Shown here: in pieces, positions 1-64,000 of the stretch
How positions within the stretch are numbered: the first letter of the stretch is position 1
Layout of the letters: each line of letters starts with the position of its first letter
Source of the DNA: an uncultured Gammaproteobacteria bacterium
GTDB taxonomy: Bacteria > Patescibacteriota > Microgenomatia > UBA1406 > HO2-37-13b
Length of the DNA: 64,000 nt
Direction of reading: 5' to 3'
NCBI GenBank assembly: GCA_964612595.1
Contig: CAZTFB010000002.1
Coordinates: 70,663-134,662, forward strand
Position numbers and translations under genes: made by a program
The notes under the pieces: model-generated
Databases searched by the model: none
The model's input: only the letters and a program-made list of their open reading frames with translations
What the model was told of the DNA's origin: nothing

Positions 1-1
1 T

Positions 2-199
2 GAAGCATACTCGCCACATTTAATATGTACTTACGCTTTTGAGCTCGCTCAAGCTTGCAACCTACTATATGATAAACAGCGCATATTGAAAGCACCAGAA
101 AATGAAAAGGAGGTACGTCTAGCTTTACTAGAAGCCTCAAGCTTGACAATAAAAACATGTCTCAACCTCCTTGGCATCGAAGCACCTGAGCGTATTTAA
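2..199 (+). CDS. argS: arginine--tRNA ligase, C-terminal fragment (5' end outside window)
   Basis: Frame 2 is open from the window edge to TAA 197-199. The tail ...YAFELAQACNLLYDKQRIL...CLNLLGIEAPERI resembles the DALR anticodon-binding C-terminus of ArgRS (recognised by eye). Confidence 0.55.
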   Translation, partial: EAYSPHLICTYAFELAQACNLLYDKQRILKAPENEKEVRLALLEASSLTIKTCLNLLGIEAPERI

Positions 200-223
200 A
201 GTAATCCGTGATATACTAAACAG

Positions 224-802
224 ATGAAAAAATTGAAAGTTGGCTTTGATCTTGACGGCGTTCTCCTCTACAACCCCGCACGAATTGTTCGCTCGCCAGT
301 CGTTCATTTTAAACACATTTTTTTTCCAAAGAAAGAAAAAGTATTCTATGTCCCATCAACTGGTCCAGAAAGATTCCTTTGGCACATCTTTCATCTCTCA
401 AGTATTTTTATTGCTGGTGGATATTCTGATATTAAAAAACTAAGAGATAAAGGCATTATAGAGCCCTATCTCGTTACTGCTCGCTACGATTTTCTAAAAC
501 CAGATCTAAAGCGCTGGCTGCGACTTATGAAGGCTCACGATACGTTTGAGGGTGTCTTTATGAATGAAAATAATATGCAACCGCATCTCTATAAGGAAAA
601 GATGGTAAAACGACTTGGACTTGATATGTTTATTGAAGATAATTGGGATGTTGTAGCACATCTGAACAAGACAACTACCTCAAAAAATCTATGGATATAC
701 AACATATTTGATCGTGGTATTGAGTATCCTCTACGATTTCCATCTCTAAAGAAGGCAATTTCCTTCGTCATTAGTGCTACGAAAGGCCATGAAAAAAAAT
801 AG
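224..802 (+). CDS. HAD-superfamily hydrolase-like protein
   Basis: 192-aa ORF with N-terminal FDLDGVL (HAD motif I, DxDG). The specific substrate is unknown. Confidence 0.5.
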   Translation: MKKLKVGFDLDGVLLYNPARIVRSPVVHFKHIFFPKKEKVFYVPSTGPERFLWHIFHLSSIFIAGGYSDIKKLRDKGIIEPYLVTARYDFLKPDLKRWLRLMKAHDTFEGVFMNENNMQPHLYKEKMVKRLGLDMFIEDNWDVVAHLNKTTTSKNLWIYNIFDRGIEYPLRFPSLKKAISFVISATKGHEKK

Positions 803-1922
803 AAGCCGCGCTTTACTTGTAAGCGAGTATTTTCTTCCCCACTGGACAGGCATTTCGCAAGCATTCTACTATCTCGCAAAAAACCTTCAAGCACAAGGTT
901 ATGCAGTAAAGGTACTTACGACACAGTTTGAGAAGGAGCTTCCTATTGAAGAGGGGTTGCAAGGTATTTCTGTTGTGCGTGCACCATATCAGCTTCGCAT
1001 AAGTCGCACGCACTATTCGTTTGCGCTGATATTGCAGTTTATTCGCATGTTGCCACAGTATGATTGGGTCGTTATTAACTCGCCCAATAGTAACATATTG
1101 TTTTTGGCACTATTAGCAAAAAGTTTCGGTAAGAAACTTGCAATATATCATCAAGGCGACCTTACACTTCCTCGCCAAACAGGAAATACGATCATTCACA
1201 TAATTATGGAGCGTATGTTTGATGTTTTGAGCTTGCCATCATTTATGCTTGCTAATAGTACCTCTACTTACACCAAAGACTATGCTGAGCATTCTCGGGT
1301 TATGAGATATACCCTGCGCTCATTCAGAGCCTATATTCCGGGTTTTAAGGGCACACAAGGGGTAGTCAGTAAGTCGTTCGTAAAACAAATGACTACATTG
1401 AAGAATAAACGTATTATAATCGGCATCGCAGGGCGTTTTGTTGAAGAAAAAGGTTATGACATATTGCTTCGGGCGATGCCGCACATTAAAAAGGCTGTCC
1501 CAAACGCACACATTGTCTTTGCCGGAAAGCATCTTATTGATTACGAGCCATACTTTGAACGTCATAAAAAACTTATCCTAAAAAATCGCAAAGATATCAC
1601 CTTTCTTGGACTCTTGAATGCAGGCGATCTTGCCTATTTCTACGAAAGTATTGATGTATTTGTTATATCATCACGCTCAGACTGTTTTCCGGTGACACAA
1701 ATTGAGGCTGTAAACCACAAAGTTCCCCTTGTGGTTACTGATATTCCTGGTGCGCGCATGCTTGTAAAGAAATCTGGTTTTGGTGCTATAGCAAAGCCCG
1801 AAGATCCGATTGATCTTGCGCGCGCAATTGTCGATGTTATATCTAATAGAAAAATCTACCTCACTTTTCATAAAAAAGCGTTACAATGCTTACACGATCA
1901 TGAATTATTCAAGCTTGATTAA
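789..1922 (+). CDS. glycosyltransferase family 4 (GT-B, group 1)
   Basis: ORF 774-1922; preferred ATG is 789 (MKKNRSRALLVSEYF) after GAAAGG. The C-terminal half has the GT1/GT4 pattern (GRFVEEKGYD ... FVISSRSDCFPVTQIEA). Confidence 0.8.
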   Translation: MKKNRSRALLVSEYFLPHWTGISQAFYYLAKNLQAQGYAVKVLTTQFEKELPIEEGLQGISVVRAPYQLRISRTHYSFALILQFIRMLPQYDWVVINSPNSNILFLALLAKSFGKKLAIYHQGDLTLPRQTGNTIIHIIMERMFDVLSLPSFMLANSTSTYTKDYAEHSRVMRYTLRSFRAYIPGFKGTQGVVSKSFVKQMTTLKNKRIIIGIAGRFVEEKGYDILLRAMPHIKKAVPNAHIVFAGKHLIDYEPYFERHKKLILKNRKDITFLGLLNAGDLAYFYESIDVFVISSRSDCFPVTQIEAVNHKVPLVVTDIPGARMLVKKSGFGAIAKPEDPIDLARAIVDVISNRKIYLTFHKKALQCLHDHELFKLD

Positions 1923-2733
1923 CACCATTCTACGATCAGAAGTAGATCCTGCATTCGCAAAACGGGCGCGCTTCATTTTAGAACATATCGTTAAGGCCAA
2001 ACCAAAGAAGATTCTTGAAGTTGGATGTGGCCGTGGGTTCTATATCAAATCGGTTAGTTTGTGTGATTTTCCCACAGAAATTGTTGGTATAGACGTTAAT
2101 AAACAATATCTTGAAGCTGCGCGACGCCTTAATAAAAATGATAAGCGTGTCGCGCTCAAGAAAGGCTCTATCTACAACCTTCCTTACCCTGATAATTATT
2201 TTGATTGCATTATCTGTTCTGAGGTGCTCGAACACCTCGACGATGACCTTGCTGGCGCAAAAGAACTCCACCGTGTTCTCGCACCAAAAGGCATTGCCCT
2301 TTACTCTGTGCCACATACTAAATTCCCCTTTCTCTGGGACCCACTAAACTGGGTGCTTATGCTGTTTGGTACCCACATTCATAAAGACAAATGGTGGATA
2401 GCGGGTATTTGGGCAGATCATGAAAGGCTGTACACCGTAGAGTCATTCCAAAAAGTTCTCCGATCAGCCGGATTCTCAACCTCTCGTGTAAAGAAAATCG
2501 TTCATTGGTGTTGGCCAGGCTCACACTTCTTACTCTATGGTATCGGTAAAAACCTTGTTGAACGGGCAGGAGCAAAATCCTTTGACCGATTTAATTTTAG
2601 TAGTCAAAAACCGCTAGCGATCGGACTCGCGCTTCTTATGTCGCTTCCTTCGCGACTCCTCGATAAAAGACTGCCACTTTCTGCCTCAGTTAATTTGTGT
2701 AGTGCGGCTAAAAAGAACACGTCGCAAACGTAA
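1900..2733 (+). CDS. class I SAM-dependent methyltransferase
   Basis: ILEVGCGRGFY SAM-binding motif I and the DCIICSEVLEHL motif. Start moved to ATG 1900 (MNYSS) to avoid a long overlap with the upstream GT gene. Confidence 0.75.
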   Translation: MNYSSLINTILRSEVDPAFAKRARFILEHIVKAKPKKILEVGCGRGFYIKSVSLCDFPTEIVGIDVNKQYLEAARRLNKNDKRVALKKGSIYNLPYPDNYFDCIICSEVLEHLDDDLAGAKELHRVLAPKGIALYSVPHTKFPFLWDPLNWVLMLFGTHIHKDKWWIAGIWADHERLYTVESFQKVLRSAGFSTSRVKKIVHWCWPGSHFLLYGIGKNLVERAGAKSFDRFNFSSQKPLAIGLALLMSLPSRLLDKRLPLSASVNLCSAAKKNTSQT

Positions 2734-4408
2734 AATCACCTTGTTGGCGTGACGTACATACATATCTGCTTATATCGACTTCTTGAGTTAAGGAAGTAGG
2801 ATATATGATTATAAACGTTTCATTAAACGTAGTATCGGCAGGCATCGGCGGAAAATAAAGCCTCCCATAATCTGCAACTCCAATACTTTCTCCAAAAAAA
2901 ACATTGTCTTTATAGCCTGGTACATATCGCTCCATCACCTCAGGATCGGCATAAAAATACATATATATATTCTTTTCTGGATGTTGCATGCGCTCCTCAC
3001 TGATCATTGAATAGATGGGTTGGTTACCGAATGGATATGTTTTAGGAAAATCAACAAATATACGCGATGCGTTGTTGTGTGCTACAAAAGCCATTACAAT
3101 AATTGCGATGACAACCCCGCCATATTTCATCCATCGCACATTTTTATCATCAGTAATAAAACGCGATGCAATCGCATGCAACATATACGCTATGGTTATA
3201 TAGACCATGGGCAGTGCAACAATCATACGAGAAAAATTCGGCGTTTCAGTTTCGTAGCCAATCGACATGAGCGATGTGGGAATGAATGCGATGAATAGCA
3301 ACAATATGCTTAGTTGTGCATTGTTTTTTTTAAAGCTAATCAAGGCATAGCCTAGACCAGCAAGAAACAGCCACATCGTTATATCGTCCAGTCCCTTCTG
3401 ATAAGGTGAGGTGTTCTCGTATGGTGGAAATGATGTGCCTTGTTTAATGACGCCGTTAACTGTATTAGTGTAATTGCGGTAAAATGACGCAGCTCTTTGT
3501 TCAAGGGTAAAATTTCTATTTGCTACCTCCTGTCCCCTCATGCGCATGCGTTGAAAATAAACCTCTGGATGCTGGTAAATAAAGGAGAGTAAGGGCGCCA
3601 GTGCGATAATAAATGCAACGAGCGCAATCAACATACCTCTTAATAGAGCTGCCCGTTTTTTCCCGTGATGAACAAGAAGCGATAGAACAAGAAAAATACC
3701 AACAGCCAACGGCACAACCCAATAGGTTGTATATATGTAGAAGCCCGCAGCTAAACCGAGTCCTAAGAAATAGGCATAGCGGGCTTTACGATATGTGTGA
3801 AATTGTATCGCTGCATAAAAAACAAGTACGACAAAAAGCGGTACAAGTGAGGCACGATACGCGAGGCGCTCCATCAGCATCTGCCAACTAGAAAAAGTAA
3901 AGAGGATACTGGTAAAAAATGCCACGAAGGGATGGATGTTCAAACGCGTGAGCATAATAAACAAAACCAGTGCTGTCATTACCCCAGCTGCTGCCCCTAC
4001 AATTTTCATAGCCATAAACTCATCGTGAATTACGCTGTCAACAAGGGCCGCAAGATGATAATAGAGTGGTTCCTTTGAGAAGTTTTCGTACAAAATATAT
4101 GCTTTTTTGGTGTCGACAACTTGCTGAACCTGCTGCGTATCTCGTGCGACGTCAAACCCATACATATCTTGTGGGATTGAGTCGATAGCGTAGAAATGAA
4201 ACAATACGCCTACGACAAGAAGTATGATGACGTATGTGAGCTTACTGTTGGATATAGAGCGAGGTGAGTGCTTTTCTTTTGGCACCAATAAATAATAACC
4301 AACAAGAACATTGAGGAATAGGGCAAGGATTGAGGGAAAGCCCCATTCAAACCCACGAATCCATACAACTTCGGCGAGCAAGAGCACCGACATCATTAAA
4401 AACTTCAT
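2708..4408 (-). CDS. polytopic membrane protein, GT-C-type (ArnT/PMT-like) glycosyltransferase candidate
   Basis: 566 aa with many hydrophobic helices in the N-terminal two thirds and a soluble C-terminal domain. Sits among glycosyltransferase genes; the family call is tentative. Confidence 0.5.
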   Translation of the reverse strand: MKFLMMSVLLLAEVVWIRGFEWGFPSILALFLNVLVGYYLLVPKEKHSPRSISNSKLTYVIILLVVGVLFHFYAIDSIPQDMYGFDVARDTQQVQQVVDTKKAYILYENFSKEPLYYHLAALVDSVIHDEFMAMKIVGAAAGVMTALVLFIMLTRLNIHPFVAFFTSILFTFSSWQMLMERLAYRASLVPLFVVLVFYAAIQFHTYRKARYAYFLGLGLAAGFYIYTTYWVVPLAVGIFLVLSLLVHHGKKRAALLRGMLIALVAFIIALAPLLSFIYQHPEVYFQRMRMRGQEVANRNFTLEQRAASFYRNYTNTVNGVIKQGTSFPPYENTSPYQKGLDDITMWLFLAGLGYALISFKKNNAQLSILLLFIAFIPTSLMSIGYETETPNFSRMIVALPMVYITIAYMLHAIASRFITDDKNVRWMKYGGVVIAIIVMAFVAHNNASRIFVDFPKTYPFGNQPIYSMISEERMQHPEKNIYMYFYADPEVMERYVPGYKDNVFFGESIGVADYGRLYFPPMPADTTFNETFIIIYPTSLTQEVDISRYVCTSRQQGDFTFATCSF

Positions 4409-6090
4409 TACTTCCTTTTAAATATGGTAACTTTTGGATGATCATATACAGTAAACGCCTCTTCAGACCACTGATCATCAAAATAGAGCTTCACAAAGCC
4501 TAGATTAAGTGTCGGGTATGAGGTAAATTCGGCCACTTTCTCAAACCCCGCATCACCAGCAAAAAGTCTTTCATAATATGCACTCATTCTTGGGTAGTGA
4601 TCAGGGATTGGCATAATACTTCCGTATCCCCTATTGCTTGTGAGAATATAATAGTCTGTTCTGTTAAGATCTCGAGTGAGCTGTATCCATTTTTCTGGCG
4701 TGTCTGGATTAAAAACGGGTAATGAAATGCCTTCATAATTGCGTTGAGGGGCGTTTGGAAGATTGAGAGGAAGCCAATCATCCCAGTATTCTGTTGCTAT
4801 GCGCGAACCGGAAGGAACGTTTTGAACAATCCATTCTGAGGCGGTAACGCGTGAATGTGGCCGCGAATATATTGCCATAAAGCTGAGCGGCCAAATGAGA
4901 ACTAAAGCCATAAGAAGTGCAAATACTGGTTTTTTATAGTTTCTATCGACATATGACATCACATAGAGTAATCCTATGCCAGTTGCTAAAGCCATATAAG
5001 GGTACATAGGATAAAAATAGCGCATTGATGTAACGCTGCGCGTTCCCTGATAGATAAAAAAGCTGAAAACCCACAAGGTAATAAAAATGAGTTGAGGCTT
5101 TTTGCTTGTGGTCATACGTCCAAGACCAATGAGAGAAAAAAGGAAATAGACTATTCCTAAGCCGAAAATGGCCATATTTTGTAGCGGAAAAAGGAGTGGC
5201 TTTTTATTTATCCACTGTACGCTTGGCGGCATACCGAGCGAAGGCGTTGCATACGATTTCAATTGCTCAATATTTTGTTTGAATTGTGAACTAATCGTTA
5301 AATCGGTCAAAGAAGCCGATGCAAACATGTGTGGATCACCGATACGAAGAGCACTATATGCACACACAACAAATAGACATAGCCCTAATATCCATCCGAG
5401 TAAATTCTGTAGCCTAAATTCTCTTTGAATCGTTCGTATCTGTCCAAAAGCGCCCACTAAACTTATTCCCAGGATAAGAGGGAGGGCGTAAAGAGCAGAG
5501 ATTTTCGATGCCATTGCAAAACCAAAGGCTGCACCGCCCCAGCTCATAAATAACACGCTTTGACCGAATCGTGCGCGAAGCGCACATGCAACCGACAATG
5601 TTATGAAGAACGTTAGAAATGAATCAACGGTAAAAAAATGTGCATTTTGAATCGGTAGCACAGCGATTGCATACAAAAAGCCACTCATATATGGCAATCG
5701 CTTGTCTAGCTTGTATTGCTTCGCAAGCAGCTGTGCAATGACGATAACAAGCAGCAGTGTGCCAAGATCAAACACTGCGCTCATGTAACGCCCCGCAAGG
5801 ACGATATGCGTATATGAGTCATAGCGTGTTCCTTGTACAACAAGCTTGTTTAGTGTGATAGGCAAAGTTCCGTAAACATAAAAAGAATGTCCAATATTGT
5901 ATGGGTTAAGTGTAGAAATCGTAGGATCTAAATAAGCCGAGAAAGATTCGGGAACTTTTGCAGCAGTCGCAACCATCGTTAAAAACCGCTCGTCGGGATG
6001 AAGATGTTGGTTTTGATCCCAGTTTACACCGTAGATACGAAGAAATGCGGCAAACAACAATACTAGCAATCCATAAATTACCGGCTTCAT
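4408..6090 (-). CDS. polytopic membrane glycosyltransferase, GT39/ArnT-like
   Basis: 560 aa with about 12 hydrophobic helices. The first loop HPDERFLTMV resembles the DE-loop of ArnT/PMT-type GT-C enzymes. Start overlaps the stop of the downstream paralog-like gene by 1 nt. Confidence 0.6.
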   Translation of the reverse strand: MKPVIYGLLVLLFAAFLRIYGVNWDQNQHLHPDERFLTMVATAAKVPESFSAYLDPTISTLNPYNIGHSFYVYGTLPITLNKLVVQGTRYDSYTHIVLAGRYMSAVFDLGTLLLVIVIAQLLAKQYKLDKRLPYMSGFLYAIAVLPIQNAHFFTVDSFLTFFITLSVACALRARFGQSVLFMSWGGAAFGFAMASKISALYALPLILGISLVGAFGQIRTIQREFRLQNLLGWILGLCLFVVCAYSALRIGDPHMFASASLTDLTISSQFKQNIEQLKSYATPSLGMPPSVQWINKKPLLFPLQNMAIFGLGIVYFLFSLIGLGRMTTSKKPQLIFITLWVFSFFIYQGTRSVTSMRYFYPMYPYMALATGIGLLYVMSYVDRNYKKPVFALLMALVLIWPLSFMAIYSRPHSRVTASEWIVQNVPSGSRIATEYWDDWLPLNLPNAPQRNYEGISLPVFNPDTPEKWIQLTRDLNRTDYYILTSNRGYGSIMPIPDHYPRMSAYYERLFAGDAGFEKVAEFTSYPTLNLGFVKLYFDDQWSEEAFTVYDHPKVTIFKRK

Positions 6091-6105
6091 ATAAGGATGA
6101 TAGCA

Positions 6106-6822
6106 CTATATCGTAAAGCGTTCAAAGAATACTTGTTCGGGAGCAACACCAAGACTTAAAACAAACTCGCGCAATGAATCAACCACAAGTTTTGATCCAC
6201 ACACATAATATTCGTACTCGTTATGCTTCCCTTGCACAAAATTAGTCACATGTTGATTGACGCGTCCCATTTCGTAATATGTAATATCAAGTCCCTCAAG
6301 GTTCTCCTCGCGAGAAAGACAAATTTTGAACTTAAAATTGGGGTATTTTGTAGCTAATTCTTTAAATTCATCAAACAAATATATGCCCTGTCTATTTTTA
6401 AGACCAAAGTAGAGTGTAAGTGTCGCATTATGACTTTCACGACTAAAGTACGACTCAATCATAGATTTGATAGGAGCGATACCCGTGCCGGTCGCTAGAA
6501 AAATCTTATTCATCGGGAAGTCTTTTAAAATAAAAACGCCCGCAGGTCCTTTAAATTGAGCTGTTGATCCTACTGAAAGATTCATAAGATAGTTTGATCC
6601 AAGGCCCCCGGGTATTGTTTCAACAAGTAAGTCAAACGAGGAGTGTATATTATCGGCTGAAGCGATTGAATATTGTCGATAATTGCCATCCACCTTAAGG
6701 AGCATATATTGTCCAGCAGTGAAGTCGAGTGTCTGCCCTTCAGCCAACGCAAATCTATAATACCAGACTTCAGGCGCAATCTCGGTTTTTTGTGTCAAAG
6801 TTACCTCATAATCTTGAACCAT
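6106..6822 (-). CDS. ferredoxin-NADP reductase-like FAD/NAD(P)-binding oxidoreductase
   Basis: RQYSIAS (RxYS FAD-binding motif) and GTGIAP (NAD(P)H-binding motif) with the spacing typical of the FNR family. Confidence 0.75.
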   Translation of the reverse strand: MVQDYEVTLTQKTEIAPEVWYYRFALAEGQTLDFTAGQYMLLKVDGNYRQYSIASADNIHSSFDLLVETIPGGLGSNYLMNLSVGSTAQFKGPAGVFILKDFPMNKIFLATGTGIAPIKSMIESYFSRESHNATLTLYFGLKNRQGIYLFDEFKELATKYPNFKFKICLSREENLEGLDITYYEMGRVNQHVTNFVQGKHNEYEYYVCGSKLVVDSLREFVLSLGVAPEQVFFERFTI

Positions 6823-6837
6823 GGTTGTATTATATCA
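6823..6837 (-). promoter_or_regulatory. extended -10 promoter TGATATAAT placed 6 nt before the ATG (leaderless-type start)
   Basis: The minus strand reads TGATATAAT-ACAACC-ATG. The same TGATATAAT-N6-start arrangement occurs at 25815-25829 and 46277-46291. Confidence 0.5.
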
Positions 6838-6875
6838 AGCCCGCGGCTTAATAAGGTCGTGTCCGCCGCCTAGAC
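6829..6875 (+). repeat. GC-rich intergenic element (variant of the 25829-25876 element)
   Basis: ATTATATCAAGCCCGCGGC is identical to 25821-25839, followed by AAGGTCGTGTC (6853-6863) and a GCGGC/GCCGC hairpin. Confidence 0.6.
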
Positions 6876-6915
6876 TTCACATAATTAGTTAATATTTTCC
6901 TTTTAAACTACCATT

Positions 6916-7503
6916 ATGGCCTCACGGTATGAGCGAAAATTGTTTCTGGCGCATTCAATATATCACGCATTTAGTCGAGGTGTAAACAAAGCCGATATCT
7001 TTCATTCTCCTGAGGACTATGACTTTTTTACGGAAAGTTTGATGTTGTATCTCCTACCAAAAGAGGAGCTCATTGAGCATCTCTATAAGCAAGGATATTC
7101 ACAGAAAAAAATTCTGCATTTATCATCGAAAGTTGCACACCTTAAAAATTACGCAAATGAAGTTTCCCTTATTGCTTACTGCTTAATGCCAAATCATTTT
7201 CACCTACTTCTTGAACAAGGGAAAAAAACGAGTATGACCAATTTCATGAAATCATTACTTATAAGGTATTCCATGTATTACTCACGCAAGTATGAACATA
7301 TTGGCCCACTCTTTCAAGGTCGGTACAAAGCTATTAATGTATTAAGTGAAACATACTTTCGCATTGTATTTAACTACATCCATGAAAATCCACGCAGTCT
7401 GCAGTCGTTTCACAATAATCCGCAAGACTATCCTTGGTCAAGTATGCGTGGCTATAACGGAGATAACGCGCAACAATCATGGATAAAGACACGATCCTTT
7501 TAA
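6916..7503 (+). CDS. IS200/IS605-type Y1 (HUH) transposase, RayT-like
   Basis: 195 aa. HUH motif in CLMPNHFHLLLEQ, and the C-terminal YIHENP motif typical of Y1_Tnp / REP-associated tyrosine transposases. Confidence 0.75.
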   Translation: MASRYERKLFLAHSIYHAFSRGVNKADIFHSPEDYDFFTESLMLYLLPKEELIEHLYKQGYSQKKILHLSSKVAHLKNYANEVSLIAYCLMPNHFHLLLEQGKKTSMTNFMKSLLIRYSMYYSRKYEHIGPLFQGRYKAINVLSETYFRIVFNYIHENPRSLQSFHNNPQDYPWSSMRGYNGDNAQQSWIKTRSF

Positions 7504-7515
7504 GCCACGGGCTTA
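7488..7515 (-). repeat. 28-nt intergenic element, copy 1 (TAAGCCCGTGGCTTAAAAGGATCGTGTC)
   Basis: 27/28 identical to 22450-22477 and 23/28 to 10980-11007. Starts with the TAA stop of the VirD4-like gene and overlaps the last codons of the transposase on the other strand. Confidence 0.8.
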
Positions 7516-9852
7516 GAGCCTCGAGCGTTGGATAGTTTCTGCCTCTACAAGCTCGCGGGGGCGGCCATACTTGAGGCGAGAAAGCTGGATAATCGCCTCT
7601 GCAATTTTCGGATTTGCCTGTTTAGTATATTCAACAATATCGCGCGTCATATCGATTGAAAATGGTGGTATAGGCTCATTGCGCACAATTGTTTTCATAT
7701 ACGCATGATACTTGTCGACGTTTATAAGGTCTGTCTCGCTAAATACTGGTTGGAATTCGCGTGAAATATATGATGCGTCGGTAACGCCAACGCGGAAACA
7801 GATGAGTGTACCGACGTTTCCAAAGACAGCGTTTTTTACTTCATCATCCATCTGGCCGATGAATTGATTCGCGACTGTAAGCCCCAAACGATATTTACGG
7901 GCCTCAGAAAGAATGACGGCGAAATCTGGTGTCGCAAAATTCTGAAACTCATCGACAAAAAGGAAAAAGTCCTTACGCTGCTCTTCTGGAATTTCTTGGC
8001 GCGACATAGCTGCCACAAGTATCTTTGGAATAATAACAAGTCCGAGGAAAGCGGAGTTTTCCTCCCCAAGCTTACCCTTACTCAAATTAATCAGGAGAAT
8101 TTTGCGCTCATCCATAACGTTTCTAAAGTTAAAGGACGACTCTGATTGACCAATGATATTGCGGATGACTGCATTCGTCACAAAACGGCCAAACTTAGAT
8201 ACGATGTAATCAAGTGTTTCTGATTTATGAAAATCGCTGGTCTGGGCAATCTGATCAGTCCAAAATCGACGAACAATTGGATCTGTAAGCTTTGGCAAAA
8301 GTTCCTGCACATATTTTGGATCGGTCAGGATACGTACCACTTCGATAAATGTAGTACCCTCATCAGCCATAACCGTCAACATAGCATTACGCACCGTATG
8401 CTCAAAACGAGGGCCAACGATACCTGTTCGCTGAGGATCGTAAAGTTTGTACATCAAATTAATGATCGCGGAGGTAATAAAATGCTTTTCCTGTTCTCCG
8501 CGAGCTTCTAATAGATTAAGTCCGATAGGGCGCTCCACATCGGCTGGATCAAAATAAATAACATCCTCCGCCCTATCTGCCGGTATATATTGGAGGATAC
8601 CCTCAACAAGATCACCGTGTGGATCAATCACACAAACGCCATGACCTGCTTTTATGTCTTGAATTGCCATATCTTTAAGCAATTCAGATTTACCAACACC
8701 CGTTTTTCCAATGATGTATAAATGGCGGCGGCGATCTTCCTGCAAAATATGTACTTGCCGCCGCACTCCTCTATAATGCCCGTAGCCCAAATATGTCCCG
8801 CCGTCTTCGGCGACCTCAGCCGCTACGGGCGCCGTTTTTGCCTTTAACCAATGAATAAATGGCGTCTCAACAGTCTTATTCGGAAGATGAAAAATAGTCG
8901 CCAACTCCTCCGAAGATAGAACTGATACCGATTTTGCAAAAGGGAGATCAATAACAGGAAAAAATTTATAGATAAAATTAACCATAAATCCGTACTTAAA
9001 GAGTATTTTTGCCGTACCAAAACTGTTTTGCTCCGAAGCAAACTGGTTAAATGCCGTCTTCATGTTTTTGACATGCATTTCGGCTAATTTTTTATCTTGA
9101 GCTGTTGCAACAAGTCGAATTGCCACATCATATCCAGGTTTTGAAAGTTTTTCACCTATCCGCTCCAAACCCTTTTGGTCAACACTAAACGTCGCTTTGT
9201 CTGGCGAAGCCTCTTTCTTCTTTGTTTTCGCCACATACGACTTTCCTGCCTCTTTATATTTAGATTCTGTGGTGCGCATTAAAACCTGAATAATTGCGCC
9301 TTCACCCTCACTTAGCTTAGATAGCGGTGAAGTCACAGCCGAAAGTGAATCGTAGGGAAGCTCCTTGTATGTTTTTATAGGTTCAAAATCATCATGCTTT
9401 AAGTGCAGCGCAGCATATGCAACATGCCCCTTCTCGCTAAAAATATGCTGTTCCTCTACAACAGCAATATCACACGCTGGATAAAACGCATATATTTGCT
9501 TCTCAACAAGATCCTTAAGTTTATTTGGCACCGTCACATAAAAAGCAATCTTCCCTGGCGTGCCAATAATTTCAAATCCAAGCGTATCTTCAATATCAAG
9601 AAATGACCAAAACCCGCTGTTTTTCAGCGAAGCAAACGAGGCGAACATCTGCTCGGCGGCATCGATTTTTAGCTCGTTATCCTTTGGCAGTCGAATCTCC
9701 ATCGTTACCGACTCTAGCGCGTGTTCTTCGCGCTTTTTCATCTTGATGAGCATAACGACCACATACAATACTGCCGCCGAAAATGCGAGCGCGACGACGA
9801 CTGCGATGAATATGACAAATGTAAGAATAAGGCTATCTACTATGCCTCCCAT
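7513..9852 (-). CDS. type IV secretion coupling-protein-like ATPase (VirD4/TraG/TraD family)
   Basis: 779 aa with an N-terminal TM helix, Walker A GKTGVGKSE, a Walker B-like FFLFVDEFQNF, and C-terminal TraD/TraG-type organisation. Confidence 0.7.
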   Translation of the reverse strand: MGGIVDSLILTFVIFIAVVVALAFSAAVLYVVVMLIKMKKREEHALESVTMEIRLPKDNELKIDAAEQMFASFASLKNSGFWSFLDIEDTLGFEIIGTPGKIAFYVTVPNKLKDLVEKQIYAFYPACDIAVVEEQHIFSEKGHVAYAALHLKHDDFEPIKTYKELPYDSLSAVTSPLSKLSEGEGAIIQVLMRTTESKYKEAGKSYVAKTKKKEASPDKATFSVDQKGLERIGEKLSKPGYDVAIRLVATAQDKKLAEMHVKNMKTAFNQFASEQNSFGTAKILFKYGFMVNFIYKFFPVIDLPFAKSVSVLSSEELATIFHLPNKTVETPFIHWLKAKTAPVAAEVAEDGGTYLGYGHYRGVRRQVHILQEDRRRHLYIIGKTGVGKSELLKDMAIQDIKAGHGVCVIDPHGDLVEGILQYIPADRAEDVIYFDPADVERPIGLNLLEARGEQEKHFITSAIINLMYKLYDPQRTGIVGPRFEHTVRNAMLTVMADEGTTFIEVVRILTDPKYVQELLPKLTDPIVRRFWTDQIAQTSDFHKSETLDYIVSKFGRFVTNAVIRNIIGQSESSFNFRNVMDERKILLINLSKGKLGEENSAFLGLVIIPKILVAAMSRQEIPEEQRKDFFLFVDEFQNFATPDFAVILSEARKYRLGLTVANQFIGQMDDEVKNAVFGNVGTLICFRVGVTDASYISREFQPVFSETDLINVDKYHAYMKTIVRNEPIPPFSIDMTRDIVEYTKQANPKIAEAIIQLSRLKYGRPRELVEAETIQRSRL

Positions 9853-9905
9853 GAGTTCAGTATACAGGAACGAGGAAATGAAGTATACTTATTTCCGCAC
9901 TAACT

Positions 9906-10325
9906 ATGAAGACTCTTGGACTGTCAATAACTGCTATTTTCCTCCTGTTGTTTTTGGTTATAAATGTCTATGCGTCTCAACTGTTTCCTCCACTTTACTA
10001 TCGCGTGGTTGGCATACAAGACATCTCAGCAGCTGAAGATTTCTTGCGCTACATAAAAGGAACTCCGATGCATAAACAGCAATATGATTATTTTAACGAG
10101 AAATTTAACAATGGGCTTATTGAGGCACGATTGGCTGAAGAAGAAAAAAATGGCGCTTCAAAAGAGAAATATCGCACCATTCTGGAGAAAAATCCAAAGA
10201 GCCGCGATGCGCTTATTATGCTCGCGCTGTACGAACTACGCGGTGGAAACGAAGAAGAAGCTGCTCGCTATTATACCCAAGCCAAGCAAATCGACCCCTG
10301 GCTTAAAATTGAATCGCTGGAATAG
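9906..10325 (+). CDS. small secreted/anchored TPR-like protein
   Basis: N-terminal hydrophobic signal/anchor. The C-terminal part (ALIMLALYELRGGNEEEAARYYTQAKQIDP) looks like a TPR repeat. Confidence 0.4.
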   Translation: MKTLGLSITAIFLLLFLVINVYASQLFPPLYYRVVGIQDISAAEDFLRYIKGTPMHKQQYDYFNEKFNNGLIEARLAEEEKNGASKEKYRTILEKNPKSRDALIMLALYELRGGNEEEAARYYTQAKQIDPWLKIESLE

Positions 10326-10354
10326 AAGACCACAACCTGTCGAGGATCGTGCCC
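10326..10354 (+). repeat. imperfect hairpin element AAGACCACAACCTGTCGAGGATCGTGCCC
   Basis: 24/29 identical to 45578-45606. Both start immediately after a TAG stop. The left arm matches the perfect terminator hairpin at 19982-20018. Confidence 0.7.
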
Positions 10355-10360
10355 TTGTTT

Positions 10361-10399
10361 AGAAGAAAAGATCGAAGCCGGGCGGTTGTGCCGCCCGGC
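10361..10399 (-). terminator. rho-independent terminator of cassette ORF 1a
   Basis: Minus strand reads GCCGGGCGG-CACAA-CCGCCCGGC followed by TTCGATCTTTTCTTCT. Confidence 0.7.
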
Positions 10400-10426
10400 C
10401 TCTCTCGTTCCGCCGAGGCGCGGGGC

Positions 10427-10693
10427 TCAGTCTTGCGTCTCCAGCATGGGGAGATTGAATATCGTGTCGGCCCGAAGTTCGTATCCCTTGGCCATCTTCA
10501 CGACAGCCTCCAGATTGTCCGTCTCCGTGACGACGACGATCGCTTCCTTGACCGAGCTCGCTGCGACCCGCACGACGCCTTGCAGGCGCTGTACGGCCTG
10601 AGCAAAGGGACCGAATCGTTCCGAGATGTTGTTGAGGTTGGTCCCGGTCTTCAGGACGATGACCACGAATGGCATCATGCTGATGTTCAACAT
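10427..10693 (-). CDS. GC-rich cassette ORF 1a, small alpha/beta protein of unknown function (weak GYD-like pattern)
   Basis: 88 aa with strong GC3 bias, its own promoter and terminator. The MPFVVIVLKTG... pattern only loosely recalls GYD-domain proteins. Confidence 0.5.
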   Translation of the reverse strand: MLNISMMPFVVIVLKTGTNLNNISERFGPFAQAVQRLQGVVRVAASSVKEAIVVVTETDNLEAVVKMAKGYELRADTIFNLPMLETQD

Positions 10694-10789
10694 AGCGATT
10701 TTACCTGTGCCTTTCGGTTGAAACGAGAATTGTTGGGTGCTTTGTCAATCGAGTAATGCGCGAAACACGCACACTTGAAAGACAGGATC

Positions 10790-10818
10790 ATTATACTATA
10801 GGATAGCAAGGAAGTCAA
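10790..10818 (-). promoter_or_regulatory. sigma70-type promoter TTGACT-N17-TATAAT for cassette ORF 1a
   Basis: -35 at 10818-10813, exact 17-nt spacer, -10 at 10795-10790. Begins 9 nt after the stop of the RNase H fragment. Confidence 0.65.
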
Positions 10819-10827
10819 GTTCTGAAG

Positions 10828-10974
10828 CTATTTTCGCATCAATTCCGCAATATCAACCGCATCATTCACCAGCGCATCCGCAAGCTTATTCTTCTCCCGC
10901 AGAACGTGTGTATAGCTTACCGGAAGGCCCAATTCTTTTTCATACACTCTGATTTGATTAACGTATTCCTGAAT
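10828..10974 (-). pseudogene. duplicated 3' fragment of the RNase H gene
   Basis: 10851-10974 is 122/124 identical to 11531-11654. The fragment stays in frame and ends with a different tail (..NDAVDIAELMRK*). It has no 5' part. Confidence 0.85.
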
Positions 10975-10979
10975 TGGAA

Positions 10980-11007
10980 TAAGCCCAGGTCTTAAAAAGG
11001 TCGTGCC
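10980..11007 (+). repeat. 28-nt intergenic element, copy 3 (TAAGCCCAGGTCTTAAAAAGGTCGTGCC)
   Basis: 23/28 identical to 22450-22477 (reverse complement). Preceded by TGGAATA, as is the element at 10326. Confidence 0.7.
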
Positions 11008-11031
11008 TTTTGTACTTGAAAGAGTTGTGCG

Positions 11032-11064
11032 GCAACCGGTCCAACATTACGTCGGACCGGTTGC
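11032..11064 (-). terminator. perfect 11-bp stem-loop downstream of cassette ORF 1b
   Basis: GCAACCGGTCC-N11-GGACCGGTTGC, with a second 7-bp hairpin (CAGCCTG..CAGGCTG) closer to the stop. The T-tract is weak. Confidence 0.4.
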
Positions 11065-11154
11065 ACGCGGGTGGATCAAGATTCACGATTTCTTTAACAG
11101 CCTGGGTCTCATCTCAGGCTGACACGAGATCGCCTTGACTGCGCTCCTGAGACA

Positions 11155-11427
11155 TCATTTGGCTTTGGCAAATGACACCAGAAACATGAGGGTTGTGATG
11201 AATGTTAGTGCTAAGTGCACCAACCACTCGAGACTTCTTACTCCATGATCGGGCACACTCATGACTGCCTTGACTTGCCAACACAAGACTGCCGCCAAAA
11301 AGTACTGATACGAAGGTCGCAATCTTTCGACATCTTCGCCAGATACCGAGAAAACACCAGACAGAATTGCCAACGCCAGGAACATAAGTTCCATGAGTGG
11401 CAATAGCCACAACAGCATCTCACTCAT
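11155..11427 (-). CDS. GC-rich cassette ORF 1b, small hydrophobic membrane protein
   Basis: 90 aa from ATG 11427 (MSEMLLWLLPLMELMF...), with AAGGGG 7 nt upstream and about 3 hydrophobic segments. No recognisable family. Confidence 0.5.
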   Translation of the reverse strand: MSEMLLWLLPLMELMFLALAILSGVFSVSGEDVERLRPSYQYFLAAVLCWQVKAVMSVPDHGVRSLEWLVHLALTFITTLMFLVSFAKAK

Positions 11428-11470
11428 TGTTTTTCCCCTTGTGTCAAGTGCGTACAGGATGTTGGGTGCA

Positions 11471-11499
11471 ATTATACTCTTAACAGTAGAACTGGTCAA
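11471..11499 (-). promoter_or_regulatory. sigma70-type promoter TTGACC-N17-TATAAT for cassette ORF 1b
   Basis: -35 at 11499-11494 contains the RNase H TGA stop codon. Exact 17-nt spacer, -10 at 11476-11471. Confidence 0.65.
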
Positions 11500-11939
11500 G
11501 CTCGCGCTGCTTCTTTGAATAAACTTCCTATATCAACCGCATCATTTACGAGCGCATCCGCAAGCTTATTCTTCTCCCGCAGAACGTGTGTATAGCTTAC
11601 CGGAAGGCCCAATTCTTTTTCATACACTCTGATTTGATTAACGTATTCCTGAATATGAGGCTGTTTTATTTTGTAGGCACCCTTTAACTGCTGTACAACC
11701 AAAAGCGAATCGGCGTGCCACTCGACTAGATCAATCGAATATTGTGGCACAAGCACGTTAATAAGCAGTTCATAGGCCTTCATAACGGCCCGATATTCCG
11801 CAGTATTGTTTGTTTCAATGCCAATATCTTCGCGGTGCGCAAACAAGACCTGGTCTTGTTCATCATAAAACACAATGCCGATCGCGGCGGGCCCTGGATT
11901 TCCCTTTGAACCCCCATCTGTAAAAACTTTAAGTTTCAT
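11496..11939 (-). CDS. rnhA: ribonuclease HI-like protein
   Basis: 147 aa with type 1 RNase H acidic motifs: FTDGGSKGNPG, NNTAEYRA, HADSLLVV, KNKLADALVNDA. Confidence 0.75.
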   Translation of the reverse strand: MKLKVFTDGGSKGNPGPAAIGIVFYDEQDQVLFAHREDIGIETNNTAEYRAVMKAYELLINVLVPQYSIDLVEWHADSLLVVQQLKGAYKIKQPHIQEYVNQIRVYEKELGLPVSYTHVLREKNKLADALVNDAVDIGSLFKEAARA

Positions 11940-11944
11940 AAGGG

Positions 11945-12661
11945 TTAATTATAACGAGATGTTAATCTTTTAGTAACAAAGAATGCGAAGCCGTACCAGA
12001 GGCACCCAAAGCCATATTTTAGGCTTCGCAAAAAATTTATAGACGACATTTCGGGAAAATAGCGACATGGTGAGCTTATCTCCCCGATTCGATTTCCTGA
12101 GGCAAGAAGTTGAAGCAGCATTTGATTATCAAAAATAAAATCGTCGCTATTCACTTTATACTTTACGCTCTTGAGAGCCTTTCTCGTATAGGCACGAAAA
12201 CCTGTATGATATTCTGACAACTTCGCACCTGTCAGAATATTCTCAATAAAAGTTAGCACTCGATTTGAAATATATTTGTATAACGGCATACCGCCTCGCA
12301 GAGCCCCACCGGACAGAATGCGTGATCCAAGGACCACATCAAAATGCCCCGTCTGAAGCATTGCCACCATTGGCGTAATGAGCTCAGACGGATACTGATA
12401 ATCGGGATGAAGCATCACAACGATATCGGCGCCAGCCTTTAGTGCCGCGTCATAACACGTTTTTTGATTGGCGCCATATCCTTTATTCTTGTCATGCTGA
12501 ATAACGGTCAAGCCAAGCGCTGTAGCTATCTTTACCGATTCATCTGTACTACCATCATCGGTCATAATAATGTGTTTTTTGAATTGGCTTGGAATATCTT
12601 TGTAAGTTTTACGGATAGTCTTGGCTGTGTTGTATGCCGGCATTATTATGATGGTTTTCAT
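11945..12661 (-). CDS. glycosyltransferase family 2
   Basis: IIIMPAYNTAKTI ... DDGSTDES ... HPDYQYP motifs of GT-A fold GT2 enzymes. Confidence 0.8.
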   Translation of the reverse strand: MKTIIIMPAYNTAKTIRKTYKDIPSQFKKHIIMTDDGSTDESVKIATALGLTVIQHDKNKGYGANQKTCYDAALKAGADIVVMLHPDYQYPSELITPMVAMLQTGHFDVVLGSRILSGGALRGGMPLYKYISNRVLTFIENILTGAKLSEYHTGFRAYTRKALKSVKYKVNSDDFIFDNQMLLQLLASGNRIGEISSPCRYFPEMSSINFLRSLKYGFGCLWYGFAFFVTKRLTSRYN

Positions 12662-12662
12662 G

Positions 12663-13895
12663 TTATGGCAGTATATATTGGTAAAACGCTATTGCCCCTA
12701 ATAGGTTCACTATCATACCATACCCAATAGTACCGTAAAAAAGGCTCTTTGGAACATATGGTAGCAAAATAACAAGATGAATAAATACGAGCGGCATAAG
12801 ATCAAAAAAGTATCTGTTACCAAACTGAACCCATCCTGTTGCGTAAAACAAGAGCAGAAACGCCATAAGCCCTAGGCTCGTGCTTAATAACAGTAAATAT
12901 AAAAATCGCTGGTACTTTTTCATGCGTTTGTAGATGCTTTTAAACAATAAGGGGATTGCTAAAACGAGCAATGTATAAGGATAAACAAAAAAAATACTGT
13001 TCCCTTCGGGATTGATGTTTATGTAGGGTTTCTGTGAGGAAAATTGAAGTGGTTCAAGAAAATAATACCTAATATTGTGCTCGATGTACTCTGATGAAAG
13101 TATTTTATTTTGAGCTACTGCCGACATAAAGCGCTCGTTGCCTTTGTGATATCGATAGCCAACCTCAAATACATTACCAAAGCGTACGTAATTGTAGGTA
13201 AAGTAGGTTGTTGCGAACACTCCACATACCAGAATACTGGCAAGCAAAAGCCTTTTTACGGACTTTTTTCGCATGTATGCTTGCATGATGGGAAACACAA
13301 GAATAATGCCATAAAGCCCCAAATTGAGTCTTGTAAGACATGCAAGATTGAAAAATACTAGAGCACCAACAAATGATCTTATTGACGACGTACGAATATA
13401 GTGAAACAAAAAGATGAGGTAGCTTAGGATATATGTTATAGAAATAACTTGATTCGTATGCCAGACGCGACCGTTTAGTGAAAGATAAAGGTTGGGAGAG
13501 GCACATATGAAGGCTACGAGCAAAGCTATGAGCGCGTTCTGTGTAAGTTTTATGCGAAAATGTCGCGCCACCTCAGATAAGAGCGCGTACATCAGTACTG
13601 TATTGAGCGATCCTGCGAAAAGTGTGTAAAAAACGTCGCTCGATATGCCGAGCAACTTGAAGGGTAGAATGAAAAAAACCGGTGCAAAGCCCCAATACAT
13701 GTATGTTTTGTCGTCAAACAACGATAAATCGTATATTTTTTCGGTTAGAAGATTGGTTCTTCCGTCCAAGAAAGCGTCTGCAAGCAGACTATAGTATGAT
13801 GTCGGCGTGTTGAGGAAAATACTGCCGTAGAGAAAATAAGTGATGAGGCTATAAATGATGAAGGTGAGCGCAAAAATAGCGAAATATCTTTTCAC
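12663..13895 (-). CDS. polytopic membrane protein, GT-C-like glycosyltransferase candidate
   Basis: 410 aa, almost entirely hydrophobic helices, translationally coupled to the GT2 gene. GTG start. Confidence 0.45.
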   Translation of the reverse strand: MKRYFAIFALTFIIYSLITYFLYGSIFLNTPTSYYSLLADAFLDGRTNLLTEKIYDLSLFDDKTYMYWGFAPVFFILPFKLLGISSDVFYTLFAGSLNTVLMYALLSEVARHFRIKLTQNALIALLVAFICASPNLYLSLNGRVWHTNQVISITYILSYLIFLFHYIRTSSIRSFVGALVFFNLACLTRLNLGLYGIILVFPIMQAYMRKKSVKRLLLASILVCGVFATTYFTYNYVRFGNVFEVGYRYHKGNERFMSAVAQNKILSSEYIEHNIRYYFLEPLQFSSQKPYININPEGNSIFFVYPYTLLVLAIPLLFKSIYKRMKKYQRFLYLLLLSTSLGLMAFLLLFYATGWVQFGNRYFFDLMPLVFIHLVILLPYVPKSLFYGTIGYGMIVNLLGAIAFYQYILP

Positions 13896-13920
13896 TCTAC
13901 AATGATATCACAAGAGATGA

Positions 13921-13949
13921 GGCACGAACCTGACAGGACCTGGTCCTGC
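13921..13949 (-). repeat. hairpin element GCAGGACCAGGTCCTGTCAGGTTCGTGCC
   Basis: Lies 3 nt after the recombinase stop. Its 3' half CCTGTCAGGTTCGTGCC parallels CCTGTCGAGGATCGTGCC at 10336-10353. Confidence 0.6.
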
Positions 13950-13952
13950 AAT

Positions 13953-14795
13953 TTAAAGCTCGCCGAGCTTTTCTTTACGCTCGGTTTCTTGCTTTACAAG
14001 CTCCAGGTACTTTTCTGTAGAAGAGAGTCTTCGATGACCTACGATCTTTGAGATGTAGGAAATAGAAGCCCCGTTCATAAGCTGATAAGCAATAAATGTA
14101 TTGCGAAGATCCTGTACCTTCGCATTATCAATACCAACTTCGCGGAAACATCGTGTAATGATGCTTCGAATGTTTCGCACAAGAAGTTGTCGACCTGTTT
14201 TAGTGACAAAGAGGAAATCTGTCTCGCTATCATGGCGGGACTTGATATAACTCTCGACAGCCTTTTCAACGGCCTTATTCATCGGTATAAATCTATCGCT
14301 AATTTTGAGCCCTTCCTTCGTGATGTCACCAAGTTTAATTTCAGCAAGCTCTCCAATTCTTACTCCTGTTTGTAGCAAGAGCTCGATCATTGCGTATGTT
14401 CTTTTATCTGACTTCGAAAAGTCCCTTAATGCTCGATATTCGAGCTTAGAAAGTATGCGCGGTGGAGCCTGATTGTACTTTGGATGAGTTACCTCCAAAG
14501 AAGGATTCTGAGCGATAATTTGCTCCTGTTTCAGATAACGGAAAAAGGTTCTTATAGAGTTAAGCTTGCGCGAAGCGGATTTTTTTGTATATCCTTCACC
14601 AAGAAGCTTAGAGATAAAACCGTCAATGTCGTCTTTTTTGACTTCTTTGATGTCGGTCTTCTCAACTGACGCTATATATGCAATAAACTGCTCCAAGTCT
14701 TTTTTATAAGCCACAACAGTGTGCTTCGACTTGTCTTGTGCAGTCAGATGCTCTATAAATGATTGTACCAGTGTTCGTAAATCTGATGTTATCAT
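13953..14795 (-). CDS. tyrosine site-specific recombinase (XerC/XerD-like integrase family)
   Basis: 280 aa with an N-terminal SAM-like domain. The catalytic region has TGVRIGEL (Arg) and GHRRLSSTEKYLEL (H-x-x-R ... Y). Confidence 0.8.
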   Translation of the reverse strand: MITSDLRTLVQSFIEHLTAQDKSKHTVVAYKKDLEQFIAYIASVEKTDIKEVKKDDIDGFISKLLGEGYTKKSASRKLNSIRTFFRYLKQEQIIAQNPSLEVTHPKYNQAPPRILSKLEYRALRDFSKSDKRTYAMIELLLQTGVRIGELAEIKLGDITKEGLKISDRFIPMNKAVEKAVESYIKSRHDSETDFLFVTKTGRQLLVRNIRSIITRCFREVGIDNAKVQDLRNTFIAYQLMNGASISYISKIVGHRRLSSTEKYLELVKQETERKEKLGEL

Positions 14796-14859
14796 GAATG
14801 CCCTATAATATCACAAAGCGGATAATAATTCAAGCGCAAATTAATTATAATTAAATATT

Positions 14860-15198
14860 ATGTTTAGACTTATTAAAGATTCCATTCTCCTCATACTGTT
14901 GGTTGTTCTTGTTGCGTCGCTCTCGAGGAACATCTTTCTGTATAAAGACAAGTTGTCATTTTACCACGATTATAGAAAAGAATACGAGAAAGAGAGGGAT
15001 CTTAATAAACGACTTAAGAGCGACATAAAGAAAAGTGAGGATTATTATTACGTGGAAAAGGAAATTCGAGAGAAGTTGAACTTATTGCAGCCGGGCGAAA
15101 CGGCGCTGATTATTCCTGAGGTTACGCTGACTCCCGAGCCTACACCATCAGCTCCGAAGAAACCTTACGAACTGTGGTGGGAGCTCTATACACAATAA
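14860..15198 (+). CDS. septum formation initiator (FtsB/DivIC-like)
   Basis: 112 aa with an N-terminal TM helix, a coiled-coil segment and the ..EKEIREKLNLLQPGE motif typical of the family. Confidence 0.6.
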   Translation: MFRLIKDSILLILLVVLVASLSRNIFLYKDKLSFYHDYRKEYEKERDLNKRLKSDIKKSEDYYYVEKEIREKLNLLQPGETALIIPEVTLTPEPTPSAPKKPYELWWELYTQ

Positions 15199-15370
15199 GA
15201 CCGTGTCTTGTTCTGCATCATGCCGAGCGGTATTCAACACTACCTCACATATTCTGTGCTTCCCTTCATTATTGTCATTGGTAGTTTGTTAACCTTCAGT
15301 AAGACCAATTGACCCTATCGTAAATGAAACATAGCGCAGATATACAAACGGGGCTGCAGGAATAAGTTTT

Positions 15371-15738
15371 TTGTATCCAAAGGAGTGGAGCGTGGGAGGA
15401 GAATCGACTAACCTCATTGACAACAAACCAACTTTTACTGTCAATTTTACTTCGGAAAACGCCACCATCTTCGGCATGGTGCACAATCCCTATGAGTTCT
15501 ATCACCCACCTGTAAAGAACTGCATCTTTAATCGTTGGAGGAAAGGAAAGCGAACTTAAGGTTACTGGTTTTTGTACCGAAGAAGAACAAAAGAATGCGA
15601 ATGTGTTGTGTGATGAGTCGGCTCAAATTGTCGTTCAATCAAGTCAATTCTCCGTAGATGTTTGGATATTCACAGGCAGATATTGATGCAGCAGTACAGA
15701 AAATGAAGGATCTACTTTCTACAGTTAAATTCCTCTAA
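15371..15738 (+). pseudogene. possible frameshifted remnant of a protein-coding gene
   Basis: Protein-like translation continues across three frames (..NKPTFTVNFTSENATIFGMVHNPYEF.. / ..VTGFCTEEEQKNANVLCDESAQIV.. / ..ADIDAAVQKMKDLLSTVKFL*). No intact ORF in a 570-bp gap. Confidence 0.3.
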
Positions 15739-15815
15739 CCCCACATCTCTTTTCGCAGCCCTATATAAAATTGACCCTATACATGACCCGTTTTGGGTCT
15801 AAAATGACTAGTACT

Positions 15816-16058
15816 ATGAAAACACTTGGAGAAAACTATATTAAAATTAGGTTGACCGGTAAACTAAAAGATGAGATTCTGGCAAGAGCTGACAGACTTG
15901 GGTTAACTATGTCGGGCTATCTCCAGTATCTCGCAGTCAAAGATGTGGCTGAGCGGGAACAGCGATTAGAAATATTTCTTTTAGAGGATATTAATGAAGC
16001 TGTAAGACAGCTAATGAAGATCAAGCTGAAAAAGTCATTAACGCTACTTAAAAAGTAG
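15816..16058 (+). CDS. ribbon-helix-helix (CopG/Arc-like) DNA-binding protein
   Basis: IKIRLTGKLKDEILARADRLGLTMSGYLQYLAVKDV fits the beta-strand, helix, helix RHH pattern. Start codon is uncertain (15771-15816). Confidence 0.5.
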   Translation: MKTLGENYIKIRLTGKLKDEILARADRLGLTMSGYLQYLAVKDVAEREQRLEIFLLEDINEAVRQLMKIKLKKSLTLLKK

Positions 16059-16069
16059 TTTATGACAAA

Positions 16070-16822
16070 CTAGGCGCCGTTCTTTACAACCACATAGAGA
16101 TTACCCATGCCTGTTGTGTGAGGCGCAGCCTTTGCGATTAAAGATTTGTTCCAGAAAAATCTGCTTAATGTCGAAAGAATAAAAAGTCTTCTCAATACTT
16201 CTCCCTGCCTATAAACTTGAGGCTCTGTGCGAAAAATACGCTTTAACAGCAGTGCGAGTTCATTTGTATAAAATTCTTTGAGATGAAACGGATTGTACGT
16301 TCCACCAAAAAAAACATCGAAAAACTTTTTGTTTGGTGTTGAGAGAAGCAGAATTCCACCTGGCTTGAGGCACTGGTGCATAAGTTTAAGAAATTTTTTG
16401 TACTCCTTTACATGTTCGACTGTCTCAAACGAGACAATCACATCAAACTGATCTGTAGAGTTTGAAAGAAAATCGATAGCGTCTGAACACACAAATGTTG
16501 TGTTCTTTCTTCGGTTTTTTAATCCGTACTTTGTTTTAGCAACCTGGATGGCCCTAGATTCATTATCAACACCCGTTACTCTTGTCGCTTTTTTGGCGAG
16601 CAATTTGCTTCCGTAGCCTTCTCCACATGCTATATCTAAAACCTTTTTTCCTTTCACATACTTTAAGGCAAACGCATAGCGGTGATGGTAATCCTCAAAT
16701 CTGTTTTGGAAAGCCCCTTTCTTTTCAGGGTCGATGTGTTCATCTTGGCCTTTGATAGCAATGTTACGGAGTATGGATTGTGTAATATTTTTCACAATGA
16801 GAATAATTCTATCACATGGCAT
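16070..16822 (-). CDS. class I SAM-dependent methyltransferase
   Basis: VLDIACGEGYGS motif I and DVIVSFETVEHV motif. Start uncertain (16822 or 16849). Confidence 0.8.
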   Translation of the reverse strand: MPCDRIILIVKNITQSILRNIAIKGQDEHIDPEKKGAFQNRFEDYHHRYAFALKYVKGKKVLDIACGEGYGSKLLAKKATRVTGVDNESRAIQVAKTKYGLKNRRKNTTFVCSDAIDFLSNSTDQFDVIVSFETVEHVKEYKKFLKLMHQCLKPGGILLLSTPNKKFFDVFFGGTYNPFHLKEFYTNELALLLKRIFRTEPQVYRQGEVLRRLFILSTLSRFFWNKSLIAKAAPHTTGMGNLYVVVKNGA

Positions 16823-16831
16823 AATATACGC

Positions 16832-17299
16832 ATGTCGACACTCGCACATATTCTATCAGGATCGTACATTGCGCTCGCATCTGGCAACATCGACCCTAGC
16901 CAAACACATTATGTTGTTGCGGCTGTTGTTTCTGCTGGCATTCTAGATCTAGACCATCTTTTCTCTGTAATAAAAGATAGAAAGATGTATAAAGAAAAAG
17001 GCTACTTTGGCAACCTACATAACGCAAGAACTATGATGCACGAACTGATCGGCTTCGCATGCATTGGTGCTGTTGCGCTGATCGTTTCACTATTTGACCC
17101 AAAAATGGGCTACGTTATTGGAGTGGCTGCTATGGTGCATTCAGCTGAAGATATGCTAATGGGTGCATTTGTACCATTCAATCCTATAGATCGAACAAAA
17201 ATAAGTCTTATCTCACAGCGCAAAAGCATTAAGGTCATTGTTGATGTTTGTATGCTACTATTGTTTGGATTCTTATGGATAAAGTACCTAAGCGTATAA
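16832..17299 (+). CDS. membrane protein, YdjM/DUF457-like metal-dependent hydrolase candidate
   Basis: Start at MSTLAHI. Hydrophobic helices and a GILDLDHL motif. Confidence 0.4.
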   Translation: MSTLAHILSGSYIALASGNIDPSQTHYVVAAVVSAGILDLDHLFSVIKDRKMYKEKGYFGNLHNARTMMHELIGFACIGAVALIVSLFDPKMGYVIGVAAMVHSAEDMLMGAFVPFNPIDRTKISLISQRKSIKVIVDVCMLLLFGFLWIKYLSV

Positions 17300-17325
17300 A
17301 ATTTGCATCAATATATAGGAACCTC

Positions 17326-17724
17326 ATGAATAAGTACGAGGACTACCTCGTCTTCCCGCTGAAAAATCCTGCACACTACCAAATTATTGGCTTATTGCTC
17401 TCAATGGGCTATCTTTTTTTAACCTCATATACGGCAAAAATAACGCTCATTATGATTATTTTGATCCTTGATTGGTATGATGGAGCGGCAGCACGCAAAT
17501 TTCATATGACGAATAAGGCAGGGTGGATGACTGACGTCACCGTTGATAGATTAAGCGAAGGATTTATAATCATGACTGAAATTGCGAACCCCATTGGCAA
17601 AATTCTTATGCTGCTTTTTGTATTTAATGTATCTCTGTCGTTCTATTCGGTACGAACAGGTAAACATTACGTTATGCCCTTGAGGTTTTTTTGTGTGTTA
17701 CTATTACTATTCAGAATGATATGA
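17326..17724 (+). CDS. CDP-alcohol phosphatidyltransferase family protein
   Basis: Complete signature D-G-x2-A-R-x8-G-x3-D-x3-D in DGAAARKFHMTNKAGWMTDVTVD. Start is uncertain. Confidence 0.7.
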   Translation: MNKYEDYLVFPLKNPAHYQIIGLLLSMGYLFLTSYTAKITLIMIILILDWYDGAAARKFHMTNKAGWMTDVTVDRLSEGFIIMTEIANPIGKILMLLFVFNVSLSFYSVRTGKHYVMPLRFFCVLLLLFRMI

Positions 17725-18275
17725 CATACATTGCTCTCATTATTGCCTGCATCTACTTCTATTTTCCTGCTGCATTTGCAAATATCGGCGCAAACATCGG
17801 GCGTTTTATCCCGTTTTTCAAAGATATAAAGACACCTGTTGATTTTGGGCTACGTATCAAAGGGAAACGAATTGTGGGAGATCATAAAGTCATGGGAAGT
17901 TTTATGTTCGGTGTTGTCTTTGGAAGTCTGTTGGGTGTCGTTAAGTTCTTACTTTTGGACCCGTTTATGGAGCCGTATCTCTTACTTGACCTTGAGTTTA
18001 TGCAAACTGTGGTCCTTTACACTCTTATGTCGACCTGCGCCCTTATAGGGGATATTATTAAAAGTATCTTAAAAAGACTGTTTAACATCGCTCCGCATAA
18101 GCCTTGGATTCCGTTCGATGAGATCGATCATTCAACTTTTAGTTTGCTTGTAACAAACATATTTTTTCCATTGCCGTGGTATGTCATTCTTTTGACCATC
18201 ACGGTATATTTTTTCTTGCACATTGGAGCAAATATTGTTGGGTATAAGCTTAGAATTAAGAGCGTTCCGTATTGA
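17721..18275 (+). CDS. CDP-archaeol synthase-like protein (CarS / DUF46 family)
   Basis: Conserved blocks PVDFG...GKRIVGDHKVMGS, GDIIKSILKR, FDEIDH and the C-terminal NIVGYKLRIKSVPY parallel archaeal CarS. Confidence 0.7.
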   Translation: MTYIALIIACIYFYFPAAFANIGANIGRFIPFFKDIKTPVDFGLRIKGKRIVGDHKVMGSFMFGVVFGSLLGVVKFLLLDPFMEPYLLLDLEFMQTVVLYTLMSTCALIGDIIKSILKRLFNIAPHKPWIPFDEIDHSTFSLLVTNIFFPLPWYVILLTITVYFFLHIGANIVGYKLRIKSVPY

Positions 18276-18282
18276 CCTTTTG

Positions 18283-18352
18283 TTGCGGCGCCGGGAGTCG
18301 AACCCGGCCTAGGAGATTATGAGCCTCCTGTGCGGCCGTACACTACACCGCA
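18283..18352 (-). tRNA. tRNA-Met (anticodon CAT; could also be a tRNA-Ile2 precursor)
   Basis: Hand-folded cloverleaf: acceptor TGCGGTG/CGCCGCA, D arm GTGT/GCAC, anticodon stem GGAGG/TCTCC with loop CTCATAA, T arm CCGGG-TTCGACT-CCCGG. No encoded CCA. Confidence 0.75.
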
Positions 18353-18375
18353 TGTGTAGTATACCACGAAAGAGC

Positions 18376-18573
18376 CTAATTTTTTGCCTTATTTTTTCGA
18401 TCCTTCCAACTACGATACTCTTTGGCGATTATGGCGTTTGAGGTCATGTCGATTGCAGATGCCATTGCAAGGGTTGAGGAGGCTGTTATGATGGCGAAGC
18501 CAAGGAGTCCAACAGAAAGAATGTTGGAAAATTTAAGGTATTTTTCGACAAGTGTGGAGTCTTTTTCAGCCAT
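18376..18573 (-). CDS. small membrane protein, unknown function
   Basis: 65 aa with one central hydrophobic helix and a lysine-rich tail. Confidence 0.35.
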   Translation of the reverse strand: MAEKDSTLVEKYLKFSNILSVGLLGFAIITASSTLAMASAIDMTSNAIIAKEYRSWKDRKNKAKN

Positions 18574-18580
18574 ATCTTTT

Positions 18581-18611
18581 CAGGTACGCACCCTAAAAGG
18601 GTGCGTACCTG
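18581..18611. promoter_or_regulatory. perfect 13-bp inverted repeat between divergent genes
   Basis: CAGGTACGCACCC-TAAAA-GGGTGCGTACCTG lies between starts at 18573 (minus) and 18612/18627 (plus). The position argues for an operator or 5' structure rather than a terminator. Confidence 0.5.
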
Positions 18612-19994
18612 TTGTATTATAAAGGAATGACGCCTAAGCGCTTAATTGTACTCGTCTTTTTATTGATTATTACGCTCGCCTTTTACTTTAAATCGATGCT
18701 GTACATTGATCCTGACCTAGGATGGCAGCTAAAAACAGGTGAAATAATTCTTTCAAAGGGTTTTCCGCGTACAGATCCTTTCTCATATACTATGTCTCAT
18801 TTTGCGTTTGTTCCGCATTCGTGGCTGACGGATGTTGTTTTCCACCATGTGTTCCAGCTCGCTGGACTATCGGGACTCGCATTTGTTACTAGCATTGCTC
18901 TCACAATCACTGTAGTAGTTATTTGCGGGGTTATATGGCAAACATGGATGTTTGTACCCGCTCTGTTGGTTGCTGTGCATTTAATGCCATATGCAGGGAT
19001 GCGCCCACAAACGTTTAGCTGGCTTTTTTTTGCGCTTCTGCTTCGAGTGCTCGTTGATAAAAAAGCCGAACATGTCTATGGGCGCTATTTACCCATATTG
19101 CTTTTTGTGTGGGCTCAGCTTCATGGTGGGTTTTTAATTGGCATAGTGCTATTAGCCATCTGGGCGTTTTTTGACCTCAAAAAGCGCGCCTTAATAGTAT
19201 TGTTCGCCACAGTCGCAACACTTGTGAATCCCTATGGGATCGCGCTGTGGCGCGAAGCACTAATGACATTTTTCTCGCTATCCACGCGGGCAAGCGTCAA
19301 TGAGTGGTCGCCAACGCTTGCGCGCCTTGATCTACGTCTTGGGCTTGTTATGCTCTTGCCCACATTCCTTATCGTTCGCTACCCTCGCGCATACTCGCCA
19401 TTCTTTAAACTTACATATGTCATACTCTTTCTCACCATGCTTTCTTCAAGCAAACTATTTCCGTTTTGGCTTATCATGGCAGGCTATACAATGATCATAG
19501 GCTTAACTACTCTTGAAAAAAGTACTGTGCAGATCAAAGGTGCAGCTAAACGCCTCAATACACTTCTATATGTTCTTTTTCTTCTTATTGCAATTAATGC
19601 AGCCGTTCTCATCATATCAACGTTTAAAACCTACAAAACTCTGGATGAAGATGTGTATTACCCGAAAAATGCTGTAATTTTCCTAAAAACACATCCGCCC
19701 CAAGGTAATATATTTGCCCCCTTCGGCTGGGGCGGTTACCTCATATGGAAACTCCCAGAAAAGAAGGTCTTTATCAGTGGACATATGCCACATTGGGAGC
19801 ATATTCTTGAAGATTATATTAAGATAATCAAGCTGGAAAGCCCTTTTGAGAAAATCACCACATCCTATAATATCTCAACGGTGCTTGTTCAAAAAAATAA
19901 AACAAACTTTGCTGCATTGACTACTTATCTTAAGAAAAATGGCTGGAAAACGATTTATGAAGGTGGCGTATCGGAGATATTAATAAGACCGTAA
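18612..19994 (+). CDS. polytopic membrane protein (possible O-antigen-ligase/GT-C-like)
   Basis: 460 aa with more than 10 hydrophobic helices and a soluble C-terminal domain. Start uncertain (TTG 18612 or ATG 18627). Confidence 0.45.
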   Translation: MYYKGMTPKRLIVLVFLLIITLAFYFKSMLYIDPDLGWQLKTGEIILSKGFPRTDPFSYTMSHFAFVPHSWLTDVVFHHVFQLAGLSGLAFVTSIALTITVVVICGVIWQTWMFVPALLVAVHLMPYAGMRPQTFSWLFFALLLRVLVDKKAEHVYGRYLPILLFVWAQLHGGFLIGIVLLAIWAFFDLKKRALIVLFATVATLVNPYGIALWREALMTFFSLSTRASVNEWSPTLARLDLRLGLVMLLPTFLIVRYPRAYSPFFKLTYVILFLTMLSSSKLFPFWLIMAGYTMIIGLTTLEKSTVQIKGAAKRLNTLLYVLFLLIAINAAVLIISTFKTYKTLDEDVYYPKNAVIFLKTHPPQGNIFAPFGWGGYLIWKLPEKKVFISGHMPHWEHILEDYIKIIKLESPFEKITTSYNISTVLVQKNKTNFAALTTYLKKNGWKTIYEGGVSEILIRP

Positions 19995-20018
19995 CCTGGC
20001 ACAGGTTACGGTCTTATT
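19982..20018. terminator. bidirectional stem-loop terminator (17-bp perfect stem)
   Basis: AATAAGACCGTAACCTG-GCA-CAGGTTACGGTCTTATT followed by TT. Contains the stop codon of the upstream gene. Its left arm resembles the elements at 10326 and 45578. Confidence 0.75.
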
Positions 20019-20157
20019 TATATATGACTTTCACGCCTCTGTCGCTAGGAACGGGAGAAATGAGCTTGTTTCGTTGAGATAAATACGAATAGATAATTAA
20101 CAAAAAAAGGGCTAGGCCGGCGAAGATCAGTGTATATCCAACTACTTTTTTAACCAT
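20014..20157 (-). CDS. 47-aa small membrane protein (below ORF-track cutoff)
   Basis: Hand translation MVKKVVGYTLIFAGLALFLLIIYSYLSQRNKLISPVPSDRGVKVIYK*. AAAGG lies 3 nt before the ATG. Directly downstream of the GT2 gene. Confidence 0.35.
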   Translation of the reverse strand: MVKKVVGYTLIFAGLALFLLIIYSYLSQRNKLISPVPSDRGVKVIYK

Positions 20158-20169
20158 AAGCCTTTGCTG

Positions 20170-21105
20170 TTATTCAAGATTAATCTTGTCTTTTATCAAG
20201 AATTGCGGCCTGTTCTGAAGCTCAGTATATATGCGTGCAATGTATTCACCGATAATGCCAATCGTTAAAAGCTGCACTCCTCCGAAAAACATAATAGCGA
20301 CAAAAATCGTCGTCCACCCAGTAACCCAATACTCATGGGGAAGAAATAGACGACGCGAAATCGCATACGCAATACCCATCAACCCAAAAACCGCACACAA
20401 AAACCCAATGTAGGTCGCAAATCTCAGTGGTTTTGAGGAAAACGACACGATGCCATTCAAGGCGAAACCCATCATTTTCTTCAGTGGATAATGTGTTTCG
20501 CCATTCATACGCTCTTTTCTCTCAAAGGTCACATATGCCGATGGAAACCCTCCCCATGCTACTAGACCTCGTAAAAAACGAGCGTGTTCGGGCAAATCAT
20601 TCAACATAACGACAACTTCGCGATCTATCAATCTGTAATCACCAACGTTATGGGGAATCTCTGTGTCAGAAAGTATATTGATTAGCCGATAAAAAAGGTC
20701 AGCAGTTATAGTTTTGAAAAATGCCTCATGTCGGGCAGTTCTTTTCGCATATACAACCTTATACCCTTCGTGCCATTTTAAGACCATTTCGTCAATAAGT
20801 TCTGGAGGGTCCTGAAGGTCCGCATCAATACTTACGACAGCATCGCCTTGGGCATACAAATAACCACACGTAAGTGCCGTCTGATGGCTAAAATTACGCA
20901 CAAACGAAACAAGTTTTATGCGTTTATTGCTACCGGTAAACTCCTTTATATCTTTAACCGTATCGTCCTTTGATCCGTCATCGACAAATATAATCTCATA
21001 CGAATACTTCTCAACAACAGGAAGCAATCGATCAAGAAGCGTCCTTATATTGCCTTCCTCGTTATAGACGGGGACAATAACAGATAAGAGAAAATCTTTT
21101 TTCAT
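20170..21105 (-). CDS. polyprenol-phosphate glycosyltransferase (GT2, GtrB/ArnC-like)
   Basis: SVIVPVYNEEGNI ... VDDGSKDDT ... IDADLQDPPE motifs plus two C-terminal TM helices. Confidence 0.8.
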   Translation of the reverse strand: MKKDFLLSVIVPVYNEEGNIRTLLDRLLPVVEKYSYEIIFVDDGSKDDTVKDIKEFTGSNKRIKLVSFVRNFSHQTALTCGYLYAQGDAVVSIDADLQDPPELIDEMVLKWHEGYKVVYAKRTARHEAFFKTITADLFYRLINILSDTEIPHNVGDYRLIDREVVVMLNDLPEHARFLRGLVAWGGFPSAYVTFERKERMNGETHYPLKKMMGFALNGIVSFSSKPLRFATYIGFLCAVFGLMGIAYAISRRLFLPHEYWVTGWTTIFVAIMFFGGVQLLTIGIIGEYIARIYTELQNRPQFLIKDKINLE

Positions 21106-21131
21106 ACTATCTACTCATTATACACGACAAT

Positions 21132-21509
21132 TTACGGCTCAAATTCGGGGATTCTGAAGTTAAACAGTGATGGACCATCTGGTCCGATGAAGAGTGTCTG
21201 GATAACATTGAGTATTAAATATGAGCTCATAAATAAGAAGAGTCCTAGAAATGCATACGTAATTGTTTTTTTTGCAGCACCTAATTTTTCCTGGTCTCCA
21301 GCCGAAGTTAAATATTTAAAAGCTCCAATTACGAGCATGACGAAGAGTATGAGAATTGCAAAAGCACCAGCGAGGAAAATAAGGTTTTGAAAAAGAACCT
21401 CGAGACATTTCAGAGTAGGCACTCCATCAACAACGCAGCCAGAATCAGCAATATTGCGAACTTGTGCGTATGCAGCTATTGAAAACATCATGCGGAGGCT
21501 TACTGACAC
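21132..21509 (-). CDS. pilin-like protein (VirB2/TrbC-like topology)
   Basis: 125 aa: signal-like N-terminus, then TM helix, short charged loop (KYLTSAGDQEKLGAAKK), TM helix. Confidence 0.45.
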   Translation of the reverse strand: MSVSLRMMFSIAAYAQVRNIADSGCVVDGVPTLKCLEVLFQNLIFLAGAFAILILFVMLVIGAFKYLTSAGDQEKLGAAKKTITYAFLGLFLFMSSYLILNVIQTLFIGPDGPSLFNFRIPEFEP

Positions 21510-21961
21510 CTTCTAACAGGACTTGTCGGATCATCAACACACTCTAAGAGATCAGGTAGTGTGACGGGACAAGAGATACCGAAACAGATGGATTTCTTAA
21601 ATACGATATTCTCGAGACTCCAAATAACAGCAAGCGTTGCAACGATTACGAGCATACCTATGATTGCTGAGGTTATTTTGCCTCTAGCCTTTTCGACAGC
21701 TTCAGACTCACCACCAGAGATGACCCATGAAAAGGCCCCCCAAAGCATATAGAACAACGCTGCAAGACCTGCCATGACAAAAAAGAATCGGATCATGAAT
21801 GAAAGTAGCTCTGAAAAGTTGGGAATTTTGAACCCAATATCGACTTCATTAACTTGAACTTCAGCAGGGTCGGGTGCGGCCAAAACCTTAGCAGCAGCCG
21901 TCATGAACAAAAAGGTGTTTGCTGAAGCAAGAACAATATTTTTTTTGAGCGAAGAGTACAT
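21500..21961 (-). CDS. pilin-like protein (VirB2/TrbC-like topology)
   Basis: Start moved to MYSSLKKNIV (21961). Signal peptide, then TM, GGESEAVEKARGK loop, TM. Confidence 0.45.
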   Translation of the reverse strand: MYSSLKKNIVLASANTFLFMTAAAKVLAAPDPAEVQVNEVDIGFKIPNFSELLSFMIRFFFVMAGLAALFYMLWGAFSWVISGGESEAVEKARGKITSAIIGMLVIVATLAVIWSLENIVFKKSICFGISCPVTLPDLLECVDDPTSPVRRCQ

Positions 21962-22028
21962 ATCCTCAAAGTATAGATAACTATTTAAGAGTTTGTCAAG
22001 GATAAAAAAATATGGTATACTACAGGAT

Positions 22029-22409
22029 ATGGGAGAAGCACGAAATGTCATAATAACGTTCTTGGTTTTACTGTTTGTCATCATTGGTTTGGGTGTTGTT
22101 TTTTCACGCATGTCCAAAGACAAAACAGACAAGCCTATTTTGGGTGGTGTTTTAGATAATATCTTTTTTTCAAAATCTCTTAAAACTACCCCTACGCCAA
22201 AGCCTGCCGGAATGGCTGATAAGGATGTTGGTTCAACACCAAACTCTAATACCATTACGATACGAAGTGGAAGCGCAACCCCAACTCCTGCAGTTTATAC
22301 TGGTGGAAATCCAACAACAATTCCCGCTACTGGTACTCCTACCGCGGTACTCGTATTCTCAGGCTTGGGCTTGAGCGCAGGATACTTTATGAAGCGATTT
22401 TCTCGCTAA
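22029..22409 (+). CDS. surface protein with sortase-type C-terminal sorting signal
   Basis: Start MGEARNV 7 nt after a TATACT -10 box. The C-terminus IPATG, hydrophobic stretch, KRFSR matches LPXTG-type sorting-signal architecture. Confidence 0.45.
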   Translation: MGEARNVIITFLVLLFVIIGLGVVFSRMSKDKTDKPILGGVLDNIFFSKSLKTTPTPKPAGMADKDVGSTPNSNTITIRSGSATPTPAVYTGGNPTTIPATGTPTAVLVFSGLGLSAGYFMKRFSR

Positions 22410-22415
22410 CTTTTG

Positions 22416-22440
22416 GACACGGTCCTCTCTTAGCCCGCGC
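22416..22440 (-). repeat. GC-rich box element (GCGCGGGCTAAGAGAGGACCGTGTC)
   Basis: Parallels GCGGGCTAGAAAGGGGTCGTGTC at 25851-25873. Lies in tandem with the 28-nt element at 22450. Confidence 0.5.
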
Positions 22441-22449
22441 TAACTCATT

Positions 22450-22477
22450 GACACGATCTTTTTAAGCCACGGGCTTA
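22450..22477 (-). repeat. 28-nt intergenic element, copy 2 (TAAGCCCGTGGCTTAAAAAGATCGTGTC)
   Basis: 27/28 identical to 7488-7515. Starts with the TAA stop of the 215-aa pilin-like gene. Confidence 0.8.
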
Positions 22478-23122
22478 CTGTATGCCAGGTAGGCCGAGGC
22501 TTCGAGAGATGAACTGGATGATGAATACAGAGAACAGTGCGAATAACAAACCTACGATTGAGCCTATTAATATCCTTCTCCCTTGATTGAGTCTTCCCGC
22601 ATCTGAGCGCGATGTTGCAATAACCGCAGTACCATAGATAAAGCTTAAGAATGCAATACCGCCGATAATGGAGAAGAAAAAGCTCGACATTTGGGCTGTA
22701 AATTCTCCCGGTTGTGTCGATAGACAACCAAACCCGGTATAGTAATGGTTTGGGTCTGGTGTTGGGATAAGTCCCGCTTCGTTTGTCAGTGTTCCCAGAG
22801 CAGTTGGATCTACATCTGCACCCTCTATACCAACAACTTCTGGATATAAACAGCGCACACATGCTTGCCAACTTCCTGGAACCTTCGTGACGCCCTGACA
22901 ATACCCACATAAATCACAGTTAGCAATGCTCTTATGTGGCTCGTCTGTGGGAAGGGGCGCTCCTAGCCCTGGGGTCGGTGTTGCCGCTGTTGAAAAAGGA
23001 GTTGGGGTTGCGGGCACAGCAGTTGGGGGTATTCCTTGCGCAAAAGCAGAGGATATCAAGCCGAGATGTGAGGTACAGATGACAAAGAAATAGATACTAA
23101 TGATGACTTTGCGCAGACTCAT
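22475..23122 (-). CDS. Cys-rich pilin-like protein (VirB2/TrbC-like C-terminal topology)
   Basis: 215 aa: signal peptide, Pro/Thr-rich linker, a CDLCGYCQ...CVRC cysteine cluster, and a C-terminal TM, charged loop, TM module. Confidence 0.45.
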   Translation of the reverse strand: MSLRKVIISIYFFVICTSHLGLISSAFAQGIPPTAVPATPTPFSTAATPTPGLGAPLPTDEPHKSIANCDLCGYCQGVTKVPGSWQACVRCLYPEVVGIEGADVDPTALGTLTNEAGLIPTPDPNHYYTGFGCLSTQPGEFTAQMSSFFFSIIGGIAFLSFIYGTAVIATSRSDAGRLNQGRRILIGSIVGLLFALFSVFIIQFISRSLGLPGIQ

Positions 23123-23138
23123 ATACTTGCAGTATATC

Positions 23139-24824
23139 TTATTTTTTCTCTACATTGTAAAGTGGGCCAACGATTTGAATGTTTGCTGGAGCACGTAGAT
23201 TAAACCAGTCTTTAAATTCACTCGCACTAAAACTTGTCCCACCAACATTAATTGAAGTCGTTTTTCCAGAGCCAAAATCTACTGATACCGACGTGTTCAA
23301 GCCATCACCAACAGGGCTGCCCCCACGAGCACGTAGTTCAGAGATTACTTTATTTGCATCCCATGTTTCCTTTCCAGCTGGATTTGGCTTATCTACCTGA
23401 TATAGGTGCTCTTTGTCGACATCACTATAACGTGCAAGCAGAATAACATTAGCTATATCGGCAACTTCTTCACCTTTCATCCATGCTGTTCCTCCGTACT
23501 GACTTCGTGATCCCCAGTTACAATAAAACCACGGTGAAGCTTTATCATACGCACGCTCATTAAGTTCAGAAAAACTCGTGGGAGTTCCGCCTGCACCATC
23601 AAACTTTCCAAGATTCAAAATATAACCACCATGCGTTGAGGCATACTGGGTAAACCCTGGGTTTCCGCCATCCATAAGTACCCAACCTTTTGTAGCTTCG
23701 ACAGCGACATCCCAGTTGCCCCCTTTTGGCTCAGGTCTAAATACCTGACATGCTTCGGTTGTGCAGATGCGACCATTGCGCTGCATGGAATTAAGCGCGT
23801 ATGTGCGTGCTGCAACAGCCTGCGCTTTCAGAGCGGCCATACCCCCATCATCACCCCATGAATTAGGTACTTCCCAGATGCGCTTAACATAGTCTTCAAT
23901 AGTGAAGGTGCCATGACCATCGACGTTAACGGTTGCGCCCTGATCATAATCCTTCTTTAGAGCGAATTGCGGATAATATTCGGATAATATTTGATCCTCA
24001 TTCTGGCCTGCTTTGGCCCTTGCATAAGCCCCATACTGATTCAGTCCGTTCCTGTGAGGAGCGCCGTAGGTAAAGAAACCGATTGCTGGTGAAAATCCTG
24101 GATTTTTTCCATTCGTCAAATCGCTTGAACATCTCCCCCCACCTGAGGAGCCAGCAGAGCGCGGAATACCAAGACTTGCAAGTTTTTGATTAATAAGCGA
24201 CTGTTGCTTCGCGCTAAGCTGTGCAATCTTTCCTGTAAGTTCCGATTGATACTTTTTGGCTTTGCCAACCTCTTCAGAAAGAAAGGTTGATTGTTTATCG
24301 ACTTCTTTCTTAGCATCGCTTAGGCGACTTTTCTCGCTTGTTAATTTTTCTTTAAGATCATCAATATTTTTTATATAAAGTACTGTGCGAAGAATTGCCT
24401 CTTTATCATTGTCTGCAGCCTTTTTCTGGTAGAAATAGAGTTGCAGGGAGGTGGATAAGTTCTCTGCGACAATAAGCTGCAGTACAGATCCTTCAGCTTT
24501 TTTAATGTTTTTATAATGTGCATTGATACGCAGATCTATAACTTCTTTCTGTCTTACCAAAACCTTTTCGGCTTTGGCAATTTGGAGCTCTTTTTGGGAA
24601 ATGTCTTTTTCAATCGAAGTAAGCCTCCCTTTTATCGCGGCGAGCTGTGTGCGTATACGGTTAAGATCTGATTCAAGGGGTTTTGTCGCATTCAGTGAGG
24701 CGTTAAGATCTTTTTGGAGCTTTGCAAGCTCGTTATTTACATCGTCAAGTTCGTCGGCACGAACAGGATATATGAAGTTCACACACAGAAAAAATAACGA
24801 TAGAATGATTGCAATTTTTTTCAT
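23139..24824 (-). CDS. secreted coiled-coil protein with SpoIID/LytB-type peptidoglycan hydrolase domain
   Basis: Signal peptide and about 200 aa of coiled coil. The AALKAQAVAARTYAL motif is characteristic of SpoIID domains. Confidence 0.65.
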   Translation of the reverse strand: MKKIAIILSLFFLCVNFIYPVRADELDDVNNELAKLQKDLNASLNATKPLESDLNRIRTQLAAIKGRLTSIEKDISQKELQIAKAEKVLVRQKEVIDLRINAHYKNIKKAEGSVLQLIVAENLSTSLQLYFYQKKAADNDKEAILRTVLYIKNIDDLKEKLTSEKSRLSDAKKEVDKQSTFLSEEVGKAKKYQSELTGKIAQLSAKQQSLINQKLASLGIPRSAGSSGGGRCSSDLTNGKNPGFSPAIGFFTYGAPHRNGLNQYGAYARAKAGQNEDQILSEYYPQFALKKDYDQGATVNVDGHGTFTIEDYVKRIWEVPNSWGDDGGMAALKAQAVAARTYALNSMQRNGRICTTEACQVFRPEPKGGNWDVAVEATKGWVLMDGGNPGFTQYASTHGGYILNLGKFDGAGGTPTSFSELNERAYDKASPWFYCNWGSRSQYGGTAWMKGEEVADIANVILLARYSDVDKEHLYQVDKPNPAGKETWDANKVISELRARGGSPVGDGLNTSVSVDFGSGKTTSINVGGTSFSASEFKDWFNLRAPANIQIVGPLYNVEKK

Positions 24825-24833
24825 CTGATTTCA

Positions 24834-25814
24834 TTATACCTTGACGCTACTCTTTTCGAAAATCGTACGAATAATATCCTCAATTTTTTCTTCCTCGACC
24901 GTTATGTCGATAAAGGGAATGTTTTTTGAGACCGCCGCAACAAGCTCTGAGACATTTTTCCTTTGCACACGGAATCGTATTTTTGGATACTCAATCGATT
25001 CGATATGGCCAACTTTCTCTAGCGTTGCGGTATTTGGCATATCGTCGACAACAATCTCAACGGTTTTTGTTCGTGCATATTTTTGAATCAGTTTTTCGAT
25101 ATCGCCATCGTATAATAGTGCGCCGTGGTCGATAATAATTACTCTTTTAGCAAGCCGGCGCACATCTTCCATATAGTGACTTGTGAGAAGGATTGTGGCT
25201 TTGTAAAAGCTTTGATATTGCTCAATAAAATCGCGAATGTTCTTTTGTGCAACGACATCAAGACCAATGGTCGGCTCATCTAAGAAAAGGACTTTTGGCT
25301 TGTGAATCAGTGTTGAAATGAGTTCAGCTTTCATTCTTTGGCCAAGGGACAGCGTTTTCACCGGCTGATCAATCACATCATGTGCATCGAGCATCTCAAC
25401 AAGCTCACCAAGGGTTTTTTTGTATTCTCTCTCGGGAATTTCATAAATTGTTTGGTTAAGTTTAAAAGTATCGGTCGCTGGAAGCTCCCAAAGCATCTGG
25501 TTTTTCTGACCCAAGATAAAGGAGATGTTGCGTAGGTATTCATGTTGTTTATCGAAGGGCGTATAACCGAGTACGCTGACCGAGCCGCTCGTAGGATATA
25601 AAATACCGGTCAGCATTTTCATAGTTGTTGTTTTTCCAGCGCCGTTTGGACCGACAAAACCAACCAATTCCCCCTGCTCAATCTCAAAGCTTATATCTTT
25701 GACTGCTTCGATTTCTTTATAGGTTCGGGCGAAGATGTTGCGGAGAGCCCCATCAAAACCGTCCTGCTTTATGGGTGTGCGGTATGTTTTGCGAAGATGT
25801 GAAACCGAAATCAT
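24834..25814 (-). CDS. ABC transporter ATP-binding protein
   Basis: Walker A GPNGAGKTT, signature LSLGQRMK, Walker B VLFLDEPT. Confidence 0.85.
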   Translation of the reverse strand: MISVSHLRKTYRTPIKQDGFDGALRNIFARTYKEIEAVKDISFEIEQGELVGFVGPNGAGKTTTMKMLTGILYPTSGSVSVLGYTPFDKQHEYLRNISFILGQKNQMLWELPATDTFKLNQTIYEIPEREYKKTLGELVEMLDAHDVIDQPVKTLSLGQRMKAELISTLIHKPKVLFLDEPTIGLDVVAQKNIRDFIEQYQSFYKATILLTSHYMEDVRRLAKRVIIIDHGALLYDGDIEKLIQKYARTKTVEIVVDDMPNTATLEKVGHIESIEYPKIRFRVQRKNVSELVAAVSKNIPFIDITVEEEKIEDIIRTIFEKSSVKV

Positions 25815-25829
25815 ATGGTGATTATATCA
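25815..25829 (-). promoter_or_regulatory. extended -10 promoter TGATATAAT 6 nt before ATG (leaderless-type)
   Basis: The minus strand reads TGATATAAT-CACCAT-ATG. Confidence 0.5.
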
Positions 25830-25876
25830 AGCCCGCGGCGCAATCGGGGTGCGGGCTAGAAAGGGGTCGTGTCTAT
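25829..25876 (+). repeat. 48-nt hairpin element, copy A
   Basis: AAGCCCGCGGCGCAATCGGGGTGCGGGCTAGAAAGGGGTCGTGTCTAT is 44/48 identical to the reverse complement of 31276-31323, with a compensatory C-G to A-T change in the 7-bp stem. Confidence 0.8.
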
Positions 25877-25931
25877 TAGCAGACACACTTGCCTCTTGCT
25901 AATCTATAATTATTGGTATAAAATATTCTGT

Positions 25932-28043
25932 ATGAAAGGCACCTACGTTCCACCGGAAGAGGGACAAGGCAATCCGATCGAACAATTTACGGTCAATCTG
26001 ACTGCCTTAGCAAAGAAAAACAAACTCGACCCTGTTGTGGGTCGAGATAATGAGGTGCGACGCTTAATACAAATATTATCGCGTCGCACGAAAAACAACC
26101 CTGTGTTGCTTGGTGACCCTGGTGTGGGAAAAACCGCCATTATTGAAGGCCTCGCCCAACGCATTGTCGCTGGCGATATCCCCAACACACTCAAGCATAA
26201 AGAACTTCTATCAATAGACCTAACAGGGCTCGTCGCAGGCGCAGCTTTTCGCGGTGAATTTGAACAGCGACTAAAAGGTCTTCTAACCGAGCTCGAAAAA
26301 GCAGAAGGAAAATACATTATTTTTATCGACGAGCTCCACACAATCGTAGGCGCTGGATCTGCCCAAGGCTCCGCAGACGCCGGCAACATTCTAAAACCCG
26401 CGCTCGCCCGCGGAACCCTACACGCCATCGGTGCAACGACCATTCGTGAATACCGCCAATATATTGAAAAGGATCCAGCGCTTGAGCGCCGATTTCAACC
26501 TGTTATGGTTGATGAGCCCTCACCCGAAGATACGCTCACTATTCTCCGTGGCATTAAAGAAAAATATGAAACACATCACGGAATCAAAATTTCTGACGAT
26601 GCACTTATCGCTGCGGTCGACCTCTCCACACGCTATATTACCGACCGCTTTTTACCAGACAAAGCAATTGACCTCATCGATGAGGCAGCAGCAGGCTCCA
26701 GAATTGAAATAGATTCGATGCCGACCTCGCTTGATGAGATAAAGCGCAAGAAAGTTCAACTCGACATTGAACTTGCGGCGCTCAAAAAAGAACAAAATGT
26801 CGAGGAGCGCCGCGCAAAACTTGAGGCGGAGCGCACAGAGCTCGATGCAACATTCAAAGAACTTGAAACAAAATGGGAAGAAGAAAAACGCATTATCAGC
26901 GAGCTCCAAAGCTATCGCCTCCAGCTTGACCAGCTTAAATCTGAGCTCGAAATTGCAGAGCGCGATGCTGAACTCGAAAAAGCCGCTGAGCTCAAGTACA
27001 GCAAAATTCCAGCACTTGAAAAGAAAGTTTCTGAACTTGAAAAAGAATGGCAAAAAAAACCAGAAGCAGATCGCCTTCTCAAAGAACGTGTTACTGAAGA
27101 AGACATTGCACGCATCGTATCTCGCTGGACAAACATTCCAGCACAACGCCTTCTTTCTACCGAGTCAGAAAAACTAGCTAAACTTGAAGATGAGCTCAAA
27201 AATAGAGTCGTCGGCCAAGATCATGCCCTAACAAGACTTGCCCAAGCAATTCGACGATCCCGTGTTGGTCTGAGCGATGAAAATCGCCCCATAGGTTCAT
27301 TTCTATTCTTGGGCCCAACAGGTGTCGGAAAAACTGAAACAGCAAAAGCCCTTGCTGAAGCCCTATTTAATGATGAAAAAGCCCTTATTCGCATTGATAT
27401 GTCTGAATATCAAGAACCCCATACAATCGCGCGCCTCATCGGGGCCCCACCAGGCTATGTGGGATATGATGAAGGAGGCCAGCTAACTGAGGCCGTGAGG
27501 AGAAAACCATACTCTGTTATCCTCTTTGACGAAGTGGAAAAGGCACACCCACAGGTGTTCAATACGTTTTTGCAGATTCTTGATGATGGAAGACTCACTG
27601 ATGGAAAGGGCCGTACGGTTAACTTTAAAAATACAGTACTTATTTTAACCTCTAACTTGGGCTCACAATCGAAAAATATAATGGAAGAAGTCCGTCGCTT
27701 CTTTAAGCCTGAGTTCATAAATCGACTTGATGGGATTGTAGAATTTAATGCACTCGATGAGAAAATTATGAGTAGTATTATTGAGCTTCAGCTCAAAGAA
27801 ACAGAGGCGCGCCTCGCAAAAAACAGCCTGCAGGCAACCTTTACCGATGCGCTCAAAAAACATCTCCTCGCGGTCGGGTTTGACGATATGTACGGCGCCC
27901 GCCCGCTCAAGCGCATGATAAACGAGCTCATTCTTGATGAAATTGCACTGATGATTGTTGAAGGAAAGGTTCATGAAAAAGACAAGCTAACTGTTGATTT
28001 TAAGAATAATCGCGTTCACATTGAAAAAACTACTATAAACTAA
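25932..28043 (+). CDS. clpB: ATP-dependent chaperone ClpB (lacking the canonical N-terminal domain)
   Basis: Two AAA+ modules ([16 protein letters not shown]), a long coiled-coil middle domain, and the [13 protein letters not shown] motif only about 45 aa from the proposed ATG start. Confidence 0.9.
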
Positions 28044-28054
28044 TCCTGCTGTGC

Positions 28055-28083
28055 TTGACTACGCTATTAATATAGCCTATAAT
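28055..28083 (+). promoter_or_regulatory. sigma70-type promoter TTGACT-N17-TATAAT for cassette ORF 2
   Basis: Begins 12 nt after the clpB stop. Followed by AAGGAGG and ATG 28124. Confidence 0.65.
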
Positions 28084-28123
28084 ATTACCTTCACCGACCC
28101 TGTTCTAGCCCAAGGAGGCAAGG

Positions 28124-28507
28124 ATGAGCAGCTCAAAGCCGGTACCGATCTTGGTCTTGCGCCAGGTCAGAATCGTGACCTGGCTGTCCGGAAGTACTGA
28201 GCCCAGGAGGGCTCGGGTCGAAGGCCATGCTGATGAACTTCTCGAGCTCCTGGGGCAATCCAATGATGAGCTCGGGAGCACCTCAGCGCTCGTGGTGCAG
28301 GTGTCGGCACATGTTGTGCGAGTTTTACTGCATGACGGCTCACCAGTTGCCCGGTTCTCGGTCGATACCGAGCAAGCCGGCGCGACAATCGTCTTCGTCG
28401 ACAGCAAGGGATGGCTCCAGAGCCTTCTTGCCATCGGCGCGGAATCGATCAACCCCGAGGACTGGCCAAACAGCTGGGTTCGGACGGCCTTCAAGGCCGA
28501 AGACTGA
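28124..28507 (+). CDS. GC-rich cassette ORF 2, unknown function
   Basis: 127 aa with AAGGAGG 5 nt upstream and strong GC3 bias in this frame. The opposite-strand ORFs look like GC-rich artefacts. No recognisable family. Confidence 0.55.
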   Translation: MSSSKPVPILVLRQVRIVTWLSGSTEPRRARVEGHADELLELLGQSNDELGSTSALVVQVSAHVVRVLLHDGSPVARFSVDTEQAGATIVFVDSKGWLQSLLAIGAESINPEDWPNSWVRTAFKAED

Positions 28508-28525
28508 CGACCTCAAGTCGTCCAT

Positions 28526-28565
28526 GGCCCCGGTCCGCTTCGGCGGATGCGGGGCCTTTCTCATT
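28526..28565 (+). terminator. rho-independent terminator of cassette ORF 2
   Basis: GGCCCCG-G-TCCGC-TTCG-GCGGA-TG-CGGGGCC followed by TTTCTCATT. Confidence 0.75.
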
Positions 28566-28604
28566 CCCCAAAAATTCCTCTTTACCTCCTAAAAACCTGC
28601 TATA

Positions 28605-28943
28605 ATGGATATTCCAATGACACCAAAAGACATAACCCAGGATCAATTCGAGCAAGAAGTCGTTCAACATAAAGGCGTCGTTTTCGTTGACTTCCACGCA
28701 GAATGGTGTGGACCATGCAAAATGACCGAGCCTATTATCGAAGATCTCGCCACAAATTCGAGTTTCAAAGACAAGGTTAAGTTCGTCAAAGTCGATGTTG
28801 ACAAAAACCAAGACCTAGCCGGACAATACAGTGTTTTTTCCATTCCTACGTTCATCACCTTCAAAGATGGCGAACCCGTCAACCAGTTCTCTGGCGCGCG
28901 CGATCGAGGAGGTTTCGAGGCAGAGCTCAATAAATTTGTGTAG
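28605..28943 (+). CDS. trxA: thioredoxin
   Basis: 112 aa with the WCGPC active site. Confidence 0.9.
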   Translation: MDIPMTPKDITQDQFEQEVVQHKGVVFVDFHAEWCGPCKMTEPIIEDLATNSSFKDKVKFVKVDVDKNQDLAGQYSVFSIPTFITFKDGEPVNQFSGARDRGGFEAELNKFV

Positions 28944-28947
28944 TTTC

Positions 28948-29382
28948 TTATCTTGCATCAAACATTCTGACTGCTTTCCCATGCGCAATCTTTAGCTTAA
29001 TATGTGCCTTTCGTAGAATAAATAAACAAAATTCCGCAAGCCAACGCACAGAGGTAGATATAGGATTTTTTAACCCTTGCATCACCTTATCATCACTTAT
29101 CGGCAACTTTACACTGTTATACGTAGTAAATTGAGAATGGCCCGTTGATGCAACCCCTTCTTCTTCTACTTCTTGGGGCACCTCAATCTTTTCAGGTCTA
29201 GGCTCAACATAATGTTTAACTTCCGGCTCAGGCTCATGTTCGGTTACCTCATGAATCTCGATATGATCTTTTGAGACTTCTGGGGGGCGCATGGGTGAGA
29301 TTTTTTCTGGATTCCCATAGCTGATTTGTTGCGCTTGTACGCTTTGAATAAGATCGGAAATATCGGTATAATTTTGGGGCAT
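28948..29382 (-). CDS. hypothetical protein (acidic Pro/Glu-rich centre)
   Basis: 144-aa ORF 18 nt downstream of the 418-aa orphan. No recognisable domain. Confidence 0.35.
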   Translation of the reverse strand: MPQNYTDISDLIQSVQAQQISYGNPEKISPMRPPEVSKDHIEIHEVTEHEPEPEVKHYVEPRPEKIEVPQEVEEEGVASTGHSQFTTYNSVKLPISDDKVMQGLKNPISTSVRWLAEFCLFILRKAHIKLKIAHGKAVRMFDAR

Positions 29383-29399
29383 AAAAAGAGTATAACAAG

Positions 29400-30656
29400 T
29401 TACGCGGCTTTAGCGATAGGCTTCTTACTCCTGTCAATACTCGGCTTCCTTCCCGCGTCATAATCCCGCTGACATAACTCACATATAGCACATGGACCGA
29501 TTTTAACTTTTTTAGCTCCACATCCACCTTTTCCAAACTCGCGGCAATCCTTGTCATCCTCCCATTTTGATGTGTCCCTCCACGCTTCTCTATCAATCGC
29601 CTGTTCCCCAAAAACGCTGTACATTGCAGCCATATGCGGCGACATATCACCAAGCAGGCCGATATACATGTTTGATGACTGAGTATCACATACAAGACTC
29701 CCATAGAAGAGTGGGGCGTCGTGTTGTCCGTAGTATTGCGCAATGTACGAACCTATATCTATGAGATTGCCATCTACTACAGGTGCAGCCATTTTAGTTG
29801 CTGCTTCATCCTGCTCATCTCTTAAAAGCGTAGCCTGTTCAAAGAGATAGTCGCGTGCCTGCTTCGCTGCCCTCGTTATTTCTGCATATCGAAATGGAAC
29901 TTCCTGTTTATCGACAGTGGCTAACTCTGACATTAGTCCAATGAAATGTTGGACATACTGACCAAGGTCTTGGCGCACACGAGCGGCAAATGCTTCTGAG
30001 GCGTCAACCTTATCTTGAGTTAAACCAAGTAGTTCGTATATGCGGCCATGGTCTGCGGAGCCACTGAAAGCCAATGGCCGCACGAGCATTTCTTCTGTAG
30101 TTTCTGGGGCAGATAAGTTACCGCTAAAACCTGCTGATTGTTGCATCTGATCGTACTCTTTTTGAGCTTTTCTAAATCCAACATCGTCGTGTCGATGCAT
30201 GATGTTCGTTTGGATAATACGGAAGCTGCCGTCTATGTTCGGAATCTTGCGGAACGTAAAAGTAAAGCGACGATCACCGTAACCTTCTTTCGACGGAGAA
30301 GAAAGGACTACCATTGAAACATTCTGGTCAAGTAACATTTTATATGCCTCTTGATAACCTATAACTTCATAGTGTTCTCGTGACCAATGTCCGTACTTTT
30401 CAATAGTCCGTTGCCACGATGATTGAAGATCGAGCCCTTGCATAACCCACGCTCCGTCTTGTCGTAGTTCACCCTCTAGCTCACTAAAGGGAACATAGCC
30501 TGCATGTTCATTAAGGAGGCCGATCATCTGTCCATCAAGAAACTGACTGTGGAAAGATTCGGGAAGCTCTCGAAGTCGAGCGACTTCTAAAGGAATGTCG
30601 TAAAGGCGATCCAACGAATGCCCCTCTTGGGGCTGTAATCTTTCAGCTTGTTGCAT
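29400..30656 (-). CDS. orphan protein with C-terminal cysteine cluster (zinc-ribbon-like)
   Basis: 418 aa. The C-terminus CREFGKGGCGAKKVKIGPCAICELC has a CxxxxxxC...CxxC pattern. Composition is Q/E/A/G/R-rich, and hand-counted GC of two 60-nt lines is 48-53%, above the flanks. Confidence 0.5.
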   Translation of the reverse strand: MQQAERLQPQEGHSLDRLYDIPLEVARLRELPESFHSQFLDGQMIGLLNEHAGYVPFSELEGELRQDGAWVMQGLDLQSSWQRTIEKYGHWSREHYEVIGYQEAYKMLLDQNVSMVVLSSPSKEGYGDRRFTFTFRKIPNIDGSFRIIQTNIMHRHDDVGFRKAQKEYDQMQQSAGFSGNLSAPETTEEMLVRPLAFSGSADHGRIYELLGLTQDKVDASEAFAARVRQDLGQYVQHFIGLMSELATVDKQEVPFRYAEITRAAKQARDYLFEQATLLRDEQDEAATKMAAPVVDGNLIDIGSYIAQYYGQHDAPLFYGSLVCDTQSSNMYIGLLGDMSPHMAAMYSVFGEQAIDREAWRDTSKWEDDKDCREFGKGGCGAKKVKIGPCAICELCQRDYDAGRKPSIDRSKKPIAKAA

Positions 30657-30749
30657 ATCCCTGCGCGGGGTAGGATTTGGAAGGTAGTCGGACTATAACC
30701 GTTGCGGCACAGCTCAGGAATTTCACCTGGATTCCCCGTTCCAAAACCG

Positions 30750-31277
30750 TTAAACAAATAATTCTTCGTTTGTATTATGCAGGCGCCCCATGGCGTAGAG
30801 CATATCTGACAAACGATTCAGGTATTGTAGCATACCATCTGCGTTTTCTGCCTCGATCGTCGTACTGTTTTTTAAAAATGTCGTCACTTTTCGCTCTGCG
30901 CGCCGACATACAGCGCGCGCTATATGGCACGCAACGCTCAGCTGCGTGCCCTGGATGAGAATAAACTTTGTACCAGTTGGTTTTCTTGATTCAACATCGT
31001 CAATGTACTTTTCAAGCACATTAATATGTTCCTTTACCGTCGCCATATCAACCGGCGCACCACACAATACGCTCATCATTACATAGAGATCCCGCTGTAT
31101 GAGCGTTATGAGCCCCTCATCACCTTTTGCTTCCGGGTGGCTTACTATCATACCAAGCCACGACGTAAGCTCATCAATATCACCATACGCTTCAATTTGC
31201 GGGTCGTCTTTTGGGAGTCTTTTTCCTCCATAAAGTCCCGTTGTTCCTTTATCGCCACTTTTGGTATAGATTTTCAT
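30750..31277 (-). CDS. ATP:cob(I)alamin adenosyltransferase, PduO type
   Basis: The N-terminus MKIYTKSGDKGTTGLYGG is the hallmark of PduO-type adenosyltransferases. About 175 aa. Confidence 0.85.
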   Translation of the reverse strand: MKIYTKSGDKGTTGLYGGKRLPKDDPQIEAYGDIDELTSWLGMIVSHPEAKGDEGLITLIQRDLYVMMSVLCGAPVDMATVKEHINVLEKYIDDVESRKPTGTKFILIQGTQLSVACHIARAVCRRAERKVTTFLKNSTTIEAENADGMLQYLNRLSDMLYAMGRLHNTNEELFV

Positions 31278-31323
31278 AGACACGACCCGTTTCTAGACCG
31301 CACCCCGATCGCGCCGCGGTCTT
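31276..31323 (-). repeat. 48-nt hairpin element, copy B
   Basis: The reverse complement AAGACCGCGGCGCGATCGGGGTGCGGTCTAGAAACGGGTCGTGTCTAT fills the nrdJ/adenosyltransferase gap and ends in the ATG of the latter. Confidence 0.8.
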
Positions 31324-31329
31324 ATGAGG

Positions 31330-33705
31330 CTAACATGCTGATGCACCACAGCTATAGCATTTTTTACAGCCTTCTTCATATACAAGTGCTGCAACACCAC
31401 ACTCTGTACAAATATCTAACTTTGCCGACATAACTGTTGGCGGTTTTTGTACCGACATATTTTCTAAATCAAGCTTTACGGCGCCATTTCCATTCGCCCC
31501 GTTGAGGTGGCCATTACCGTTCATTAGCTGTGCGGGTTCCTCGGGCTTTTTCTCCACATGACCGAAACCATGTAGGCCATATTTCATCGACAAAACTTTC
31601 GCAACGGCATCAGGTAAGCTTCTTATTTGGTTCTTTCCAAAGCCCCGAATACTTGCTCCGCCAATGTTTAAAAGATCGTCCACAATATGTTGAATCTTCT
31701 CTTGTGGTGTAAGGTACGATGCCATGCGAAGATTCATAGAAATCATTTTTCCAAGACCTTCGGCCATCGCGAACAAATCTGATCCTGCCTTGCCCACGCC
31801 GTTAATAAAGACCTCCAATGGAACTCCCTCGTCGTCCTCGTTAATAGTTATGTAAGCAATTCCCACCGGAGTTTCGATACGGTACGTTGATCCATGGGCA
31901 ACCATTGGGCGTGGAATTATTTTGTGTCTTGGTTGAGCAAGAACTACCTCTTCTTTTTTCACTTTTGGCTCTTCAAGTCGCTCCAAAACGCCTTGGCGTG
32001 AACCGTCGCGCATATAGGTAATACCCTTCAAACCCATGTCGTATGCCATGGTGTAGAGTTGTTTTACATCATCGACAGTATGCGCGTTGGGAGCATTGAC
32101 GGTCTTTGAGATCGATGAATCAATATACTCTTGCGCAACAGCTTGAATACGCACATGATCAACTGGTGTTAGGTCATTCGCTGAAACAAAGTAGTCTGGT
32201 CGATCAGCATCGGGATTCTTTTCTTTCCATTCTTTAAACAATGGGTGATAGACAATATCCTGACCACCTCGCCATGTTTGGCGATATTCAAATTCATACA
32301 CAGGTTCAATACCAGAAGATACATTTGCAAGCACGCTGGTTGTCCCTGTGGGAGCAACGGTGAGAAGCACAGCGTTACGAATGCCGTACTTCGCAATTCC
32401 TTTCTGGATCTCCTCTGGAAGCCTCTGAATATGGAATCCTTTTAGGTATTTTTCTTTATTAAACTTTGGAAACGCGCCTTTTTCTTTTGCGATCTCAACT
32501 GATGCAATATAGGCGTTGTCGCGAAGGACTTGGAACATTTTGTTGACGATTGGTAATGACTCGTCTGAACCATAGCGGACTTTCATTTTAATAAGCGCGT
32601 CGGCTATGCCCATAATGCCAAGACCGGTGCGTCGAATATCTTTTGCAGCTTTCTCGTTTTGATCGAAAAAGTAGAAAGTATCATCAATAACGTTATCGAG
32701 GAAGCGCATAGCTACCCGCACATCTTTACCAAAAGACTCATAGTCAAACTGTTCTTTATGAACATACGCCGCAAGGTTCATGGCTCCTAGATTACAGACT
32801 GCCCAACCACCTAGAGGCTGCTCACCGCATGGATTAGTTGCAAGGAGGCGCTCAAAGTAATAAGTATTGCTTCTCTTATTACTCCTGTCTAGAAAGTGCA
32901 GCCCTGGTTCTGCTGATTGCCAAGCGGCCTTACATATAAGATCCCAGAGGTGCTTGGCTTTTATTGTCTTGAAGACGCGCACCTTTCCCCCCATAGCTTT
33001 CCACTCCTCAATTTCACCATTCCATTTCGCATCATAGCGAGGGTCATCGATATCGGGGAAGACAAGATCCCAATCACCATCTTTTTTTACCGCCTCCATA
33101 AAAGCATCAGATATACACACTGAAAGATTTGCACCATGGATTTTTGTGAGGTCCTGTTTTACCGTTATAAATTCCTCAACATCAGGATGCCAATCCCATA
33201 ACATTAACATTGTGGCACCGCGACGCGAACCTCCCTGTTGTACGACATCGTGCGTCGCGTATGAAAATAATCCTGCCCAGGTTACTGGACCAGAAGAAAA
33301 TCCATTGACTGTTTTTACTCGAGCTCCACGGGGACGGAGAGATGAGAGATTGAGGCCTACGCCGCCCGAGCGAGCTTGGATTTCAACCAGTTGATTAAGA
33401 GATTCTAGTATGCCTTGACGTGAATCTTTAGGTGAGGGAATAACGAAACAATTAAAATAGGTTACTTTGTAATCTGTACCTGCTCCAGATAAGATACGAC
33501 CTCCGGGCACAAATTTGAAATCTTTTAACACCTCATAAAACTTGCTCTCCCACTTTGCTTGCTGAGTCTTTTTTTCCTGCTTTGCAATACCACGAGCTAC
33601 TCGCTTCCACATTTCTTCAGGTGTTTTCTCCATGGGAGCGCCTGCTAAATCTTTAAGTGAATAACGATCTAGAAATACCTTTTGTGAAAGTCCGGTTAGT
33701 TTCAT
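31330..33705 (-). CDS. nrdJ: adenosylcobalamin-dependent ribonucleotide reductase (class II)
   Basis: 791 aa with conserved blocks NPCGEQPL, TVAPTGT, SKTVN. C-terminal CxxC...CxxC tail. Confidence 0.9.
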   Translation of the reverse strand: MKLTGLSQKVFLDRYSLKDLAGAPMEKTPEEMWKRVARGIAKQEKKTQQAKWESKFYEVLKDFKFVPGGRILSGAGTDYKVTYFNCFVIPSPKDSRQGILESLNQLVEIQARSGGVGLNLSSLRPRGARVKTVNGFSSGPVTWAGLFSYATHDVVQQGGSRRGATMLMLWDWHPDVEEFITVKQDLTKIHGANLSVCISDAFMEAVKKDGDWDLVFPDIDDPRYDAKWNGEIEEWKAMGGKVRVFKTIKAKHLWDLICKAAWQSAEPGLHFLDRSNKRSNTYYFERLLATNPCGEQPLGGWAVCNLGAMNLAAYVHKEQFDYESFGKDVRVAMRFLDNVIDDTFYFFDQNEKAAKDIRRTGLGIMGIADALIKMKVRYGSDESLPIVNKMFQVLRDNAYIASVEIAKEKGAFPKFNKEKYLKGFHIQRLPEEIQKGIAKYGIRNAVLLTVAPTGTTSVLANVSSGIEPVYEFEYRQTWRGGQDIVYHPLFKEWKEKNPDADRPDYFVSANDLTPVDHVRIQAVAQEYIDSSISKTVNAPNAHTVDDVKQLYTMAYDMGLKGITYMRDGSRQGVLERLEEPKVKKEEVVLAQPRHKIIPRPMVAHGSTYRIETPVGIAYITINEDDEGVPLEVFINGVGKAGSDLFAMAEGLGKMISMNLRMASYLTPQEKIQHIVDDLLNIGGASIRGFGKNQIRSLPDAVAKVLSMKYGLHGFGHVEKKPEEPAQLMNGNGHLNGANGNGAVKLDLENMSVQKPPTVMSAKLDICTECGVAALVYEEGCKKCYSCGASAC

Positions 33706-33721
33706 GATATTGTATTGGAAC

Positions 33722-34168
33722 TTATAATAACTTTTTTAACTCCTTCTCAAAATCCTCAACGTCGACGAATCTTTTAAAGACTGATGCAAAACGGATGTAG
33801 GCTATTTTATCTAAATTCTTTAGATATTTCGCGACTATTTCCCCAATCTTGTGGCTTTCAATTTCGGTTGTTTCTTCCTGTTTTAAATCCATCTCGACAT
33901 TCTTAACAATCTCCTCTACTTGTTCGAGCGTGATAGTTGTTTTTCCTGTCGATTTTACGATACCATCGCTGAGCTTGTTTCTATCGAACCTCTCTCTTCG
34001 ACCGTCCCTTTTAACTACCATTATGGGGAGCTGTTCCACACGCTCATAGGTTGTAAATCGCTTTAAACACTTCGTACATTCTCTTCTTCTGCGAACGGTC
34101 ATACCGTCGTCGGCTGTGCGCGTCTCTACTACTTCAGTTTGGTCGTTGCTACAAAAAATACAGTGCAT
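33722..34168 (-). CDS. nrdR: transcriptional repressor NrdR
   Basis: MHCIFCSNDQTEVVETR zinc ribbon plus an ATP-cone domain. Directly upstream of nrdJ. Confidence 0.9.
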   Translation of the reverse strand: MHCIFCSNDQTEVVETRTADDGMTVRRRRECTKCLKRFTTYERVEQLPIMVVKRDGRRERFDRNKLSDGIVKSTGKTTITLEQVEEIVKNVEMDLKQEETTEIESHKIGEIVAKYLKNLDKIAYIRFASVFKRFVDVEDFEKELKKLL

Positions 34169-34213
34169 ATATTGTGTTAGTTTCGATTAGACCACACTAC
34201 TAAGAGCGTGTCA

Positions 34214-34229
34214 ACATATCAAAATATGT
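34214..34229. promoter_or_regulatory. candidate NrdR box (16-bp palindrome ACATATCAAAATATGT)
   Basis: Lies 46 nt upstream of the nrdR start. A second, weaker ACAC..GTGT palindrome is at 34194-34211. Confidence 0.4.
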
Positions 34230-34411
34230 GGTTAATATATCACCACTTTTCTCCCGAGCTCGAGCATCGGGAAAGACTTTAGAAAATCGTTACTTCCCAA
34301 AAAAAATTGAACAAATATAGCGTGTCTAGTCTTAAACTGACCCTACATAGAGCTCTTTTTCTATTTGTGATAGTTTTGATGAGATTGACTTTGAGTGCCG
34401 AATAAAAGATA

Positions 34412-35038
34412 ATGAACATGAGTAATAAAAACGCATTACAATTTACAAGATTGACCGTGAGCCCCGAAGAACTACGCACTACCATTGAAGAGCAAAAGTC
34501 ACAAAAGGTGGATCAAACACATCCCCAAGAACTGTATTCATGGGCAGCTCCTATACGCCCATACAAGAAGAAATCTGAGGGTATCTTACGATTTTACCTA
34601 GCAATAGCATTCTTGCTCACGCTTTTAGTGTTTTTCTTTGGCGACCGCATTCTTGTTCTACCTATCTGGTCAACAATTTTCGTCGTATATGTTTTGACCA
34701 TTACGCCGCCTCCTGTAATTACCCATCGCATAACAAAATTTGGTATCGATATAGCAGGAATAACGTATCGCTGGGACAAGCTTTCTCATTTTTACTTTGT
34801 ACGTAGATACGATCACGATGTGCTTTCGATTGTTGGCCATGAACAGACCGATATTTATTTGTATCTCGTCATGCCGGACACAAAGACTAAAGATGCATTA
34901 GCAAATATATTGGGGGAACATCTTATGTTCTTAAAAGAGCCTAAATACAGCATGACTGACAGGATGGCTTTATGGCTTACTTCGCTGATGCCTGGTGAAG
35001 AAGCACCTCGAGCTGATCTTTCAAAAACTGAGGCTTAG
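34412..35038 (+). CDS. membrane protein, unknown function
   Basis: 208 aa with two adjacent TM helices after a polar N-terminus. Overlaps the convergent downstream gene by 62 nt. Confidence 0.4.
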   Translation: MNMSNKNALQFTRLTVSPEELRTTIEEQKSQKVDQTHPQELYSWAAPIRPYKKKSEGILRFYLAIAFLLTLLVFFFGDRILVLPIWSTIFVVYVLTITPPPVITHRITKFGIDIAGITYRWDKLSHFYFVRRYDHDVLSIVGHEQTDIYLYLVMPDTKTKDALANILGEHLMFLKEPKYSMTDRMALWLTSLMPGEEAPRADLSKTEA

Positions 35039-35615
35039 TTTCTTTTACGCCAAAGATGCGTGACCACGCCATAATACCCTCATCTGAACTCACTACGCTT
35101 GCATCGAGCTCCTGTGCAAGCACAATAAGGTCAAGATCAGCGACGCTATCCAGAAATTTTGTACGCGTCGCATTGCGGTACCTTTCGCGAAGTTTGGTAA
35201 TGTGCTTACCAATTTCCTTTTGATGTTCAATGTGGCTAAATGTCTTGCCTTCCATATCTTTTACGGCATTGGCTAGTTCCTCTTCGGCAATGACTAACCC
35301 TCTGTAAGAGCGCTCGCGGATGTCTTTTACCAATGTATAAAATACTTTAGCGGAAAACCTGATATTACTTATCTCTGGGCTCTTAACTTGTACAACAGAA
35401 AGCAGTTTTTTTAGGGATTCATCGGTCTGTGGAAGGAAAGTAAGCACCTCGTCAACTATTGAAGGTGGCATAAAAAATTGCACATGCTCACCACGAAGCT
35501 TTAGGCCATATTCATATATGGTGAGCATAACCTCTTTCGAGTTATTTCCAAGTCCAGCATTTGTCTCCATGTTAAAGAAGAGGTTTGTATCAAGCACAAA
35601 TATAGATGGTTTCAT
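34977..35615 (-). CDS. PIN_5-family protein, HARP-like (homolog of Aquifex protein-only RNase P)
   Basis: Blocks FVLDTNLFFN, FFMPPSIVDE, VKSPE, RGLVIAEEE, ITKLRERYRNATR, LDSVADLDLIVLAQELDASVVSSDEG parallel Aq_880-type HARP (recalled from memory, no search). Confidence 0.65.
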   Translation of the reverse strand: MKPSIFVLDTNLFFNMETNAGLGNNSKEVMLTIYEYGLKLRGEHVQFFMPPSIVDEVLTFLPQTDESLKKLLSVVQVKSPEISNIRFSAKVFYTLVKDIRERSYRGLVIAEEELANAVKDMEGKTFSHIEHQKEIGKHITKLRERYRNATRTKFLDSVADLDLIVLAQELDASVVSSDEGIMAWSRIFGVKETKPQFLKDQLEVLLHQASAK

Positions 35616-35621
35616 AGCGTC

Positions 35622-36548
35622 TTAAAAAATGTAAATCAATGAAGTGACAATTATACCCCATAAAATCATGGTGATGATGAGCGATTTATCCTGCGTTATT
35701 ATCTTCTCTGGGGCTTCGCCTTGCTCCTTTTCATATAAGAGTTGTGCGTACCTCGAGATGCCATAAACAACCAATGGGATAGTTATCATCAGCCATTTTC
35801 TTGCCTCAAAGTCAGCTAGGACAACTGAAAATGCCTCTGAAAAATTTGTTTGAATGAGTGGGGTTTCAAGAAAGGTGTACAGTGAGTACGATGTTATGGT
35901 CATTGTCGCAAAGGTGCTGGTCATAAAAAGCAACAGTGTTTCTTTATAGGTTGAAAGCGTCGATCGTGTTGATGTGCCGTGGTTGACAAGCTCTGCATGA
36001 CGTTTCACTGATGCCACGAAGAGAGATGCAAAAAAGATTGTTAGGATAAGCCAGATCTGAATATGGTACCCACTAATTAACTGCCCAGCAAATGCGCGGA
36101 GCATGAAAGAGAATGATATGGCGAAGATATCGAGGACCGGTTTTTGTTTAAAGTAAAGAGAGTAAAAAAAATGGAGCAATAAAAACAAAAAGGCTACAAA
36201 AAAGAACGGAATTGAGAAGAAAAGTGAAAGAATGAGCGATGTTAGTGTAAGAATAAATACGACAAATGTACCATCAGGAATTGAGAGTTGGCCTGCCGCA
36301 ATAGGTCTTTTGCTTTTTGCTGGATGTTTTTTATCGAATGGATAATCGATAATGTCATTCAGTATGTACGATGTTGAAGACAACATACAGAGGAGCAAAA
36401 AACCGATTGAGGTTCTAAAAAATAAGAATGGATCAAAGAGTTGGCCTGCGAACAATATTGCTGTATAGACAACAAGATTCTTTACCCATTGGTTTGGGCG
36501 GGCAGCAATAAGTACGTACTTAAGTTTTTGTAGGCTCACCTTAGGATA
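35622..36548 (-). CDS. UbiA-family prenyltransferase (decaprenyl-phosphate phosphoribosyltransferase-like)
   Basis: RPNQWVKNLVV and NDIIDYPFDKKHPAKSKRPIAAG motifs. About 8 TM helices. Confidence 0.7.
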   Translation of the reverse strand, partial: YPKVSLQKLKYVLIAARPNQWVKNLVVYTAILFAGQLFDPFLFFRTSIGFLLLCMLSSTSYILNDIIDYPFDKKHPAKSKRPIAAGQLSIPDGTFVVFILTLTSLILSLFFSIPFFFVAFLFLLLHFFYSLYFKQKPVLDIFAISFSFMLRAFAGQLISGYHIQIWLILTIFFASLFVASVKRHAELVNHGTSTRSTLSTYKETLLLFMTSTFATMTITSYSLYTFLETPLIQTNFSEAFSVVLADFEARKWLMITIPLVVYGISRYAQLLYEKEQGEAPEKIITQDKSLIITMILWGIIVTSLIYIF

Positions 36549-36599
36549 CATTATACAGTCCAACTGTACTTTGTGCCATTAGTACAAATTACAGTTGGA

Positions 36600-37175
36600 C
36601 TAAAATGGAAGAGTAAGATTTACATCTTGTGAGGCCTTTGGACTTATGTGTGGCTCCCAATATACCGTCATAAACCGCTTGCCTGCTGGGGTATTGTAAT
36701 ATACCTTGTGTTCTTTGAGGCCGTAATCGAATAATTCTTTGGTAAGCCGTACGTCATCAAGACAATATTGCTTTAATTCTTCCCACATTCCCTTTCTATA
36801 ATATGTAATCGCTTGTAGGCCGTTACCTGACTTCCCTTCTCCAAGAGTAGCCTTAACAACCTCATCGAGACTAATTCGTCTTCCTAAAATTCTTTTAATA
36901 TCAGACAAAATATCGAAGGATTTAAATTGTGTAACATCGCCAGGGTAGTACGCTTGAAGAACAGGAAGATCAAAACCGTCTGAGTTATAACCTATGACGA
37001 CAGACGCATTTTCTAACAATACAAAGAGCTCGCCAAGCTCTTCTTCTAAGAAAGTTTTGTACGTATCGGTTTTATAGTCATACGCCCCAACAACTGAAAT
37101 TCCAAGATCCTTATGGTTTGGGGCTTCACGAAATGTTTTTTTTGTTTCAATATCAAATATTACCGGTGCGCGCAT
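36600..37175 (-). CDS. RNase H-fold 3'-5' exonuclease-like protein
   Basis: FDIET, GYNSDGFDLPVL and YCLDDV acidic motifs (DEDD-like). Confidence 0.5.
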   Translation of the reverse strand: MRAPVIFDIETKKTFREAPNHKDLGISVVGAYDYKTDTYKTFLEEELGELFVLLENASVVIGYNSDGFDLPVLQAYYPGDVTQFKSFDILSDIKRILGRRISLDEVVKATLGEGKSGNGLQAITYYRKGMWEELKQYCLDDVRLTKELFDYGLKEHKVYYNTPAGKRFMTVYWEPHISPKASQDVNLTLPF

Positions 37176-37196
37176 AGAATTTTGAATGTTGAAATA

Positions 37197-37589
37197 TCAG
37201 TTAACAACGGTGTCCGTAAATAGATCTTTGAACACTTCGATTTTGAGTAGTTGTTTTTTTGAAAGTTTATTGCGTTTCTGAATTGATTCGCGAATATGAT
37301 CTTCTGCCTGTGTCTCCATCTTTTTTAGATAGTCAATAAGCCTGTCCTGATCATCCTCTTCTAGGTCGTAAATTGAACTATTTATTATTTCGTCAATCTT
37401 TCCAATCTTCCACAACGACCGCACAACTTCATCATGCATTTTGGCAATGGTAGAAATGTCGCCGACGAGCGGTCGGATTTTGAATCCCATCATTTGGATG
37501 TCACGAACCATCGCCTCAAGCGACAATCCCTGCTCCTCGACTTCACTATGGATTTGTTTTATAATATCGAAAGCAGTTCTTCGTCTCAT
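37197..37589 (-). CDS. hypothetical protein
   Basis: 130-aa ORF, helical and charged, with no recognisable motif. Confidence 0.35.
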   Translation of the reverse strand: MRRRTAFDIIKQIHSEVEEQGLSLEAMVRDIQMMGFKIRPLVGDISTIAKMHDEVVRSLWKIGKIDEIINSSIYDLEEDDQDRLIDYLKKMETQAEDHIRESIQKRNKLSKKQLLKIEVFKDLFTDTVVN

Positions 37590-37616
37590 AGGTTAAGTTG
37601 GTGTAACAATCATAAT

Positions 37617-38057
37617 ATGCTTAAGGCAAAAATTCAACAGGACCTCATCACAGCAATGAAGGCAAAAGATCAAGATAAGGTTGAGGCCTTACGACTTGTT
37701 ATATCTGATATTAAGAATAAGGAAATCGACACCAAACAAGATCTCACTGATGATAACGTTGTAAAGCTCATTCGTTCCACTATTAAAAAACTTAATGAGG
37801 CAGCTGATATGTTTGCACAAGGTGGGCGCGACGATCTTGTACAACAAAACCTTGCCCAGGCTCGTATGTATGCTGATTATGTTCCCGCAGACTTAACCGA
37901 TGAAGTTTTGGCTGAAAAAGTTGCTGCAGTTATGAGCGAAAATAAAGTTCTATTTACTGAAAATCCTAAACTCGTCATGCCAATTGTAATGAAAGAGCTT
38001 TCAGGACAAGCCGATCCCCAACGCATCATAGCTGAGATAAAAAAACATACACAATAA
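37617..38057 (+). CDS. GatB/YqeY domain protein
   Basis: MLKAKIQQDLITAMKAKDQDKVEALRLVISDIKNKEID is the typical YqeY N-terminus. Start moved from 37434. Confidence 0.8.
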   Translation: MLKAKIQQDLITAMKAKDQDKVEALRLVISDIKNKEIDTKQDLTDDNVVKLIRSTIKKLNEAADMFAQGGRDDLVQQNLAQARMYADYVPADLTDEVLAEKVAAVMSENKVLFTENPKLVMPIVMKELSGQADPQRIIAEIKKHTQ

Positions 38058-38058
38058 T

Positions 38059-38850
38059 ATGTCTCTGTACTTACAGATTTTTTCTGTCACGTTCTCGGAG
38101 TACTTTGCCTATCGCCTTAATTTTGTGCTTTGGAGAATGCGTTCCTTCTTTGGATTGATTATCCGCTACTACCTCTGGCTTGCTGTTTATGAAAGCACAA
38201 GTCATATATTTGGTTATTCTGAAAGCCAGATGTTGACATACGTACTACTCTCGACAATTATATCGGGTTTTGTTTTATCAACAAGAACGCCTGATATTGC
38301 AGGCCAGATTCTTAATGGCGACATCATAAATTTTCTTCTCAAACCGTTTTCCTTTTTTGGTTATTTTTTAACACGAGATTTTGTTGACAAGCTGTTCAAT
38401 GTTGTTTTTTCTGTTTTCGAGGTTTTGCTACTTTATTTTATCTTAAAGCCCCAAATATATATTAATACTGGTTGGGAAGCCTGGGTTGCACTTATTGCAC
38501 TCACAGCACTCGGTTGTCTTATTGCATTCAATATAAACGTGCTTATCTCGTTTATTGCGTTCTGGTCACCCGAAGTTTGGGCGCCGCGCTTCATATTTTT
38601 CATTCTCGTCATGTTTTTCTCAGGTGGATTTTTCCCTTTAGATATACTTCCTCCACCTATTTATAAGCTTTTATTGCTCACTCCATTTCCATATTTCTAT
38701 TTTGTCCCAACAAAATTGTACTTAGGTTACTCAAATCCAGAGCTTCTTGGCTACGCTATGGCGACGGTTTGTTGGACATTTTTAAGTTCATATATCGTTG
38801 TGTACGTGTGGAAGAAAGGATTAAGGGGTTATAGTTTTTATGGGCGATAA
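38059..38850 (+). CDS. ABC-2-type transporter permease
   Basis: 263 aa with 6 hydrophobic helices, adjacent to a paralogous permease. Confidence 0.6.
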   Translation: MSLYLQIFSVTFSEYFAYRLNFVLWRMRSFFGLIIRYYLWLAVYESTSHIFGYSESQMLTYVLLSTIISGFVLSTRTPDIAGQILNGDIINFLLKPFSFFGYFLTRDFVDKLFNVVFSVFEVLLLYFILKPQIYINTGWEAWVALIALTALGCLIAFNINVLISFIAFWSPEVWAPRFIFFILVMFFSGGFFPLDILPPPIYKLLLLTPFPYFYFVPTKLYLGYSNPELLGYAMATVCWTFLSSYIVVYVWKKGLRGYSFYGR

Positions 38851-38856
38851 GCAGAC

Positions 38857-39648
38857 ATGAACAAGTTTAAAAAATATGCAAAAATTTTCTGGATTCTCTC
38901 TAAATATTCTATTGCTACATCAACCCAAAGTAAGATTTCGACATTGCTATTTACTATCGCAAAACTTATCCGATTCGGGATGTTTTTCTTTTTTATCTAT
39001 TATCTCATTGCCCATACTAAAACAATAAAGGGCTATTCCGTAGATCAAGCACTTATATTTTTCCTCACTTTTAACATTATCGACTCCCTTTCTCAGGCTC
39101 TATTTAGAGAAGTGTATCGATTTAGACAGATGGTTGTCTCGGGAGAACTTAATACTGTGCTCGTAAAGCCGTATCCAATCCTCTTACGCGTTCTTGTTGG
39201 AGGTGTTGATCCCATGGATCTTGTTATTTCGTTAGGCTATGTTGTGCTGGCAATATACATGATCGGTATATCGCCGTTTACAACAGCGCTTTCTATTGGG
39301 CTTTATAGCGGTCTTATTCTTAATTCGCTCATACTTGCCACTGCATTTCATATTGCCGTTCTAGGGTTTGCTATAATGACGACAGAAATCGATCACAGCA
39401 TACTTATTTATCGTGATCTTACTTCTGCCGGCAGGTTTCCTTTAGAAATCTATCGTGAGCCGATTCGTTCATTCTTAACGTTTATCGTGCCGGTTGGTGT
39501 AATGATGTCATTTCCTTCCCAAGCCTTGTTTGGTACGCTCAGTCTTCTTCAGGGAACCGTTGGTATTGTTTTATCGTTTGGAGCACTGTGGCTTTCACTT
39601 CGATTTTGGCGCTCTGCACTAAGGTCGTATCAAAGCTGGGGAGGATGA
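38857..39648 (+). CDS. ABC-2-type transporter permease
   Basis: 263 aa with 6 hydrophobic helices. The likely partner ATPase is 13 kb away at 24834-25814. Confidence 0.6.
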   Translation: MNKFKKYAKIFWILSKYSIATSTQSKISTLLFTIAKLIRFGMFFFFIYYLIAHTKTIKGYSVDQALIFFLTFNIIDSLSQALFREVYRFRQMVVSGELNTVLVKPYPILLRVLVGGVDPMDLVISLGYVVLAIYMIGISPFTTALSIGLYSGLILNSLILATAFHIAVLGFAIMTTEIDHSILIYRDLTSAGRFPLEIYREPIRSFLTFIVPVGVMMSFPSQALFGTLSLLQGTVGIVLSFGALWLSLRFWRSALRSYQSWGG

Positions 39649-39684
39649 ACTTGAACTTAGAAATTCGTGTGTTAGAATGACGGT

Positions 39685-40755
39685 ATGCACATTCGTAAAG
39701 ATGTTGGTCTTACGTTCGATGATGTGCTTCTTGTACCAAAAAAAACTTCTATAGCATCTCGCAGCGATGTTACTATCTCCTCTCGATTTAGCAAGAACAT
39801 CGCGCTTGAAATGCCAATTATTTCGGCAAATATGGATACTGTGACAGAAAGCACAATGGCTATTGCCCTTGCTGAAGCTGGTGGCATAGGTATTATCCAT
39901 AGGTTTCTTTCCATCGAAGATCAGGCCAAGGAGATAAAAAAAGTTGCTAAAAAGGGATGTGTTGTTGGTGCTGCAATTGGCGTAAAGGGCGATTATGCAG
40001 AGCGCGCGGACGCCGTTATTAAGGCGGGTGCGCGCGCGCTTGTCCTAGATATTGCACATGGCCATAGTATATATCTACTAAAGGTCCTGACTGAGTTGAA
40101 AAGAAAATATAAAAAGATCGATATTGTTGCAGGTAATGTTGCTACATACGAAGGAGCCCTTGAGCTCATAAAGCATGGTGCTGATGGTATTAAGGTCGGG
40201 ATTGGACCAGGCTCCATTTGTATTACGCGGCTCGTTGCGGGTGCTGGAGTGCCTCAACTTACCGCAGTAATCGATGCAGTTCGAGCTGCAAAAAAATATG
40301 GTGTGCCTATTATTGCTGATGGGGGTATTCGTAGGTCAGGTGATATTGTAAAAGCACTTGCCGCAGGGGCATCGTCGGTTATGATGGGATCTATTTTTGC
40401 TGCGTGCAAAGAAAGTCCCAGTTTGTTATTTGAAAAAGATGGGAGAAAATTTAAGCTGACGCGAGGAATGGCTTCATCGGCTGCATATAAAGCGAAACAA
40501 AAAAGTCATGCTAAAGCTTCTGATGGAAATGGAAGTGAGGAAATAAAGAATTATACAGCTGAGGGTGTTGAGGCAATTGTGCCATATAAGGGACCTGTCA
40601 ACAATATTCTCCTTGAGCTTTCGGGCGGAATACGTTCCGGGTTTTCATATTGTGGTGCAAAAAACATACAAGAATTATGGGAGAAGGCAGAATTTGTACG
40701 CATTACCCCTAACGGTTTGGCAGAATCGCATCCTCACGACGTGCTTGCAGTATAA
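39685..40755 (+). CDS. IMP dehydrogenase/GMP reductase family protein (no CBS insert)
   Basis: [20 protein letters not shown] and the [11 protein letters not shown] catalytic loop. 356 aa. Confidence 0.8.
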
Positions 40756-40781
40756 TACCTGTAATATTTTCTTCATTTCAT

Positions 40782-42050
40782 ATGAAATACTTTGTAAAAA
40801 CTTTTGGATGCCAACAGAATGTTGCTGATTCTGAACGTGTGGAGGCGCGCCTGCAGGCGCGCGGAATGACACCTGCGTCTTCGTACGAAGACGCAGATCA
40901 GATTGTCATCAACACGTGTATGGTACGCGAGTCTGCAGAAAACCGCGTCTATGGTTTGGTTGATAATCTAAGCAAACTGAAAGAGAAAAAACCAACACTC
41001 AAGATTGTGGTGACAGGCTGTATGGTTGGTGTGGCATTTCGTGACAAAACCGGCAAGGTGTTAAAAAAAATCAAAAAAGCCATGCCTGCTGTCGATGAGT
41101 TTATGCCTATCGAAGAGGTGGGATTTGATTTCGCACCTGTGCGTACGAGCAAGACTGCTGCGTGGGTTCCTATCTCAAATGGGTGCAATAATTTTTGCAC
41201 CTTTTGTATTGTGCCCTTTACGCGCGGGAGGGAAGTTTCCCGCCCATATGAAGATATAATTGAAGAGTGCAAAGAACTTAGAAAAGATGGGTACAAAGAA
41301 GTTACGCTTCTTGGACAAAACGTAAATTCATACGGTGCTGATCTTATCGTTGGAGAAAAGAATATTCAAGTGATGCGCGATCTCCCCGATAAGACATATT
41401 TCGATGAGAAGGCCGTGGAGCCCCAGACACGATCTAAAAAAGCCACGGGCTTCTCGGTCAATGGTCGTACCATAGAACCAGTATATGTAAAACATCTTGG
41501 TAGATTACGTATTCCAACTCTTTTCCCCCATCTTCTCGATGAGATCGCGCAGATGGGATTCGAGCGTGTGGATTTTGTATCCTCAAACCCATGGGATTTT
41601 TCTGATGAAGTTATTGAGGTAATGGCACGTAACCCAAACATAACACGCGTCCTCCACCTCCCCCTTCAACATGGAGATAACAATGTTCTCAAGCGCATGA
41701 ATCGTTGGTATACTCGTGAGGAATATATGACAATCATCGATAAAATACGTTCAAAAATCCCCGATATGAAATTCACAACCGACATCATTGTTGGGTTTTG
41801 CGGAGAAACACCTGAAGAGTTCGAAAGTACCGTCGATATATGTAAAAAAGTGGGTTTTTATAAAGCATATGTCGCTATGTATTCACAAAGACCTATGACT
41901 GCGGCAACAAAAATAATGGCTGATGATGTGCCGCATGCAGAAAAAAAGCGCCGATGGCAGGTCTTAGAAAAGCTTATCAACAAGCCCCACCTCGAGTCCT
42001 TTGGAGAGGAACAATACCATATGCACAAAAAAACAAGCTATGCACATTGA
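40782..42050 (+). CDS. miaB: tRNA methylthiotransferase MiaB-like (radical SAM)
   Basis: N-terminal TFGCQQNVADSE, the radical-SAM CNNFCTFC cluster, and the MTTase domain order. Confidence 0.8.
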   Translation: MKYFVKTFGCQQNVADSERVEARLQARGMTPASSYEDADQIVINTCMVRESAENRVYGLVDNLSKLKEKKPTLKIVVTGCMVGVAFRDKTGKVLKKIKKAMPAVDEFMPIEEVGFDFAPVRTSKTAAWVPISNGCNNFCTFCIVPFTRGREVSRPYEDIIEECKELRKDGYKEVTLLGQNVNSYGADLIVGEKNIQVMRDLPDKTYFDEKAVEPQTRSKKATGFSVNGRTIEPVYVKHLGRLRIPTLFPHLLDEIAQMGFERVDFVSSNPWDFSDEVIEVMARNPNITRVLHLPLQHGDNNVLKRMNRWYTREEYMTIIDKIRSKIPDMKFTTDIIVGFCGETPEEFESTVDICKKVGFYKAYVAMYSQRPMTAATKIMADDVPHAEKKRRWQVLEKLINKPHLESFGEEQYHMHKKTSYAH

Positions 42051-42552
42051 GGAGGCATTTGTCTTTTGTCCTCGTTGTGGACAAAAACTAACGGCGCATT
42101 TCGGCGGGTTTCCTGTATGTAAACATTGTGGGCTTCACTTTTATAACAATCCACGACCCACCACAACTGTAATAATTTTCGATGCCAATCAACACATCTT
42201 ACTAACAAAACGTGGCATTGAACCCTTTAAGGGCTTCTGGGACCTTCCGGGAGGGTTTGTTGTTGTAAACGAAAGTATTACCGCATCAGCAAAAAGAGAA
42301 ATCAGGGAAGAGCTTTCTGTGGAAATCGATATAGATCATATCTTTGGTGCCATACCCGATGAGTACGAATATCAAGGGATTATCTACCCTACACTATCAA
42401 CCATTATGTCAGCACATATTATCTCAGGAAACTTGAAGGCACAAGATGATGTTGCGGATTTTGCATTTATTTCTCCGCGAGACGCTCTAAAGAAAGACTT
42501 GGCATTTATGAGTATACCCACAGCGATAAAGATAGCCACCGGCATTGAATAA
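42040..42552 (+). CDS. NUDIX hydrolase with N-terminal zinc ribbon
   Basis: CPRCG...CKHCG ribbon and a NUDIX box GGFVVVNESITASAKREIREELS. Confidence 0.75.
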   Translation: MHIEEAFVFCPRCGQKLTAHFGGFPVCKHCGLHFYNNPRPTTTVIIFDANQHILLTKRGIEPFKGFWDLPGGFVVVNESITASAKREIREELSVEIDIDHIFGAIPDEYEYQGIIYPTLSTIMSAHIISGNLKAQDDVADFAFISPRDALKKDLAFMSIPTAIKIATGIE

Positions 42553-42582
42553 TTCCCGCATAATTACCGATTTATTAACGCA
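42553..42582. repeat. 30-bp perfect direct repeat, copy 1
   Basis: TTCCCGCATAATTACCGATTTATTAACGCA is identical to 43851-43880. Contains the stop codon of the oxidoreductase gene. Confidence 0.95.
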
Positions 42583-43859
42583 CTGACTTCTCTACCAAGC
42601 TTAATCGCATAGTTCGTACCCCTATCGTAGGGATACGTCATATCAAGATTGGCAATAAATAAATTGGGAATAGGTGTCGTGTAGTCGGGTTTATTATGCA
42701 CAAAAGTAGCGTCAAAGATGGGTTGGGCGAATGGACCGGTGAAATCGTAGGATGAAATCACCTTAAACTTATTATCAATAAATTTCCTGAGCTCGGACAC
42801 AACCTCCTTGCTAAAATCAGCTTCTGAAAGCTTCATAACTCTGTCATTACGCTCTAGATAGTAGCCTACGTATGCGATGTGGTGATTATTGTAGTGCTTC
42901 TTATCGACAAAATTTGTGTGCTGAGCAACCAACATGAGTGGAATCTTGTCGGTACAAATATTAAGCCAGTAGGTTTTATCGAGGAGGGGAACGTCGGTTT
43001 CTAATATTAAAACTCGAGCATGAAGGTAGTGTAGGTTTTGAATTTTTTTCAAGTATTCTTGGGGAAGAATTGTTGATGCCACCTTGGCTAAAACGGGGGA
43101 AGGTAACGTAGAGATAACCATATCAAAAGCTTCTCCATCTATAATGAATTGTTCGCCATTCTTCTCCATTTTTGTAATTTCATATCCCTTGCGAATATCC
43201 ACCTTTGCTTTGACATTAATGCTCTCTAAATGTTCTATAAAGCTCTGGAAGCCGCCAACCATATACCCCAAGTCTTTGGTTCTTTTATGAATCCTCGCCC
43301 ACAAAAACGAAGCAAGTATTTTTCCCGCATATTTACCGTACTTTTTCTGAAAAAGCTGTTGGAAAAAGACTTCCCACATATTGTCACCCATATAACTACG
43401 GACGAACTGCTCAGCGGAAATCGTTTCATAATAACGAAAGAACGGAAACACCTTAAGGACACCTAGTCCTAAAGCGCCTCTTAATTTATCAAGAGGGTTA
43501 AGAAGGGGTAATTTTAAGAAATCGAGTGGGGAATCAACAGGATATGTTTTAAAACCGTCTTGCGTCGAGTAAAGTGAGTCCGTGTGTGGTTCACTAAAAT
43601 ATATATCGTTAAACCCTATCTCTTTTGCAAAGTTAATGATATCTGAATCATTAGAGAAAAGATGGTGATAGGCTTTCTCAAGTGGCCAATCCCATCCTTT
43701 GCCTTTAAATCCTATTGCGAGACCGCCCAGTACAGGGGCCTTCTCGAATAAGGTAACGCTGTGGTTATTCGATGCTAGTTCGTAAGCAGCTGTCAAGCCT
43801 GTCAGACCCCCACCGAGCACAGCTATTTTTTGTTTTTTCTCAATATCTTTTTCCCGCAT
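42564..43859 (-). CDS. FAD-dependent oxidoreductase (amine oxidase/phytoene desaturase-like)
   Basis: KIAVLGGGLTGLTAAYEL dinucleotide-binding motif. Start ATG 43859 (MREKD) lies inside repeat copy 2. Confidence 0.7.
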   Translation of the reverse strand: MREKDIEKKQKIAVLGGGLTGLTAAYELASNNHSVTLFEKAPVLGGLAIGFKGKGWDWPLEKAYHHLFSNDSDIINFAKEIGFNDIYFSEPHTDSLYSTQDGFKTYPVDSPLDFLKLPLLNPLDKLRGALGLGVLKVFPFFRYYETISAEQFVRSYMGDNMWEVFFQQLFQKKYGKYAGKILASFLWARIHKRTKDLGYMVGGFQSFIEHLESINVKAKVDIRKGYEITKMEKNGEQFIIDGEAFDMVISTLPSPVLAKVASTILPQEYLKKIQNLHYLHARVLILETDVPLLDKTYWLNICTDKIPLMLVAQHTNFVDKKHYNNHHIAYVGYYLERNDRVMKLSEADFSKEVVSELRKFIDNKFKVISSYDFTGPFAQPIFDATFVHNKPDYTTPIPNLFIANLDMTYPYDRGTNYAIKLGREVSALINR

Positions 43860-43880
43860 AATTACCGATTTATTAACGCA
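43851..43880. repeat. 30-bp perfect direct repeat, copy 2
   Basis: Identical to 42553-42582. Contains the start codon of the oxidoreductase gene. Confidence 0.95.
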
Positions 43881-43887
43881 GAGATCT

Positions 43888-44421
43888 TCACAACAGCGCA
43901 AGACAGTGTGGGACCCATGGTGCATATATATTAGATGCTAAAAACTTTGGGTCTTTAACTTTTTCAACAGGAACAACAGAATACCCATACGCAAATTCCA
44001 AATTTGGTTCAGGAATATGATCGATTTCTACGGTATAAAAATAACAAACTTCATGTTCACCGAAATCACTATTTGAATCGTCGGCTTGATAATATGCAGA
44101 ACCTTTATTTATGAGTGGAGAAGTTAGTTGGTCCTTTTTAACATGCCATTCACGCTCGAAAGCTCGATACACCGCGTCTTCGGTCGGCTCAATCTCATCC
44201 CCAATAAAAAGTGGATGAGATGAGCAGGTTAAATCAAATACAGAATCGAATAACACATGTTTTCTATGCTGAAGTATGACTTGACCATCAAATAAAAGGC
44301 ATGCAGTAAATGCTCTGTGGAGAATTTGTTTTTCGTGCGCTTCCCAACGCTCTATTTTTCCAATAATGTTATCTTCTTTGTCGACTTGAGCAAGATATTG
44401 TTTTTCAGCATAATAGTCCAT
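43888..44421 (-). CDS. idi: isopentenyl-diphosphate delta-isomerase type 1-like (NUDIX fold)
   Basis: GKIERWEAHEKQILHRAFTACLLFDGQVILQHR pattern of type 1 IDI. Confidence 0.6.
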   Translation of the reverse strand: MDYYAEKQYLAQVDKEDNIIGKIERWEAHEKQILHRAFTACLLFDGQVILQHRKHVLFDSVFDLTCSSHPLFIGDEIEPTEDAVYRAFEREWHVKKDQLTSPLINKGSAYYQADDSNSDFGEHEVCYFYTVEIDHIPEPNLEFAYGYSVVPVEKVKDPKFLASNIYAPWVPHCLALL

Positions 44422-44464
44422 GTCTGTATTCTAACATAGCGGCTACTTCAGTTATAATAGGGTC

Positions 44465-45577
44465 ATGAACAGAGACTTTCCTGTAAAACTAGCTCTCATT
44501 TCTGTATTGCTCTTTGAATTATTTCTGCTGTTTGGTAATCCGGTTAAAGCTCAGGTTGTATGTTCAAATAGGGATGATTGCCAGAATAAAATAAAAGAGT
44601 ATGAGTCAAAGCTCAGCGCCACGCGAGAAGCTAAAGGAAATTTAACCTCACAAATTCAGCTCACAAACACCAAGGTTGAGCTTGCACAAGTACGCATACA
44701 AAAAACCCAACACGATATTGAGGCAACTCAGAATGAAATTGCCCAATTAACTGGAAAGATTGAGCAGCTCAACACCACACTAGATCATTTGAGCGAAATT
44801 CTGCTGCAAAAAATTGTCGAAGGGTATAAAAACAAGGAAGCGAGCATTCTCGATATTCTGCTCTCCCCAGAGGCATCAACCCTCACAAATCAACTCAAAT
44901 ATATCCAGATAGCTCAAGAAAACGATCGTCTTCTTGCACTTCGTACTCAACAAGTAAAAGTAAATTTCTCTGAACAAAAAACGCTTCGCGAAGATAAAAA
45001 GGTTGATCTTGAAAAGCTCGAGAAAGATTTAGAGGCACAGAGAGTAGAGTTGAAGAACCAGATTGCTCAAAAAAACGCGCTTCTTGAGCAAACAAAGAGT
45101 GACGAAAAAAAATACCAACAATTGTTGAGTCAGGCATTGGCAGAATTTCAGGCGGTAAACAAAGCTATTGAGACAGGACAAAAAGTGGGTGAGGTTAAAA
45201 AGGGTGATCCAATAGCACTGATTGGCAATACAGGATATCCTCATTGCTCAACTGGAGCACACCTGCATCTTGAGGTGCGCAAGGGTGGCACATGGACAGA
45301 TCCAGGCGCATATTTGGGAAGCAGTTGGGATTGGCCAATTAGTCAACCTATTGAAATTACACAGGGGTATGGAGTGACGCCATGGTCATGGCGTTACTCA
45401 TATAGCGGAGGCATACATACAGGGTACGATATGGTGAGTAGGAGCAGTGAGGTGATACGTGCAGTAGCTGACGGCACCCTCTACTCATCCTCGCAGAATT
45501 GTAGCGGCTCGATCATAAAGATTAAATACATTGACCACGGGAACGACCTCATGAGCTTCTATCTGCATGTGCAATAG
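44465..45577 (+). CDS. M23-family peptidoglycan endopeptidase with N-terminal coiled coil
   Basis: Signal peptide, about 230 aa of coiled coil, and the GNTGYPHCSTGAHLHLEV M23 motif. Confidence 0.8.
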   Translation: MNRDFPVKLALISVLLFELFLLFGNPVKAQVVCSNRDDCQNKIKEYESKLSATREAKGNLTSQIQLTNTKVELAQVRIQKTQHDIEATQNEIAQLTGKIEQLNTTLDHLSEILLQKIVEGYKNKEASILDILLSPEASTLTNQLKYIQIAQENDRLLALRTQQVKVNFSEQKTLREDKKVDLEKLEKDLEAQRVELKNQIAQKNALLEQTKSDEKKYQQLLSQALAEFQAVNKAIETGQKVGEVKKGDPIALIGNTGYPHCSTGAHLHLEVRKGGTWTDPGAYLGSSWDWPISQPIEITQGYGVTPWSWRYSYSGGIHTGYDMVSRSSEVIRAVADGTLYSSSQNCSGSIIKIKYIDHGNDLMSFYLHVQ

Positions 45578-45606
45578 AAGACCGCAACCTCACGAGGTTC
45601 GTGGCC
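45578..45606 (+). repeat. imperfect hairpin element AAGACCGCAACCTCACGAGGTTCGTGGCC
   Basis: 24/29 identical to 10326-10354. Begins right after the TAG stop of the M23 gene. Confidence 0.7.
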
Positions 45607-45699
45607 TAATGAGAATGCGCCCTTCGATTATGAGCCGTAGCCCACAATCTCCAGGCGCTTATCCTCGCACAGGCAAGAGCTCAGGCCTCGACCGTCATG

Positions 45700-45972
45700 T
45701 CAGAATCCGCCAAGAATGAGCGTGTCGGGCATCGGCCCCCTGCAGACCCGTTGGGTCGTGAACGTTGCCTTAACCCACCCTCGGCCCGGATACTCCACGA
45801 GGATAGAGCATTCGCCGTTCGCTTCTTTTTGGAAGCATTGCGAGTAGAACCGCTCAAAGTCTTCGTTGCCGTTTGGGTCGCTAATCGTCACGTCGACCAG
45901 GCCACCATTGGGCCCGCTGGACCACCAAACGTTTCCAGCACGACAGACAAACGGATTCGACCGTGTGTACAT
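45700..45972 (-). CDS. GC-rich cassette ORF 3, unknown function
   Basis: 90 aa with GGAGG 6 nt upstream, its own promoter, and 4 Cys. No recognisable family. The plus-strand ORF 45697-46071 is judged an artefact. Confidence 0.5.
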   Translation of the reverse strand: MYTRSNPFVCRAGNVWWSSGPNGGLVDVTISDPNGNEDFERFYSQCFQKEANGECSILVEYPGRGWVKATFTTQRVCRGPMPDTLILGGF

Positions 45973-46035
45973 CGAACTACCTCCATCACGAGCTCGCCGG
46001 ATGCGAAAAAAGTGCGCGTATGCACTTTGGTGCGA

Positions 46036-46064
46036 ATTATACTACCAGAGAGCTCTGAGATCAA
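46036..46064 (-). promoter_or_regulatory. sigma70-type promoter TTGATC-N17-TATAAT for cassette ORF 3
   Basis: -35 at 46064-46059, exact 17-nt spacer, -10 at 46041-46036. Lies 85 nt downstream of the tRNA-Ala 3' end. Confidence 0.6.
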
Positions 46065-46148
46065 TTTCTAGGCTGGGCAAGGGTCTGAAAAAAGTTAAAT
46101 CGTGTTTGGATTTGTGAGACGCTCTATATTACCCCCGAGGTTGTTGTG

Positions 46149-46222
46149 TGGACCGGAGGGGACTTGAACCCCTGACCCCCGCACTGCCAGCGCGATGCTC
46201 TAGCCAACTGAGCTACCGGCCC
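46149..46222 (-). tRNA. tRNA-Ala (anticodon GGC)
   Basis: Hand-folded: acceptor GGGCCGG/CCGGTCC with the G3:U70 alanine identity pair, D arm GCTC/GAGC, anticodon loop CTGGCAG, T arm AGGGG-TTCAAGT-CCCCT. No encoded CCA. Confidence 0.85.
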
Positions 46223-46276
46223 AAACACATCCAGTTTTTCTATTATACACGAGCAGGTCGCTCAACAACGCGTTTT

Positions 46277-46291
46277 TGATATAATTTTAGG
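46277..46291 (+). promoter_or_regulatory. extended -10 promoter TGATATAAT 6 nt before a GTG start (leaderless-type)
   Basis: TGATATAAT-TTTAGG-GTG. Confidence 0.45.
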
Positions 46292-47017
46292 GTGATAAAA
46301 CAATCTATTGTGATTCTCCATGGTTGGGGAAGTAGCCCTAAGCGCTGGATCGCTATGCACGATTCTCTCAAAGCGTTTTCTAGAGATATTGGTAACGCAA
46401 TTCATATGCCATTTCTTCCTGGATTTGATGGCAACGAACCAGAAAAAGCGCTAAACATTGATGATTATGTTTTGTGGTTAGAAAAATATATCAAGGATCA
46501 TAGATTAAGAAACATCGTGTTGGTGGGTCACTCAAATGGGGGGCGCATCGCAATACGATATGCCGCCACCCATAAAGATGTGGCGAAGCTTGTATTGATT
46601 GCTGCAGCGGGCATACCCAACAATAGAATCTCATTAAAAAAGTCTGTATTTATGGTCGCTGCTAAAACAGGAAAGGCTATTTTGAATCCTCTGAAAGGAA
46701 CTTTTTTGTATCGAGCGGCAGAAAAAGGCATCTACAAACTCGCACGCGAGACGGACTACTACAAAGCAAGCCCTATTATGAAAGAAACAATGCTACACCT
46801 ACTCGCATATGATGCAACGGGGGATTTAAAGAGCATTACATGTCCAACATTGTGTGTGTGGGGAAAGAACGATGCCGCCACGCCTCTGTGGATGGGAGAA
46901 AAGATGGTGGCGGGCATTCCAAGATGTACAATGAAAGTTGTTGATGGTGGCCACAACATTCATATGACAAACACCAATGAGGTGGCCACACATATTAAAG
47001 ATTTTCTTCAAACATGA
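46292..47017 (+). CDS. alpha/beta hydrolase
   Basis: The HGWGSS N-terminus and GHSNGG nucleophile elbow (GxSxG). Confidence 0.7.
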   Translation: MIKQSIVILHGWGSSPKRWIAMHDSLKAFSRDIGNAIHMPFLPGFDGNEPEKALNIDDYVLWLEKYIKDHRLRNIVLVGHSNGGRIAIRYAATHKDVAKLVLIAAAGIPNNRISLKKSVFMVAAKTGKAILNPLKGTFLYRAAEKGIYKLARETDYYKASPIMKETMLHLLAYDATGDLKSITCPTLCVWGKNDAATPLWMGEKMVAGIPRCTMKVVDGGHNIHMTNTNEVATHIKDFLQT

Positions 47018-48408
47018 CATTGTTGTTAACAATTGGTTTTCTAAAATTTATTCACCAGGTTTTATATGCCGTATACCTTCTCCAACTTAAGGAATATCGC
47101 CACGATCGTCTTAGAGAACATTTACTACGCAAGCACAAACACATGCATCATGCCTTATTTTATACTGGGCTTGGGGCGCCCCTATCGAGAAACATGCTTC
47201 CTCATCCAACAGGAAAAGCTGTCTTAATTACCACATTATCCTTAATAATTGGGATCTTGCTTATGTATCTTCTTGGCTTTGCAGGCATTGCCATAGCTCT
47301 CCTTTTCTCCCTTGGTATAGTGTTTTTGTCTCTTTCCGTTGTTTCCCCGTTTGAACACATGTTGCGCCAACAGACGTACGAAAACGCCCGCGCAAAAATC
47401 ATAGACTATAAAAGTCGCGGGCTTCTCGTCATTGGCATAACCGGAAGTTATGGCAAAACCTCTACCAAAGATTTTCTAGCGCACATCTTGCGCTCATCAC
47501 TCACAGTTCTGTCTACCAAAAACAGCATAAATACCCCTTTGGGTGTTGCTCGAACCATTGTTAATGAACTAAAACCAGAACACAAGGTGTTCATCGTAGA
47601 AATGGGTGCATATAAAATCGGAGAGATATCTGAGCTTTGCGATATTGCACTCCCCGATATAGGGATCATAACCGGTATCTCAAACCAACATCTTAGTCTT
47701 TTCGGTTCACAAGACAACATAATAAAGGGCAAGTCGGAGCTTTTTGACAAACTAAAACCAGGATCCGACGCATATATAAGCACGTTAAGTCCACACAAAC
47801 ACAAGAGCTCAAACACAGATATTCATATTATCCACTATGGCGAAAGGGATCTTGATGATAGTATGAAAAAGATTCTTGATGCATCCCAACTTCCTAAAGA
47901 ACTCGCTCACAATGTAATACCGGCCATCCTCATCGCACAAAAACTTGGTATAGCTGACAAGAATATTAAAGAGTCATTATTAACCCTTGCCCCTTCAGAA
48001 AAAACCATGAAAATTCTTGAGGGGAGGGGTGGTGCGTCAGTAATTGACGATACCCACAACGCAAGCGAGATGGGTGTGATGACAGCGATTTCGTTTTTAT
48101 CTTCAATGCCACATAAAAATAAGCTTCTTATTATGCCTTGTATTATTGAGCTTGGAGAAGCATCTGAAAATACCCATCGTGGTATAGGGACCTTAATAAA
48201 AGACAGCGATATTGAGGCAATTATAACAACAGATGATTACTATTCCTATATTGCCGAAACTGCACCAAAGGAGAAAGTTCGCCTTATTACAAAACCTGAT
48301 GTTGTGTGTGCGTACTTGCGTGATCGCATAACGAAGGATTGGATAGTTGTATTAGAAGGAAAAGTTAGTCCCCATATTATTGATTTTCTTACTGGTGATG
48401 GTATTTAA
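47014..48408 (+). CDS. Mur ligase family protein, MurF-like, with N-terminal membrane segment
   Basis: GITGSYGKTSTKDFL P-loop and NSINTPLGVARTI, typical MurF blocks. The first 130 aa or so are hydrophobic instead of the usual N-domain. Confidence 0.7.
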   Translation: MTLLLTIGFLKFIHQVLYAVYLLQLKEYRHDRLREHLLRKHKHMHHALFYTGLGAPLSRNMLPHPTGKAVLITTLSLIIGILLMYLLGFAGIAIALLFSLGIVFLSLSVVSPFEHMLRQQTYENARAKIIDYKSRGLLVIGITGSYGKTSTKDFLAHILRSSLTVLSTKNSINTPLGVARTIVNELKPEHKVFIVEMGAYKIGEISELCDIALPDIGIITGISNQHLSLFGSQDNIIKGKSELFDKLKPGSDAYISTLSPHKHKSSNTDIHIIHYGERDLDDSMKKILDASQLPKELAHNVIPAILIAQKLGIADKNIKESLLTLAPSEKTMKILEGRGGASVIDDTHNASEMGVMTAISFLSSMPHKNKLLIMPCIIELGEASENTHRGIGTLIKDSDIEAIITTDDYYSYIAETAPKEKVRLITKPDVVCAYLRDRITKDWIVVLEGKVSPHIIDFLTGDGI

Positions 48409-49615
48409 AAAACCGATTTCAATTAGTTTTGCTCCTAATTTTCAACAGGATGATGTTTTGTTAGCGGTTCGGCTCTTGTGTGGCAGAATACCATTATCAA
48501 CACAGTCAACCGCCACAACAGAGCTTAAAAGGGCAATTGGCAACCTCTTTCAAGATACCAATGTCTCTCTTTTTTCTTCGGGCCGCTCTGCTCTTTATTA
48601 TGGCTTAAAAGCCCTAGGTCTTAGCGAAGGTGATGAGGTGCTTGTCCAAGCATTTACCTGCGTTGCTGTGCCCAATGCAGTTATATGGAATGGACTACAA
48701 CCAGTGTTTGTTGATATCGACCATTCCTATAATTTTGATGTTGTTGATCTTGAAAGAAAGATTACTCCCCGCACAAAAGCTATTATTGTCCAACACACAT
48801 TTGGTATTCCAGCCAATATGTCTCTTATCCAAAAACTTGCAAAGAAACACCACCTATATATCGTTGAGGACTGCGCGCACGCACTTGGAGGTATGTATCA
48901 AAACAGGTTGCTTGGTACGTTTGGTGATGTGTCTATTCTTAGCTTTGGTAGAGACAAGGTGGTCTCTTCTGTATTTGGTGGTGCGGCAATTTCTAGTGAT
49001 AAAAAAATTGCCTCCTCTCTCACTACATATGAAAAAAACCTTGAGCCTTCACCTTGGTTTTATTCCTTCCAACAACTGTTTTATCTCATAACATATGCTA
49101 TATCGTTGCCACTTTATAATCTGTTTATTGGCAAATTATTGCTTCGCACATCACGGTGGATTGGGCTTTTGTCACAAGCTGTTTATAAAAAAGAGTGGGG
49201 TGGTCAGATGCCTTTTTTTACCCATTATGCATTTCCTTCAAAACTCGCGGTGCTTGCGATTCACCAACTTCATAAGCTTCCATTATTCAGGGAACACCGT
49301 ACAAAAATTAGCACTCTGTACGTCAGGCATCTCGACCTCCAACTTGAACCGGCACCGTATCTACGCATTCCATACATAGTAGAAAACAAACATAGTTTTC
49401 TTAAAAAAGCACAAGGTGTCGGCCTACACCTTGGGAATTGGTACAGGGGGGCTGTAGACCCCACAGGGACAGATCTTGAGCACCTAGGCTACCTACCATG
49501 CCCAACAGCAGAACATCTCGCGAAACACACCATAAACCTCCCCACACACATTAATATTTCTGCTAAAGATGCTGAAGAAATTGTTACATTTATAAAGTCG
49601 CAAAAATCATTATGA
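48398..49615 (+). CDS. DegT/DnrJ/EryC1/StrS-family PLP-dependent aminotransferase
   Basis: SGRSALYYGLKALGL..GDEVLVQAFTCVAVPNAV and FGRDKV (PLP lysine) blocks. Confidence 0.75.
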   Translation: MVFKKPISISFAPNFQQDDVLLAVRLLCGRIPLSTQSTATTELKRAIGNLFQDTNVSLFSSGRSALYYGLKALGLSEGDEVLVQAFTCVAVPNAVIWNGLQPVFVDIDHSYNFDVVDLERKITPRTKAIIVQHTFGIPANMSLIQKLAKKHHLYIVEDCAHALGGMYQNRLLGTFGDVSILSFGRDKVVSSVFGGAAISSDKKIASSLTTYEKNLEPSPWFYSFQQLFYLITYAISLPLYNLFIGKLLLRTSRWIGLLSQAVYKKEWGGQMPFFTHYAFPSKLAVLAIHQLHKLPLFREHRTKISTLYVRHLDLQLEPAPYLRIPYIVENKHSFLKKAQGVGLHLGNWYRGAVDPTGTDLEHLGYLPCPTAEHLAKHTINLPTHINISAKDAEEIVTFIKSQKSL

Positions 49616-50673
49616 GAGACACCATCACCATCGAATCTATCGCATCAAAAGAAGAGTGGAATGCTGCTGTTGTTTCGTTTACTGACGACACCTTTCACCA
49701 GGCATGGGAGTGGGGGGAGACACATGAGCACAGAGGATCAAGGGTTTGGCGATTAGGAGTGTTGGATGGAGAAAGAAATCTTATTGGAGTTGCTTTGACA
49801 ATTAAAGTTAACGCCCGACGAGGAGCTTTTTTGCTCGTACCCCATGGGCCACTTTTTATCCCTGAGATAAGGGATGATGTTCAAAAACTTTCTATCGTGC
49901 TGAAAATGCTGACCGATCGCCTTGTTTGGTTAGCGAAAGAAGAGGGTTGTGTGTTTGTTCGACTCGCCCCAACCCTAAAAAGATCCGCCGAAAACGAAGA
50001 TATATTTCGCGCCGTGGGGTACAAAAGAGCCCCTATCTTTGTACAATCCGAGCTTTCGTGGAGACTTCCGCTCCATCCTTCAGAAGATGAACTTCTTACT
50101 AACATGCGCAAATCAACACGCTATATTCTCAAGCGGACAGAGCAATACGGGGTCTCATTCGAATACTCAGACCGTCCCGAAGATTTCGATCGATTCTATA
50201 ACCTTTATAAAGAAACTGTTAAAAACCAGGAGTATGTTGGTCACAGTAAGGGTTTTATTGAGGAAGAGTTTAAAACGTTTGTTTCTGGTGGAGGAGCTCG
50301 TTTGTATTTTGCCTCAATAACAAAAGGTGGGAAGAAGATGGATCTCGCTACCGCACTTGTTATAACTCAAGGCGCTTCCGGTTTCTACCACTATGGAGGT
50401 TCTCGTAAAGATGAAAGCAACACACCAGCCCCCCATTTATTGCAGTGGTCGATAATTAAAGATTTAAAATCTCGAGGGCTTTCATTTTATAACTTTTGGG
50501 GAATAGCAGAAGAGGACAAGCCAAACCATCCCTGGCGTGGTTTGACGGTTTTCAAGAAAGGGTTTGGGGGGGAAGAGCTGGCGTATGTAAAAACACAAGA
50601 CTATATTATTAGCCCCTTTTATTGGTTTAATTGGGTCATCGAAAGCTTCCGTAGAATAAAGCGACACTACTAA
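49612..50673 (+). CDS. FemAB-family peptidoglycan bridge peptidyltransferase
   Basis: 353 aa with a tandem GNAT-like organisation. FHQAWEWGE and YHYGGS blocks typical of FemX/FemAB. Confidence 0.7.
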   Translation: MRDTITIESIASKEEWNAAVVSFTDDTFHQAWEWGETHEHRGSRVWRLGVLDGERNLIGVALTIKVNARRGAFLLVPHGPLFIPEIRDDVQKLSIVLKMLTDRLVWLAKEEGCVFVRLAPTLKRSAENEDIFRAVGYKRAPIFVQSELSWRLPLHPSEDELLTNMRKSTRYILKRTEQYGVSFEYSDRPEDFDRFYNLYKETVKNQEYVGHSKGFIEEEFKTFVSGGGARLYFASITKGGKKMDLATALVITQGASGFYHYGGSRKDESNTPAPHLLQWSIIKDLKSRGLSFYNFWGIAEEDKPNHPWRGLTVFKKGFGGEELAYVKTQDYIISPFYWFNWVIESFRRIKRHY

Positions 50674-50733
50674 TTCTTCAGTTTGTGTTGTCGTAAGAAT
50701 CCTTCCATACAATAGGACTAACTTCTGTTGAAA

Positions 50734-50775
50734 TGTGGATAAGTATCATTTATAGTTGTGGATAAATTATCCACA
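50734..50775. promoter_or_regulatory. cluster of three perfect DnaA boxes (oriC/dnaA promoter region)
   Basis: TGTGGATAA at 50734-50742 and 50757-50765; TTATCCACA at 50767-50775. All lie within 50 bp upstream of dnaA. Confidence 0.8.
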
Positions 50776-50783
50776 TACTCAAA

Positions 50784-52145
50784 ATGAACTGGAAAGAATT
50801 CTTAACATATGTTGAAGCACAAGAATCATCTCCGGTTTTGTCATCGGTTCTCATTAATACAAAGCTTGAGGGTGTGGATGGGGACACAGTAACAATTTCT
50901 CACGAAAACAACGGAGGGAAAATGTTTCTAGACGGACGCAAGAAGCTTATTGAGGGTCACCTATCAACGTATCTTAATACAAAAACAGAAATTGTTGTTG
51001 TGGTAAGGGAATCAAAGAAAAAGAAAGTGGCCACAGTTCAAAACAGCGCTTCACCCGAAGAACCCTCGTCCGGCCTTCCTCTTATGGACTACAAAGAGTC
51101 GCTCGATGGGGTGCTACAAAAGGCGGGCATTCAGGATCGATACACCTTTGATAATTTTGCGGTTTCCCCAACAAACCACGTTGCACATGCGGCCGCACAG
51201 GCTGTAGCTGATAATCTTGGAAAGATATATAACCCGCTCTTTATATATGGGACTGTTGGAGTAGGTAAAACACACCTTTCGCACGCTATCGCAAACCACA
51301 TACTGCAAAAAAATATTCATAAAAAGGTTTTGTACTGCACATCCGAGCAGTTCACAAACGACCTTGTAGATTTTATTCGTGTAAAAAACACCAAAGAACT
51401 TAGAAAGAAATATAGAAACCTTGATCTTTTAATTATTGATGACGTGCAGTTTATAGCAGGAAAAAGCTATGTTCAAGAAGAGTTCTACCATACGTTTAAC
51501 TCGATTGTGCAGGGGGGCGGCCAAATAGTATTGATTTCCGATCGCCCGCCAAGGGAGATAAAAGAGCTTGAGGACAGGCTGCGCTCCCGCTTCTCGGGCG
51601 GCCTTATCCTTGATATTCAAAAACCAGATTTTGAGCTCCGTACGGCAATTTTGCTTATTAAAGCTGAGGAGCGCCACATCGACATAGATATTGATGCCGC
51701 AAAGGAAATTGCAGAAAGAATTGTAGACTCAAGAGAGCTCGAAGGAACGCTTTTGCGTCTTCTTTCTGTGTCGCTTATGGAGTCACAAAGCAATAAGATA
51801 ACAATGGAAACGACAAGGGGGGAATTGGGCCACCAAGCAACGCGCATAATCCAAAACACAACCCCTCAAGATATTATTAAAAATGTGTGCACCTACTATC
51901 ATCTTAAGCCTTCTATTATTAAGAGCGAAACACGAAAACAAGAAATATCGAACGTGCGACAGATTATTATGTATATCTTGCGAAAAAAACTAAAAGCAAA
52001 CTACGAAGATATTGCCTTTGTGCTTAATAGGAAAGACCACACCACCATCATACATGGGGTAGAAAAAATCCAAGAAAAAATTCTTGCTGATGACCGATTT
52101 GGTGAGGAAGTAGAAAAAGTTGCCTCTTTTTCTTTGTCAACATAA
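50784..52145 (+). CDS. dnaA: chromosomal replication initiator DnaA
   Basis: YTFDNFAV, GTVGVGKTHL (Walker A), LLIIDDVQF (Walker B), and a C-terminal DNA-binding domain (DHTTIIHG). Confidence 0.95.
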   Translation: MNWKEFLTYVEAQESSPVLSSVLINTKLEGVDGDTVTISHENNGGKMFLDGRKKLIEGHLSTYLNTKTEIVVVVRESKKKKVATVQNSASPEEPSSGLPLMDYKESLDGVLQKAGIQDRYTFDNFAVSPTNHVAHAAAQAVADNLGKIYNPLFIYGTVGVGKTHLSHAIANHILQKNIHKKVLYCTSEQFTNDLVDFIRVKNTKELRKKYRNLDLLIIDDVQFIAGKSYVQEEFYHTFNSIVQGGGQIVLISDRPPREIKELEDRLRSRFSGGLILDIQKPDFELRTAILLIKAEERHIDIDIDAAKEIAERIVDSRELEGTLLRLLSVSLMESQSNKITMETTRGELGHQATRIIQNTTPQDIIKNVCTYYHLKPSIIKSETRKQEISNVRQIIMYILRKKLKANYEDIAFVLNRKDHTTIIHGVEKIQEKILADDRFGEEVEKVASFSLST

Positions 52146-52276
52146 TATAAACACAACAATACACATGGAAAAATATGCTGATCGGGTCGTAAGAAAGGGC
52201 AATTGTAAACAAAGAGTTTGTGTTATAAACTTATGCACACACACTATTACTACTAATTAATATATATAAAGATAGA

Positions 52277-53386
52277 ATGAAACTTCATATACAAAAAGAG
52301 CTCTTTGAGGAAAACCTCTCGACAGCATCTCGTTTTATCTCTTCAAAAATATCATCCATTCAATCAATTCAAGGTATACGGATGGCTGTAGGAAAAGACG
52401 CAATATCTCTCACAACAACAAACCTAAATGATTTTTACCACATTTCTGTTCCAGCAAAGGTGGAGGGTGAAGGGGAGGTTGTATTTGATTTAAAAAAAGC
52501 TATAGAGTTTGTTTCTCTTCTTGGTCCTGGAGAGCTTGTTGTTGAACTTAACAACGGAAGCGTTGTTATTAGTCAAGGAAAGAATAAGGGCTTTTTTAAT
52601 ATATATCCATCTGAGGACTTCCCTACAATCCCTTCTGTGGAGGGGAAAGAAATAGAAATTACAAACAAGATCATTGAAAAGCTCTATCTCATATTATTTT
52701 CATCCTCAAAAGAAGAAACACGACCCGTTCTTACAGGGGTCTATTTCGGAACGAAGAGTGGGGGAGGGGAAATTGTGTCGACGGACGGGTTTAGACTCTC
52801 TTTATTAAGGATTGGAAAGAGTATTTCAGAGCTTCCTGGTGCGATAATTCCATCACACGTCTTAGGCGAAGTGGTTCGGCAAGCAAAAAAGCAAACCTCT
52901 ATAAAAGCCATCCTCTCAGATACTGAAAAAATAGTTAGGTTTAATATAGGGGAAGCATCTATTTATTCAAGGGTAATAGAGGGGGAATTTCCTCCATATG
53001 AAAAAGTTGTGCCAAAGAGCCACACAACCCGAGTTTTGATCAACAAAACCGAGTTTCTTAGAAACATTAAATTAGTGTCTGTTTTTGCCCGTGAATCTGG
53101 AGATATTGTTCTTTTCGATATCACAAAAGAAGGGCTTATTCTTAAACCAAAAACAACACAAGGAAACGACTCTCAGGCATTTATGGAACACATAGAATTT
53201 GAAGGAGAGCCGCTAAAGATAGCCTTTAATTATAGGTATGTGTTAGAGTTTTTAAATACGGTTTCAATAGAGAATATCGTTTTGGAACTAACTACAAGTA
53301 CTGCGCCCACAGTCTTTAGAGACCCAAAAAGCGAGGAATATCTTCACATAATAATGCCGCTGCGTACAGAAGAAACTACGGGATAA
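52277..53386 (+). CDS. dnaN: DNA polymerase III beta sliding clamp
   Basis: 369 aa directly after dnaA. The ETRPVLTGVYF block is typical of DnaN. Confidence 0.9.
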   Translation: MKLHIQKELFEENLSTASRFISSKISSIQSIQGIRMAVGKDAISLTTTNLNDFYHISVPAKVEGEGEVVFDLKKAIEFVSLLGPGELVVELNNGSVVISQGKNKGFFNIYPSEDFPTIPSVEGKEIEITNKIIEKLYLILFSSSKEETRPVLTGVYFGTKSGGGEIVSTDGFRLSLLRIGKSISELPGAIIPSHVLGEVVRQAKKQTSIKAILSDTEKIVRFNIGEASIYSRVIEGEFPPYEKVVPKSHTTRVLINKTEFLRNIKLVSVFARESGDIVLFDITKEGLILKPKTTQGNDSQAFMEHIEFEGEPLKIAFNYRYVLEFLNTVSIENIVLELTTSTAPTVFRDPKSEEYLHIIMPLRTEETTG

Positions 53387-53387
53387 T

Positions 53388-55136
53388 TTATGTTTGGCTT
53401 ATCGTATCAAACTCTTTCTGAGAAGCAATTATTTTTATCGCCACATGAGACTGGCCTGCAAAAAACAAACCCTCCCCCACACCGCTTGCAAGTAGATAAT
53501 GCTTCTCCCCACCCGTAAGGTTAAAAACCTCTGTAATCTTGTCGACAGCCGCCGTTGACTGTTTTAATAAAATCTGAAGGCTCGAGTTTGTGAGTATTGA
53601 TCTTCCCTCCTCAACTGAAAGAAAATCTTCGACATCTTGCGTTATGGTTGTGAGCCCAAGTTGGTATTTGCGCGCGCGCTTTGCAAAACTCTGAAGATAG
53701 CGCGCAGAATCCTTTTGTTTCACAAGATACCAAGCCTCATCGATAATAAGAACGCGCTTTGTTGGCGCCTGTCGTATGCGGTTCCAAATATAGTCAAGAA
53801 TTATATACATAGCAACAGGGCGGAGGTTTTCTTCAAGGTCGCGCACCCCGAAAACTGTGAATTTATTTTTAATATCAAAATTAGACTGTTGATTAAAAAT
53901 ACCACTCGCCGACCCCTTAATAAATTTCTCAAGTCGTGTTGCTATCTCTGTTGCTTCAGGTGTTTCTAAACCCAACAAAACCTTATACAAGTCCTCCAAA
54001 AGAGGCGGTTCGTTTTTGTGGGTAGTTACATCTTGGGTAATCCCCTTTTGTTGATACACCGCGACAAGTGCCCTATCTAACAAGGCGTCTTGAGAAGGAG
54101 ATAGGTCACCAACAATGACTCGCATAAGGGAATGTAGGTTTAATATTTTATTTGAAAGCTCGTCGGGCTCAACATGGTCTGCATTTAGGTCAAATGGGTT
54201 AATCTTATATTCAGACGATAATGAAAAAGAGACAAATTCACCCCCAAACAACTCACACATTTTCTTATACTCGTTCTCGGGATCAATAATAATGACCTCT
54301 GTCCCCATTAGAAGTAGTCTGAGTGCTTCTAATTTGACCAAGAACGACTTTCCTCCTCCCGACTTACCCAAGATGACAGAATTGGCATTTTCAAGTGTAA
54401 AACGATCAAAGATTATAAGACTTCCATCGTGCTGATTAACTCCATACAAAATCCCCTCGTTGGCTGTGAGAGATGCGGTTGAAAACGGGAACATTGTGGC
54501 AAGGGAAGTCGTGTCCATGTTTCTCCAAATTTGGAGTTTGTCTTGGAACATAGGAAGTGTTGATTTGAAGCCCTCCTCCATTTCAAGCGTTGCTTTTTTG
54601 GCCACAATCAAAAGAGAACCAAGGGTTGATTCCACCTCTTTCGACGCCCTATCTAGTTCTTTTTCTGAATCTGCCGGGATGGTTATGTAGAATGCAAATT
54701 GGAAGAACCGCTCAGAACCTTGGGCCAACTCTGCTTGAAGCGTTAATGCATCGTCAAGAGATACTTGTGTAGTTGGGTCAACCGCCTTGCCAGACTTTAT
54801 GTCGCTTTCTATTGTTGCCTCCATCTCTGCAATTTTTCTACGAAGGTCGTGGAGAATATGTACCGACTCTGTTGGGTAGATAAACATTGATAAATACACA
54901 GGATGATCAAACGAAATAAGCGGCGAGAGCCAGTTTGCCGATACGTAGCGGGGATAGCCAACAACAAACAGGGTGCGATAAAACTTTTCATCGATTTTAA
55001 TATGGTTAAAATCAACCTCAACAAACGAAGGCGCAACAAGATCTTTTACTGCCACCATTCCCCTGCTTAATACATCTGCCGCTGGGTTTGGGGCGGGTCT
55101 GTTTGTTTTATTTTTCTTTTTACCAAAAAAGAACAT
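53388..55136 (-). CDS. VirB4/TraC-like type IV secretion ATPase (C-terminal two thirds)
   Basis: Walker A GKSGGGKSF and Walker B VLIIDEAW. Upstream block FYRTLFVVGYPRYV is typical of Gram-positive-type VirB4. Confidence 0.75.
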   Translation of the reverse strand: MFFFGKKKNKTNRPAPNPAADVLSRGMVAVKDLVAPSFVEVDFNHIKIDEKFYRTLFVVGYPRYVSANWLSPLISFDHPVYLSMFIYPTESVHILHDLRRKIAEMEATIESDIKSGKAVDPTTQVSLDDALTLQAELAQGSERFFQFAFYITIPADSEKELDRASKEVESTLGSLLIVAKKATLEMEEGFKSTLPMFQDKLQIWRNMDTTSLATMFPFSTASLTANEGILYGVNQHDGSLIIFDRFTLENANSVILGKSGGGKSFLVKLEALRLLLMGTEVIIIDPENEYKKMCELFGGEFVSFSLSSEYKINPFDLNADHVEPDELSNKILNLHSLMRVIVGDLSPSQDALLDRALVAVYQQKGITQDVTTHKNEPPLLEDLYKVLLGLETPEATEIATRLEKFIKGSASGIFNQQSNFDIKNKFTVFGVRDLEENLRPVAMYIILDYIWNRIRQAPTKRVLIIDEAWYLVKQKDSARYLQSFAKRARKYQLGLTTITQDVEDFLSVEEGRSILTNSSLQILLKQSTAAVDKITEVFNLTGGEKHYLLASGVGEGLFFAGQSHVAIKIIASQKEFDTISQT

Positions 55137-55145
55137 ATGTGTAGT

Positions 55146-55799
55146 TTATGTTGTTAGCACAATGTCAGTATAGTTTTTAACAGGTGCCAGTTTTCTTCCC
55201 GTGGAAGATGGGTTATAAAGGTTGTAATATAGCTCAACAATTTCTTGTTCAAAAAGAACTCTCCCACCCAAACCGGTTTTCTTAAGCAGTCGGAGTAGGT
55301 GGTCCCTTTTCGGGTAAAGGGCAGTTTTAGCCCGTGCAAAAACATACTCCTTTCTTATCTTACCTTTTGTGGCGTTGGTAACACCCATTTCAAGAGGTGA
55401 AAACGGCACAACAAAATAGAAGTTTTTCTCTAGAATAGTGTTCTTTGTAATAACATTTTTTATAAACTCTCGATACTCGATAAGCTGAGAGTTTAGAAAG
55501 GGGTCTTTTTGTACTTGCACCTTATCGTCAAGGTAGTCGAGATAAGACGAAATATCCATTTTTTTTGATAAGATAACAATCTGAACTGCAAATGAAAGCG
55601 AGCTTAATAAAGATCCGTATGAATATATGGTGGCCTGCTGCTCTTCCTCAGCCAATAAACCAAAGTTAACGGCGCCAGATTCTATAATCGTACAACAAGA
55701 CATATCTTTCAACATTAATATGTCGTCTTTTACCCCCTCAATTTCTACGAAATTTTGAGTAGATGACTTAACCGGTGCTGTTGGTTTTTTTTGTGTCAT
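55146..55799 (-). CDS. VirB4 N-terminal-domain-like protein (possible split gene)
   Basis: FVEIEGVKDDILMLKD...AVNFGLLAEEEQQATIYSYGSLLSSLSFAVQIVI resembles the N-terminal region that is fused to VirB4 in conjugative systems. Confidence 0.4.
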   Translation of the reverse strand: MTQKKPTAPVKSSTQNFVEIEGVKDDILMLKDMSCCTIIESGAVNFGLLAEEEQQATIYSYGSLLSSLSFAVQIVILSKKMDISSYLDYLDDKVQVQKDPFLNSQLIEYREFIKNVITKNTILEKNFYFVVPFSPLEMGVTNATKGKIRKEYVFARAKTALYPKRDHLLRLLKKTGLGGRVLFEQEIVELYYNLYNPSSTGRKLAPVKNYTDIVLTT

Positions 55800-56629
55800 A
55801 ACACTTCCTTTGAGTATATTTGTAGTGGAGAGAGCTGCTGATCGTCAACAGTAATTTTCATTGTATCAAAAAAATACTTTCCTCCCAAATCTTTAGGGCC
55901 GACTTCATAATCCCCAGTAGGCAATGGGTGAAACGTAGCAAAAAGCCCATGGTGGTTTGTTTTAAGAATGCGCACGACCTGTCCGGATGCAGAATTTATA
56001 TAGACCATAATATTTGGCAATGGTTCGTTTCTGTTGTTGTGTACGACCCCAGAAAGAAATGCCTCCCTCGCCGTAACAACCTCGGGGGTTGTTTGGGTTG
56101 CTGTAGCGGTCTGAACAGAGACCGGGCCTTCTTTGGTTGCCGTGACAATATTATTTTTAGGCAGAGGAGTGGGCTGTTGTTCAAGCAAAGTATTTATTCG
56201 TTGGCTTCCCTGTTGGGTTTGTGGGGCGTGTTCTTTTGTGTCCATATATTTGGCAAGTTTTTGCTTTGCATCTATGTGGATCTGAACCGTGGCTTCGTCT
56301 CCGCTTACAAATACTCCCTTGAGAAAATCTGGTGCCACATTATGTTTGATGTAATAGTATTGTGAGGGTGACAGAAGGCTTGATAAGAGATTTTTTATCC
56401 ACACATCAAGCTCTCTCTCGTTGTATTTGAAAAGTGCGAAAAAAGCACCCAATCCCATTGTCAAAACAGCAACAGCGATATTAAATGGCCTTACTGGAAT
56501 AAGAAGAAAATAAAAGAGAAGAGAGAAGCCAGCAAAAATCAGAATATATACGAATTGCTTAATGGTTAAGAAGCCAATAAGCTTAAATTCAAACGTAGTA
56601 ATCTGGCGAGGAACGGCATGTTGCTCCAT
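55796..56629 (-). CDS. PrgI-family (VirB3-like) membrane protein with C-terminal beta-rich domain
   Basis: Start MEQHAVPRQITTFEFKLIGFLTIKQFVYIL matches the PrgI N-terminal pattern. A TATACT -10 box ends 7 nt before the ATG. Confidence 0.55.
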   Translation of the reverse strand: MEQHAVPRQITTFEFKLIGFLTIKQFVYILIFAGFSLLFYFLLIPVRPFNIAVAVLTMGLGAFFALFKYNERELDVWIKNLLSSLLSPSQYYYIKHNVAPDFLKGVFVSGDEATVQIHIDAKQKLAKYMDTKEHAPQTQQGSQRINTLLEQQPTPLPKNNIVTATKEGPVSVQTATATQTTPEVVTAREAFLSGVVHNNRNEPLPNIMVYINSASGQVVRILKTNHHGLFATFHPLPTGDYEVGPKDLGGKYFFDTMKITVDDQQLSPLQIYSKEVL

Positions 56630-56736
56630 GCATATCAGTATACAGAATTTGATGGAGCTGCACAAAAACCCATAATTTGCTATAATACACTATAGGACTC
56701 AAATTCCGATCCTGTACCCAGAACCAGGAGGTATGT

Positions 56737-56805
56737 ATGGGCACCGGTTTGGCTGTTCTGGTAGTGATGTTGCTGCTTGTCTGGGCCTACAACTCGGACA
56801 AGTAG
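56737..56805 (+). CDS. candidate 22-aa hydrophobic peptide (MGTGLAVLVVMLLLVWAYNSDK)
   Basis: TGCTATAAT (56678-56686), then AGGAGG (56726-56731) 5 nt before the ATG, and a GC hairpin downstream. Antisense to both flanking genes. Speculative. Confidence 0.3.
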   Translation: MGTGLAVLVVMLLLVWAYNSDK

Positions 56806-56821
56806 GTCGTAGCAACAAAAA

Positions 56822-56854
56822 CAGGAGGGCTCCGGCGATGCCGGGGCTCTCCTG
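56822..56854. terminator. 15-bp GC-rich stem-loop
   Basis: CAGGAGGGCTCCGGC-GAT-GCCGGGGCTCTCCTG. On the minus strand it is followed by TTTTTGTTG (terminator of the HIT gene). Two positions are G-U on the plus transcript but C-A on the minus transcript. Confidence 0.6.
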
Positions 56855-56871
56855 AATATACCCCTAAACAC

Positions 56872-57282
56872 CTATTGTTGTAGAAGTATTTTTTTTGCAA
56901 TTAGCTCGAGCTCACCATCTCCCATCTTTTCTATGGGCTTATTCGGGAAGGCCGACGAACTTTCAACAGGCGAATAGCGAGGAAAAATGTGGATGTGTGC
57001 ATGGGGCACCACTCCTTGAGTGAAGTACTGAAGCCATAATGGTTGTAGCGCATAGTCCAATTTCTTTTCTATGCTTCGTGCAAACTCCCAATACGCTCCA
57101 AAACCTTCAACATCATGAACCCATCGCTCATGTTTCTTTGGAACAACCAAAGTATGACCCTTTGACAGTGGGTTGACATCAAGAAAAGCAAGGTGCTTTT
57201 CATCTTCACCCACTTTATAACAAGGAATTTTTCCAGCTACAATTTTGCAAAATATACAGTCGTCCATGATACAATGATACAA
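56872..57282 (-). CDS. HIT-family nucleotide hydrolase/transferase
   Basis: CIFCKI N-terminus and the histidine triad HAHIHIFPR. Confidence 0.85.
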   Translation of the reverse strand: MYHCIMDDCIFCKIVAGKIPCYKVGEDEKHLAFLDVNPLSKGHTLVVPKKHERWVHDVEGFGAYWEFARSIEKKLDYALQPLWLQYFTQGVVPHAHIHIFPRYSPVESSSAFPNKPIEKMGDGELELIAKKILLQQ

Positions 57283-57287
57283 CCTAT

Positions 57288-58298
57288 ATGCAAAAAGAGA
57301 AGGTAATTATTATTGGTGGTGGCCCTGCGGGCCTTGGTGCTGCGATATATAATGCGCGCGCCTTTTTAAATCCACTCGTTATCGCAGGCGCGCCTCCAGG
57401 AGGGCAGCTCACCCTCACCTCTGACGTCGAAAACTATCCCGGCATTCCCTCAATCCTCGGTCCTGAATTAATTCAGAAAATGAGAGAGCATGCCGCTCAC
57501 TTCGACACAAGATTCATCGACGACAACGTTAAAGGGGTTGATTTTAATGACCCAAAAAATCTCAAAATTACACTGTCAAACGGTGCTGAATATTCGGCAG
57601 AAGCGATACTTATAACTACAGGAGCGAGTGCAAAATGGCTCGGCATTGAGTCGGAAACCCGCCTCCGCGGGCGAGGCGTCTCTGCGTGCGCGACCTGCGA
57701 TGGGTTTTTCTTTAGAGACAAGATAGTCGCTGTGGTTGGCGGCGGCGATACTGCAATGGAAGAAGCCGCCACACTTACACGCTTTGCAAAAAAAGTCTAT
57801 GTTCTCCACAGAAAAGAAGAATTCAGAGCCTCACAAATAATGCAAAAAAGAGTTTTAGATAATGAAAAAATCGAAGTACTTTGGGGAACCGAAGTTGCCG
57901 AGGTGCTTGGAGAGCAAAAAGTCGAAGGGATAAAACTTAACTTTACCACTGAAAAATCTAAGGATAAAGTAGAAGGCACCACACTAAAAGTAGACGGACT
58001 TTTTCTTGCAATCGGTCACATACCCAACACGTCATTTCTTCAAAACAGTGGTGTGGCTATGAATGAAAAAGGATATATTGTAACGTCTGCTTGGTATGCT
58101 TGGGAAAAAGCTCAAGGACGCCACAAAGATGCGAGTTTACAATTTGACATGAATTGGCAATACGCCACCACAAAAGAAGGTGTCTTTGCGGCCGGTGATT
58201 GTGTAGATTACCTATATAGACAGGGCATAACCGCGACCGGTATGGGAGCGGCAGCGGCGCTCGAGGTTGAGCGGTATCTAGGCGATAAAAACGAATAA
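57288..58298 (+). CDS. trxB: thioredoxin-disulfide reductase
   Basis: GGGPAG FAD motif, CATCDG redox-active disulfide, GGGDTAMEEA NADPH motif. Confidence 0.9.
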   Translation: MQKEKVIIIGGGPAGLGAAIYNARAFLNPLVIAGAPPGGQLTLTSDVENYPGIPSILGPELIQKMREHAAHFDTRFIDDNVKGVDFNDPKNLKITLSNGAEYSAEAILITTGASAKWLGIESETRLRGRGVSACATCDGFFFRDKIVAVVGGGDTAMEEAATLTRFAKKVYVLHRKEEFRASQIMQKRVLDNEKIEVLWGTEVAEVLGEQKVEGIKLNFTTEKSKDKVEGTTLKVDGLFLAIGHIPNTSFLQNSGVAMNEKGYIVTSAWYAWEKAQGRHKDASLQFDMNWQYATTKEGVFAAGDCVDYLYRQGITATGMGAAAALEVERYLGDKNE

Positions 58299-58373
58299 AA
58301 ACTTCCCCCTTATTCATAATTAATTCTTAATATTCATTTCGTATTCTTGTGTCGTTATTAGTTTGTTATCAAG

Positions 58374-60050
58374 ATGAAGAATACAGTGGTTTGGATTAGC
58401 TTGATAATCTTTTTTATGTACCCCATCAGCTTGCAGGCACAAACAACAACACCAACACACACAACACTCGTGTTGACAAGCGATAGCTCGTGGAAAGTTT
58501 CACGGGAAGTAGCGGTAGGATGGGAAAAACCAGGGCTTGATGATGGTAATTGGGAGCACTCTGTCGTATTGCCCCACACACCGTGTGGGGGTTGGTCAAA
58601 AACCGTTCAGGCAGATCTAATATGGGCAAAAAATCCAAAAAGTCGTGAAACAGTATATCTCCGCAAGACAATTTCATTAAAAACCGCGCCGTTAAGTGTG
58701 TTGTTAAAAACATACTTTGATGATGATGGCGACGTGTATCTCAACGGCATGAGAGTTATGCACGATATAGATGGGACGGATGGGACAAGCCAAGGCTATT
58801 ATGCCTCATTTTTTAGAAAAGGTGAAAACACCATTGCAATCGCAGTGAAAGATGTTACAGGACTATGTCAATCAACAGCATTTTTCATCGAGCTAAAAAT
58901 TCCCAACCATGAAAGCTATGAGCTTGAAATACCCTTGGTAAAACAATCGGCCCCTGCTTGGTCCGAAAAGATCTATGCGGGAGGCTCTAAAGACAATATG
59001 TTTTGCGGAACCACCATTGGACATTGTGGATGTGTCGTTTCCTCTCTGGCAATGCTTTTAAATTTTCATAAGGTGACAAAGAGCCCAGATGGACTAAAAA
59101 CAAGCCCCGACGTTTTAAACGAATATCTTTCTCGAAATCAAAGGTGTAATGAATATGGGTGTGTGAGTGATGGATATGTATATGGTGACGTAGTATGGGG
59201 AGCACTACACAAGTATACGAAGTCCGGCCACGATATGTATCAAAGCCCAAAAGTTATGCTTGTAGGAGGAGGGGTGTATGACAAGGATCAAGTCAAAGAT
59301 GACATTAAAAATAATAAACCGGTCGTTCTTCGTGCTCCAAACAAGCCACACTGGTTTATTGCATCTGGTATTGATGGCGACTCATTATCAATACGCGACC
59401 CACTATATGAATGGGGTGTGTTGGATAACCCAGATTATAAAAATACAGCAAGCCAAATGAGGAGATTTTCTAAGGTTAACAGTGACTTCAGTGCGATCGA
59501 GATATTTATAAAAGAACCAGGCCATATCGTTTTAACATCTCCAGACGGAAAAAAATACGGACATCTGCAGGAGGGTTTATATTTTGATGAAAACGGCGTG
59601 CGACATTTATTGGTGCAGACACCAAAAAAGGGTACGTATGGAATTGAAATTATGGTTCCGAGTTCTGAAAAAACAGAGTATGTTGTGGTGAACACAAACA
59701 GGTCTGCAGAAAATGTGATGTATGTTGAACATGTTCAGATTGGTGAGAGCGCGCCGGGCTTTACCTATGATCCTGATTTTCAGCCGCCCACCCCTACCCT
59801 AACATACACTGTCCCAACGGCCAGCCCTATTATCAGAGGATATGCTTCTAAAAACGAGATGTGTCGGGGAGGGGAGAATCGAACTCCCACCGCGCGCACC
59901 CCATGCGCGCATTCTACCATTATACTACTCCCCGTAAGTCGTTTGCCTTTTTTAGCCCCAGCCTGTTATGATGTGTTCAGGTTTGACGACGGTTACAATT
60001 TGAGGCAGTCGAGCTTGTTTTTCACCAGCGATTATTTTATCATAAACTAA
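58374..60050 (+). CDS. secreted protein with galactose-binding-like N-domain and C39-like cysteine peptidase domain
   Basis: Signal peptide. The [14 protein letters not shown] motif resembles the C39-like catalytic Cys. The last 190 nt or so run antisense through tRNA-Pro, so the true C-terminus is uncertain. Confidence 0.5.
59864..59934 (-). tRNA. tRNA-Pro (anticodon GGG)
   Basis: Acceptor CGGGGAG/CTCCCCG, anticodon stem CGCGC/GCGCG with loop ATGGGGT, T arm GGGAG-TTCGATT-CTCCC. The D stem pairs poorly in my hand fold. Confidence 0.7.
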
Positions 60051-60066
60051 ATTTTTACCCACTATT

Positions 60067-61140
60067 ATGGCAAAAGAAGTTAAAGAGAAAACAAAACCAG
60101 TTCAAAAAGAAGAAAGCCAAAAGAACCAAGCGGTTCAGGCGGCTGTAGAACAAATTCAGAAACAGTTTGGTCAAGGTTCTATTATGAAGCTTGGCGATAG
60201 AGTGAAACAGAAAGTGAGCGTTATTCCTTCAGAAATTCTTCCTCTCGATGTTGCGCTTGGTGTTGGGGGTATTCCTAAAGGTCGTATTATCGAAATTTAC
60301 GGTCCAGAAGCATCGGGCAAAACAACACTCTCACTTAATTTTATTGCGCAAATCCAAAAAAACGGCGGTATTGCTGCATTTATTGATGCAGAGCACGCTC
60401 TTGATCCAAGTTGGGCAGAGACATTGGGTGTCGACCTTGATAATCTGCTCATTTCACAACCAGATACCGGTGAGCAGGCTCTCGAAATTACTGAGGCGCT
60501 TATTCGGTCGGGGGGCGTTGATCTTGTGGTGGTTGACTCGGTTGCCGCACTTGTGCCAAGAAGTGAGATTGAGGGAGAAATGGGCGACGCACAAATGGGT
60601 GTACAAGCAAGACTCATGTCACACGCATTGCGTAAATTAACAAGTGTGACGTCAAAATCCAACACAACCATTATTTTTACCAATCAACTTCGCCACAAGA
60701 TTGGTGTTATGTTTGGTAACCCAGAAACAACCCCGGGTGGATTAGCCCTAAAATTCTATTGTTCCGTTCGTATGGATGTGCGAAAAATAGAAAGTATTAA
60801 AAAGGGTGATCAAGTAGTTGGGTCAAGGCACAGGGTTAAGATTGTGAAAAATAAGGTTGCCCCACCATTTAAACAAGCAGAATTTGCAGTGAATCATGAG
60901 GGTATCGATAAAGAAGACGCGCTTATTGAAGCAGCAATTCTCACAGATGTTATTACAAAAGCTGGGGCATTTCTAAAGAAGGGAGACAAGGTGCTTGCTC
61001 AAGGCAGGGCGCAACTTGCAGGATTTTTGAGAGACGATCCAAAAATGCGTGAGGAGTTTATGAAAGACATTCGTGCGAAAATGTTTGAGCAGTCTGAAGA
61101 AAAACCAAAAGCAAGAGTAGAGGCAGAACCTGAGGCGTAA
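60067..61140 (+). CDS. recA: recombinase RecA
   Basis: [10 protein letters not shown] Walker A and typical RecA blocks ([17 protein letters not shown]). Confidence 0.95.
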
Positions 61141-61661
61141 TGAGTAATCAAGACATTCACGATTATATATATTGGTGCGCGGATCGGTACTTATCATACC
61201 GGCCGCGCACGGAATATGAGCTCCGTCGCTACATAAAACGAAAATTGCATTCTCGAGATATTGTTGATCCTGATCAACAGGAAGAATATATTACCGCAAC
61301 AATACAAAGACTCAATAGTGAAGGTCGTCTGAATGACGAGAAATTTATACAGATGTTTGTCGATGATAGGCAATATTTTAAGCCTCGCGGCAAGCGACGC
61401 CTTGTGCAGGAGCTAAAGCAAAAGGGTCTCGCCGACCCGCTCATAGAAGAGTATTTTTCTACCCATGCTATTGACGAGGTTCCCTTAGTTGTAAAAATTA
61501 TTCAAAAAAAGCTCTTCTTTGATAATCCCACAAACAGTCAAAGCGAAAACCCAGAAATTGACCAGGGTTTAAGAAAGAAAATTACCAACCATCTTCTCCG
61601 GAGAGGCTTTTCATACCATCATATAAAATTAGCGTTTGAAGATTTCATTAAAAAAAAGTAA
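61140..61661 (+). CDS. recX: regulatory protein RecX
   Basis: 173 aa overlapping the recA stop. Repeated helical RecX-like pattern (YLSYRPRTEYELRRYI). Confidence 0.75.
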   Translation: MSNQDIHDYIYWCADRYLSYRPRTEYELRRYIKRKLHSRDIVDPDQQEEYITATIQRLNSEGRLNDEKFIQMFVDDRQYFKPRGKRRLVQELKQKGLADPLIEEYFSTHAIDEVPLVVKIIQKKLFFDNPTNSQSENPEIDQGLRKKITNHLLRRGFSYHHIKLAFEDFIKKK

Positions 61662-61793
61662 AATAGGGCAATTACAAATTGATGAATGGGCAGAAAGTTA
61701 ATAGAATAAAGGCATATGATAAATTTGGAAAATCTCTCTCTGAGGCTCTAATTCGTCACCTTTCTATTGATTTTTGTGCCCTAAAAGTACGTT

Positions 61794-63311
61794 ATGAACA
61801 TTCAAAAAATGCTTGCCTCCCTACCCTTTTTCAGCAAGCAGCCACTTGAAACACAGCAAACTTCCGAAAAGGTCGAGCAAAAACTAGACCCAAAGATCAT
61901 CGATCTTAAAGTAGAAGAGGCCGAGCTTCAAGCGAAAGAAGTGTTGATCAAAGCCAAAGAGGAGGCCGTCAGAGTTAAAGAAGAAGCCGTAAGGCTCAAA
62001 GAAGAGGCAGAAAGAGAGCTTCAACGCTCTAAACGAGAGCTTCAAGAAAGTGAGAGGAAGGCACAGCAACGCGAAGCTGAGCTTAATCGTATTAGAAACG
62101 AGATTGAAAACAAAGAAAAGGCCGTAGAGGCAGAGCGTGCTGAGATAAAGGCTCGAAAAGACGAAGTTCTCGAAAAACTTGAGAAAGTTGCGAAGCTTGG
62201 CCAACAGGAAGCAAAAGACCTTATTCTTAAAGGTTGGGAAGAAAAACTTAAGCCAGAAGTGGCTAAAAGAATTCGCCAAGCCGAAGAAAAAATTAAAGAG
62301 GAGGCTGAGCGAAAATCCCAGGACATTCTTCTTGAGGCAATGCGACATGGTGCGACTGATTATGTTGCTGAATATACGTTGTCTACTATTGCTCTCCCCG
62401 ACGACACAATTAAAGGCAAGATTATTGGTAAAGAAGGTCGTAACATTAGAGCGTTCGAACTTGCTACTGGTGTAGACGTTGATCTAGAAGAAGAGGGAAC
62501 TATTAGGATTTCTTCATTTGATGCATATAAAAGAGAGGTGGCAAAGGTTGCACTCGAGCGATTATTGAAAGATGGTCGTGTTCAACCTGTGCGCATCGAA
62601 GAAATTGTTGAACAAACACGACGCGATATAGACAAAATCGTTCACCAAGCAGGTGAGGATCTTGTACATAGAGTCGGAGTGTATGATCTTCCTAAAGAGC
62701 TAGTCTGGATGCTTGGTAAGTTTAAATTCAGATTCTCTTATGGTCAAAACCTGCTCCTCCATACACTTGAGGAAACTAAAATCGGCATAGCGCTTGCTCA
62801 CGAGCTAAAAGCAGATGTTATGACCGTTAAACTCGGTTGTCTTTTTCATGACATTGGAAAAGTCGTAGAAGATAAAGAGGGATCTCATGTAGATCTTGGT
62901 GTAGAGTTGTTAAAAAAATACAATATGCCAGCAGCAGCAATACACTGTGTTGCAGCATCACATGAGGATATTCCATTCGAATCTGCAGAGGCAGTGATTG
63001 TCTATATTGCCGATGGTATCTCGGGTGGCCGACCTGGTGCTCGTCACGAAGACTTTGAGCAATATCTTAAAAGGATTAGGGATCTCGAAGAAATTGCTAT
63101 GGCGCAAAAAGGTGTACGCGAGGCATATGCTTTGCAGGCTGGCAGAGAGCTCCGTGTAATAGTAAAACCAGACGACATTTCTGAGGAAGAAGCTGTTGTT
63201 TTATCTGAGCGCATAAAGGAAGACATCAATAAAAAATTCCCTGTCTTCCCTGGCCAGGTAACCATTACTGTCATACGCGAGACACGCGCTATTGCAACAA
63301 GCCATTCCTGA
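61794..63311 (+). CDS. rny: ribonuclease Y
   Basis: N-terminal anchor, long coiled coil, KH domain (GKIIGKEGRNIR) and HD domain (LFHDIGK). Confidence 0.9.
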   Translation: MNIQKMLASLPFFSKQPLETQQTSEKVEQKLDPKIIDLKVEEAELQAKEVLIKAKEEAVRVKEEAVRLKEEAERELQRSKRELQESERKAQQREAELNRIRNEIENKEKAVEAERAEIKARKDEVLEKLEKVAKLGQQEAKDLILKGWEEKLKPEVAKRIRQAEEKIKEEAERKSQDILLEAMRHGATDYVAEYTLSTIALPDDTIKGKIIGKEGRNIRAFELATGVDVDLEEEGTIRISSFDAYKREVAKVALERLLKDGRVQPVRIEEIVEQTRRDIDKIVHQAGEDLVHRVGVYDLPKELVWMLGKFKFRFSYGQNLLLHTLEETKIGIALAHELKADVMTVKLGCLFHDIGKVVEDKEGSHVDLGVELLKKYNMPAAAIHCVAASHEDIPFESAEAVIVYIADGISGGRPGARHEDFEQYLKRIRDLEEIAMAQKGVREAYALQAGRELRVIVKPDDISEEEAVVLSERIKEDINKKFPVFPGQVTITVIRETRAIATSHS

Positions 63312-63382
63312 TATAGATTGTTACAATAAGAGGTTTTAAATACGGATTGACAGGAAAGCCAAAACTACAGTATTATAGTCCT

Positions 63383-63438
63383 CAGCACTAATTCTTACTA
63401 TAGAGCTTTGTAAAAGCCTATAGCAATAATTAGTGCTG
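63383..63438 (+). promoter_or_regulatory. 56-nt extended hairpin in the HU 5' leader
   Basis: CAGCACTAATT...AATTAGTGCTG (11-bp outer stem) with inner CTATAG and GCTTT/AAAGC pairings. It ends directly at the GGAGGGGG Shine-Dalgarno. The TTGACA-N18-TATTAT promoter is upstream. Confidence 0.5.
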
Positions 63439-63456
63439 GGAGGGGGTGAAAGAATA

Positions 63457-63729
63457 ATGACAAAAGCAGACTTAGTCGCACAAGTTGCAAAAAGAGCAAA
63501 CCTTACATCAAAAGCATCAAAAGATGCGGTCAATGGTGTATTTGGCACAATCTCTGAAGCAATGAAACGAAACGAAAAAGTGGTTGTTACTGGATTTGGC
63601 ACCTTTTTGGTTCGCCGAAGAGCAGCACGCAAGGGTAGAAATCCCCAGACCGGTGCTGAAATCAAAATCCCAGCAACAAGTACTCCTGGCTTTACCGCAG
63701 GAAAAACACTTAAGAAATTAGTCAAATAA
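63457..63729 (+). CDS. hup: DNA-binding protein HU
   Basis: MTKADLVAQVA...GFGTFLVRRRAARKGRNPQTG is the canonical HU/IHF fold sequence. Confidence 0.9.
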   Translation: MTKADLVAQVAKRANLTSKASKDAVNGVFGTISEAMKRNEKVVVTGFGTFLVRRRAARKGRNPQTGAEIKIPATSTPGFTAGKTLKKLVK

Positions 63730-63749
63730 TAGTTATTCTGACTTAACTA

Positions 63750-63784
63750 AAACAAACCCTCTGCTTCGCAGCGGGTTTGTTTTT
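63750..63784 (+). terminator. rho-independent terminator after HU
   Basis: AAACAAACCC-TCTGCTTCGCAGC-GGGTTTGTTT followed by TT. Confidence 0.8.
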
Positions 63785-63800
63785 AGCTTATAATCAATAT

Positions 63801-64000
63801 ATGAGGAAAGCAATATACTCGCTTGTGATCGCCCTAATGATCTTACTCGCTTCGCTTGTCATCTTTTCTCAAAAAACCGATACTGCCCTCGCACAAGTTG
63901 AGATGAAGGGAGAAACGGTAGAATATACACTTCCTTTTGCTGGGCTTCTTCCTGATAGCCCCCTCTACCCACTTAAGGTTGTTCGTGATAATTTTTGGCT
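63801..64000 (+). CDS. secreted protein, 5' fragment (continues beyond window)
   Basis: ATG 63801 with signal peptide MRKAIYSLVIALMILLASLVIF. The LPFAGLLPDSPLYPLKVVRDNF motif is seen in CPR-type DUF5667-like proteins (from memory). Confidence 0.45.
   Translation, partial: MRKAIYSLVIALMILLASLVIFSQKTDTALAQVEMKGETVEYTLPFAGLLPDSPLYPLKVVRDNFW

Follow-up and report, generated by a model that had tools for sequence, protein, structure and literature searches.

The two 48-nt elements that precede clpB and pduO in the 64-kb stretch of DNA analysed here (hereafter the window) are very likely long-form members of a REP-type repeat family, whose cognate RAYT transposase is encoded at 6916-7503 in a REPtron arrangement. 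We interpret the whole as a REP/RAYT system of a Microgenomates (CPR) bacterium, without the classical GTAG head, and its repeats as a known kind of selfish or domesticated element rather than a gene-specific RNA leader. By analogy with known systems, we infer that the repeats are mobilised by the RAYT. A mobile REP-like unit was among the readings offered by a first-pass annotation of the window, and it is the one borne out, by a RAYT-like gene with inverted flanking copies, by a dispersed family and by a repeat that changes with the transposase. The features are collected in Table 1.

Table 1 Repeat family members and the RAYT-like gene in the window
Feature	Position	Strand	Parts and context
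Short-form REP, 5' flank of RAYT gene	6837..6863	+	AAGCCCGCGGCTT AATAA GGTCGTGTC
RAYT-like Y1 HUH transposase gene	6916..7503	+	195 aa
Short-form REP, inverted relative to 6837-6863	7488..7514	-	
Further sub-family member	10326..10353	+	AAGACC..AACCTG..AGG + ATCGTGCC tail; directly after stop of gene 9906-10325(+)
Degenerate or hybrid member	10981..11007	+	AAGCCCAGGTCTT AAAAA GGTCGTGCC; one stem mismatch
Sister sub-family member	13921..13947	-	AGGACCAGGTCCT GTCA GGTTCGTGCC; 6 nt past stop of gene 13953-14795(-)
3' stem arm, spacer and tail	22416..22440	-	GCGCGGGCT AAGAGA GGACCGTGTC
Short-form REP	22450..22476	-	begins at TAA stop of pilin-like gene 22475-23122(-)
Copy A, long-form REP	25829..25873	+	stem 25830-25836 / 25851-25857; 14-nt loop GGCGCAATCGGGGT; spacer AGAAAGG; tail GGTCGTGTC (25865-25873)
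Copy B, long-form REP	31279..31323	-	stem AGACCGC/GCGGTCT
Short-form REP	41426..41452	-	inside, antisense to MiaB-like radical-SAM gene 40782-42050(+)

The 48-nt copies A (25829-25876, plus strand) and B (31276-31323, minus strand) are identical at 44 of 48 positions, as first annotated, and a pattern covering both matches exactly two sites, A and B themselves, with none expected in shuffles. Two of the four differences are paired stem positions, where C/G in AGCCCGC/GCGGGCT becomes A/T and pairing is kept; we estimate the random chance that two of four differences fall on one of the seven pairs and stay complementary at about 1.2%. Reading this compensatory change as selection on the structure, as the first-pass annotation did, is reasonable, but it is not statistically established by the six long forms alone, in which 97.6% of the cells of the 7-bp stem are paired and 75 of 500 shuffles reach the observed level of covariation. 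Across the wider family the stem covariation is clear, with none of 500 shuffles as high. The short forms of the different sub-families have 98.9% of their stem cells paired and show 11 double changes, at two pairs. The stem changes of the wider family involve Watson-Crick pairs exclusively; G-U pairs are absent, a pattern that suits a DNA palindrome at least as well as an RNA structure.

The general unit is bipartite, consisting of a GC-rich hairpin and, after a spacer of 4-7 nt, a tail of 9-10 nt with the conserved sequence G(G)WTCGYGYC, and this build recurs at at least 10 sites. In the common form the stem is very short, at 5 bp, and the loop is 3 nt; the 27-nt short form comprises the hairpin AAGCC-CGY-GGCTT, a 5-nt spacer and the tail GRTCGTGTC. 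The long forms have loops of 14-33 nt, and the conserved 14-nt loop contains an inverted tail-like sequence. Neither GTAG nor GTGG stands next to the hairpin on either strand in any copy, and the tail carries TCGTG or TCGCG and no CGTC motif. Inverted doublets (REPINs) are rare in this family.

At least 10 family members lie within the window, at a density of about one per 6-7 kb. Copy number in the window is modest (about ten), with all copies in the left 42 kb and none noted between 42 and 64 kb; strict scans of loci L140 and L141 returned no copies. Allowing one mismatch, AAGCCCGCGGC has 8 matches against 0.65 expected, and GGTCGTGTC has 18 against 5.6. Seven of the copies in Table 1 (7488-7514, 22450-22476, 22416-22440, 41426-41452, 10981-11007, 13921-13947 and 10326-10353) were absent from the first-pass annotation, as was the transposase-like gene. 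A relative that it had placed at 6829-6875 and called truncated does exist; it is, however, the 27-nt short form at 6837-6863 and is not truncated. The hairpin end of this copy abuts the extended -10 box (TGATATAAT) of a divergent, leaderless FAD-oxidoreductase gene. Its inverted partner at 7488-7514 covers the end of the RAYT gene, taking in its last codons and stop, and its own start coincides with the TAA stop of a VirD4-like gene, 7513-9852(-). The partial unit at 22416-22440 can form a stem with the 5' arm of the short REP beside it, so that the two make up a composite or nested element, and the copy at 41426-41452 is located in a variable, lineage-specific insert of the MiaB-like protein. 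The sister type found at 13921-13947 also flanks a RAYT homologue in L125, and relatives of the 10326-10353 member occur in L127 (7087) and L129 (18906). A 31-nt perfect palindrome lies at 19985-20015, between convergent genes.

The product of 6916-7503 carries the HUH motif H94-F-H96 and a catalytic-type Tyr154 in YIHxNP, both invariant in 29 homologues, and matches the Pfam family Y1_Tnp (E 1.4e-10). Among NCBIfam models it matches REP_Tyr_transpos best (E 1.3e-11, compared with 0.039 for transpos_IS200), with 44.6 bits, below the curated cut-off of 80. The AlphaFold model (pLDDT 90.8) has as its top Foldseek PDB match 4er8_A (E 2.6e-6, TM 0.55/0.64, 194 columns, only 11% identity), the E. 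coli RAYT bound to a REP hairpin, which outranks the ISDra2, IS200 and IS608 transposases in the fold search. A sequence-profile search of the PDB reached ISDra2 TnpA alone, weakly, and did not reach 4ER8. The protein has a helical insert of about 35 residues (residues about 45-80). One RAYT-like copy is present in the window and one per related locus. The window gene is flanked by the inverted short forms 6837-6863(+) and 7488-7514(-), whereas A and B are long forms.

All five distinct homologues examined (P0002, P0004, P0008, P0010 and one in L133; 54-68% identity; loci L123, L125, L127, L129 and L133) are likewise flanked by inverted repeats, and one homologue carries the JGI name 'REP element-mobilizing transposase RayT'. 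The repeat sequence changes with the protein, from the AAGCC type to the AGGACC type, the AAGACC type and, in L129, long forms; the repeat on the 3' side of the L129 homologue differs very little from copy A. In three genomes (the window, L127 and L129) the RAYT gene stands between the VirD4-like and FAD-oxidoreductase genes, with proteins that are only 58-68% identical. A gene that occurs once per locus and is syntenic despite such divergence suggests long vertical inheritance and not recent transposition of the whole unit.

We propose the following mechanism, modelled on known RAYT systems. The RAYT would bind the hairpin formed in single-stranded DNA, with the conserved tail taking the part that the GTAG head plays in recognition and in the choice of the cleavage site, and would thereby copy or move repeat units. 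The C-G to A-T change between A and B would have arisen because a foldable palindrome must be kept. The positions of A and B would reflect where, in a highly compact genome, units insert or are retained, namely immediately past a stop codon or next to the -10 box of a leaderless promoter; they are no sign that A and B are dedicated to the control of clpB or pduO. Transcribed hairpins may nevertheless affect neighbouring genes; copy B sits between nrdJ and the pduO start codon.

Placement was counted on 28 regex-defined copies across loci. Twenty-one are intergenic and seven lie inside ORFs; 13 start 0-7 nt from, or overlap, the stop codon of a co-oriented upstream gene, often supplying the TAA themselves, and six are in divergent promoter regions. 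Several stand directly beside -10 boxes; at six or more loci the divergent ATG is 14-15 nt away. The first-pass annotation asked whether copies always precede start codons; other members of the family follow stops, lie inside genes or adjoin unrelated genes. The frequent position at stops, together with the palindrome between convergent genes, would suit hairpins that evolved in the host as 3'-end elements (terminators, attenuators or mRNA stabilisers), arising in place and not mobilised by a Y1 enzyme, and REPs in other bacteria are reported in the abstract of PMC3733652 to act at mRNA 3' ends. We consider this origin unlikely. No T-run follows any copy and a terminator scan found no terminator at the elements, while the copies in divergent promoter regions and inside ORFs are out of place for such a function. 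In a simple terminator, a tail of 9-10 nt that is conserved and always equally spaced from the hairpin has no role, and the strict link of inverted copies to every Y1 homologue, with sequence covariation, would be left unexplained. A 3'-end role is compatible with REP/RAYT repeats as a secondary function.

The first-pass annotation had also considered a structured 5' leader or processing site, and a structured RNA leader, processing site or riboregulator controlling clpB and pduO accords with several features of A and B. Each copy faces the gene downstream of it. Copy B occupies the whole nrdJ-pduO spacer, leaving 1 nt before the ATG (31277) of pduO, the product of which is 175 aa by independent gene calls. 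As RNA, the 48-nt element forms a stable hairpin (-19.3 kcal/mol), and the 14-nt loop, almost invariant in five of six long copies, could pair with the tail over nine positions if G-U pairs are allowed. This loop-tail pairing is, however, supported by no compensatory change among the six long-form copies, the folding z-scores (-1.5 and -2.1) are unremarkable, and Rfam covariance models give no match at copy A or B, even at E up to 10. For copy A, gene calls and the L130 ortholog put the clpB start at ATG 25932, and the in-frame GTG at 25869, within copy A, is merely where the ORF listing begins its reading frame. A promoter predicted for clpB, TTGCTA-17-TAAAAT (25896-25924), stops 7 nt short of the ATG, and three genomes share a CIRCE-like operator that lies between copy A and the ATG. 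As promoter and operator are both downstream of copy A, the clpB leader probably does not include it.

At orthologous sites, moreover, the elements are present in some relatives and missing or reduced in others. Upstream of clpB, L130 has an ortholog of copy A, the loop of which contains a nested hairpin of 19 nt, and L131 has none. Copy B recurs unchanged in L118-L122 and L144; in four loci of two related lineages it is absent or reduced, the spacer before pduO being 9 nt in L130 and L142 and a bare hairpin in L131 and L143, with pduO intact. The L130 site keeps a tail-like GGTGTGCCT and the L131 site keeps the hairpin. Instead of a recent insertion, the nrdJ-pduO site may represent an ancient element whose decay has taken a different course in each lineage. 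With the same element flanking the transposase gene in L129 and standing beside unrelated genes, control of clpB and pduO by such a leader is very unlikely.

We regard as equally improbable that the gene and its flanking hairpins form an ordinary insertion sequence of the IS200/IS605 type (IS608, ISDra2), with the solo copies as MITE or PATE-like miniatures. The Y1_Tnp domain with its HUH catalytic fold, the weak profile matches to the ISDra2 transposase and the hairpins at both gene ends, which would be recognised as single-stranded DNA, are shared with that family. However, both end hairpins of IS200/IS605 elements are on the same strand (PMC8266576), whereas those found here are inverted. 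The best family match, although below its curated cut-off, and the best fold match are to RAYT and not to the IS200 transposase. A tnpB gene is lacking, the transposase gene occurs once per locus in conserved synteny across diverged genomes, and no insertion sequence is nearly as short as the many solo repeats. That the palindromes are duplex DNA sites for a transcription factor or nucleoid protein, or DNA-uptake signals, is extremely unlikely: the 13-nt perfect palindromes (AAGCC-N3-GGCTT) do resemble dimeric operators and several adjoin -10 boxes, but the single, one-sided tail makes each unit asymmetric, the long forms have 14-33 nt loops, the copies are far sparser than uptake sequences, the association with the Y1 gene would be left unexplained, and stem sequences vary freely between sub-families with pairing kept, which points to a folded structure and not to base-specific reading of a duplex.

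Beyond the REP/RAYT assignment itself, we tentatively put forward a fuller reading, somewhat doubtful as a whole, of a CPR-specific REP/RAYT lineage with its own grammar, boundary-embedded units and an invertible RAYT segment. If true, the unit would be a hairpin with a fixed spacer and a 9-10 nt tail replacing the GTAG head, and the long forms would be chimeric, with an inverted tail inside the loop. Units would be built into the gene boundaries of an ultra-small genome, supplying TAA stops and the RAYT's own last codons and abutting leaderless -10 boxes. A unit would persist in a coding region, its palindrome kept at the cost of amino-acid changes, and the RAYT segment would invert by recombination between its two flanking REPs.

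Classical REPs (the GTAG super-family) are defined by a 5' GT(A/G)G head next to the palindrome, and REP/RAYT (TnpA_REP) 'REPtrons' include E. coli yafM with REP/BIME and the REPs/REPINs of Pseudomonas and Stenotrophomonas. [quoted passage not shown] The present system is similar in that a Y1 HUH homologue, present once per locus and with 4ER8 as its best fold match, stands between two inverted, short, GC-rich palindromic repeats, and the repeat is dispersed mostly between genes, often just past stop codons, co-varies with the transposase and keeps its palindromes by complementary changes. It differs from REPtrons in having G(G)WTCGYGYC, 4-7 nt from the hairpin foot, instead of the GT(A/G)G head, a 5-bp stem and 3-nt loop as the common form, long forms with an inverted tail-like sequence in the loop, few REPIN doublets, and a protein with a helical insert that scores under the curated RAYT threshold; its host is a roughly 0.9-Mb CPR bacterium and not a proteobacterium. 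CGTC-tagged REPs (Di Nocera 2013) have an unpaired CGTC motif at one end (PMC3733652), unlike the tail found here, as far as the abstract of that paper describes them. Quentin et al. 2018 described an atypical TnpA_Y1 subclass 2.6 and a class 3 with non-GTAG flanking structures, in a paper with no occurrence of the terms Patescibacteria, Parcubacteria, Saccharibacteria or candidate phyla radiation (PMC6006769). The protein described here shares with these enzymes short insertions in its core; in contrast to their weak flanking structures, its repeat is well defined and strongly conserved.

We identified the two 48-nt sequences of the first-pass annotation at the places and on the strands claimed for them, copy A near clpB and copy B before pduO, with differences at four positions. 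In the window, a degenerate pattern built to match both has no other site, and none is expected in shuffled sequence. Once the ends of the element are searched separately, however, its further copies prove to be many: AAGCCCGCGGC, with one mismatch allowed, has 8 matches versus 0.65 expected, and GGTCGTGTC, likewise, 18 versus 5.6. Reading the contexts of these matches yielded a common 27-nt unit (the short form), in which the 13-nt palindrome AAGCC-CGY-GGCTT is followed by a spacer of 5 nt, mostly A-rich, and then by the tail GRTCGTGTC. Copies A and B are long forms of this unit, with the short-form stem base and tail, but with a 7-bp stem around a 14-nt loop, GGCGCRATCGGGGT. The loop holds an inverted tail-like sequence, GGCGCGATC being the reverse complement of GATCGCGCC. 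A loop-tail pseudoknot, in which nine positions could pair with G-U included, was considered and rejected; no double change supports it and one position is broken in three of six copies. What had been taken for a truncated relative of the element is the complete short form upstream of the transposase gene (see table).

Repeat units and the associated transposase gene in the window
Feature	Position	Strand	Remarks
Short form	6837-6863	+	27-nt unit, upstream of the RAYT gene
RAYT gene	6916-7503	+	Y1 HUH, 195 aa
Short form	7488-7514	-	27-nt unit, 3' end of the RAYT gene
Sister type	10326-10353	+	
Degenerate copy of short form	10981-11007	+	
Sister type	13921-13947	-	AGGACC-A-GGTCCT GTCA GGTTCGTGCC
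Short form	22450-22476	-	27-nt unit
Long form, copy A	25829-25876	+	near clpB
Long form, copy B	31276-31323	-	before pduO
Short form	41426-41452	-	27-nt unit, antisense in MiaB-like radical-SAM gene (40782-42050, +)

With respect to replication, the units on the left replichore point both ways (5 minus, 4 plus). A perfect 31-nt palindrome, AAGACCGTAACCTG-GCA-CAGGTTACGGTCTT, lies at 19985-20015 between convergent genes and begins at a TAA stop; half of it is found again with a REP tail in the plus-strand sister-type unit and in two related loci of other genomes (L127 7087 and L129 18906). At 22416-22476 a short REP is enclosed by a larger REP-like stem, and in the ortholog of copy A at locus L130 (16371-16437) an extra 19-nt hairpin, CCTGCCTGCCGCAGACAGG, is nested in the long-form loop, such nesting being seemingly one growth route of REP units. 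Locus L125 carries at 10982-11022 a 'two-tailed' symmetric unit (reverse-complement tail, hairpin and tail), which forms one long palindrome in a citrate-lyase-like gene.

Two inverted short forms bracket an ORF whose product matches Pfam Y1_Tnp ('transposase IS200-like', E 1.4e-10). The best NCBIfam model for this protein is REP_Tyr_transpos (E 1.3e-11; the model of the IS200 transposase reaches E 0.039), at a score of 44.6 bits, which is under the curated cut-off of 80. The HUH motif (H94, H96), Q101, the FQ motif and Y154/H156/N158 of the YIHxNP motif are invariant in an alignment of 29 homologues, from which an AlphaFold model of high confidence was obtained (pLDDT 90.8, pTM 0.87). Among solved structures the AlphaFold model matches 4ER8 best, in which the REP-associated tyrosine transposase (RAYT) of E. 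coli holds a REP hairpin (E 2.6e-6); next come the ISDra2, IS200 and IS608 transposases (E 7e-5 and weaker). Sequence-only PDB searches with the protein did not reach 4ER8, which was reached by fold comparison alone, and the relationship is therefore distant. The 3' repeat, read as its reverse complement through tail, spacer and hairpin, encodes the end of the gene product (..T-R-S-F-stop). The repeats and this Y1 HUH gene of RAYT-like fold support the presence of a REP/RAYT system, as do the inverted flanks, the co-variation of repeat with protein, the synteny, the gain, loss or decay of single copies and the kept palindromes described below.

A protein search returned 1,215 relatives of the window RAYT, the closest of which are 43-72% identical; the JGI name of one is 'REP element-mobilizing transposase RayT'. 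We compared the surroundings of four relatives, plus locus L133 from the metagenome scan, and at every locus compared (six including the window) inverted hairpin-plus-tail units flank the RAYT gene, with the unit varying with the protein. The flanking unit is AAGCC-CGT-GGCTT + GRTCGTGTC at L127 and L133 (homologue P0002), AGGACC-W-GGTCCT + GGWTCGCGCC at L125 (P0004) and AAGACC-A-GGTCT with a different tail at L123 (P0010), while long forms flank both sides at L129 (P0008), where the 3' one is near-identical to copy A. The synteny of the gene is preserved between the window, L127 and L129, with a VirD4-like ATPase gene on one side and an FAD/NAD oxidoreductase gene on the other, even though the RAYT proteins are just 58-68% identical. 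The shared neighbours and the single copy of the RAYT gene per locus, despite this level of identity, fit a long-resident, vertically inherited gene and not a hopping insertion sequence. Relative to these conserved neighbours, the RAYT-bearing segment (window 6837-7514) is inverted compared with L127 9926-10602 and with L129. The breakpoints fall within both flanking inverted REPs, which suggests that the inversion arose by REP-REP recombination.

Two of the four differences between copies A and B are the paired third stem position, as the first-pass annotation had observed: the stem is AGCCCGC/GCGGGCT in the former and AGACCGC/GCGGTCT in the latter. By a rough estimate, four random differences would put two on a single pair out of the seven, and leave it complementary, with a probability of about 1.2%. 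The selection on structure that the annotation drew from this change is a reasonable reading, in keeping with stem covariation in the short forms, but the long forms alone do not establish it. In a set of 18 different short-form units drawn from several genomes, 98.9% of cells in the 5-bp stem are paired, double changes in 11 cells swap A-T with G-C or C-G at two stem pairs, none of 500 shuffles matches the observed pairing or covariation, and the signal is lost on sliding the partner; this covariation signal is partly sub-family structure rather than independent events. In the six known long forms the sole double change is the one already noted, which 75 of 500 shuffles equal and which is not significant by itself. 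A second, independent C-G to A-T switch is found at an orthologous site, in the MiaB-like gene, where the window has AAGCC-CGT-GGCTT, and L130 and L131 (249-275 and 337-364) have AAGAC-CGT-GTCTT; the palindrome is kept and two amino acids are altered (A to D, G to V). The REP in this gene is placed in a variable, lineage-specific insert of the protein. Paired changes could also arise without selection on each pair, by quasi-palindrome correction through template switching or by sub-family replacement. All stem pairs are Watson-Crick, with no G-U intermediates, which an RNA helix explains no better than a DNA palindrome that can fold on both strands. The hairpin of copies A and B can be folded from either strand; folded as single-stranded DNA, the element strands of the two copies have energies of -12.5 and -12.3 kcal/mol (z = -3.9 and -3.2), and RNA folding gives z-scores of just -1.5 and -2.1. 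Rfam, at gathering and permissive thresholds, has no family match at the elements.

The first-pass annotation had offered three readings of the element: a structured 5' leader or processing site, a protein-binding hairpin, or a mobile REP-like unit. For copy B, which fills the nrdJ-pduO spacer, the orthologous spacer exists in three states: 52 nt including the long element in the window and L144, 19 nt with a bare hairpin, AAGCCCAGGGCTT, in L131 and L143, and 9 nt, GGTGTGCCT, like a decayed tail, in L130 and L142. The element is thus whole, reduced or missing while nrdJ and pduO are intact, and is therefore not a required leader of pduO. Secondary effects of the units on neighbouring genes are possible; copy B is a stable hairpin directly before the pduO start codon on the presumed nrdJ-pduO transcript. 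The gene order here is nrdR, B12-dependent nrdJ, copy B, the pduO adenosyltransferase gene, a riboswitch and a 418-aa gene (29400-30656). The riboswitch, of the AdoCbl-II (B12) family, lies at 30674-30747 (-) and scores 50.8 bits (gathering score 36.5); the 418-aa gene, which has no Pfam match, may encode a cobalamin transporter.

A predicted promoter downstream of the element and the absence of a copy in L131 speak against the leader reading of copy A. Copy A contains a GTG in frame with clpB; the start of the gene is instead placed at ATG 25932 by gene calls made independently and by the ortholog in L130, where copy A is retained. A promoter-like site, TTGCTA-17-TAAAAT (25896-25924), ends 7 nt upstream of this ATG, and between it and copy A lies an inverted repeat, TTAGCAGAC-N9-TCTTGCTAA (25876-25902, +), which is conserved before clpB in three genomes (window, L130, L131) and which resembles the CIRCE/HrcA heat-shock operator. 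Since the ATG, promoter and inverted repeat are all downstream of copy A, the element is most likely outside the clpB transcript. TATAAT-like hexamers (at least 5/6 matches) end 4-10 nt before the start codon in 21 of 61 window genes, versus 5% at random positions, and leaderless transcripts therefore seem common in the host genome; as the box often has TGn in front, these would start from extended -10 promoters. On its other side, the hairpin end of copy A abuts the extended -10 box (TGATATAAT) of a divergent ABC-ATPase gene, whose promoter is also present in L131, which has no repeat there. The idea that the tail or the hairpin serves adjoining -10 elements as their -35 box was rejected because of the spacing misfit and this repeat-free promoter.

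A position census of 28 units, obtained with a strict pattern from the window and related loci, shows that 13 of them follow a gene of like orientation and start 0-7 nt from its stop codon or overlap it, with the TAA often supplied by the unit. In six the hairpin end is 14-15 nt from the ATG of a divergent gene, right against its -10 box, and seven lie within ORFs. A T-run follows none of the 28, and a terminator scan found none at the elements. Location downstream of genes is described as typical of REPs (PMC3733652). About 250 kb of related sequence was scanned for units; a strict scan of extra flanking sequence (L140, L141) gave zero further copies. A genome-collection scan (596 Gb) used the loose pattern AAGCCCGYGGC-N(5-30)-GRTCGTGTC, which has chance matches in high-GC genomes, and locus L047 is the only true copy among the matches listed. 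The metagenome scan for the short form returned 8 loci and no new long forms, and that for the long-form loop and tail zero matches.

The host is a CPR bacterium. 'Microgenomates bacterium OLB23' has a DnaA 79% identical to the one in the window, to which Roizmanbacteria proteins are about 55% identical, and distant RAYT homologues carry the labels Patescibacteria and Collierbacteria. The chromosome OZ246401.1 (complete, 938,475 bp; source of L047, L123 and L131) shares synteny with the window, and the NrdJ proteins of the two fall in one 90%-identity cluster. The label of this chromosome, 'uncultured Gammaproteobacteria', is probably wrong, because the window DnaA is closest to Microgenomates (CPR) proteins. 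Genes in the window lie mainly on the minus strand up to about 37.3 kb (~37200-37430) and mainly on the plus strand beyond it, and the cumulative GC skew has its minimum at this switch; dnaA (50784-52145) and dnaN are 13 kb away, and the replication origin may not be beside dnaA.

By analogy with the RAYTs of E. coli, Stenotrophomonas and Marinomonas (PMC8266576), the window RAYT would bind single-stranded DNA at the hairpin, the conserved tail would replace the GTAG head in recognition and in the choice of cleavage site, and the binding and cleavage activity would spread the REP units. If, as in known systems, the conserved motif is needed 5' of the hairpin, the complement would be the active strand (GACACGAYC-N5-hairpin). 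A working-looking REP/RAYT system in a ~0.9-Mb genome that has hardly any intergenic space means that such repeats survive strong genome streamlining, under which they come to be built into stop codons, the surroundings of promoters and even coding sequence. The repeat, which is bipartite and non-GTAG, and the RAYT homologues with graded flanking repeats offer a natural series on how Y1 enzymes read hairpins. For annotation, conserved hairpins of this kind should not be taken for riboregulators of the adjoining genes.

To our knowledge, REP/RAYT systems have been studied almost exclusively in Proteobacteria, and we found no description of one in the candidate phyla radiation in the literature searched. 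The classical REPs have a GT(A/G)G head as their defining feature and the other described REP super-family has a CGTC tag, whereas the window repeats are without either. Atypical non-GTAG structures have been reported beside some TnpA_Y1 subclasses in a study that makes no mention of CPR lineages (PMC6006769). The window system would work in the same way as a REPtron.

Follow-up and report, generated by a model that had tools for sequence, protein, structure and literature searches.

The interval between clpB and trxA at 28044-28604 of the window (the whole 64,000-nt stretch of DNA analysed here) probably holds an autonomous, monocistronic, GC-rich cassette that represents an old insertion at a hotspot in Candidatus Woesebacteria (Microgenomates, CPR), the host of the locus, and that carries an unusually conserved two-hairpin 3′ end. 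In the reading we favor, a near-consensus sigma-70-type promoter would give rise to a short leader that contains a strong Shine-Dalgarno sequence, a 127-aa cytoplasmic orphan protein (ORF127) would be encoded next, and the transcript would end with a TGA in a small hairpin, directly followed by a UUCG-capped intrinsic terminator. The cassette would have entered a tight clpB-trxA junction in the ancestor of a Woesebacteria clade, bracketed by a 9-nt direct repeat, and would have been inherited mostly vertically from then on. The core of an earlier note on this DNA, which saw a self-contained promoter-ORF-terminator module of foreign-looking GC inserted between clpB and trxA, was borne out. The surrounding neighborhood comprises an ABC ATPase, clpB, trxA, a B12 riboswitch, RNR and NrdR. 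CPR bacteria have tiny genomes with many unannotated genes, and the routes by which they acquire and exchange accessory functions are poorly understood.

All features named in the earlier note were located, at most 1-2 nt from where it had placed them (Table 1). These include the promoter, the AAGGAGG motif with the 127-aa ORF behind it, the small hairpin over the stop codon, and the two-tier terminator, which we find to have a UUCG loop and a U-rich tail; the gap between the clpB stop codon (TAA) and the promoter, given there as 12 nt, is 11 nt. A 2-kb stretch has 6 promoter-like sites, against 2.4 in shuffled sequences; the cassette promoter scores highest among them and is predicted to be active. 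Equivalent promoters precede all homologous cassettes, and around the −10 element the sequence almost equals that of the promoter before a zinc-ribbon cassette of a related genome (L089; relatives are given by our own L-numbers throughout). The Shine-Dalgarno sequence is kept in L002, L088, L001 and L084 as AAGGAG, GGAG or GGAGG. On the right-hand side, the pyrimidine-rich spacer is conserved in relatives, and the extended −10 of trxA does not change across L001, L002, L088 and L089. Promoter and spacers of the cassette have the native AT-rich composition. ClpB of the window is 85-95% identical to ClpB of L084 and L088-L090, and the trxA product on record in relatives is the 108-aa form. We found no inverted repeats, a hallmark of MITEs and IS-type elements, at the cassette boundaries.

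Table 1 Features of the clpB-trxA interval and its flanks, in window coordinates
Feature	Position	Strand	Remarks
clpB, left flanking host gene	25932-28043	+	703 aa; Pfam AAA_2, AAA_lid_9, ClpB_D2-small
Left direct-repeat copy, AATCCTGCT	28042-28050	+	8/9 nt match with 28593-28601; overlaps clpB stop codon
Cassette promoter, TTGACT / 17-nt spacer / TATAAT	28055-28083 (−35, 28055-28060; −10, 28078-28083)	+	11/12 consensus positions
Shine-Dalgarno, AAGGAGG	28112-28118	+	5 nt before ATG at 28124; read directly
ORF127, putative soluble orphan protein	28124-28507	+	127 aa
Bipartite 3′ element	28499-28565	+	TGA, hairpin 1, CATG linker, terminator hairpin 2, U-rich tail
Hairpin 1, GACGAC-CTCAA-GTCGTC	28506-28522 (28506-28511 pairs with 28517-28522)	+	stem includes GA of TGA
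Hairpin 2, two-tier terminator	28527-28555	+	UUCG loop, then CUUUCUCAUU
Pyrimidine-rich spacer, TCCCCAAAAATTCCTCTTTACCTCCTA, terminator to trxA promoter	28566-28592	+	alignment; right junctions of L088, L089
Right direct-repeat copy, AAACCTGCT	28593-28601	+	8/9 nt match with left copy
trxA extended −10 promoter, TGcTATAAT	28598-28606	+	10 nt upstream of trxA ATG at 28617
trxA, right flanking host gene	28617-28943	+	108 aa from MTPKDITQ; Pfam Thioredoxin, E = 2e-29

The 3′ element is supported as an RNA structure by covariation. Compensatory double changes occur in 6 of its 18 pairs, 96.8% of cells are paired, and its covariation score was reached by 0 of 500 shuffles, with slid controls near zero. 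Our covariance model of the element (R1) scores 89 bits at the window copy, the sole one in the window, and in the relatives' arrays it recovers every one of the 13 cassette ends; five of these lay outside model building and score 50-61 bits. In five cassettes the conserved TGA of the element is not the stop codon of the ORF. The element appears to be a conserved transcript end composed of a TGA hairpin and a predicted intrinsic terminator. A loose parallel drawn in the earlier note between 28499-28529 and the motif GAAGACCGCAACCTCACGAGGTTCGTGGCC near 45.6 kb proved superficial: the motif exists (45577-45606) and shares no element with the cassette. We likewise rejected a link of the cassette end with this motif (45577) or its twin at 10326; both belong, as imperfect copies, to a palindrome family of host terminators (perfect copy at 19982-20018) and are missed by R1. 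A 19-mer of the terminator matched a 66% GC actinophage-like contig (L085), and one match is the chance expectation. An Rfam scan returned nothing at the gathering threshold, the best permissive hit being an archaeal snoRNA model at E = 0.04 with no structure, and tRNA and tmRNA scans of the region found nothing.

Comparison with related genomes upheld the module of the earlier note and overturned the view that it is a single one. The clpB-trxA site in relatives holds 0, 1, 2 or 3 cassettes: three in L083 and in L089 (the latter without ORF127), and two each in L088 and L084, with an additional cassette on the opposite side of clpB in L084. The cassette ORFs are all GC-rich and belong to interchangeable types, namely ORF127, a 59-80-aa family that we call GF, and zinc-ribbon ORFs. 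A common superfamily of ORF127 and GF was rejected at an hhalign probability of 0.6%. Successive cassettes abut in terminator-to-promoter junctions in L083, L088, L089 and L084. Their 3′ elements are more alike within an array than between arrays; cassettes A and B of L083 have a common terminator, and cassettes 1 and 2 of L089 have a common hairpin 1. The clpB-trxA junction is a cassette hotspot, with the module in the window as one of its occupants.

Integron cassettes and CALINs (attC clusters without an integrase) also form arrays of small and diverse ORFs, frequently orphans, with a conserved element that can fold into a hairpin behind each one, and their content varies between relatives. 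An integron-like or other site-specific-recombinase system, in which the 3′ hairpin element acts like attC and cassettes move as units, would fit the recurrence of one kind of element at each cassette end, its greater similarity within arrays, the varying number and order of cassettes, and the 9-nt direct repeat at the array borders. We nevertheless consider such a system quite unlikely here. Integron cassettes are generally promoterless and attC carries its inverse cores (RYYYAAC ... GTTRRRY) in one imperfect palindrome, whereas every cassette at this hotspot has its own near-consensus promoter, and its element lacks these R′/R′′ core sites, consists of two separate hairpins and reads as a transcript end, hairpin 2 being followed by a T-tract. 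No GTT occurs in 28499-28565, and the only GTTRRRY in L002 lies inside the ORF. In seven genomes, the genes called up to about 5 kb away include neither intI nor another recombinase. The ‘minimal mobile elements’ of Neisseria, attributed to Saunders and Snyder, reportedly place different small gene cassettes at a fixed intergenic site from strain to strain and are said to be exchanged through flanking-gene homology after transformation. The Woesebacteria locus resembles them in its fixed site between two conserved genes, its different small cassettes and an exchange that presumably relies on homologous recombination. It differs in the common promoter and terminator ends of its cassettes, which the Neisseria elements reportedly do not have.

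Two phage systems share further traits with the cassettes. PeSLs bound ORFans in hyperplastic regions of T4-type phages, where recombination between the motifs leads to indels, replacements and mini-circles (Arbiol et al. 2010, PMC2839356). As with PeSLs, junctions of a repeated stem-loop terminator and a consensus sigma-70 promoter surround small ORFans, and close relatives differ by insertion, deletion and replacement of the ORFs between them. By analogy, the content of the Woesebacteria arrays would most likely change through recombination between the repeated terminator-to-promoter junctions, a process shown for PeSL motifs. Here the host is a bacterium and the outcome alone is seen, in the form of arrays that have 0-3 cassettes and reshuffled ORFs. 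The stem-loop unit comprises two hairpins and a conserved TGA, and the GC content of the ORFs far exceeds that of the genome. Phage morons of the HK97 gp15 type (definition in PMC3594210) are independent units with their own sigma-70 promoter, an intrinsic terminator and a single small ORF, an organisation that the cassette shares at the sequence level. The cassette also resembles a moron in differing from its neighbors in GC (0.60 vs 0.42-0.46; GC3 0.70 vs 0.40-0.50) and in being ‘extra’ DNA between genes that are adjacent in a relative (L090). Unlike a moron, it lies among housekeeping genes of a CPR chromosome rather than in a phage or prophage, has apparently long been inherited mostly vertically with its composition maintained, and occurs in arrays with a common bipartite 3′ element. 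There are no PHROG matches, and neither IMG/VR nor phage genomes contain the family. At this locus, two stress genes enclose a fixed hotspot, and the cassettes that occupy it are self-sufficient, their ORFs being interchangeable and their regulatory ends held in common; the pattern recalls morons and PeSLs but sits in a cellular chromosome.

An empty site, as the earlier note had predicted for a relative, occurs in L090. There clpB and trxA are 28 nt apart, the clpB stop codon being followed by 10 nt, GCTATAAT and trxA; the −10 of trxA is AGCTATAAT without the TG, the pyrimidine-rich spacer is missing, and a single related repeat copy (ATCAGCT) is present. By ClpB phylogeny, L090 branches as the sister of the whole set of genomes that bear cassettes. 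The empty site, the position of L090 outside the occupied clade and the flanking 9-nt repeat together support an insertion into an originally tight clpB-trxA junction. As a candidate target-site duplication of the kind left by MITEs and IS-type elements, the repeat matches at 8/9 positions at the two borders and is present once at the empty site; it represents one ancestral event and may be due to chance. One genome with an empty site cannot on its own tell ancestral insertion from precise loss in L090, both of which are compatible with it. The closest species representatives among the matches listed, L003 and L004, have about 30% GC and lack clpB-trxA synteny, and are therefore unusable as an empty-site test.

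The insertion appears to be old, having probably occurred in the ancestor of a Woesebacteria clade with mostly vertical inheritance thereafter. ORF127 occupies exactly the same site in at least five lineages (relatives L001/L083, L002, L084 and L088), and its divergence follows that of host genes. Its tree is partly incongruent with the host-gene tree: the window is nearest to L088 in ClpB and nearer to L001 and L002 in ORF127. The history of ORF127 therefore includes some lateral exchange or rate variation.

The composition of the cassette could in itself suggest a classical small genomic islet, imported recently from a GC-rich donor and not yet ameliorated. In 200-nt steps the GC content is 0.59-0.61 for 28100-28600, and the flanks have 0.36-0.49; the 64-kb window averages 0.422 (sd 0.042), and no more than three islands, the cassette among them, exceed 0.54. 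ORF127 has about 60% GC in a genome of 42%, and its codon-position GC is 0.63/0.46/0.70, with G making up 40% of first positions, which agrees with the GC-rich module of high GC3 described in the earlier note. The amino-acid usage (R >> K; few I, N and Y) is of the type seen in GC-rich genomes, and a relative with an empty site exists. Recent import is nonetheless very unlikely, given that five lineages with ClpB identities of 89-95% all have the cassette at this site, that its divergence tracks the host genes, and that its promoter and spacers are natively AT-rich. We found no ORF127 homolog beyond the clade among 5.8 billion clusters, 1.84 billion representatives, IMG/VR, and phage and plasmid genomes. 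Between the window and L084, 75% of fourfold sites of ORF127 differ and dS is about 2 (saturated), but GC3 is still about 0.70. Conservation of the ORF at this position with native composition had been named in the earlier note as evidence against its reading; the position is indeed conserved, and the composition is not native, with GC3 at 0.67-0.78 in ORF127 homologs vs 0.32-0.50 in host genes. Since all homologs keep this GC3 despite saturated synonymous sites, the GC-richness of ORF127 seems to be kept up actively and not to be the waning trace of an import. Although its synonymous sites have turned over completely, a gene of 60% GC has remained at 60% within a genome of 42%, which runs counter to the routine reading of deviant GC as recent transfer.

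Substitution patterns confirm ORF127 as a real protein-coding gene. It has five homologs at the same locus with 52-72% identity. Differences at codon positions 1/2/3 number 28/22/46, 29/18/43 and 33/27/56, position 2 being the most conserved; the alignment has zero indels over 384 nt in three copies, the indels of the L084 homolog are all in frame, and dN/dS is 0.20-0.28. The same data uphold the claim that only the plus frame is coding. The antisense 129-aa ORF was rejected as a shadow ORF, as it lacks expression signals, varies in length among homologs and shows reversed position-1 vs position-2 conservation. The protein could be assigned to no known family, in line with the earlier note: profile searches of Pfam, NCBIfam, PHROGs, PADLOC and PDB gave zero matches. 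An exhaustive HMM search hit a 3941-aa protein (E = 6e-7) through Ig-like repeats, a match we judged compositional or spurious. AlphaFold2 models were unusable (pLDDT 36 with 3 sequences, 42 with 4 sequences). Searches of protein family libraries with profiles of the GF family and of the ORFs in the two other GC islands also returned no matches.

Going by dN/dS, which is 0.03-0.08 for clpB, trxA and a 144-aa gene, ORF127 evolves about 5-10 times faster than its neighbors. Its predicted role is most likely that of an accessory factor, in conflict or host interaction, rather than a housekeeping one. A more specific proposal is that ORF127, alone or with a GF partner, forms a toxin-antitoxin or anti-phage defence module, which would suit small, fast-evolving, lineage-restricted genes with their own promoter at a variable hotspot, and also the tight two-gene operon of ORF120 and GF68 in L084. 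The partners are not fixed, however: the window, L002 and L088 have ORF127 unaccompanied, and L089 has GF genes but no ORF127. The two families are unrelated by profile comparison and PADLOC, Pfam, NCBIfam and PHROGs hold no match, which makes such a module, in our estimate, a highly improbable identity for the cassette.

The transcript itself is predicted to be unusually structured. Dinucleotide-shuffle folding z-scores of the ORF127 coding regions range from −1.9 to −4.5, and synonymous-codon shuffles gave −1.6 to −3.9 in all five homologs, with host controls averaging about −0.7. Selection for strongly folded mRNA thus appears to explain part of the high GC. RNAalifold detected no net covariation inside the coding region (term about 0), where a specific conserved fold is putative. 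One could go further and regard the GC island as mainly a structured non-coding RNA gene with an incidental ORF. In AT-rich genomes, GC-rich islands typically are such genes, both strands fold far better than shuffles (z −4.3 and −3.5), the coding region is over-structured in all homologs, the 3′ element is an RNA structure with covariation support, and the protein has no known relatives. This reading is extremely improbable in view of the three-base substitution periodicity and the dN/dS of ORF127, its in-frame indels, its conserved Shine-Dalgarno sequence and start codon, the covariation term of about 0 in the coding region, and the lack of an Rfam family even at E ≤ 10. A dual role, with a protein alongside a structured mRNA or a 3′-UTR-derived RNA, is possible.

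Beyond the autonomous, vertically inherited cassette that we favor, Woesebacteria might harbor an undescribed, integrase-independent cassette system, in which autonomous GC-rich units of promoter, ORF, TGA hairpin and terminator build up and shuffle at fixed chromosomal hotspots, the 3′ element also serves as a recombination or mobilisation site or as a source of 3′-UTR-derived regulatory RNAs, and both GC and mRNA folding are selected. We offer this as a speculation that is rather unlikely to be right. If it is true, the GC and excess folding of the cassettes could, for example, stabilise transcripts in a host whose set of RNA-decay or chaperone factors is reduced.

An assembly or binning artefact joining a foreign GC-rich fragment into a CPR contig, to which only the sharp composition change would point, is already refuted by the identity of region 27900-28700 in six contigs assembled independently from different sequencing runs, by the same architecture with diverged sequence in four other lineages, and by junctions that fall inside a native promoter and the native trxA promoter. 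Automatic gene callers overlook ORF127 in the genome that carries it, where they predict spurious or antisense ORFs in its place, so that families of this kind are systematically under-represented in protein databases.

Between clpB and trxA the earlier note had described a GC-rich promoter-ORF-terminator module, and this cassette (28044-28604) is real: predicted promoter, Shine-Dalgarno (SD) sequence, a 127-aa ORF (ORF127) and hairpins were all found (see table). GC content is 0.59-0.61 over 28100-28600 against 0.36-0.49 in both flanks (200-nt windows). In a window of 42.2% GC (sd 0.042, sliding 300-nt windows), only three islands exceed 0.54, at about 10.2-10.75, 28.05-28.65 and 45.45-46.05 kb (300-nt windows). 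An assembly chimera is out as the source of the 28.05-28.65 kb island, since six independent assemblies of different sequencing runs yield contigs identical to the window over 27900-28700. The extended -10 of trxA stands only 10 nt from the conserved start, so that the trxA mRNA would be leaderless or nearly so; the mechanically listed ATG at 28605 overlaps the -10 box. The SD/start region of ORF127 (28113-28127, AGGAGGCAAGGATGA) is 80% complementary to a conserved pyrimidine tract (28576-28590, TCCTCTTTACCTCCT); the tract lies 3' of the terminator, and the pairing would matter only for read-through transcripts.

Features of the window, and content of the clpB-trxA interval in the window and in contigs of relatives (L numbers; GF, a family of short cassette ORFs)
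Feature	Position or contig	Strand	Remark
88-aa ORF, 10.3-kb island (10326-10830)	10693 to 10427	minus	GC3 0.79; ends ...CAA GAC TGA
Strong terminator hairpin GGCCGGGCGG/CCGCCCGGCT, 10.3-kb island	about 10377-10401		
Predicted promoter TTGACT-17 nt-TATAAT, 10.3-kb island	10818 to 10790	minus	
Host palindrome family AAGACCG(T/C)AACCT...AGGTT.CGGTCTT	19982-20018, 10326-10355, 45577-45606		
clpB stop	28041-28043		
Predicted cassette promoter TTGACT-17 nt-TATAAT	28055-28083		11/12 consensus positions
SD AAGGAGG	28112-28118		
ORF127	ATG 28124, TGA 28505-28507	plus	
Hairpin 1, 6 bp, GACGAC/GTCGTC	28506-28522		stem opens with GA of ORF127 stop codon
Two-tier hairpin, UUCG-capped, then U-rich tail	28527-28555		
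trxA extended -10 TGcTATAAT	28598-28606		probable trxA start ATG 28617
Clade-specific orphan genes, 418 aa and 144 aa	29400-30656 and 28948-29382		
AdoCbl-II riboswitch	30674-30747	minus	50.8 bits; directly upstream of the two orphan genes
90-aa ORF, 45.6-kb island (45577-46050)	45972 to 45700	minus	GC3 0.68
tRNA-Ala	46148-46222		adjoins the 90-aa ORF
clpB-trxA interval	L090		no cassette
clpB-trxA interval	window, L002		1 cassette
clpB-trxA interval	L088		2 cassettes: ORF126, then GF ORF
clpB-trxA interval	L084		2 cassettes: GF ORF, then ORF120 + GF operon
clpB-trxA interval	L083/L001		3 cassettes: GF; GF + small ORF; ORF127
clpB-trxA interval	L089		3 cassettes: GF + GF; zinc-ribbon ORF; GF; without ORF127

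A structured RNA gene could also take this form, a GC-rich island set between promoter and terminator where the rest of the genome is richer in AT. This reading was tested first because the island folds far better than its shuffles on both strands (z = -4.3 and -3.5); an Rfam scan of the island, permissive settings included, matched no family, and ARAGORN found nothing there. The plus frame, however, shows a clear coding signature across homologous copies of the ORF. Pairwise differences among the window, L001 and L002 fall at codon positions 1/2/3 as 28/22/46, 29/18/43 and 33/27/56, with no indel in 384 nt, and all indels in the more distant L084 copy are in frame. By the Nei-Gojobori method, dN/dS is 0.20-0.28 for all computable pairs among the five homologs, against 0.03-0.08 in clpB, trxA and the adjacent 144-aa gene. 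The codon-position GC proposed earlier as a check is also consistent with coding in the plus frame (GC1 > GC2, GC3 = 0.70, G at 40% of first positions), and the SD and start codon are kept in homologs. Codon-position bias, in-frame indels and dN/dS thus show that ORF127 is a genuine, fast-evolving protein-coding gene; between the window and L084 it is 54% identical, compared with 89% for ClpB. That only the plus frame codes, as first proposed, is borne out by the third-position bias in homologs: the 129-aa ORF on the opposite strand is a shadow ORF, which lacks expression signals, varies in length among homologs and has its position-1 versus position-2 conservation reversed.

The protein had been said to match nothing familiar, and profile searches agree: Pfam, NCBIfam, PHROGs, PADLOC and PDB gave no match. 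Two homologs came from a word-indexed search across 5.8 billion clusters, and one further, small homolog from an HMM search run exhaustively over 1.84 billion representatives; a weak HMM match to a giant protein with Ig-like repeats was set aside as probably spurious. The fifth homolog, ORF126 of L088, was recovered only by reading the DNA. AlphaFold2 models were unusable (pLDDT 36 and 42). The ORF127 sequence contains no hydrophobic segment and suggests a soluble alpha/beta protein of small size. Its rarity is partly an annotation artefact. Gene calls in contigs of the window's own species (L091-L096) place a 49-aa ORF plus, in antisense, one of 74 aa where ORF127 lies, an antisense 158-aa ORF is called at L088 3910-4386, and the ORF called at L001 1134-1505 runs antisense to trxA. 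Such wrong automatic calls in and around GC-rich cassettes keep these families out of sight in protein databases.

The locus is more than a lone hypothetical gene: the cassette is one of those that fill a hotspot specific to this lineage, where regulatory ends are shared, covariation backs a 3' RNA element and an anomalous composition has long been maintained. In every cassette a near-consensus predicted promoter precedes a GC-rich ORF (0.53-0.65 GC), and the 3' end is of a common type. GF proteins (59-80 aa, 22-38% identical to the reference sequence) are confined to the same clade as ORF127, with nine database proteins, none annotated; the two families are unrelated. The window promoter '...AATATAGCCTATAATATTACC' nearly matches '...AATAATAGCCTATAATATTAC' ahead of the L089 zinc-ribbon ORF; cassettes with different ORFs thus have predicted promoter modules in common. 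Ahead of their last cassette, multi-cassette arrays have an AT-rich spacer, about 230 nt long (L088 4400-4640, L089 4470-4575, L083 2940-2720, minus). Repeats in these spacers, TCGAT(G/A)CACGATA(A/G)C in both L088 and L089 and two copies of ACGCGTAGTACTACATATCCA in L083/L001, may serve as operators or binding sites. A second variable site is the stretch between the ABC ATPase gene and clpB: it spans only about 118 nt in the window and holds a 284-aa gene in L090 (1797-2651), and L084 has a GC-rich zinc-ribbon cassette with a weak 3'-element match on that side of clpB (2790-3105).

Comparing clpB-trxA contexts of graded TrxA relatives uncovered the empty site anticipated in the earlier note: in L090, the clpB TGA is followed by 'tgttttatca', GCTATAAT and trxA, a gap of 28 nt. 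Rooted on a distant Microgenomates sequence, the ClpB tree places L090 as the sister of (L084,(L089,(window,L088))). ORF127 homologs (L084, L088, window, L001/L083, L002) always lie directly after clpB and/or before trxA, and none occurs in the L089 interval. The simplest history is one insertion in the clade ancestor, or one loss in L090, then mainly vertical inheritance with loss in L089. A 9-nt direct repeat flanks the cassette (AATCCTGCT at 28042-28050, AAACCTGCT at 28593-28601), with a single related copy at the empty site, and is a possible target duplication. ORF127 divergence tracks host divergence, the window and L001 sharing 70% identity in ORF127 and 66% in the neighbouring 418-aa host protein. 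The nearest relative of the window is L088 by ClpB, whereas L001 and L002 are nearer by ORF127, and this incongruence could reflect lateral exchange or unequal rates.

The 3' element ends 11 of the 12 array cassettes, in the order TGA, hairpin 1, C(A/G)(C/T)G linker, CCCCGG...CCGGGG terminator and T-tract. The stem of hairpin 1 begins with the GA of the conserved TGA. Because this TGA lies 11-56 nt 3' of the real stop codon in five cassettes, it is part of a non-coding element. Three of the six pairs of hairpin 1 show double compensatory changes (stems GACGAC, GACAGC, GATAGC, GATGC); over both hairpins six pairs are doubly changed and 96.8% of cells are paired. None of 500 shuffles reached this covariation score and slid controls stayed near zero, which gives the RNA structure strong covariation support. 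Built on seven copies, a covariance model found 13 of 13 cassette ends in the arrays of relatives, among them five it had not seen (50-61 bits), and a single copy in the whole 64-kb window. Even between genomes with saturated synonymous sites the terminator core, with its UUCG loop and its bulge, hardly varies, a conservation exceeding what termination alone usually requires.

Recent import does not account for the high GC. Fourfold sites of ORF127 are 75% different between the window and L084 (dS about 2), and GC3 is nonetheless 0.67-0.78 across all five homologs (host genes, 0.32-0.50); no homolog was found in GC-rich lineages, phages or plasmids (5.8 billion clusters, 1.84 billion representatives, IMG/VR, phage/plasmid genomes). 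The deviant GC is therefore not the fading mark of a recent arrival. Where conserved position and native composition had been named as jointly overturning the inserted-module reading, position proved conserved in relatives and composition non-native. Promoters and spacers within arrays are AT-rich and host-like. Selection on mRNA may explain part of the high GC: all five coding sequences are more stably folded than their dinucleotide shuffles (z = -1.9 to -4.5), and against synonymous-codon shuffles they give z = -3.4, -2.1, -1.6, -3.9 and -2.4, compared with a mean of about -0.7 for host controls and -0.7 and +0.1 for the window's two other GC-rich islands. RNAalifold gave no covariation support for a specific conserved fold within the gene (covariation term +0.5).

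Those two islands each hold a GC-rich small ORF on the minus strand. At 10.3 kb, the 88-aa ORF matched no family and the 3'-element model detected nothing. At 45.6 kb, the M23 peptidase gene lying upstream (44465-45577) stops at ...FYLHVQ* within an apparent second M23 domain, so the island may have truncated it. The parallel drawn earlier between the cassette 3' end and the 45.6-kb motif is superficial: the 'GAAGACC...' motifs at the left edges of both islands are imperfect host terminator palindromes directly 3' of stop codons, and were rejected as 3' elements given the single model hit in the window. At 19982-20018 the palindrome is perfect, forming a 17-bp bidirectional terminator (z = -7.8) whose stem takes in the TAA of the host gene upstream.

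Among known systems, PeSLs of T4-type phages are the closest mechanistic analogue; there ORFans lie between repeated motifs, each a stem-loop plus promoter, through which modules are shuffled (PMC2839356). The array pattern is the same, but the setting here is a CPR chromosome; the function of ORF127 and the shuffling mechanism, presumably recombination, we infer. The sequence hallmarks of phage morons (a promoter and a terminator of their own, deviant GC, a relative that lacks the unit) are all present in the cassette, but not the phage genome that is their defining context (PMC3594210). The cassette does not qualify as an integron cassette: the 3' element has no attC cores, no recombinase is among the called genes within about 5 kb in seven genomes, and integron cassettes are generally promoterless where each cassette here has a near-consensus predicted promoter. 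Nor do terminal inverted repeats of the transposon kind lie at the cassette boundaries.

The neighbourhood is ordinary chromosome (ABC ATPase, clpB, trxA, two orphan genes, Cob(I)alamin adenosyltransferase, class II RNR, NrdR). Of named TrxA sequences, that of Candidatus Woesebacteria is closest; the closest ClpB among species representatives, among the matches listed, is from the Microgenomates group. The orphan pair, downstream of the adenosyltransferase, RNR and NrdR genes, is probably B12-related, for example in uptake or salvage; the 418-aa protein carries CxxC motifs at its C-terminus.
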